Assembly (NCBI GenBank): GCA_044356455.1 | Contig: JBIKWF010000053.1 | Span: forward strand, 1 to 28,295 | Length of the DNA stretch: 28,295 nucleotides | Direction of reading: 5' to 3' | Origin: Bdellovibrionota bacterium | Lineage (GTDB): Bacteria; Bdellovibrionota_C; UBA2361; JBGSMV01 | Shown here: positions 1 to 28,295 of the stretch, in pieces | Position numbering within the stretch: the first letter of the stretch is position 1 | Layout of the letters: each line of letters opens with the position of its first letter | The notes under the pieces: model-generated | What the model was told of the DNA's origin: nothing | The model's database searches: none | What the model saw: the letters and a program-made list of their open reading frames with translations, nothing else | Made by a program: the position numbers and the translations under genes

Positions 1-805
1 GCCGCTGCTGAGATATGCGAGTGCGATTCTCGCACACGTCCACCAGAGCATATCCAGGCTGTTCCTCTGATAGTAAACTATCATCCCGCAACTCAGGGAA
101 TACAGAGAACTGAACCAGCGTACTCGGTGCACTCGCGTAGAGAACTCCATCTTCCATTGATAACATGGGGTGGTGGACATGCCCCGAAAAGACTCCTTTT
201 ATTACTCCCGGCGCTGCTGCACGCAGCACCTCGTGAAGCTCCGCTCCATTCCACAGAAGCATTTTCTCATCTATCCAAGGGACACCGGAAGGCAGTGTGG
301 GGTAGTGCACAAACAGCGTGAGGGAAGGCACTCCCTGGGAGAGGAGCGTTCGAACAATATCAAGTTGATCCGAGGGAAGCCTGCCTCCGTAATAGGGCGC
401 GGAGGGGACCGCATCTAAAGCGACAAAGGTATGTCCACGAACTTCGAATACGTAGGGCATCCGGCCCTCCCCTACCCGCCGCCAGCATAGTGACGGATCT
501 GGCTCGCGTAGAAGGAGCTTTTCCATCAACATCCGAATCTCATCGGGGCAATCGTGGTTTCCCGGTAATGCGCGGAGAGGGAAGCGCAGCTCACTCAAAA
601 TTTCAAGCGCAGGAGCTGCTGCCCCAATACCTGGGTCCGCAGTTACATCACCGGTGTGGACTACGAAGTCCCCATTCTGCATTGAGTGATTAACCGCGCG
701 AACCGCAGCGCGCGTATACTCATGGGCGTTTCTCCCACGTACCTCGGGGATTAGAGCCGGACTAATATGGGTATCGGTGATATGGGCGAATCTAACATTC
801 GACAT
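1..805 (-). CDS. Calcineurin-like metallophosphoesterase, CpdA/Icc (cyclic-nucleotide phosphodiesterase) type; 3' end runs off the window
   Basis: Absent from the ORF track because there is no stop in the window. Manual translation from ATG at 805: MSNVRFAHITDTHISP...FVVHTGDVTAD...ALPGNHD...VFSGHVHHP...SAPST..QF; the metallophosphoesterase motifs DxH, GD, GNHD and GHxH are present. Confidence 0.88.
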   Translation of the reverse strand, partial: MSNVRFAHITDTHISPALIPEVRGRNAHEYTRAAVRAVNHSMQNGDFVVHTGDVTADPGIGAAAPALEILSELRFPLRALPGNHDCPDEIRMLMEKLLLREPDPSLCWRRVGEGRMPYVFEVRGHTFVALDAVPSAPYYGGRLPSDQLDIVRTLLSQGVPSLTLFVHYPTLPSGVPWIDEKMLLWNGAELHEVLRAAAPGVIKGVFSGHVHHPMLSMEDGVLYASAPSTLVQFSVFPELRDDSLLSEEQPGYALVDVCENRTRISQQR

Positions 806-956
806 GTTCTGAAAACCATTCTGTAAGGGTCAGGCGAGACCCTACGATGGTATCAGGGAGTCAAAGGTGAGTATTCTCATAGCTTCAGACTTGCCAGCAG
901 AAGAGATTTCAGCGCTTGAAGAGGAGACTAAGAGTATTTTAACCTGGATACTATTT

Positions 957-1709
957 TCAACTTCGTTTTCCCGGACTCCCTCCTGCCCAAATATCGTTGA
1001 AGTAATCTCTAAGGTTATCCGTAAACGCTTGAGAGGTAATCATGAAACTCGTTCTTGTTTCATTCCAAGGCACAATAATGGCCTTATTCCCACACACGCT
1101 GATGTTCTGAAGAAGAGGAAAAGTCACAAAGCGAATATTCTTGTGGGGCCACTTGTAGCGTCTAAACATATCCCTACTCGACTCATGCGCAATGCCGCGC
1201 AAGACAAGACCACGCTCGAGACGCACCTCGGTAAACTCACGATAGAAGGAGTACACTTCTTCGACGAAGACAGAATTCTGGGAGGAGAAGCCAAGAAAGA
1301 GGTACTCATCTCCAGGCTTCGCTGCCTCGATTAAACTAAAGCACATATTCTTTAACCCAGTGACGCCCTCATACACTTCAGCTTGAGGAGGAGCAGTCGT
1401 TTCGCGAAGCGCACGAAGTGTGGGAACAAGGTCGTTTAGCTTTTTTCGCTGCTGGTCCGCCATCTCAACAAGACGCGCTGGTTCAACGGCCATATAATGC
1501 TTTGTTTGCCCCCTAAGGATGTACGAAACAAAGCCGCGAGCAACGAGTCGTCCAAGCGTTAAGTGAATCACGGAGTTCGGAGCATTCATGGCCTTAATGA
1601 GAACACCCGCGCGGCAGGGCCCGAGCTTTAGTAAACTTAGGTAGATATCTACTTCGCGCCCCTTGAGGCCAAGCCCTAGGAGTGGGCCTTTATCAATTTT
1701 TGTCGTCAT
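957..1709 (-). CDS. TrmB-family transcriptional regulator (N-terminal winged HTH plus C-terminal effector domain)
   Basis: LGLKGREVDIYLSLLKLG...LGRLVARGFVSY...YMAVEPARL followed by EVYEGVTGLK; typical TrmB architecture, 250 aa. Confidence 0.8.
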   Translation of the reverse strand: MTTKIDKGPLLGLGLKGREVDIYLSLLKLGPCRAGVLIKAMNAPNSVIHLTLGRLVARGFVSYILRGQTKHYMAVEPARLVEMADQQRKKLNDLVPTLRALRETTAPPQAEVYEGVTGLKNMCFSLIEAAKPGDEYLFLGFSSQNSVFVEEVYSFYREFTEVRLERGLVLRGIAHESSRDMFRRYKWPHKNIRFVTFPLLQNISVCGNKAIIVPWNETRTSFMITSQAFTDNLRDYFNDIWAGGSPGKRS

Positions 1710-1738
1710 AGAGATGAATATAACTGAGCTCGGATTAT

Positions 1739-1760
1739 TAGTCTCCTAAAATGGAGACTA
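1739..1760. promoter_or_regulatory. Perfect 8-bp inverted repeat, probable operator of the adjacent TrmB-like regulator
   Basis: TAGTCTCC-taaaat-GGAGACTA in the 117-bp divergent intergenic region, about 30 bp upstream of the regulator start. Confidence 0.6.
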
Positions 1761-1826
1761 GATTTTACATGCTCCGCGCCAACCGCTACAAAGCCATGAC
1801 ACGTCTACCCGATTGAGAGATTCCCC

Positions 1827-2879
1827 ATGTATTCGAGCATACGAAAAGCCTTTCTTTACGTGGCTTTCGCCCCTCTGCTACTTCTCACTACCAGCACCGC
1901 GACCCACTCCGACTCGCGTCCCCCTTCTCTTGGCTTGCTGCTCCCCCTTTCGGGCGCGCTCGCTGAATGGGGAAACGCCATGCGCATGGGGGTTGAAATG
2001 GCGGTGACTGAAAGCGGATCTGGCGTGCGCCTTTTGGTCGAAGACACTCAGTTTCAGCCAAGCGTCGCGCTCTCTGCCTGCGAGAAAATGATTCAGAGCG
2101 AAAAACCGGACGCGCTTATCGTGTTTGGATCAGGAGTCTCACTCGCGATTGCCCCGCGAGCTGAGCGCGAGCTTATTCCGATGATTTCACTGGCAACTTC
2201 CGACGACATTCAAAAAGGCAAGAAGTATGTCTTTCGCCTCATGATGTCAGGGGACGCAGCGACCAATACACTCCTGCCGGAAGTTCAGCGCAGAAACCTC
2301 TCGCGAATCGCAGCAGTTTCGACAACTCAAGACGGCATGCTTGCCTACCAGCGTAGTTTCGTCTCGGCTGCGGGCGACAGCGTCATATACACCACCGATG
2401 TTGCTCCAACCGAGAGGGACTTTAATTCTCTTATCGCAAAAATCCTCTCCCTTAAAGTTGACGGGATCTACAGCACGCTGCTTCCGCCGCAAGGCTCTCT
2501 CTTCGCGAATCAAGCTAGAAAACTAGGATTCAAGGGACAACTATTTTCAGCAAATCAAGTTGAACTTGCCTCCGAGATTGCAGCAGGAGGAGCTGCCTTT
2601 GAAGGACTTTTTTTCGCTGCAGACGGTGACTCATCTAGAGAGAAATTTGAGGCTCGGTTCCTGGCGCACCACAAAGTACCCGCAGACAATATGGCCGGGC
2701 TTGCCTTCGATGCAGTTCAAATCCTGTTGCGTGCGCTAGAAACGGAAGATGCCGCAGCATCAATTGCATCAATAAAGGACTTCAGTGGGGTGCTTGGAGT
2801 CTATCAGGCACGTCCGGATCACACCTTCAGCATTCCCTCTCATATACGAACCATCCACAAAGGGAAGGCTCTACGTTAG
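1827..2879 (+). CDS. Branched-chain amino-acid ABC transporter substrate-binding protein (LivJ/LivK-like)
   Basis: Signal peptide, LGLLLPLSGALAEWG, LLVEDTQFQP, YVFRL, DFNSLIAKI, AFDAVQIL, FSGVLG. No permease or ATPase adjacent. Confidence 0.85.
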   Translation: MYSSIRKAFLYVAFAPLLLLTTSTATHSDSRPPSLGLLLPLSGALAEWGNAMRMGVEMAVTESGSGVRLLVEDTQFQPSVALSACEKMIQSEKPDALIVFGSGVSLAIAPRAERELIPMISLATSDDIQKGKKYVFRLMMSGDAATNTLLPEVQRRNLSRIAAVSTTQDGMLAYQRSFVSAAGDSVIYTTDVAPTERDFNSLIAKILSLKVDGIYSTLLPPQGSLFANQARKLGFKGQLFSANQVELASEIAAGGAAFEGLFFAADGDSSREKFEARFLAHHKVPADNMAGLAFDAVQILLRALETEDAAASIASIKDFSGVLGVYQARPDHTFSIPSHIRTIHKGKALR

Positions 2880-3745
2880 AAATCAATCTTCAGGCCCACA
2901 AAGAAATACATACCATCACTGGCCTCAAGGCCGGGGCCCTCAAACGAGCCTCCGTTTATCCCCTCGGTATAGCGAAGCCCGCCAAAGTATGTCGGCCCTC
3001 CCTTTTGCGGCTGCCAATTTAGTGTTCCCCCAAGGGTATAAGAGAACGGGCCTTCTCCCTTGAAGAAGTTTCCAGCTTCGATGACGTGGAAATAGTGCGC
3101 AGAGGCCTCAACACTCAGCGTTTCGTTTAGCGCAAAGTTCTTTGTCACGCCAATATCGAGATAGGTATAACGCGCCTCATCCACATCAACGAAAAGATTG
3201 GCACTTAAAGGGATAGCGACGTCAGTAAGGCTAAGTCCTGCGGCAAGCTCATGCGTGTCTTTAATTTGATCAGAGGCGACTGGGAATAAAAAATTATTCG
3301 CGGCCGCGTTGATAGCTAAATGCTGCGAGAGTTGAAAGCTGTAAGAAAGGTTTAAGTCAACCTCGGTGAAATCTCCAGGCTGATTATTTAGGGAAGCGTG
3401 ATTCCACGCCGTCAGACTAAAATTACCTTCCTCAGTCGAAAGTGTCGCCGTCAAAGAGGTTTGTATTCCTGGGGCGTCATAGAGAACAATACCACTCGAA
3501 GTGCGGTACTGTGAGACCACTTGGCTACTCGCATTAAAGCTTAGCTTGGCACCGGAAGTGTCGAGCTCTAAGGCCCCCTTAGGCTCACTCTTGTCGGCGT
3601 AAGCAGTGGCCGGTCGCTCTGGAATGGTAAGCGCCGAAAGAGACTGCTTACTTTCTGGGCCATCATCTTTGGGGCTCAGCTGCCCTCCAAATGCAGAGCC
3701 CGCCAAGGCCGTCCACGCACCAATCGTTCGAAAGGTGGAGTTCAT
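2876..3745 (-). CDS. Predicted outer-membrane beta-barrel protein (putative porin, TorF/TIGR02001-like)
   Basis: N-terminal signal, alternating amphipathic strands (SQYRTSSG, TEVDLNLSYSF), C-terminal beta-signal YFFVGLKIDF ending in Phe. Confidence 0.6.
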   Translation of the reverse strand: MNSTFRTIGAWTALAGSAFGGQLSPKDDGPESKQSLSALTIPERPATAYADKSEPKGALELDTSGAKLSFNASSQVVSQYRTSSGIVLYDAPGIQTSLTATLSTEEGNFSLTAWNHASLNNQPGDFTEVDLNLSYSFQLSQHLAINAAANNFLFPVASDQIKDTHELAAGLSLTDVAIPLSANLFVDVDEARYTYLDIGVTKNFALNETLSVEASAHYFHVIEAGNFFKGEGPFSYTLGGTLNWQPQKGGPTYFGGLRYTEGINGGSFEGPGLEASDGMYFFVGLKIDF

Positions 3746-3940
3746 AACTGCAAACTCCTCGTTACTACATGACGGCCCAAATGCCGCTGTTGGGGGAGTT
3801 ATAGCGATGGATTGCCAAGGTGAGAGGTCCGGCCCATGCGGGGAAGGCGGACGTCAGCATGGCTCATTGAAATCAACTTGAGAGTTCAGGGCCTTAGGCC
3901 GATAAAGCAGCCAGAACAAAAATACGAGGATTAAGGCGCT

Positions 3941-4660
3941 ATGCTCGTGGATTTCATACTTGGGACACCCGGGGCTCTGTTGATGGTAGCATCTGGGGTT
4001 TTAGGCCTATTGGCCTTGGGAATAACCTTCATTGTTGTCTTGATTACCCTCCTTTCCGGAAATCCGCGAAAGGCTGCGGGCTGGTACCTCAAGGTCGTCG
4101 CTGGGGGAATGTCTCCTCTAGCGGTGGCCATATTCGTATTTATTCTCCGAGCCAGCCTTGCTTCCTCGTCATCCGTCCACAATGAAACAGGAGTCAGCCC
4201 TGAGCCTGCTCAGACAGCCCTTCCCACGATTGCCATCCAAGAAGAAGCACCTCGTGCAGCGCGCGTGCCCATTTCAGAATTCACCAGGGTAGCCAAGGAG
4301 TTCTTATCACTGATTTCGACTTACACTCCGGAGACCGCCAAGCAGAATTTTGACAGGGCAAGCCAACTTATCGATCCACCGAATCGTGATCTAGTAGCCA
4401 AAGAACTTTCGATTGAACTTTCTGTAATTGAAGCTACTCAGAGGTCAAAGCAATTTACCTGGATCGATCACGGGATTGAGGTCCGTGGATACGACGGGAG
4501 TAAGGCTGAGATCCTCTTCCCTGGCATCGAGCAAAAGAGTGTCGGATTCCAAGAACTTCCTCCTGAACCGCGAAACTATATCTTGAGACTTTTGGCCACG
4601 ACACCGGAAGCGAGAATTAGTGTTACCAGTTGGCGCTCTGAGGAACTAGGGAACCACTGA
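3941..4660 (+). CDS. Membrane protein (two TM segments) with a VirB8/TraE-like periplasmic domain
   Basis: Two N-terminal hydrophobic segments, a Pro-rich linker, then AKEFLSLISTYTPETAKQNFDRASQLIDP...IEATQRSKQF, resembling the NTF2-like VirB8/TraE fold (by eye). Confidence 0.45.
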   Translation: MLVDFILGTPGALLMVASGVLGLLALGITFIVVLITLLSGNPRKAAGWYLKVVAGGMSPLAVAIFVFILRASLASSSSVHNETGVSPEPAQTALPTIAIQEEAPRAARVPISEFTRVAKEFLSLISTYTPETAKQNFDRASQLIDPPNRDLVAKELSIELSVIEATQRSKQFTWIDHGIEVRGYDGSKAEILFPGIEQKSVGFQELPPEPRNYILRLLATTPEARISVTSWRSEELGNH

Positions 4661-4779
4661 AAAACCTCCAGTCTTAATATACCTCTGTGTACCTCCGTGG
4701 CCTCTGTGGTGAATTGCTTGATGAAAATTTTATCACAGAGGACGCAGAGGCACACAGAGGTAAGCTCTTCAGAGATTCT
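4650..4779. mobile_element. MITE copy A (IS5-like ends)
   Basis: GGAACCACTGAAAAA ... CTCTTCAGAGATTCT, flanked by a CTAG direct repeat (4646-4649, 4780-4783); internal palindromic arms CCTCTGTG.../...CACAGAGG. Confidence 0.75.
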
Positions 4780-4888
4780 CTAGGTCGTTACCGCACAGAT
4801 CTTGTTGTTAGGTCCTGGCTGATTTTAATGTCGCGCAGTTGCTAAAAGTTTGGATCTTCTGCGCACTCCCTTGAATTGCTAATCTCGC

Positions 4889-5539
4889 ATGATGGATCCA
4901 GGTATCATCGCAGCTTGTGTTTTCGGGACCGCCGCGCTCGCGGCGTTTATCCTCGCATATCATTTTGAGAACAAGCGAAAAGAAGCGATTAAAGCCTCTG
5001 CTCGGATTATTGGGTTTCGCTACTCAGATTGGGACGTAGCTGACTTTACTGCGGATTTGCAATCCATACCCCTAAGACAACAAGGCAGGTCCAACACAAT
5101 CTCGCTTTCTCTTGTGGGAAGGTATCAAGGACGCGAAACAGCGTTGTTTGAATTAAGCTATGTGACTGGTAGCGGAAAGAGACGGACCACTCACCGCTAC
5201 CTATGTTGCGCAGTAAAAGTCGGTCGCAATTTTCCTAAGTTCAAGCTGCGACCGGAAGGCTGGCTTGATGCGATTGGAGAGAAGCTCGGGTTCGATGACA
5301 TAGATATTAGCTCCGATCCTGAATTTTCAAAGCAATTTCATTTATCCGGCAGAGAAGCAGCTTCGCTTATACAAGCCTTCACGCCCACAATCCGTAGAAA
5401 ACTTCTTGAGTTGGGAAAAGTTGAAATTGAGGCATCCGGTGAGATGGTTGTGTATTATCGAAAGTCTCAGAAAATTGATCCCAAGAATTTGTCCGCAATT
5501 TTAGAGAGCTATTCACAAGTGCTGCGGATTTTTTTCTGA
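4889..5539 (+). CDS. Conserved hypothetical single-pass membrane protein
   Basis: One N-terminal TM segment; FKLRPEG...LGFDDIDISSDPEFSKQFHL resembles a widespread uncharacterised family; 216 aa. Confidence 0.7.
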   Translation: MMDPGIIAACVFGTAALAAFILAYHFENKRKEAIKASARIIGFRYSDWDVADFTADLQSIPLRQQGRSNTISLSLVGRYQGRETALFELSYVTGSGKRRTTHRYLCCAVKVGRNFPKFKLRPEGWLDAIGEKLGFDDIDISSDPEFSKQFHLSGREAASLIQAFTPTIRRKLLELGKVEIEASGEMVVYYRKSQKIDPKNLSAILESYSQVLRIFF

Positions 5540-5679
5540 GGAACCTCTGAAAAAGTCCTCCTTCGTGGTCTTTGTGGTCTTAGTGGTGCAGACGGGAAAT
5601 GGTAACTACTTGAATGCAAGCGCTCACCACGAAGACCACTAAGACCACAAAGTTGAGATGTAGGGTTTTCAGAGGCTCC
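5540..5679. mobile_element. MITE copy B
   Basis: GGAACCTCTGAAAAA ... TTTTCAGAGGCTCC, flanks CTGA/CTAA; internal 9-bp-periodic inverted arms GTGGTCTTT GTGGTCTTA GTGGT and ACCACGAAG ACCACTAAG ACCACAAAG. Confidence 0.8.
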
Positions 5680-5684
5680 CTAAC

Positions 5685-6605
5685 TTAGCTGCTTCTAATG
5701 ATCGTTGCCGAGCTCTCCACCTTCCCCGCACCATCCGACCAGGTAGCCACCCACGAGAATCGTCCATGAGAACTCTCTAGCAAGAGAAAGAGTGGATCTC
5801 CTGTTTTTTCATCAAACCACCGAGCTACTTTCTCGATATGCATAATCTCAATGAGCTGGGGATCTACTCTTTCAGGGCGCTCGCTATATACTCCCGCACT
5901 GGCATTGGTCCCCCACTCTGCTTGTCGAATGGTGTAAATTGTGCGAGCGATATCTCGCTTGAGATAATGCGCAAGGAGGGGCGTACGGAACTCTTCGATC
6001 GGCTTTGGATGGTGCCTCTTAAGAGCATTTACCTCACCGGCGAAGTATTCGAGCGATGGAAGGAGTGAAAACTCAAAAGGCGCTTCGCTTTTCGGATCTA
6101 CCTCGCGTACTAGAGTTGCGATAGGTAAACCGCCTCCTACCAACTGGAGCTTAGCATCAAGAAGCAAGAGTGATTTGCCATCGGGATTTCGAATCTCCGC
6201 AATAAAGCTTTCACGCGCTTCTTCTCCCGGGGCTGCGATGCTTCGAAAGTGTGTCGCAGCAACTGCCCCAACAACCGCTTCTGCACTTTGCGGGGTAGCC
6301 TCACGAGCATACGACGAGAATGCCGCGATAAGCGCTCGCCGCGAGCGGCGCTTTGCAGCCGAAACACCGCTAAGCGACTCTGGCTCTTCTCTCAATTCAA
6401 ACGCACGTTGCCGGACAACACTAGTCCTCGAAGTAAGCGGCGTCGCAAGCTGCGCCTCAGCCAATGCGACGGTATAGCTGTGTAGGAATGATTCAAATGG
6501 TGGAATTCTCGGAAGTGTCAGTGATTCCCCAGCATCTTTGGGGCTGAGATCGGGGGTCCTTCCTTTTTCTGGCTCACTCGGCTCGAATGATTGATGACTA
6601 CTCAT
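5685..6605 (-). CDS. Hypothetical protein
   Basis: 306-aa ORF filling the space between two MITE copies; no motif recognised. Confidence 0.6.
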   Translation of the reverse strand: MSSHQSFEPSEPEKGRTPDLSPKDAGESLTLPRIPPFESFLHSYTVALAEAQLATPLTSRTSVVRQRAFELREEPESLSGVSAAKRRSRRALIAAFSSYAREATPQSAEAVVGAVAATHFRSIAAPGEEARESFIAEIRNPDGKSLLLLDAKLQLVGGGLPIATLVREVDPKSEAPFEFSLLPSLEYFAGEVNALKRHHPKPIEEFRTPLLAHYLKRDIARTIYTIRQAEWGTNASAGVYSERPERVDPQLIEIMHIEKVARWFDEKTGDPLFLLLESSHGRFSWVATWSDGAGKVESSATIIRSS

Positions 6606-6752
6606 GACACGCCCTTCATGCAGAAATTCTCCAGCGACAAAACTGCATCGCGAAGAACCGCTTACAGGGGTGTAACGCTGGCGCGAGATCTAGTCAGCTG
6701 AGGGGTTCAGAACTGTCCTCAGAGAGGCTTACCGTGAAGTGGGGCATTTTAG

Positions 6753-6882
6753 GGAACCTCTGAGAAAATCTGATCTCTGAACTCGGGGCTCTGGATGGTT
6801 GATTTAAATCGTTTAAAAAACCACTGAGGACACAGAAATCACAGAGAGAAGAAATAGAATATCGCGATTTTTCGGAGGTTCC
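6753..6882. mobile_element. MITE copy C
   Basis: GGAACCTCTGAGAAA ... TTTTTCGGAGGTTCC, perfect TTAG duplication (6749-6752, 6883-6886). Confidence 0.8.
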
Positions 6883-6915
6883 TTAGTAAGTGCGCGGCAA
6901 GATGAAAGTAGACAC

Positions 6916-6949
6916 AAAAAAAGGCGGCCTACTATGATAGTAGACCGCC
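6916..6949 (-). terminator. Rho-independent terminator of nrdAB
   Basis: Minus strand GGCGGTCTACTA-TCA-TAGTAGGCCGCC followed by T7, about 40 bp after the nrdB stop. Confidence 0.85.
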
Positions 6950-6990
6950 ACATTCGACCAAGAGGTACGGTAGTTACTGAATTTCTTAGC

Positions 6991-8100
6991 CTACCACTGC
7001 AGAGCTCCGGCCGTTTGATACTCCGTAACTCTGGTCTCAAAGAAGTTTTTCTCCTTACCCAAATCGATGGTTTCGCTCATCCATGGGAAAGGATTCTTGG
7101 CGTTATACTTCGCTTTAAGCCCAATGCGCTCACGACGCCTGTCAGCAATATGGTGCACGTACTCATCAAACATCTGGTGAGTAAGTCCCATAATGCCACG
7201 TGGCAAGCAGTCTTTAGCGTACTGAATCTCGAGCTCAACTGCCTGATCAATCTTATCAGATATCTTCTGCTGGAACTCAGGCGTCCAGAGCTCTGGGGAC
7301 TCAGCTTTGATGCCATTGATAAGATCGATACCAAAGTTCAAGTGGATGGTTTCATCCCTTAGAATGTATTGGAACTGCTCTCCAATACCAGTCATTTTAT
7401 TCTGACGGTGGAAAGAGAGGATCATCACGAATCCACTATAGAAGAAGATCCCTTCCATGATCACATAGTAGCCAATCATGTTCTCAAGAAACCGCTGTGC
7501 TCCTTCCGGTGTTGCCGTGGAGAAATCTCCTCGCATGACATCAGCCGTGAGTTCCATCTCAAACTTGTCTTTGTTTCGAATGGAATTTACCTCATTATAC
7601 ATGTTGAACACCGCCCCTTGATCGAGGGACAAGGACTCCACAATGTAATGGAAGGTATGCGTGTGCACGGCTTCCTCGAAGGCTTGGCGCAGCAAATACT
7701 GGCGGCACTCAGGATTCGTCACATGCTTAAAGATGGCAAGTACGATGTTGTTACCTACCAGGCTCTCCGCGGTGCTGAAAAAGCCAAGGTTGCGCATGAT
7801 GACGTGGCGCTCGTCCGTGGTGAGCTGGTTTGATTTCCAGAGCTCAATGTCTTTGGCCATCGGAACTTCAGTGGGAAGCCAGTTGTTGTTGCAACCGTTG
7901 AGATAGTGCTCCCATGCCCACTTGTACTTGAGAGGCATAAGCTGGTTCACGTCAACCGCGTTGCAGTTGATGAGGCGTTTTTCACTGGCCTTAAATCGGC
8001 GTCCCACAGGCTGACCGGCGGAATCTGCCGCCATGGTCAAAATGGAAGAAGTCGTGGCTTCCGAATTCCCGTCATTATCATCAAAACTAAGAGTCGACAT
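6991..8100 (-). CDS. nrdB: Ribonucleotide reductase beta subunit, class Ic (R2c, Mn/Fe) type
   Basis: Ferritin-like ligands AESL, EEAVH, MEGIFF, DETIH; Phe at the radical-Tyr position (EEAVHTHTF); C-terminal [11 protein letters not shown]. Confidence 0.95.
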
Positions 8101-8242
8101 ATGTGTTCTCCTTACGATTCCCTGAAGTGAAGCTTAACTTTAAAAATTCTTCACTGCATAAAACATTTAAAGCATCCCTGCTCACGTCACCCTGAGGTGT
8201 CGATTGCTTACTTCGACGCTCAGAGCCTAGATTCCTTACTAA

Positions 8243-8352
8243 GGAGCCTCTGAAAAAGTCCCCTCTGTGAACTCTGTGGTTGATTGAAATTGTTGAAAAA
8301 CCACAGAGGACACAGAGAGAAAAATAAAATATCGGGGGTTTTCAGAGGTTCC
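8243..8352. mobile_element. MITE copy D, between nrdA and nrdB
   Basis: GGAGCCTCTGAAAAA ... GTTTTCAGAGGTTCC, perfect CTAA duplication (8239-8242, 8353-8356); arms CTCTGTGAACTCTGTGG and CCACAGAGGACACAGAG. Confidence 0.85.
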
Positions 8353-8377
8353 CTAACTTACCTCACCCCTCAAGAGC

Positions 8378-8443
8378 TCTTCTTCCGCAACCTCAACGTT
8401 CTTAGTGGTAATGCCCGAAGAACAAAGAGATCGCGGAAGGAGA
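8378..8443 (-). other. Long imperfect hairpin immediately after the nrdA stop (mRNA stability or processing element?)
   Basis: TCTTCTTCCGC pairs with GCGGAAGGAGA; inner GTTCTT/AAGAAC; no U-tract. Confidence 0.4.
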
Positions 8444-8449
8444 TACGCC

Positions 8450-11400
8450 CTATTGGCAGCTCTCGCAATTACCGTCTAAGTTGCACGCCTTCGGCATGGG
8501 AGCTGGCTCGCGTCGAGCTGGGGCAGCTTGGGCTGCTGGCTGAGCTTCCGTGCTGCTCTCCCCAGTTCTGTCTACTACAATCTCCGCCGAAGCTGATTTG
8601 TTCTTCATCCAACGCGGCTGAAGCCCACGGCGATTGGTATCCGTCGTCGATTTCTCAATCTGGGTGGCCCCAAGCGAACGGAGATAATAGGTAGTCTTTA
8701 GCCCCTTCTTCCACGCAAGCATGTACATGTCGTGGAGTTTCTTGCCAGAAGGCTGGGCAAGATAGAGGTTTAGTGACTGACCCATGTCAATCCACTTCTG
8801 GCGGCGGCTCCCGCACTCGATAATCCACTCCGGCTCAATTTCGAACGCCGTGAGATAGATCTTCTTCAGCTCTTCAGGAACCCGCTCAATCTCAGTAATC
8901 GAACCATCGAAGTACTTGAGATCGTCCAGCATGTCTGCGTCCCAAATCCCAAGCTTCTTAAGGTCATCGATCAGATACGTATTGTGCACCACGAACTCTC
9001 CGGAGAGGTTCGATTTTACGTAAAGGTGCTTGTACGCAGGCTCAATCGATTGTGCGACGCCTGTGATATTCGAGATGGTTGCCGTCGGAGCAATGGCCAT
9101 TGTGTTGCTGTTACGCATACCGAATTTCTTGAGAGACTCCCGCACGGGGGTCCAATCAAGAGTCGCGGTCGTATCGACATCAAGCATATCCGCGCCACGC
9201 TCTTCGGCAAGAATCTTAAGAGTGTCGATCGGGAGTAACCCGCGATCCCACTTCGATCCCTTGAAGCTTGCATACGCTCCACGCTCGTGGGCGAGTTGAG
9301 TTGAGCCAAGAATTGCGAAGTAGGAGATGAGCTCCATGCTCTCATCTGCAAACTTCACAGCCTCTGGACTCGCATAGCTAAAGCGCTGAATGTGCAAGGC
9401 GTCGTGGAAGCCCATGATACCAAGCCCAATCGGACGATGCTTCAAGTTCGCATTGCGAGCCTCAATGGTGGGATAGTAATTGATATCAATGACGTTATCG
9501 AGCATGCGCACTGCCGTTCGCACGGTCTTCTCGAGCAGCTTCTTATCAATGCCCTTCGCAGAAACGTGTTTCGCAAGGTTAATAGAACCAAGGTTACATA
9601 CCGCGGTCTCACCTTCGGACGTATTAAGAAGGATTTCCGTGCACAAGTTAGAGCTGTGAACAACACCCACATGATCCTGAGGCGAACGGAGGTTCGAGGG
9701 ATCCTTGAAGGTAATCCAGGGATGTCCTGTCTCAAACAACATGCTGAGCATTTTTCTCCAAAGCCCAAGAGCCTCGATACGCTTGAAGAGCTTTATCTCT
9801 CCTCGATCGGCCATCTGCTCGTACTGGGTGTAGCGCTCTTCAAACTTCTTGCCGTAGAGATCGTGCAGGTCTGGCACATCACTCGGACTAAAGAGCGTCC
9901 AAGAGCCGTTCTGGGCAACTCTCTTCATGAACAAATCAGGAATCCAGTTCGCGGTGTTCATGTCGTGAGTGCGGCGGCGCTCATCACCCGTGTTCTTTCG
10001 GAGCTCAAGGAAGTCCTCGATATCCAAGTGCCACGTCTCAAGGTAGGCACACATCGCGCCCTTGCGCTTGCCACCCTGATTCACCGCAACGGCGGTGTCG
10101 TTCGCTACCTTCAAGAACGGAATGACACCCTGACTGCGCCCGTTGGTCCCCTTAATACGGGCACCCGTAGCGCGCACATTTGTCCAATCGTTCCCGAGGC
10201 CACCAGCCCACTTCGAGAGCTGTGCATCGTCAGATACACACTTAAAGATGTGCTTCAAATCATCCATCACCGTGGTGAGGTAGCAAGAGCTTAGCTGGGG
10301 GTGCAGCGTGCCCGCATTAAAGAGCGTGGGTGTGCTCGAGGTGAAGAGAAGCTGCGAGAGCACTTGGTAGAACTCAATTGCTCTTGTGGTTCTCTCCGCT
10401 GGCTTCTCCGCGAGAGCAAGCCCCATAGCCACGCGCATCCAGAAGATTTGCGGGGTTTCAATGCGGCGATCTTCGCTGTGAATAAGGTAGCGATCGTAAA
10501 GAGTCTGGAGCCCCAGGTAGGTGAACTCAAAATCGCGGCTCAAATCCAAGGCATTCGCTATTGCCTCGAGGTCGAACTCAAGCAGCGCCTTATCGACACG
10601 CTCAACAGAAATTGCAAGCTTCAAATACTCCTTGAAGTAGGCACGATGAGCCTGCGAGAGGTTCGAATTATGCGCATCCATTCCGAACGTCTCGCGATAG
10701 ATCACATCAAGCAAGAGTCTTGCAGCTGCAAACGAGTACTCCGGCTCTTTCTCAATCTTTGCACGCGCAGCAAGCACATTGCATTGATCAACTTCATGAT
10801 GACGAATCCCCTCGTAGAAATTCTTGAGAGACTCCTCAACTATGTCCTCAACGGAAACTTCGTTCAGCCCTTTGCAAGCAAACGCGATGCGTTGGCGAAT
10901 CTCGCGTTCATTTATTACACCGGGAGAGCCATCAGCCGTGGTGATATTAAAGGAGCGCCCAGGGGCAACTGTCTCAATGGAGATTTGCCTCCTTGAAATC
11001 TCGGTAGATCCCCCAGCTTTCGCCTCTAGCTGCTCAGTACCTTCGCCTTCAGTGCGCGCCCCATCCGCTCGTGCGCTCGCTCGGCTCGCTCGGTAAATGA
11101 TGAAATCCTTCGCGACCTGAAAGAAGCCTTCCGCCATAAGTTGGCGCTCAACTTCATCTTGAATGAACTCGATATGGAGCTCAGACCCTGCTCGCGAATG
11201 CTGCACGCAGCGGTCCACCACCTTATTGGTGAGAAGATTAACCGCATCCACCACCGTCTGAGGAGTTTGCCCCTCAATCTGTAGCGATGCGCGGAACGCG
11301 CGCTCAATAGCCGAGGCAATCTTCATTGGGTTAAAGCGAACCAGCGACTTCCCGTCCCGGCGCATCACCCTCATGTTGCGAGGAGAATCGTCGCGAAGCT

Positions 11401-11866
11401 GCTTACGCTCATCTCTATAAACGATGTACGTGCGAGCGACCTCATAGTTCCCGCTCTGCATGAGCTTTACTTCAACAACGTCTTGAATGCCCTCAACGGT
11501 TAGGCTTACCCCAGAGCGGGCCTGGGTCTCGCACTCTTTGGAGACTTCTGCCGCAATCGATTGAACGGCGCTGTAAATGTCTTGGGGAAGAGGGGAAGTT
11601 GCTGGGATCTTTTTCTCGTCACGAAAGGCCGCTTCAATCGCAGAAAATATTCGGTCACGGCGAAATGGCACAAGCATACCATTTCTCTTGACCACGGTGA
11701 GGGTCATCGGACGGGAGGAAGAACCAACATCGATCACGCGCTCCTCTTTGCCGGAAGCGCCTCTGCCCGAGGGAATCTTCCCCCCACTGGCCTTTGACGC
11801 TGTATCTCGAAGAGCAGTTGCTGCTGTTTCACCCTCATTTCTTGCTGAATCACCGCTTAGCGACAT
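8450..11866 (-). CDS. nrdA: Ribonucleotide reductase alpha subunit with tandem N-terminal ATP-cones
   Basis: [35 protein letters not shown]-terminal CESCQ; cones begin VVKRNG, VMRRDG and a degenerate ITTADG. Confidence 0.97.
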
Positions 11867-12126
11867 ACGATTTCACCCATCCCAAACGCTACAAAAGATC
11901 TCTCAACGACGAATGGAAAGCGCGCCCTATTTCAACCGGCCTAAAGGAACTCGACCAAGAAGCAAAGGCGAATACAGCCATTATTTCAACAAGTTACGCC
12001 GAACGTCGTCACTAATAAGGTGTGTCAATCAAGACTCCCCGCTCGCAACAAGAGAAAAAAAACCAATATTTTCAAACTATTAAAAACTTAGCTTGCTCGG
12101 CGCTACTGGCTAACGAACGCTGAAAA

Positions 12127-12174
12127 CCACTACATATTGTGTTGATGCGCGTCTTCCAACACAAGATGTATGAG
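12127..12174. promoter_or_regulatory. Tandem NrdR boxes
   Basis: CCACTACATATTGTGT (12127-12142) and ACACAAGATGTATGAG (12159-12174), 32 bp apart start to start, upstream of nrdA; they match the acaCwAtATaTwGtg-type consensus. Confidence 0.8.
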
Positions 12175-12308
12175 ATGAGGCCATCCGTGTAAATGGGGAA
12201 AGCCAAGGTTGTACACGATAAAATTACCCCTCAAATAGTAACTCATTAGATCTACATAGAGTCGCATTTTGGAATGTCGTTCTGGAGTCGTCGTTTGCGC
12301 ACTCGGAG

Positions 12309-12340
12309 TTTTCAACAATTGACCACAGGCATGTGGAGAA
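12309..12340. promoter_or_regulatory. Cluster of DnaA-box-like 9-mers upstream of nrdA
   Basis: TTTTCAACA, TTGACCACA and inverted TGTGGAGAA, each 1-2 mismatches from TTATCCACA; DnaA control of nrdAB is known in E. coli. Confidence 0.35.
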
Positions 12341-12462
12341 GGCCTTTAAGTAATCGCAATCATTATTCTTGCGAATTTCCTAACCAATTCCTAACAATTC
12401 AAGAGGTAAGGGGCTGCAGACAATAAGGAGTTCATCCGATACTCCACACTGGAGCTTGCCGC

Positions 12463-13533
12463 ATGAATTCAGATTTGGCGAAGGACCGCCTCGTTACTCA
12501 CGCACTCACCAATTACTTGGCGGCCGCGTACCATGGCAAATTTGCTGCGCTCAATATCCTCGCGCAGCTCGACCACCCCGCCTTCACCGAGGCGGAGCTG
12601 ATGGCAACTCAACAAACACTCGGCAAAGTCTTCAACTGGAATAGCCAACTTTTCAAAGATGAGTGTCTCTTCTCTGCTTCTTGGACAACGCCTGAAACGT
12701 TTGAGGCTCAAAATGCGGTATCGCTCCTTGAGCAGCTGAAACCCGAGCTCTATAAAATCTCGGCTGAGTCAGGGCGAATCCTCGCGCTTGATACCCTACC
12801 CCAAAAGGACGAACTCGCGATTTTGATTGCGTTCCACGCTCGTCACGCCTATTCGCGCGATGCCTATGTCCGTGGCTTCATGGAATATGGGGAGAAATTT
12901 TCCCGGCCTGAGATGGTGAAGCGCTACGAGCCTTTTATTCCAGAGAGCGAGTTTGAACTTCGCCGAAACAATGAACTAATACTGCTACTCAAGAATGCGA
13001 AGGGCGACATTTCCCTTCTGCCCAAAGAATATTTCGCATTGCTCTTTCAGACCGCGGTACCGCTTCCTTCATATTTTCGAAGCCACGTCCACGATATCAA
13101 TCAGCTCCTGTGCCCCTACAAGGGAGGTCTCTCGTGGACAACGGCCGAGTTTTCCAAGGCAGAAGCGGAGATGTGGAACACGGCTGGGCTTGGTCCTTCT
13201 GCAGCTGGCTATTTTAGAGCCTTTGGTATGGGCCCTGATGAAGCGGGCAAATGGCGAGAGGGCGGAGTTTCCGATGCAATGACCGCAATCGAGTGGAAAA
13301 AAGGCGGCTTCACTCCCGAAACTGCAAAGCCTTGGCTCGATGAGGGAATCCCACCTCCGCTTGCCTTCATGTGGTCACAGAATCAATTCTCCCCCACTGA
13401 AGCGAAAGAGTTCATCAGCAAGGGGACGTTTCAGCCCCCACCTCGCGACACTGTACCGCGCAAGCGCGAAAAGCCCGAGGCTCCCCCCGCAATTCCGCCG
13501 CCGAAAAAGATGTCCTTCCCTAAGAAGATTTAA
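12463..13533 (+). CDS. Hypothetical protein with C-terminal Trp-containing ~13-aa repeats and a Pro/Lys-rich tail
   Basis: Repeats FSKAEAEMWNTAG, LGPSAAGYFRAFG, MGPDEAGKWREGG, FTPETAKPWLDEG, IPPPLAFMWSQNQ, FSPTEAKEFISKG; GGAG upstream. Confidence 0.75.
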   Translation: MNSDLAKDRLVTHALTNYLAAAYHGKFAALNILAQLDHPAFTEAELMATQQTLGKVFNWNSQLFKDECLFSASWTTPETFEAQNAVSLLEQLKPELYKISAESGRILALDTLPQKDELAILIAFHARHAYSRDAYVRGFMEYGEKFSRPEMVKRYEPFIPESEFELRRNNELILLLKNAKGDISLLPKEYFALLFQTAVPLPSYFRSHVHDINQLLCPYKGGLSWTTAEFSKAEAEMWNTAGLGPSAAGYFRAFGMGPDEAGKWREGGVSDAMTAIEWKKGGFTPETAKPWLDEGIPPPLAFMWSQNQFSPTEAKEFISKGTFQPPPRDTVPRKREKPEAPPAIPPPKKMSFPKKI

Positions 13534-13536
13534 GCC

Positions 13537-13941
13537 CTACCTTTTGGGCGCGCAAAACTCGGTAAGAACCCCAAGCGTGGACTTGGGGTGCAAGAACGCA
13601 ATGCTCTTATTTCCTGCTCCATCAACGGGAGTCTCGTTTATAAGAGCACAGCCGGCACTCTTAGCCTGCGCGAGCTGGTCCGGGAGGTCGTCCGTGGCAA
13701 AGGCGACATGATGAATTCCTGGTCCATTCTTGTCCAAGAATTTCTGCACTGTGCTATCGGGGGACGTGGGCTCAAGAAGTTCAAGGTGCATCTCCCCAAT
13801 TTTGAGGAAAGCGGTCTTCACCTTTTGGGAAGGCACTTCTTCGATGCGCTCGCAGGAAAGTCCTAGCGCCTTTTCATAAAAAGGAAGCGCCTCAGCAATC
13901 GAGCGCACGGCAATCGCAATATGATCAACTTTCTTTAGCAT
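13537..13941 (-). CDS. mce: Methylmalonyl-CoA epimerase (VOC family)
   Basis: VDHIAIAV, LELLEP, GPGIHHVAF, AFLHPKSTLGVLTEFC; start moved to ATG 13941 (RBS GAAGGA) from the track's 13959. Confidence 0.93.
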   Translation of the reverse strand: MLKKVDHIAIAVRSIAEALPFYEKALGLSCERIEEVPSQKVKTAFLKIGEMHLELLEPTSPDSTVQKFLDKNGPGIHHVAFATDDLPDQLAQAKSAGCALINETPVDGAGNKSIAFLHPKSTLGVLTEFCAPKR

Positions 13942-14014
13942 CGAATATCCTTCGCACAAAAGATGCAGCCATTCCCCTATGGCGCCCGATAGAAATGGTC
14001 CAAGTTACGACCAG

Positions 14015-14243
14015 GGAGCCTCTGAAAAACTCCCCCTCCGCGTCCTCCGTGTCCTCCGCGTTACTTGAAAACTATTGAATAACGCAGAGCCGTCTACGCC
14101 TTACGGCTGCGCCGAGCCAGGCTTCAGTGCGGCCGCGGCGCAGCTTTGGCGGAGCCGGGGACGCCGGGGACGCCGGGGACGCCGGGGACGCCGGGGAAAA
14201 ACAGGACAGAAGAAGTTAAATTTCTAGGTTTTTCAGAGGTTCT
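14015..14243. mobile_element. MITE copy E, expanded by an internal insert and a tandem repeat
   Basis: GGAGCCTCTGAAAAA ... TTTTTCAGAGGTTCT; flanks CCAG/CTCG; left arm CCTCCGCGT CCTCCGTGT CCTCCGCGT. Confidence 0.75.
14154..14197. repeat. 9-bp tandem repeat (GCCGGGGAC), four full units plus one partial
   Basis: Read directly; lies in the right arm of MITE E. Confidence 0.95.
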
Positions 14244-14368
14244 CTCGAGACCCCAAGGGCTTCGTCATACTACTGAACGAAGGAACCTTACCGGTACATT
14301 ACTAACACTACCTCTTTCCGTTCGCCACGAGGAAGCGAGGATTTACATTGTCTGTCTCGCTTAGAAAA

Positions 14369-14384
14369 ATCACATATATATGAT
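14369..14384. promoter_or_regulatory. AT-rich palindrome, candidate autoregulatory operator
   Basis: ATCACATATATATGAT containing the perfect palindrome CATATATATG, just upstream of the RHH-like gene. Confidence 0.4.
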
Positions 14385-14401
14385 ACTAAAGGTTTAGATA
14401 C

Positions 14402-14617
14402 ATGAGCAAAACGAATCTTAAGAAGATCTCCGCCCTTATCCCCAAGGACCTACTGAGCCGGGCGATGGAAGCGGCGGAGCTCAATCAGACTGATACTCTC
14501 ATCTGCGCCCTCAAGGAGTTTCTTGCGAAACAAGAACGACTTAAATCATTGCGTTCTCTAAAAAAATTCCACTTCAACTATGACGTTAACAAAGTTCGTG
14601 AACGTAAGAATTTGTAG
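14402..14617 (+). CDS. Ribbon-helix-helix antitoxin-like protein (VapB-type), no toxin adjacent
   Basis: 71 aa; beta strand KKISALIP, then helices KDLLSRAMEA and TDTLICALKEF, tail DVNKVRERK. Confidence 0.65.
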   Translation: MSKTNLKKISALIPKDLLSRAMEAAELNQTDTLICALKEFLAKQERLKSLRSLKKFHFNYDVNKVRERKNL

Positions 14618-14675
14618 ATGAAAATTTCACCACAAAGGACGCGAAGGACACAAAGGCAGGTCTTTCAGATTTTTC
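14617..14675. mobile_element. Right half of a MITE (copy F)
   Basis: GATGAAAATTTCACCACAAAGGACGCGAAGGACACAAAGGCAGGTCTTTCAGATTTTTC aligns with the right half of copy A (GATGAAAATTTTATCACAGAGGACGCAGAGGCACACAGAGGTAAGCTCTTCAGAGATTCT). Confidence 0.65.
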
Positions 14676-14706
14676 CCAGCGAATCTTAATCCTTTTCCGG
14701 GCTGCT

Positions 14707-15750
14707 CTAAAAGCGATAGGTCAGCGCTGCTTTGATGCGATAAGAAGCCACGGCTTGAAGGCCTGTGTTGTTAATATCCAAAGGAAACTCGCCGCCTAGC
14801 TCAGCACTAAGCGAGTCGCCAAAAGTGGCCCCGATCGAGGGCCCCCAAAAGAGCGATCTAATGCCGGTGTCGTCTTGCCGAACGCCCGAGGCCTCGTCTT
14901 TCCCTTTGTACTCACCGGAAAGTGAAACCTTTCCGTAGAGCGTGGTCGTATGCGATGAGAGGAAATAATAACCGACTCCCGACCTCCACATAAAATCGTT
15001 GTCGTAGCGGTAACCAAAATCGCCGCCTGTGCGGAAGGTGTAAGAGAAATCCGCGTCTGCGAGCCATTTATCGGCAACTACTAAAACACTTCCACCAAAA
15101 GGAAAGTCATACGAACCAGAGCCAAGCGCTAAGTCGTGCCCGTGAATGGCGCTTGCCACGCCATGCTCCTCATCCCCATGCCTGAACTCGGAATGATGAT
15201 CGCTCACCATCTCCTCATCGTGCCCTACTTCCTCATGTCCCGCATCCTCATGATGAGACTCGGAAAGCTCTTCAGCTAAGCGGTCGGAATCCCCGGTGGG
15301 TAGCTTTATTCCGGCAAAAAGGTGCCAGACCACATTTACTTCACCACTTCGATAGTTATAGGGAGAAATTTTCCCCAAGACCGTAAGATCTCCCACGCCG
15401 CTCTCGCTGCCCCTCTCGCGCGCTCCGCCCTCGAATCGGCGAAAAGAGCGGTTGATATAAGGCAGCACTACCTGAACACCAAACTTCTCATTGAAGTCAT
15501 ATTCAGCAACAAATTGGGTAATTGAACTCTCCATGCGTTGGTGATCGTCATTCGGGGCATACGCACCGGTGTCTTGGATCTTATCAAAGACCGTAAACTG
15601 CTCGGCGATGGAAAGCTTAAGCGAGTTGGGTTCTGCAGCCTGCACATCAACTGAAGAGTAGATGGCACAAAGGTCACACGCCGATGCGGAATTCGTGGCA
15701 CCGAAGACAATAGAAAGCGCAGCAGCCCAATAGCACAGCCCAGTTTTCAT
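14707..15750 (-). CDS. Outer-membrane beta-barrel transporter-like protein with mature N-terminal CxxC and a His-rich loop
   Basis: Signal peptide ending ASA, then CDLC; SGVGDLTV, GIKLPTGDS, LALGSGSYD motifs; loop SHHEDAGHEEVGHDEEMVSDHHSEFRHGDEEHG...IHGHD; ends LTYRF. Confidence 0.75.
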   Translation of the reverse strand: MKTGLCYWAAALSIVFGATNSASACDLCAIYSSVDVQAAEPNSLKLSIAEQFTVFDKIQDTGAYAPNDDHQRMESSITQFVAEYDFNEKFGVQVVLPYINRSFRRFEGGARERGSESGVGDLTVLGKISPYNYRSGEVNVVWHLFAGIKLPTGDSDRLAEELSESHHEDAGHEEVGHDEEMVSDHHSEFRHGDEEHGVASAIHGHDLALGSGSYDFPFGGSVLVVADKWLADADFSYTFRTGGDFGYRYDNDFMWRSGVGYYFLSSHTTTLYGKVSLSGEYKGKDEASGVRQDDTGIRSLFWGPSIGATFGDSLSAELGGEFPLDINNTGLQAVASYRIKAALTYRF

Positions 15751-15817
15751 GCAATAACTCCCTCACTTCTGTACATTCCGAGATAAGTAAGGTGCCTAGA
15801 ACGGGGGTAAGAATCAA

Positions 15818-15834
15818 CGCAACGAAATGTTGCG
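15818..15834. promoter_or_regulatory. RegA/PrrA-box-like inverted repeat
   Basis: CGCAAC-GAAAT-GTTGCG, 68 bp upstream of the His-rich porin start and just downstream of regA; resembles GC-rich half sites with an AT spacer bound by RegA-family regulators. Confidence 0.55.
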
Positions 15835-15880
15835 GGGTGCTCAGCGGAACCTAGGAGCCCGCCACGCAGGTCAACAAATC

Positions 15881-16408
15881 TCAAAGGGGCGGCTGGCGCA
15901 GTTTTCGCTGCAGGGCTTGACGATGAATCCCAAGCCTTTTCGCCGCATGGGTAATATTTCCGTCGCATTCCCGCAGCACTCTTTGAATGTGCTCCCATGC
16001 GGCGCGATCAAGACCCATGGCCTCATCAGTTTCGCCAGAGGCCACGCAGCTCAGCGGCTCGCCAAACAGTGCGCTGAGCAACGCATCCATTGCGATGGGT
16101 TTGGCCAAATAGTTGGCGGCGCCACTACGCACCGCTTCCAAGGCCGTTGCGACGCTCCCATAGCCTGTGAGTATCACACTTTTAGTTCCGTATTTGCTGG
16201 AGAGATCCGGGAGCAGAGAAATCCCGGTCTGAGCCCCGAGACGAAGATCTAACACGGCGTGAGTGGGCTTAAACTTCGCGGCAAGGTCGATAGCCGCACG
16301 GGGAGAGTCCGCAACACACACGGCATACCCACGGCGGAGAAAAGCCTCCTCGAGGCGCCCCCTGAACGGGGCATCATCATCAACGACCAGAATGCGGCTC
16401 TCTTCCAC
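15881..16408 (-). CDS. regA: RegA/PrrA-family response regulator
   Basis: ILVVDDD, AVLDLRL, ILTGYGSVATA, YLAKP, WEHIQRVL..CDGNITHAAKRLGIHRQALQRKL. Confidence 0.9.
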   Translation of the reverse strand: MEESRILVVDDDAPFRGRLEEAFLRRGYAVCVADSPRAAIDLAAKFKPTHAVLDLRLGAQTGISLLPDLSSKYGTKSVILTGYGSVATALEAVRSGAANYLAKPIAMDALLSALFGEPLSCVASGETDEAMGLDRAAWEHIQRVLRECDGNITHAAKRLGIHRQALQRKLRQPPL

Positions 16409-17670
16409 TACTGCACCACCGGTAAAGATAGAAACGCGGTGGTGCCTTGGCCCTCCACCGAGGAAAAGGTGAGGCTTCCCTTCATACGATCGGCAAAAGC
16501 ACGCGCTAAAAAAACACCAAGCCCAAGTCCGGCTCCTACTTTCTTTGTCGTAAAAAACGGCTCTCCTAATTTTGCAAGGTGCGAAGGCGGAATCCCCGGC
16601 CCCTCATCTCGAATGCTAAGCCACTGCTGAGGGCCCTTTCGAGCACACGAGACGACCACGGCTCCATGCGGCGAAGCTTCCAGTGCATTTCTTACAAGCG
16701 CAAAGACTGCCTCAATCAGGGGACGGCGCGGCACACAAAGAGAAAGATCCTCACTCTCTCGAGCGAGCGACAGACGACTTCTCTGCTCACTCGGAAGGCG
16801 TGAACTGAGTTCCTCAATAAGGTCTTGGGCGGGAAGCTCTTGTGGCACCTCGCCCTCAACATCCCCGGCGCTAAGACGGAGCCGCTCAAGAATTCCGGTA
16901 CACCGCGTAACTTCCTGCGTAATAAGCTCGGCATCGCGGCGAACGGAAGCACTCGCATCAAGTCCCGCAACTATCTCGCCTGCCGCGATCCCAATGGTTG
17001 CAAGAGGAGTATTAAGTTCATGCGCTGCATTTGCGGCAAGAGTCGTGACTAAAGACAGTTTTTCATATTTCACTAGTGAGAGCTCAGAACTCCGAAGAGC
17101 TTCCTCGCGCAGCTTAAGAGACTTAAGTAAGCGCGTAAAAAATGAGGCAATTACCCCTGCGACAAGAGCAAAGGCAATCCACATGCCCTGAAGATGCAGC
17201 GAAAATGCATTCTGGCCCATGTCATGATGACTCGCATGCCCGGGCTCCAAAGACATAGGGGTGGCGTGATGACTAAGTTCTGGAATGTCAGCCTTGAAGA
17301 AAAACAGTACGCCATAGAGAGCTGTCGATGCGAGCGCGACGCCCCAGGTCCAGCGCTCACCGAGGAGCACCGCGGCAATCGCCACGTGCACAATATACAG
17401 GAGACTAAAGGGATTATGGGCGCCCCCGGTAAGCGCCAGCAGGAGCGTTAGCGCGATAACGTCGCTAAGCACCACTACCCCAACAAGCTTTCGGGAAACG
17501 CCTGAGCGATAGCGCCAAAGCACCGCATTGGAAACGGCAACCACCGCGATTACCAGTAACAGGGTAGGCAAAGGCAGCGCGGAGGCAAGCAATCCCTCCG
17601 CTACAAGAATCAGGGCCAGTTGGCCGAGAACGGCGAGCCATCTAAGCCGTATGAGCCACTCTATTTCCAC
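16408..17670 (-). CDS. regB: RegB/PrrB-family sensor histidine kinase
   Basis: LIRLRWLAVLGQ, GGAHNPF (GGxxNPF quinone motif), AAHELNTPL H-box, conserved Cys in EVTRC, DEGPG, EPFFTTK, GLGLG. Confidence 0.9.
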   Translation of the reverse strand: MEIEWLIRLRWLAVLGQLALILVAEGLLASALPLPTLLLVIAVVAVSNAVLWRYRSGVSRKLVGVVVLSDVIALTLLLALTGGAHNPFSLLYIVHVAIAAVLLGERWTWGVALASTALYGVLFFFKADIPELSHHATPMSLEPGHASHHDMGQNAFSLHLQGMWIAFALVAGVIASFFTRLLKSLKLREEALRSSELSLVKYEKLSLVTTLAANAAHELNTPLATIGIAAGEIVAGLDASASVRRDAELITQEVTRCTGILERLRLSAGDVEGEVPQELPAQDLIEELSSRLPSEQRSRLSLARESEDLSLCVPRRPLIEAVFALVRNALEASPHGAVVVSCARKGPQQWLSIRDEGPGIPPSHLAKLGEPFFTTKKVGAGLGLGVFLARAFADRMKGSLTFSSVEGQGTTAFLSLPVVQ

Positions 17671-17673
17671 ACC

Positions 17674-18669
17674 TTAACTCCCGAGCAGCTCTTCAACTGC
17701 TTCGACCGGCGACAAGAGGCCCTGGGCAAGGCGCTCCTTTGCACTGCGATAGCCTTGTGCCCTTGCTGAGCTCTTAGCAAAGAAGCTTCTGCGCAGCTCC
17801 AAGGTGAGGCGCTCTTCAAACCACTGCTCAGCCTGCGCGCGGCGCTGAAGTTCAAACGCCCCTTGAGAACGAGCATGAACCTCAAACGCTTCTATGGCCT
17901 TCGCAACTTCAGAAATCCCCTCTCCGCTCACTGCGGAAGCCCTCAGCACGGGAACCGTCCATTGAGGGGTAAAGGATTGAAGAAAAGGCTGAGCCTGCCG
18001 AAGCTCAAGCGCTAAACGCTCCGCAGCAGGAGCATTGACTCCGTCAGATTTTGAAATGAGAAGAATATCCGCAAGCTCCATCAGCCCGCGTTTCATGCTC
18101 TGAAGTTCGTCTCCTGCACCGGTGAGTAAAAGAAGCAGGCAGCAATCGACCATCGATCGCACTGCTATCTCACTTTGACCAACACCTACGGTTTCAATCA
18201 AAATAACATCGAAACCTGCGGCTTCAACCGCAACAATGGTTTCACGGGTTCGTGCGCCCACGCCACCGAGCATGCCTACTGTGGGAGAAGGCCGAATGAA
18301 CGCCGCAGGTTCTCGTGACAGGCGCTCCATGCGCGTCTTATCGCCGAGAATACTTCCTCCACTTATGCTACTTGAAGGGTCTATGGCGAGAACTGCCACC
18401 CTCTTCCCGGCCTTAACAAAATCAAGACCCAAGGCATCAATCAACGTGCTTTTCCCAGCCCCGGGAACTCCAGTAATTCCAATACGAAGTGCACGACCAC
18501 TTTGGGGAGCAAGGGCGCGAAGTAACCGGAGCTGATCGGCTCGCTGCTCCTCTGCACTCCCTTCAAGCAGGGTAATCGCTTGGGCAAGCGCGGAACGCTC
18601 TCGACTAAGCACGCGGCGAGCGAGGTCTTCGACATTCAAAGGAGACCCATGCACTTGAGATTTCTTCAC
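17674..18669 (-). CDS. meaB: Methylmalonyl-CoA mutase-associated GTPase MeaB
   Basis: GITGVPGAGKST, AIDPSS..SGGSILGDKTRM, ETVGVGQSE, GAGDELQ. Confidence 0.95.
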   Translation of the reverse strand: MKKSQVHGSPLNVEDLARRVLSRERSALAQAITLLEGSAEEQRADQLRLLRALAPQSGRALRIGITGVPGAGKSTLIDALGLDFVKAGKRVAVLAIDPSSSISGGSILGDKTRMERLSREPAAFIRPSPTVGMLGGVGARTRETIVAVEAAGFDVILIETVGVGQSEIAVRSMVDCCLLLLLTGAGDELQSMKRGLMELADILLISKSDGVNAPAAERLALELRQAQPFLQSFTPQWTVPVLRASAVSGEGISEVAKAIEAFEVHARSQGAFELQRRAQAEQWFEERLTLELRRSFFAKSSARAQGYRSAKERLAQGLLSPVEAVEELLGS

Positions 18670-18685
18670 GTAACCCTGTCCTTCG

Positions 18686-20836
18686 CTACTTATTCTCGAA
18701 TGAGGCTTCTATTTTTTCTACAAGCTCTAACGCGGCCGCCGGAATCACCGTTCCAGGACCATAAATTGCAAGTGCGCCTGCAGAGAGAAGCGCGGGATAA
18801 TCCTGCTGGGGAATGACTCCTCCCACCACTACTTTAATATCTGGCCTTCCGCCCTTCTTCAGCGCCTCGATGAGCTGGGGAACCAAGGTCTTGTGCCCAC
18901 CCGCAAGCGAGCTCACTCCCACCACATGCACATCGTTTTCGATTGCTTGGCTCGCAACCTCCCCTGGCGTTTGGAAGAGAGGACCAATATCAACATCGAA
19001 ACCTACGTCTGCAAACGCGGTCGCAATCACCTTCGCGCCGCGATCGTGACCGTCTTGCCCCACTTTCGCTACCAAGATACGAGGACGCCGTCCTCTCTTC
19101 TCGGCAAATATCCGTGTGCGCTCTCTTACTTTTTCAATCATGTGCCCATCACGAAAGGCAGTCCGGTACACCCCAGAAATAGCGCGAATCGTGGCACGGT
19201 GTCTGCCAAAAACCTGCTCAAGGGCCATGGAAATTTCGCCTAAGGAAGCCCTGGCCCGAGCCGCATCTACCGCCAGCGCAAGAAGATTGCCTTGCCGAGT
19301 CTCGGCGCAGGTTTTGAGAGCAGCAAGCGTAGACTGTACCTGCTCCGCATTTCTGGCGCTTCTTAACTGACGCAGGCGCTCTACTTGCTGAGCACGCACC
19401 TTCGTGTTGTCAACTTCAAGGATAGTAAGCGGCTGCTCGTGCTCAGGCCTCCACCTATTAACCCCCACAATCACTTCGGCCCCAGAATCAATCCGAGCTT
19501 GGCGGCGTGCCGCTGCCTCTTCAATTCGCATTTTGGGCACACCAGCCTCAATCGCTCGCGCCATGCCCCCAAGGCCCTCTACTTCTTGAATGCGCTCTTT
19601 TGCGCGTACCGCCAAATCATGCGTCAGTCGCTCGAGAAAATACGATCCGCCCCAGGGGTCAATCACGCGGCAAAGACCTGTTTCGTGCTGAAGCATGAGC
19701 TGCGTATTTCTGGCAATGCGCGCAGAAAAATCGGTAGGAAGCGCAATCGCCTCGTCGAGAGAGTTCGTATGCAGTGACTGCGTATGGCCCATCACTCCCG
19801 CCATCGCCTCAACGCAGGTGCGAATCACGTTATTAAAAGGATCCTGTTCAGTAAGACTCCATCCGGAAGTTTGACAATGCGTGCGTAACGCGAGGGACTT
19901 AGGGTTCTTGGGAGAAAATTGCTGCATCAACTCAGCCCAAAGCAGGCGACCTGCTCTTAGCTTTGCAATCTCCATGAAGAAATTCATTCCCAAAGCCCAG
20001 AAGAATGAAAGTCGAGGCGCGAACGCGTCTACCGCGAGCCCCGCCTTAATCCCGGTGCGCACATACTCGAGCCCATCCGCCAGGGTATAGGCCAGCTCAA
20101 GATCCGCGGGGGCTCCCGCTTCATGCATGTGGTATCCAGAAATACTAATGCAATTAAACTTGGGTAGATGCTCAGCACAGTAAGAGAAGATATCGCCAAT
20201 AATACGGAGAGAAGGTTCAGGCGGATAAATATACGTGTTCCGCACCATGTACTCTTTTAGGATATCATTCTGTATCGTTCCCGAGAGCTCCGAGAGCGGA
20301 ACTCCTTGCTCCTCTGCGGCAACGATAAAAAATGCCATGATGGGAAGTACGGCTCCATTCATGGTCATAGACACGGACATGGTATCGAGAGGAATGCCAT
20401 CGAAGAGCACCTTCATGTCCAAGACTGAATCGATCGCAACTCCCGCCTTTCCGACATCGCCCTCTACGCGCGGGTGATCGGAGTCGTAGCCGCGGTGCGT
20501 AGCGAGATCGAACGCGACGGAAAGCCCCTTCTGTCCACCCGCAAGATTTCTTCGGTAAAAGGCATTACTCTCCTCAGCCGTCGAAAATCCGGCGTACTGC
20601 CTAATAGTCCAGGGGCTTTGCACATACATGGTCGGATAAGGACCCCGAACGAAGGGGGGCAAACCCGGCATCCCATCAAGGTGCCTTAGACCCACGAGGT
20701 CACTTGAGGAGTACTGAGATTTGAAATCTATTCCCTCGTATGTGGTGTGAGCCACGGAGGGAGAGCTCCCATGGGAAGAGCAAGCCGCATCAAAGCGCAA
20801 AGGTCGCGTGGCAAATGAAGGGATTTTCGATTTCAC
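18686..20836 (-). CDS. scpA: Methylmalonyl-CoA mutase, large catalytic B12-binding subunit
   Basis: [48 protein letters not shown]12-binding motif. Confidence 0.97.
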
Positions 20837-22461
20837 CTCGCTCCTCCCTTGGACTCACAAGCGCCGTCCACCAGACGCTGAAGGCACAATTCGGTCATAG
20901 GAGCTGGGTTCCATGGTGGCCCCGTGGGCGAGGACTTCTCTCTCTGCACGCGAGCATGTTCGGCTATCACCGTGAGCGGAACACCCGCCCGAGCGAGGCC
21001 CACCATTTCAGAAAACGACGTAAGAGCAGAACCAACGGGCTGCGACAGGAACTCCGCTGCCCGAGCTAGCCGCAGCGCTTCAACGTCATAGGCCTGAAGA
21101 CGCGGAAGTTCACTCGCATCACGGAACGCATTTAAGCCCACAAGTTTTGAAATGCCAGAACTCACGGCTTGCGCACGCAATTCCCGCAGAACTGCAACTT
21201 CCGCTTGAAAAGAGCCATTTTCTAGAACCGATCGCAGACCGCCAGAGGACTCAATTCCCTGAAAGTGGCCCCATGCTTTTTTGCAAAGCTCAGTCGTGAG
21301 GGACTCTAGGTAATAACTTCCGCCCACAGGATCCTTAACATGCCCAAGCAGCGCCTCCTCGTGCAGGATATGATGAACACTCAGCGACATTCGCCTCGCC
21401 AGCGTTTCCTCTCCGTCTCCCCTAAGGAGAAAGGGAAGTACCTGCAAGCGATCAACTCCGCCACACAGAGCCGAAAGGGATTCAGAGGTCGCACGCAAAA
21501 GATTGGTATGTGGGTCATCGCGAGTCCGGTTCCAGCGCGCCGTAACTGCAGTCACGTGCAGTGGAATATTTCCTCCGAGAGGCTCTGCAATATTCTGCCA
21601 AAGCACTCTGAGGGCTCGCGCCTTGGCCATTTCTAGAAAAAAATCAGGCCCCACTCCAATAACTATATTGAGACGCTCGGCCACAACGAGCGGTGGGATG
21701 CCCCTTGCCTCAAACTCCCGAAATAAGGTGAGCGCATGCGAGAGAATATACGAAAGCTCCTGCACGGCACTGGCGCCTGCCTCATGTACGATGCGCCCGT
21801 CAGAGATAAAAAGTGGCTTACCGGGAAGCACGGGACCAACATCGCTTGAAACTTGAGCCGCCTCATCAAACAGTCTGCTCCACGAAGAAACGGAAGGACC
21901 TTGTTCCTTAAGCGTAGCGAGAGGATCGCACCAAAGACCAGCAACCAAGCCTCTTTCCTCCGAGGGACGCGCCGCAATCAACGCCCCGAGGCCAAGAGCA
22001 TTTACACCGACATCAAAAATAAGAGGCAGTTTTGCAGACCTAGCCGCCTGAAGAAGCAGGCCAAGTTCTTCACTCGAATACAGGCTAAGACCATCAGCGC
22101 ATACCGCTTCCTTAGCAAAGGTGCGCGGTTTTCCCAATCGCGTGAATCGATCGAGTACGACGATCCCACTGTCGCCCCCCCCCTCGGCATCGCTCTTTAT
22201 TTGCTCGGTTGCCCCCGCAACCAGCGGAGCATCAATGCGAGTTGTGAGGTCGGCTCTCCGCGAGGGTAAGGGAATGCTACGAACAAAGGCCTCACCAGGC
22301 ATCCCTTCACGATCATAAAGTGGCTTAACAGAAATTCCCTCTAACAACTTAGTGCTTAGGGCCTTCTCGAACGAAGCGCCCTTTAAGGATTTTTCGACAA
22401 GGCTCCACCATGCTTCATATGAAGCAGCGGGAAAGGCACTTCCAAATAACTCCTTAGTCAT
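20833..22461 (-). CDS. mutA: Methylmalonyl-CoA mutase small subunit
   Basis: [63 protein letters not shown]; start probably ATG 22461 (RBS AGGA); 4-bp overlap with the large subunit. Confidence 0.88.
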
Positions 22462-22556
22462 CAATCGTCCTAAATCTGTCCTAAACATACCAACGCCGAG
22501 GCTATCCGGCTGCCACCCCAACATGTAGTGGTAGAACTTTTCTACGGGACAGGCTC

Positions 22557-22607
22557 CTAGCCGTCATATCTCACGGAATCCCTTCGGGTCCGTGAGATTA
22601 CCGTTGG
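22557..22607. repeat. CTAG-initiated palindromic element, copy 1
   Basis: CTAGCCGTCATATCTCACGGA-ATCCCTTCGGG-TCCGTGAGAT; the first 36 nt are 34/36 identical to 28136-28171. Confidence 0.8.
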
Positions 22608-22629
22608 AATTTGGCCATCCGAGCGTTAG

Positions 22630-22678
22630 CTAGCCTGATCATCTCCCAGCCCCAAGGGCTGTGAGACGATCAGGCTAG
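22630..22678. repeat. Related CTAG-bounded 49-bp palindrome
   Basis: CTAGCCTGATCATCTCCCAGCCC-CAA-GGGCTGTGAGACGATCAGGCTAG; 23-bp arms with 2 mismatches. Confidence 0.8.
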
Positions 22679-23094
22679 GACCCATATTATAGTGAGCGCA
22701 ACCCCAAGTTGCAGTAGTGCCCGCGCCATTGGCCTGATCTTCTCAGTAGTCCTTCGACGAACTACTCCCCCTGACGACGTCATCTAACAACCATGCGGGC
22801 AAGAGTGTCCCCGCAATTAGTCAGTGCACTTCAAAATTCAGACTGTGGATACCCCCATAACCCAGCCCCCTTCTGCTGAATCGGCCAGCGGAGCCCCTAT
22901 TTCTCAGATATTGCCCAACACCTCAAAAAAACTACACCCTCTCTCTATGCTTCAATCTCTTCAAACAACAATCCTACGACAATTTCGTAACTTACTAATT
23001 TCCTTTAAAAAGAATGATTTACTTACACACTATTCTTTTGTCTTGAATGCAGGGCAGCTAGCAAATTACTCTTAGGTGTCCTCAGGAGCTCGCT

Positions 23095-24453
23095 ATGACT
23101 GTAAAATTGCCTTATCGATTCGTCTGGAATGAGGCACATAATGTTGTGGTGGTAATGTCGTCTGACGCGGCGGGTTATGATGGTACACTTAATGGGACCG
23201 CGGGAAACATTTTTCAGCAACTAGCAACAACTCCGGAACGTTGCGATGCTCTTGCTGGTCGCTATCCGGAATTTTTTGCCGAATGCCGAAATCTCGGGCT
23301 TCTCCGAGCGGATAATTTGTTGAATGGCGTTCTCACGCGATACCACGGTCAGAATCAGCTTAAATCTATTCAAATTGAATTGACTAGGACATGCAACCTT
23401 CGCTGTCCCTATTGCCATTCGGAAAGTGGCCCTTGGCACAAGAAGTCCGGAATCTCCCTTGAGTCCCTGCGAGAGCTTTTGACGCAGGCTGCAGACCTCG
23501 GCTGCATGACGGTTGATTTTACAGGAGGCGAGCCGTTAGTGCATCGCCATTGGTATGAAGTTCTATCGTTTGCTCGCCAACTCGGTTTGGTTGTTACACT
23601 GCATAGCAATGGAACCCTATTGAGCGAGGCGGTCTTGCAGCGTCTCTCAAGCCTCCCCTTGAGGCATCTCCAGGTCTCTCTTGACTCGCACCTTCCTGAT
23701 GTGCACGACGCCTGCCGTGGCATGCCAGGGGCGTGGGCAAAATCAATTCAAGCAATCCGAAGGGCCAAAGAGCTCGGTATGCGCGTACGTGTAGCCATAG
23801 TTGCTCATAGTAAGAATCGCGACCATTTTAGAGAGGCCGTGACTTACTTTGAATCAGAGCTAGGCGTTTCAGTAAACATGGATAGAGTAGTCAACGTAGG
23901 GGGCGAGAGGACTGCTCATTGGGGGCTAACTACCAGTGAATATTATGAGCTAATTGCTCCTTTGTTAAGAGGGCGCGCAGTAAGTACTCGGGTTTGTGAA
24001 ACAGCAGTTCAAGACTTGAATATGTCCCGAATTGAGCCAAACTGTGGCGTTGCTCATAGCCTTCTCTATGTTACGGCTGACGGAGAAATCGCTCTTTGTC
24101 CCACGATGACGTCAAGAAATAATCCTGAATTTAAATCTCCCTTGCTCACCGACATGGACCTGAGAACGGCATGGGAGGAGAGCGATTATTTTATTGGACA
24201 TCGGTTTCTAAACTGTAGAAATGTGAATATTTGCCCAAGTGGCCGTAGCTGTGGAGGAGGCTGCCGCTCAAACGCTTATAGGGAGACGGGAGAAATAGAC
24301 AGTCCCGACCCTCTACATTGTAATGTGAATAAGAACCCTAGCGAGACTTTTGTTGATTTTCTTGCGGAATACAAACGACAAGGCAGCGAAGTTGCTCCTC
24401 GTGCTCTCGTTCGGATAGGCGAGCGCCTCCGAATGGGGTCTACAGACATGTGA
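23095..24453 (+). CDS. Radical SAM/SPASM peptide maturase with N-terminal RRE (PqqD-like) domain
   Basis: CNLRCPYC (CX3CX2C), FTGGEP, VSLDS...HD..RG, SPASM cysteines CGVAHS...GEIALCP...CRNVNICPSGRSCGGGCR...DPLHC; N-terminal strands plus LNGTAGNIFQQL; RBS AGGAG. Confidence 0.92.
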   Translation: MTVKLPYRFVWNEAHNVVVVMSSDAAGYDGTLNGTAGNIFQQLATTPERCDALAGRYPEFFAECRNLGLLRADNLLNGVLTRYHGQNQLKSIQIELTRTCNLRCPYCHSESGPWHKKSGISLESLRELLTQAADLGCMTVDFTGGEPLVHRHWYEVLSFARQLGLVVTLHSNGTLLSEAVLQRLSSLPLRHLQVSLDSHLPDVHDACRGMPGAWAKSIQAIRRAKELGMRVRVAIVAHSKNRDHFREAVTYFESELGVSVNMDRVVNVGGERTAHWGLTTSEYYELIAPLLRGRAVSTRVCETAVQDLNMSRIEPNCGVAHSLLYVTADGEIALCPTMTSRNNPEFKSPLLTDMDLRTAWEESDYFIGHRFLNCRNVNICPSGRSCGGGCRSNAYRETGEIDSPDPLHCNVNKNPSETFVDFLAEYKRQGSEVAPRALVRIGERLRMGSTDM

Positions 24454-24551
24454 GGAAGGCCTTGGGGCTACTTTTTCATGGCCCTGAGCATCGGCTTTTT
24501 CTAGACTCAGCTGCCATCCTTCGGGTATCGTTCTCTTGAACAATCCCCGAC

Positions 24552-24566
24552 TGGCATGTGGATTGT
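24552..24566 (+). promoter_or_regulatory. Candidate sigma-54 promoter for the small peptide gene
   Basis: TGGCATG-TGGA-TTGT versus consensus TGGCACG-N4-TTGC; correct spacing, -12 C replaced by T. Confidence 0.35.
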
Positions 24567-24596
24567 GTGAAAGTTTAAGATAAGAGGAGAGCGCCT

Positions 24597-24776
24597 ATGG
24601 GACCCCGCCTGTCAGAATTTGATTTAGGATCGCAAGAAGTAACCGCTGACTCCGAAGTGAAGGAGAATAACTCCCCTGTCACCGAAGAGGAGGCTCCCCG
24701 TATTATTGAGCTTAAGAAGTCAATCGACCTCCCACGTCTTGCGAGGGAAGGAATGTGCAGGCCGCATCTTGACTAA
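24597..24776 (+). CDS. Putative RiPP precursor peptide, 59 aa
   Basis: Absent from the ORF track (shorter than any ORF listed). Strong RBS AAGAGGAG; MGPRLSEFDLGSQEVTADSEVKENNSPVTEEEAPRIIELKKSIDLPRLAREGMCRPHLD*; directly downstream of the RRE-rSAM-SPASM gene. Confidence 0.75.
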   Translation: MGPRLSEFDLGSQEVTADSEVKENNSPVTEEEAPRIIELKKSIDLPRLAREGMCRPHLD

Positions 24777-24791
24777 AAAGGTTCGGCACTC

Positions 24792-24865
24792 AGAATCCTG
24801 GTGTCCAGCGTGCCCCTCGCAGCTGTAATCTAAGCGAGCTTGGGGATCGCTAGCACCGGGGCTCT
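24792..24865 (+). other. Long imperfect stem-loop downstream of the precursor gene
   Basis: Nested pairings CCTGGTG/CACCGGG, AGCG/CGCT, CCCC/GGGG, TCGC/GCGA. Confidence 0.5.
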
Positions 24866-25063
24866 TGTTGGGGAAATCTCTGAAATAGTTCTCCTTCATA
24901 GTCAAAGTGGCGGCATTAGGCCTTAGTGGCCGTCTCTGTGTGCACCCTCACCAGGAAGACTACTTATTCACATAACCAATTTCAGGGGTAGGGGGATAGA
25001 GGCTCCAGAAATCTGCGGCTGTTTGTTAATAAGAATCCGCCCCAGAAAACGGTAGAGATTTTT

Positions 25064-25918
25064 GTGTCCGAACACACCATTCACTTTAGACTGAAAAACC
25101 CCCCACGTCCGAACCTTGAATGGAAGGTGGACGCACAGTGCTCTCCTGAAGAAGTTGCACAGTTCGCGTCCGAAGGGTTCCTGCTACGGCAGGATCTTTT
25201 CTCCTCGGCGCAGATTGCGGAAATGACGCGTGCCGTGGATGAGCTTGCAGAGAGGGAAAGAGCACAGGGAGTAGCAGAAATAACAAGGTGGGGTCAGTAC
25301 GTGGCCTTACTTTTAGATAAACATCCTGTTTTCAGAGATCTAATTTACCACAAAACACTTATCTCGATTGCCCGCGCAATGCTCGGCCCCCAGATTCAAT
25401 TTGACGTGGTAGACGCGAGAATTACTGACAATCCCGCAGAGGTAGTTGAATGGCATGTACATAGCCAGTGCATTTACGAGCCTCTGCCACCATTCTTTTG
25501 TTACCCACACGCGATACATTGCCTTCTCTTTCTAGACCCTATCGACGCAAGTAACGGGCCACTTTGCGTTCTGCCAGGCTCTCATCAACGCTATCGCGAA
25601 GATGTTCCAACGGGACCTGCTAAACATTCCGATATTCCGGGTCAACGGATAATGAATCTAAGTGCAGGTACCTGCGTATTGACACATTCGCATCTTTGGC
25701 ACAGGACCATTCCCGCAAAGGGTGTTGGTTTTAGACGCCGCATGTTGATAATCGGTTTTCTCCCCGCATGCGTAAAACCTTTTGCCAACCACTACGAAAA
25801 ATTGGACCTGTCTGTTGCAGCATCAAAAGATTTATTCCGTCAAAGACCAACCGAGGTACTACGCCGTGGTCCAGATGCTGAAATTCGCGAACTGCTTGGT
25901 GAATTCAACTGGCCCTAA
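25064..25918 (+). CDS. Phytanoyl-CoA dioxygenase (PhyH)-fold oxygenase with an atypical HxH motif
   Basis: QFASEGFLL..DLFS, EWHVHS, LFLDPIDASNGPLCVLPGSH, AGTCVLTHSHLWHR, RRML. Confidence 0.85.
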   Translation: MSEHTIHFRLKNPPRPNLEWKVDAQCSPEEVAQFASEGFLLRQDLFSSAQIAEMTRAVDELAERERAQGVAEITRWGQYVALLLDKHPVFRDLIYHKTLISIARAMLGPQIQFDVVDARITDNPAEVVEWHVHSQCIYEPLPPFFCYPHAIHCLLFLDPIDASNGPLCVLPGSHQRYREDVPTGPAKHSDIPGQRIMNLSAGTCVLTHSHLWHRTIPAKGVGFRRRMLIIGFLPACVKPFANHYEKLDLSVAASKDLFRQRPTEVLRRGPDAEIRELLGEFNWP

Positions 25919-25949
25919 CCGAGAATGGCGCACGCTGGCTCGTTCCTAC

Positions 25950-26543
25950 TCAATTAAATCCGAAGACCTGTACTAGTCGACAATTTTCCAACGTGTCGCC
26001 GAAATTCATAGTGTGGGAATGCCAGAGCAATCCCTGAAAAAGAACCAGCCGATTGAACTTCATCGGCACCCTCATCACCTCGGTCCAACGCGCTCGATCG
26101 CGGCCTTCTTCCCATCCCACCCTTTCAATCATCTCGTCAAAGCTCGCAAATCCGGCCGCTTCGTACTCCGCCTTGCTGGGCGCCCATTCCCACCCATAGC
26201 GTTTATGCTGCCAAAACGAGAGGCCCCCGTCGGGGTCCGGAGGATTGCTAAGAAATACGATAGCTCCCCAGACGGTGCTATCGACGTGAATATCAGTAGG
26301 GGCCTTGTCCGAAGCGAAAGAGCGTTTGAAAGTCCCAAATTTTACACCAGGAACTGGCTGAGGGGGGCGGCCAATTAGGCTCTGAAAATACTGCGTAGTA
26401 CCATCTGGTACAATTGCTGGCGCCACCATTCCAGCATATTGCGCCCCCTCTTTTCGGTGCCAAGAGGCCCGGAGCGCTTGATTTCGCACCGCTAAGGGGT
26501 CGCCGTAGAAATTGTCAACGACCACAAGCGATTTAAATGCCAT
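25950..26543 (-). CDS. DUF6445-like Fe(II)/2-oxoglutarate oxygenase-fold protein
   Basis: VVVDNFYGDPLAVRNQAL, IHVD, GAIVFLS, GGLSFW, KFNRLVLF...WHS...FG....RLVQVF (HxD...H...R); start probably ATG 26543 or 26549 rather than 26621. Confidence 0.8.
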   Translation of the reverse strand: MAFKSLVVVDNFYGDPLAVRNQALRASWHRKEGAQYAGMVAPAIVPDGTTQYFQSLIGRPPQPVPGVKFGTFKRSFASDKAPTDIHVDSTVWGAIVFLSNPPDPDGGLSFWQHKRYGWEWAPSKAEYEAAGFASFDEMIERVGWEEGRDRARWTEVMRVPMKFNRLVLFQGLLWHSHTMNFGDTLENCRLVQVFGFN

Positions 26544-27080
26544 AAGCATTACCAATTCTACGGAGTCATAATTTAATGCCTTCCGCCGGCCTCGCTGCCG
26601 CTTCAGCGCAGGCGGATTCAACTTCTTATTACTCTCTATGAGTTCAACAAGGCGAACACGAAGTAAAGAGGCAAGTTCCCCCGTATTTTAGAAAACCCTC
26701 GGGCTACGAAAAACTATCATGAACGCTTAATGAGTCGCACGCCTGAGTTGCGTGAGTTCGCCGAGCCAAAGGCAATTCTCAACCTGCTTACCTGTCCTTT
26801 AGAGCCCAACTCCTAAAGGGTTCTCAAAGGCCTGTAGACGAGGGGTAATCGACCACTATTCTTGCATAACTATCTAATATTTTTAAGTTTAACTAATAGA
26901 AGACTCTGTGGTTTACCTGCCGAAGCCGGAGCGAATCAATCAGGCGCATCTAACGCTTTCGGGGCCAAATGACCGCTATATTTTAGGCACCCCGAGAGTG
27001 CTAATTTACTCTTCGGTAGGTGTAAACATCCCGCATTTGTTGGTCGATATCTACCTAATGCAAATGGGAGGCATCGAGCA

Positions 27081-28139
27081 ATGACTCAGAGGAATATGAC
27101 CAGAAAGGAGAACCCGCCGCCGGTAGTCCCCCCGCATGATAAAGTCGAGCCTAGTTCTGCGTATGACTTATTGTGCACACCAGTCTCTAATTCTGCACTC
27201 GGAACTGCTCCCGTGGAAACAGACCAGCCTCTGACGAAAGGTATTGTGCGGCTTTTTGGTGATATTGTCGGAACCCCTAGAGATATTCGTCACATTACTG
27301 ACTTTGGGATGGTCAACTCAGTTTTCCGGATAGCTGGGGAAAATGGGGGCAACTTTATTGTCCGCTCATTTCCTGGAGATCAAGGTGTTTTGGACTATGA
27401 AAAAGAGGACTGGTCAATGCGTAAGGCCGCCGGATGCGGAGTACCCGTCTCGACCGTTCGTGGCATCGGCTACCATGACGGTCACTCCTACATGATCCAA
27501 GACCTCTTGCCTGGGGTCAACGGGGCCAGCATTTCAGATCCCGCGGGACGACTTGCCATTTGGAGACAACTGGGGAATTTCTCAAGCCTTCTGGGCGATG
27601 TTCGATGCTCCGGATATGGATGGTCACTTAATAAGGACTCAGAGCGGTTTTCTTGTGAGTCCTGGAGCGCCTTTATCGCTCAGGCTGAGGCGCAAGCATT
27701 AGGCGACCCCTCGATGAATGCGGGGGTTTTCACCCGCGCGCAGAGAGAGAAGCTTCGGGGACTCTTTGAAATTTTAGCGAATATGGATCCTCAGCCCGTA
27801 CTGTGTCACGGCGATATCGGACCCAGTAACTGCATAGTGGATCCAGAAACCCTGAAAATTAATGGTATTATTGATTGGGAGATGGCTGTTGCTGCGCCTG
27901 GGGCTCATGCTTCGCTGGTGAGCGCTTCCACGTACTTCAAGCGGCCAGAAGAACAAGCCGCATTTCTGGAAGGCATGGGCCAACCCACATTTCTTCAGGA
28001 CCCTCAAACGCAAGCTGAGTTCCGTGCACTTCGCGTTCTTTTCGTACTTTATTTCGCAGCGTACAATTTGGGCAATCGTGATGCGGTCAATGGTGCGCAG
28101 CGCAGAGTTGCTGGGGCGATTGAAGAGGCGCGTATCTAG
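27081..28139 (+). CDS. Aminoglycoside phosphotransferase/choline kinase-like (APH-family) kinase
   Basis: GMVNSVF, YEKE, GVPV, LCHGDIGPSN (Brenner motif), GIIDWE; RBS GGGAGG. Confidence 0.85.
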   Translation: MTQRNMTRKENPPPVVPPHDKVEPSSAYDLLCTPVSNSALGTAPVETDQPLTKGIVRLFGDIVGTPRDIRHITDFGMVNSVFRIAGENGGNFIVRSFPGDQGVLDYEKEDWSMRKAAGCGVPVSTVRGIGYHDGHSYMIQDLLPGVNGASISDPAGRLAIWRQLGNFSSLLGDVRCSGYGWSLNKDSERFSCESWSAFIAQAEAQALGDPSMNAGVFTRAQREKLRGLFEILANMDPQPVLCHGDIGPSNCIVDPETLKINGIIDWEMAVAAPGAHASLVSASTYFKRPEEQAAFLEGMGQPTFLQDPQTQAEFRALRVLFVLYFAAYNLGNRDAVNGAQRRVAGAIEEARI

Positions 28140-28171
28140 CCGTCATGTCTCACGGGATCCCTTCGGGTCCG
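28136..28171. repeat. CTAG-initiated palindromic element, copy 2, interrupted by the intron
   Basis: CTAGCCGTCATGTCTCACGGGATCCCTTCGGGTCCG; identity with copy 1 stops exactly where the intron end begins; its CTAG contains the kinase stop codon. Confidence 0.8.
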
Positions 28172-28295
28172 GTAGAGTCGAATTCAGGGCGCGGCGTCCG
28201 CGCCGTGCGGCGCGCGCCGATTCCCTGCATCCGCTCATCGAACCGGACGTGCGGCTTTCCCGCATCCGGCTCTCCGATGGAGTTCTTACGACGCC
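28172..28295 (-). mobile_element. 3' end of a group II intron (domains V and VI); the rest lies beyond the right edge
   Basis: Reverse complement reads GAGAGCCGGATGCGGGAAAGCCGCACGTCCGGTTCGATGAGCGG (domain V, AGC triad, GAAA loop), a GC-rich domain VI hairpin and terminal ...CGACTCTAC. Confidence 0.92.

Follow-up and report, generated by a model that had tools for sequence, protein, structure and literature searches.

A putative enteropeptin-like peptide-modification locus with a methionine-containing core in a Bdellovibrionota bacterium

Genes and features of the locus

The window, which is the whole stretch of DNA that was analyzed (28,295 nucleotides from a Bdellovibrionota bacterium), carries five predicted genes within ∼5 kb. 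An ORF check found all five (rSAM, 59-aa peptide, PhyH, DUF6445, and APH-like) to be intact and positioned where a sequence-only reading had placed them. Pfam cut-offs are exceeded for Radical_SAM, PhyH, DUF6445, and APH. The features are as follows.

22557–22624, forward strand: one copy of a REP-like palindrome that is dispersed in the genome and not specific to the cluster
23095–24453, forward strand: predicted RRE-rSAM-SPASM peptide maturase, 452 aa (Pfam, alignment, model, paralogue on contig C103)
24583–24589, forward strand: ribosome-binding-site-like AGAGGAG, 7 nt before the peptide ATG
24597–24776, forward strand: precursor peptide, 59 aa (C103 paralogue; annotated as a gene in public collections)
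24684–24722, forward strand: leader block EEEAPRIIELKKS (aa 30–42), the predicted RRE-binding segment, identical in both paralogues
24750–24767, forward strand: core GMCRPH (Met53 codon at 24753–24755, followed by Cys54)
25064–25918, forward strand: PhyH-fold non-haem iron oxygenase, putative tailoring enzyme (Pfam, motif, C103 paralogue)
25950–26621, reverse strand: DUF6445 oxygenase with H112-x-D114...H201, convergent on PhyH (Pfam; membership in the pathway uncertain)
27081–28139, forward strand: APH/choline-kinase-like phosphotransferase (Pfam APH)
28136–28171, forward strand: second palindrome copy, which overlaps the stop codon of the kinase gene and is interrupted by an intron
28172–28295, reverse strand: 3′ end (domains V–VI) of a multi-copy group II intron, where the contig breaks

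The five-gene region is flanked on one side by a core methylmalonyl-CoA mutase operon and on the other by the end of the contig, and its GC content is slightly low (0.49–0.52 versus 0.53–0.55). When the same-genus genome G001 was searched with the window queries, no close counterpart of any of the five genes was found. No variant or frameshift was seen in the locus in contigs of three other runs (X2, X3, and X4), and the Met53 codon is unchanged in each.

Near-identical repeats had been thought to bracket the cluster. The pair exists (22557–22597 and 28136–28176, 90% identical), but its members are copies of a genome-wide palindrome with 67 BLAST matches on 50 of 216 contigs. The intron end on the right matches RF00029 at 28172–28274 (48 bits; gathering threshold 40) and is present in eight copies in the genome. 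A mobile cassette bounded by direct repeats was rejected because the repeat is dispersed and an intron has inserted into its right copy.

The rSAM protein and its precursor peptide

The rSAM protein has the cluster motif CxxxCxxC (C100, C104, and C107; PF04055, 91.9 bits) and eight cysteines in the SPASM region (C301, C317, C335, C374, C380, C386, C390, and C409); the SPASM motif reads CX5CX5CX3C, with one extra Cys upstream. All eight are kept in 73 of 73 aligned rSAM proteins, with C409 present in every one of the 72 rows that extend that far. Pfam calls neither SPASM nor PqqD on the window protein itself; among the aligned proteins it matches SPASM in 62 of 73 and PqqD in 0 of 73. The rSAM profile aligns to the SPASM domains of CteB and PqqE, and the CxxxCxxC domain together with the SPASM cysteines classifies the protein, as judged from its sequence, as a predicted SPASM enzyme.

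In the AlphaFold model, residues 7–66 form three strands and then three helices, within an RRE-type fold predicted to span about residues 1–85. Full-length structural alignments to SuiB and CteB cover 437–457 columns and include the N-terminal domain. An Atlas comparison returned a PqqD-family model at TM 0.57, which is below the Atlas naming bar. Three strands, three helices, and leader binding are the hallmarks of an RRE, and the N-terminal domain is predicted to have all of them. The sequence-only reading of a SPASM enzyme with a PqqD-like N-terminus is thus borne out by the cysteines and the modeled fold, but not by Pfam PqqD.

The protein reaches the cut-off of no curated NCBIfam family. 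The top match is StsB (NF045574; 113.8 bits versus a cut-off of 625); PqqE (TIGR02109; 113.6 versus 381), MftC (TIGR03962; 90.3 versus 265), SkfB (66.8 versus 300), and AlbA (65.4 versus 850) are also far below their cut-offs. Since PqqE and StsB score equally, similarity does not fix the chemistry of the enzyme. With all scores this far below cut-off, the rSAM protein falls in no characterized family of this collection, and the proposal of a RiPP maturase–precursor pair outside PQQ, mycofactocin, SCIFF, and subtilosin stands. Both the profile search (E 3e-33) and the fold comparison give the sactipeptide maturase SkfB (PDB 6EFN) as the closest solved relative. The SPASM cysteine is followed by Pro-Thr in the window protein versus Lys-Leu in StsB-family proteins. 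Directly after CxxxCxxC lies His108, at a site occupied by Tyr or Phe in all 72 aligned relatives; the equivalent position is listed as facing the active site (PMC10288494).

The 59-residue peptide has an acidic leader, a single cysteine near its C-terminus, and a C-terminal HLD, and it matches no Pfam or NCBIfam model. A complex model of its leader block on the RRE scores 0.78, whereas the best of three controls scores 0.00. This passes a mark attained by 116 of 157 solved pairs and 2 of 215 mismatched pairs, although the pass may reflect likeness to RRE–leader complexes that are already solved. The runs have at least 39% of contacts in common, with a partner pLDDT of at least 43. In the model, peptide residues 32–44 contact rSAM residues 17–39 and 57–67, and the leader pairs with RRE strand 3. 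The leader also pairs with RRE strand 3 in CteB–CteA. From this modeling, the rSAM protein very probably binds the leader of the window peptide, which agrees with the earlier assignment of a small precursor, as does conservation of the peptide with its enzyme on contig C103.

A sister cluster and a family of related loci

The peptide, rSAM, and PhyH genes recur together on contig C103 of the same genome (48%, 58%, and 52% identity, respectively), with the PhyH paralogue directly 3′ of the rSAM gene. This paralogous trio indicates that the PhyH gene travels with the other two. Among 58 aligned peptide residues 27 are identical, 14 of them by different codons, and synonymous differences are found at 164 of 255 identical positions in the rSAM pair and at 95 of 147 in the PhyH pair. 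Such a predominance of synonymous changes indicates selection on the proteins. The C103 cluster has the core SRCRPH and also carries TldD/PmbA, an arginase, and a methyltransferase, the latter two being the only ones of the family type in the genome. The earlier observation that no protease is visible applies to the window; TldD/PmbA is a candidate protease pair, located in the sister cluster.

Seventeen loci make up the rSAM family examined here: the C103 cluster, 9 of 80 loci from one set, and 7 of 80 from a second. A precursor was found beside the enzyme in 12 of the 17; locus L013 has as many as seven repeated cores. All 12 precursors have Arg directly before Cys, in cores such as GRCPP, SRCP., GRCKP, and SRCRP, and His is missing from most family cores. 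Cys54 of the window peptide aligns with the only residue that is invariant across 12 aligned precursor sequences, whereas Met53 stands where all 12 other precursors carry Arg. A PF00491 arginase is present in 16 of the 17 loci (15 by tblastn, L020 by Pfam), the C103 methyltransferase is matched by tblastn in 12, and oxygenases of some kind occur in 5. The window locus has neither the arginase nor the methyltransferase. The family methyltransferases are of two types, one in which the only conserved Cys is that of the GCG SAM-binding motif (nine sequences) and another with no conserved Cys (five sequences).

The sequence-only reading had named as a check whether rSAM homologues lack a similar peptide and these oxygenases. 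A Cys-motif precursor is present in 12 of 17 loci, the PhyH clade in one, and DUF6445 in none. In a quick tree, the window and C103 rSAM proteins are sisters (SH-aLRT 99) inside a 14-row clade (SH-aLRT 95) that contains the GRCPP locus L012, and the terminal branch of the window protein is not longer than that of its sister (0.39 versus 0.49). Named hosts of the family belong to Actinomycetota, Acidobacteriota, Myxococcota, and Pseudomonadota.

The PhyH-fold oxygenase

The enzyme had been read as a PhyH-fold oxygenase, and PF05721 is indeed matched above cut-off. However, the canonical H-x-D/E...H facial triad is absent. When the protein is aligned to EctD (WHSD), its metal motif reads H131-x-H133...H213, accompanied by R225/R226. 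At the position of the Asp ligand, His is present in all 60 aligned homologues and in 78 of the 80 found. All 35 matches to solved structures are distant, the best at E 7e-16, and H-x-D is seen in each of the four alignments shown. No characterized member of the three-His clade was found in the searches made, and among the 17 family loci the clade is confined to the C103 paralogue. Given the recurring trio, the enzyme probably acts on the peptide.

A proposed pathway and its alternatives

We consider it about even that the rSAM protein, peptide, and PhyH-fold enzyme constitute an enteropeptin-like three-gene module that forms a Cys–Met thioether and then oxidizes the product. The N-terminal domain of the rSAM protein would grip the leader block, and the radical-SAM domain would join the Cys54 sulfur to the Met53 α-carbon, giving a six-membered thiomorpholinone ring. 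The three-histidine oxygenase would then oxidize either a sulfur atom or one of the CRPH residues. The leader would probably be cleaved off in trans, with TldD/PmbA of the C103 cluster as one candidate. With Met as the acceptor in place of Arg, the arginase and N-methyltransferase would not be required. The likely product is a small sulfur-bridged, oxidized peptide that resembles the antibiotic enteropeptin but has Met where relatives carry Arg.

The thioether ring between Cys54 and the Met53 α-carbon is, on balance, slightly favored. At the window locus, the Arg, the arginase, and the methyltransferase are missing together, and the unique His108 goes with this; the link between loss of Arg and of the arginase rests on this locus and one weak, distant case (L263). 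The eight invariant SPASM cysteines count against the ring, as they might occupy both auxiliary clusters completely, so that no open iron remains for the substrate thiol. An open auxiliary iron serves the substrate thiol in CteB. More tentative is the proposal of a second-generation enteropeptin-type pathway, in which the maturase, with Tyr108 changed to His, has moved from Arg to Met as its acceptor and the three-His enzyme performs a reaction new to RiPPs; candidates would be sulfur oxidation of the thiomorpholinone or Met, and oxidation of the Arg-Pro-His tail.

A less probable alternative, though one of some weight, is that the same RiPP module uses different radical chemistry. Another thioether (to a β- or γ-carbon or another residue), epimerization, or desaturation could result, including a GRC-like didehydrohistidine at His57. 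The invariant SPASM cysteines are consistent with this, as is the absence of a curated family for the rSAM protein, whose kinship with KgrC is putative. Moreover, the clade of KgrC, SkfB, and AlbA includes enzymes for C–O bonds, C–C bonds, and rearrangements (PMC10288494). GRC peptides carry didehydrohistidine and a thiolactone, and in this genome a ThiF-family gene lies beside a DUF6445 paralogue. Against such chemistry, Cys is the only invariant precursor residue and His is rarely part of the family cores. Furthermore, no ThiF gene occurs in the window locus or among the family neighbors scanned, and the set of arginase, methyltransferase, and GRCPP core matches enteropeptin, whose arginase requires the ring to be formed first.

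The sequence-only reading had united all five genes in a pathway of cross-linking, separate hydroxylations by PhyH and DUF6445, and phosphorylation by the APH-like kinase. We consider this improbable. The compact arrangement, lowered GC, and lack of close counterparts in G001 speak for it. In addition, DUF6445 faces the PhyH gene across 31 nt, its paralogue on contig C135 (58%–62%) lies upstream of the ThiF-family gene, and the kinase retains its HGD and DWE motifs. In contrast, homologues of DUF6445 or the kinase occur in 0 of 17 family loci, sister cluster included, and the peptide has no Ser, Thr, or Tyr past its leader beyond Ser42. The kinase gene is divergent from DUF6445 at a distance of 459 nt. 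Its closest relatives sit among housekeeping-type genes: the two best among 124 phylum genomes adjoin genes for nucleoside diphosphate kinase and a histidine-kinase-like protein. Participation of DUF6445 is doubtful and that of the kinase improbable; the latter is likely a bystander. An APH(3′) aminoglycoside resistance kinase was rejected, as all NCBIfam resistance cut-offs are missed by far (best 32.3 versus 450 bits).

The locus might instead be a relic duplicate of the C103 cluster that lost its Arg and yields no product, or its enzymes might now serve the C103 peptide. A change from Arg to Met (AGG to ATG) would need one base. It would hit a residue that all 12 other precursors keep, and His108 is unique among 73 enzymes. 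The arginase and methyltransferase are found on C103, and the shared 13-residue leader block makes cross-talk plausible. Yet the paralogue identity of 57%–58% implies an old split, after which all 11 cluster cysteines and all frames remain intact. The unlengthened branch, the uniformity across the other three runs, and the frequent use of different codons for identical residues, among them Cys and the Arg after it, also make decay quite unlikely.

That there is no RiPP at all, with the rSAM enzyme maturing a cofactor or another protein and the small ORF incidental, is very improbable: NCBIfam likeness to PqqE and haem-synthesis rSAM proteins is as high as to peptide maturases and Pfam PqqD is missing throughout, but the Cys-motif precursors and their repeated cores, the conserved peptide on C103, and the modeled RRE fold and leader contact argue against it.

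Implications

As far as the literature found goes, thiomorpholine sactipeptides come from Enterococcus and Streptococcus only. Starting from the window locus, the analysis uncovered an uncurated family that shares the core and gene logic of these peptides, often has additional oxygenases, and spans the four phyla named above and that of the host itself. If the more tentative proposal of an acceptor switch and a new oxidation is correct, such peptides would extend to at least five phyla. Within this one genome, the C103 cluster combines Arg with an arginase and a methyltransferase, whereas the window cluster has Met and neither enzyme. With this natural pair and its two 59-residue peptides, acceptor tolerance and leader cross-talk are directly testable. 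For the PhyH-fold three-His enzyme, a likely substrate is encoded next door; under the same tentative proposal, it would be the first defined substrate for an uncharacterized clade of about 80 proteins.

Comparison with known systems

Several established classes were rejected. For PQQ, the PqqE score is low and the neighbors are PhyH, DUF6445, APH, and methylmalonyl-CoA mutase instead of pqqA/B/C. For mycofactocin, the MftC score is low and the peptide ends in HLD rather than Val-Tyr. A SCIFF ranthipeptide would have six Cys in about 45 residues, versus one in 59 here, and there is no NCBIfam match. SkfB, StsB, and AlbA share the RRE-rSAM-SPASM/Twitch layout with the window protein. Precursors of the SkfB and AlbA types contain multiple cysteines in hairpin-type rings. 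The StsA precursor likewise has several in such rings (PMC10288494). A subtilosin, Skf, or Sts sactipeptide was rejected because the maturase models fall below cut-off and only one Cys is present.

SuiB (5V1T), which makes Lys-Trp links of the streptide type, and the ranthisynthase CteB (5WGG) match the model over its full length, N-terminal domain included, but with 14%–20% identity, and neither precursor type is present in the window. The PhyH-fold enzyme has the fold family and the distal His and Arg pattern of PhyH/EctD-type Fe(II)/2-oxoglutarate oxygenases (EctD 3EMR, 7DZZ group), whereas it has His in place of their Asp ligand. The streptococcal GRC family, whose peptides carry didehydrohistidine and a Cys thiolactone, offers its name-giving motif and an rSAM enzyme acting on a short core with Cys and His; in contrast, the window core lacks Thr and a C-terminal Glu, and the locus lacks a ThiF gene.

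Enteropeptins (KGR family) are known from KgrA–D of Enterococcus cecorum and as enteropeptin D of Streptococcus thermophilus (PMC12395415, PMC12445099, PMC12703449). The named hosts of the rSAM family examined here are not gut Bacillota. A profile search with 13 family arginases gave no Enterococcus- or Streptococcus-named protein among the best 120, and no rSAM relative so named is among the matches listed. KgrB is described as an Fe-S methyltransferase, whereas the family methyltransferases have no conserved Fe-S cysteine set. Nevertheless, relatives of the window locus share with enteropeptin the core (GRCPP or SRCP.), the rSAM enzyme, a PF00491 arginase, a SAM methyltransferase, and one Cys near the precursor C-terminus (PMC12395415, PMC12445099, PMC12703449). 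The sequence-only reading that the combination is none of PQQ, mycofactocin, SCIFF, or subtilosin holds, but it missed the likeness of the family to the known enteropeptin system. Judged by core (KGRCPP) and gene types, the rSAM family appears to resemble enteropeptin in its gene logic. The window locus would be a variant of this plan, with GMCRPH in place of Arg-Cys, neither arginase nor methyltransferase, and a three-His PhyH-fold oxygenase.

Maturase and precursor

The window spans the whole of contig C204 in a genome of 4.7 Mb and 216 contigs. All five open reading frames that the sequence-only reading had described are present, and Pfam confirms their Radical_SAM, PhyH, DUF6445, and APH assignments. 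The observation behind the proposed RiPP cluster is confirmed, and its interpretation is partly supported. The radical SAM (rSAM) enzyme lies outside the curated families, scoring well under the cut-off for every family in the best 25 of 88 NCBIfam matches (StsB, 113.8 vs 625; PqqE, 113.6 vs 381). SuiB and CteB give full-length structural alignments to its model. For the proposed PqqD-like N terminus, the predicted structure has three strands and three helices, an RRE-type fold; Pfam PqqD is matched by none of 73 rSAM relatives. The RRE assignment therefore rests on predicted structure.

In a quick tree of 74 rows, the window enzyme is the sister of a copy on contig C103 of the same genome, is nested among Arg-Cys enzymes, and has an ordinary branch length. 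It alone among the 73 carries a histidine (His108) directly after CxxxCxxC, a position named as facing the active site in the accessible part of PMC10288494. The precursor core can also be read in contigs of three further lake-metagenome runs, and His108 in contigs of two, without a single differing letter. Promoter and terminator scans were near chance (9 vs 5.2 ± 2.4 and 7 vs 5.9 ± 2.7, respectively). Three ORFs of 289–356 aa (2876–3745, 12463–13533, and 14707–15750) have no Pfam match; the last has a His-rich insert, resembles an outer-membrane protein, and adjoins a two-component pair.

Sister cluster and predicted leader binding

The C103 copy belongs to a paralogous cluster:

Locus L009 (G000:C103), 360–14144: sister cluster including a 754-aa B12-dependent rSAM, a precursor with core SRCRPH, and a 3-His PhyH

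Its identity to the window genes is 48% for the peptide, 58% for the rSAM, and 52% for PhyH. The genes are ordered peptide, small ORF, rSAM, and PhyH, with the B12-dependent rSAM, an FKBP isomerase, an arginase, and a methyltransferase on the opposite strand. Beyond an intron remnant lie a second PhyH, a TldD/PmbA pair, and a GNAT protein. The small ORF encodes 127 aa with a signal-peptide-like start. This larger cluster is probably the richer experimental target, and the two loci provide a natural Arg/Met precursor pair within one genome.

Both peptides contain EEEAPRIIELKKS and CRPH. Of their 27 identical residues, 14 are specified by different codons, among them the Cys and the Arg that follows, which indicates that the window ORF is under selection as a protein. 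Leader and core patterns together occur in 2 of 25,967 short ORFs genome-wide, a count that is circular because the patterns derive from these peptides. In a model of the complex, peptide residues 32–44 contact rSAM residues 17–39 and 57–67, with a score of 0.78 vs 0.00 for the best control, at least 39% of contacts shared, and a partner pLDDT of at least 43. The mark applied to such models was reached by 116 of 157 solved pairs vs 2 of 215 mismatched pairs. Since similar RRE–leader complexes have been solved, the model shows likeness more than binding.

Members and spread of the rSAM family

A single-sequence search with the window rSAM gave 194 matches, 79 of them under 1e-69 and the next at 1e-28. 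The sharpness of this gap is partly an index effect, because an exhaustive profile search shows a continuum in which the 79-protein core grades into a wider group. The resulting family is uncurated and spans several phyla. At least 17 loci represent it, namely C103, at least nine among 80 genome loci, and at least seven among the 80 metagenome loci listed; L096/L097 and L015/L094 are close pairs.

Comparison of these neighborhoods revealed a precursor in 12 of the 17 listed loci, but homologues of DUF6445 and the kinase in none, and the proposal that these two proteins belong to the pathway is not upheld. No precursor was identified in the other five, several of which are short or begin at the rSAM. 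In all 12 precursors, Arg immediately precedes Cys. A PF00491 arginase is encoded in 16 of the 17 (the exception, L098, has ∼700 bp downstream), a match to the C103 methyltransferase in 12, and Fe oxygenases in five. In the window peptide the acceptor position is occupied by Met, and neither of the two Arg-tailoring genes is present in its locus. Precursor cores and individual loci are as follows:

L012: three GRCPP cores
L013, 10772–11449 (minus strand), cultured Bradyrhizobium tunisiense: precursor with seven GRCPP cores (as EAGRCPP), adjoining two methyltransferases and an arginase
L096, 1–8745, metagenome: three precursor genes with GRCPP cores, two JmjC oxygenases and one PhyH oxygenase
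L095, 2228–7872, metagenome: PhyH with HlyD and a C39-peptidase ABC exporter
L019, 6911–8247, Nocardiopsis eucommiae: family rSAM in two overlapping pieces
Other family cores: SRCPG, SRCPP, SRCPT, SRCPA, GRCPS, GRCKP, and SRCRP, with a partial ARCPP at a contig edge

Repeated cores also occur in L018, as in L012. The L019 enzyme may be broken or mis-sequenced, because the second of its two matches contains a stop.

Besides the seed, no further member was found in 400 sampled Actinomycetota genomes. In the host phylum, one of 123 other genomes has a weak match (1.5e-52), located in a different multi-rSAM locus. The plasmids searched gave none, and viral contigs gave 78 loci, all distant. Sampled Bacilli genomes (groups of 10 and 8) yielded one distant rSAM:

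L263 (G523:C9), 5858–11397, Bacilli-class genome: 38-aa ORF ending in GTCHC, two rSAM genes, and an ABC transporter

The short upstream ORF has a similar leader-like motif, and its first Cys is preceded by Thr; an arginase-like ORF was not seen in 11.7 kb. The locus lends weak support to a link between loss of the Arg and loss of the arginase. ParA- and Rgg-like genes are nearby.

A PhyH-fold oxygenase with three histidines

The window PhyH has His at the position of the Asp of EctD, the H-x-D reference. The same His is present in all 60 homologues of the alignment and in 78 of the 80 retrieved. In the five further PhyH- or hydroxylase-type proteins examined from family loci, the motif is H-x-D. 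Three-histidine metal sites occur in thiol dioxygenases. Among the 17 family loci listed, only C103 has this PhyH type, and among 124 genomes of the phylum the clade was found in this genome only; plasmid matches were all distant. No description of such an enzyme was found at the level of titles and abstract beginnings. Judged from sequence, the metal ligands of this oxygenase clade appear to be an unusual set, and the likely substrate is encoded alongside.

The clade comprises ∼80 proteins (window 25064–25918 and P0121–P0199) with an invariant W-H-x-H...H. Trp236 is replaced by Cys in two rows of the 60-row alignment, the window and C103 copies. The nearest Atlas clusters are commonest in Poribacteria.

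DUF6445 has no solved relative, and no paper naming it was found. A paralogue lies elsewhere in the genome:

L010 (G000:C135), 347–2147: DUF6445 paralogue, followed immediately by the gene for a 367-aa ThiF-family protein

The ThiF-family protein is considerably extended at its N terminus and gives a weak TOMM leader-binding match. L010 is a possible further RiPP locus; its 3.4-kb contig holds no precursor.

Repeats and group II intron

The near-identical repeats had been thought to bracket the cluster. The pair, at 22557 and 28136, belongs to a palindromic element with 67 matches on 50 contigs. Being dispersed rather than arrayed, and serving as intron targets, the repeats are excluded as cassette ends or attC-like sites. 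A group II intron interrupts the right copy at 28172; the repeats account for the contig break and carry no information on the borders of the cluster.

This multi-copy intron (window 28136–28295, C37, C55, C90, C103, C150, and C198) has eight assembled 3′ ends in the genome, all of which lie against this REP-like palindrome, intact or as a remnant, in either orientation. Its target appears to be a family of dispersed repeats. Short palindromic elements are plentiful at gene ends, and further intergenic repeat families occur at 4645–8366, 14002–14245, 22500–22680, and 24860–25020, two of them with 139 and 22 genome matches. A 9-nt tandem repeat, GCCGGGGAC, of about five units is intergenic at 14154–14198.

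Proposed pathway

Genes, motifs, paralogy, and co-occurrence are directly observed, and the modeled complex predicts that the RRE binds the precursor leader. By analogy, hydrogen abstraction at the Met53 Cα, followed by capture by the Cys54 sulfur, may then form a six-membered ring. This chemistry is inferred from enteropeptin and from the general sactipeptide route, as outlined in the available part of PMC12973295. Speaking against it are the eight SPASM-region cysteines, kept across all 73 relatives, and the Pro-Thr after C335; in addition, the link to KgrC, the enteropeptin rSAM, is unproven by sequence. After formation of the Met–Cys ring, the 3-His oxygenase could modify either sulfur or the CRPH tail common to both peptides, a step suggested by the gene order that recurs in two copies. 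The leader would be trimmed by a TldD/E-type protease, possibly encoded outside the window cluster. According to the portion of PMC10885120 available, such proteases show little sequence preference in removing leaders and are often encoded outside the cluster; this genome encodes one such pair on C103 and a second on C117. No exporter was identified for the window pathway.

Comparison with the enteropeptin system

The comparison draws on the accessible parts of PMC12395415, PMC12445099, PMC12703449, PMC10373908, PMC13361665, and PMC12973295. The spreadsheet supplement of PMC10288494, to the extent available, contains no “cecorum,” no GRCPP, and neither of two family accessions. A family-arginase profile search, with limited word-index sensitivity, produced no Enterococcus- or Streptococcus-named protein among the matches listed. 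No description of the wider family or the Met variant was found in the literature searched, most subscription journals lying outside it.

Family methyltransferases differ from KgrB, the enteropeptin methyltransferase, in being without the Fe-S cysteine set. The window locus lacks three enteropeptin features that were tested, so it is not a member. A common origin of the family with the enteropeptin system is likely because the core and gene types match, a judgment made from these rather than from sequence, and the window locus probably works like an enteropeptin system.
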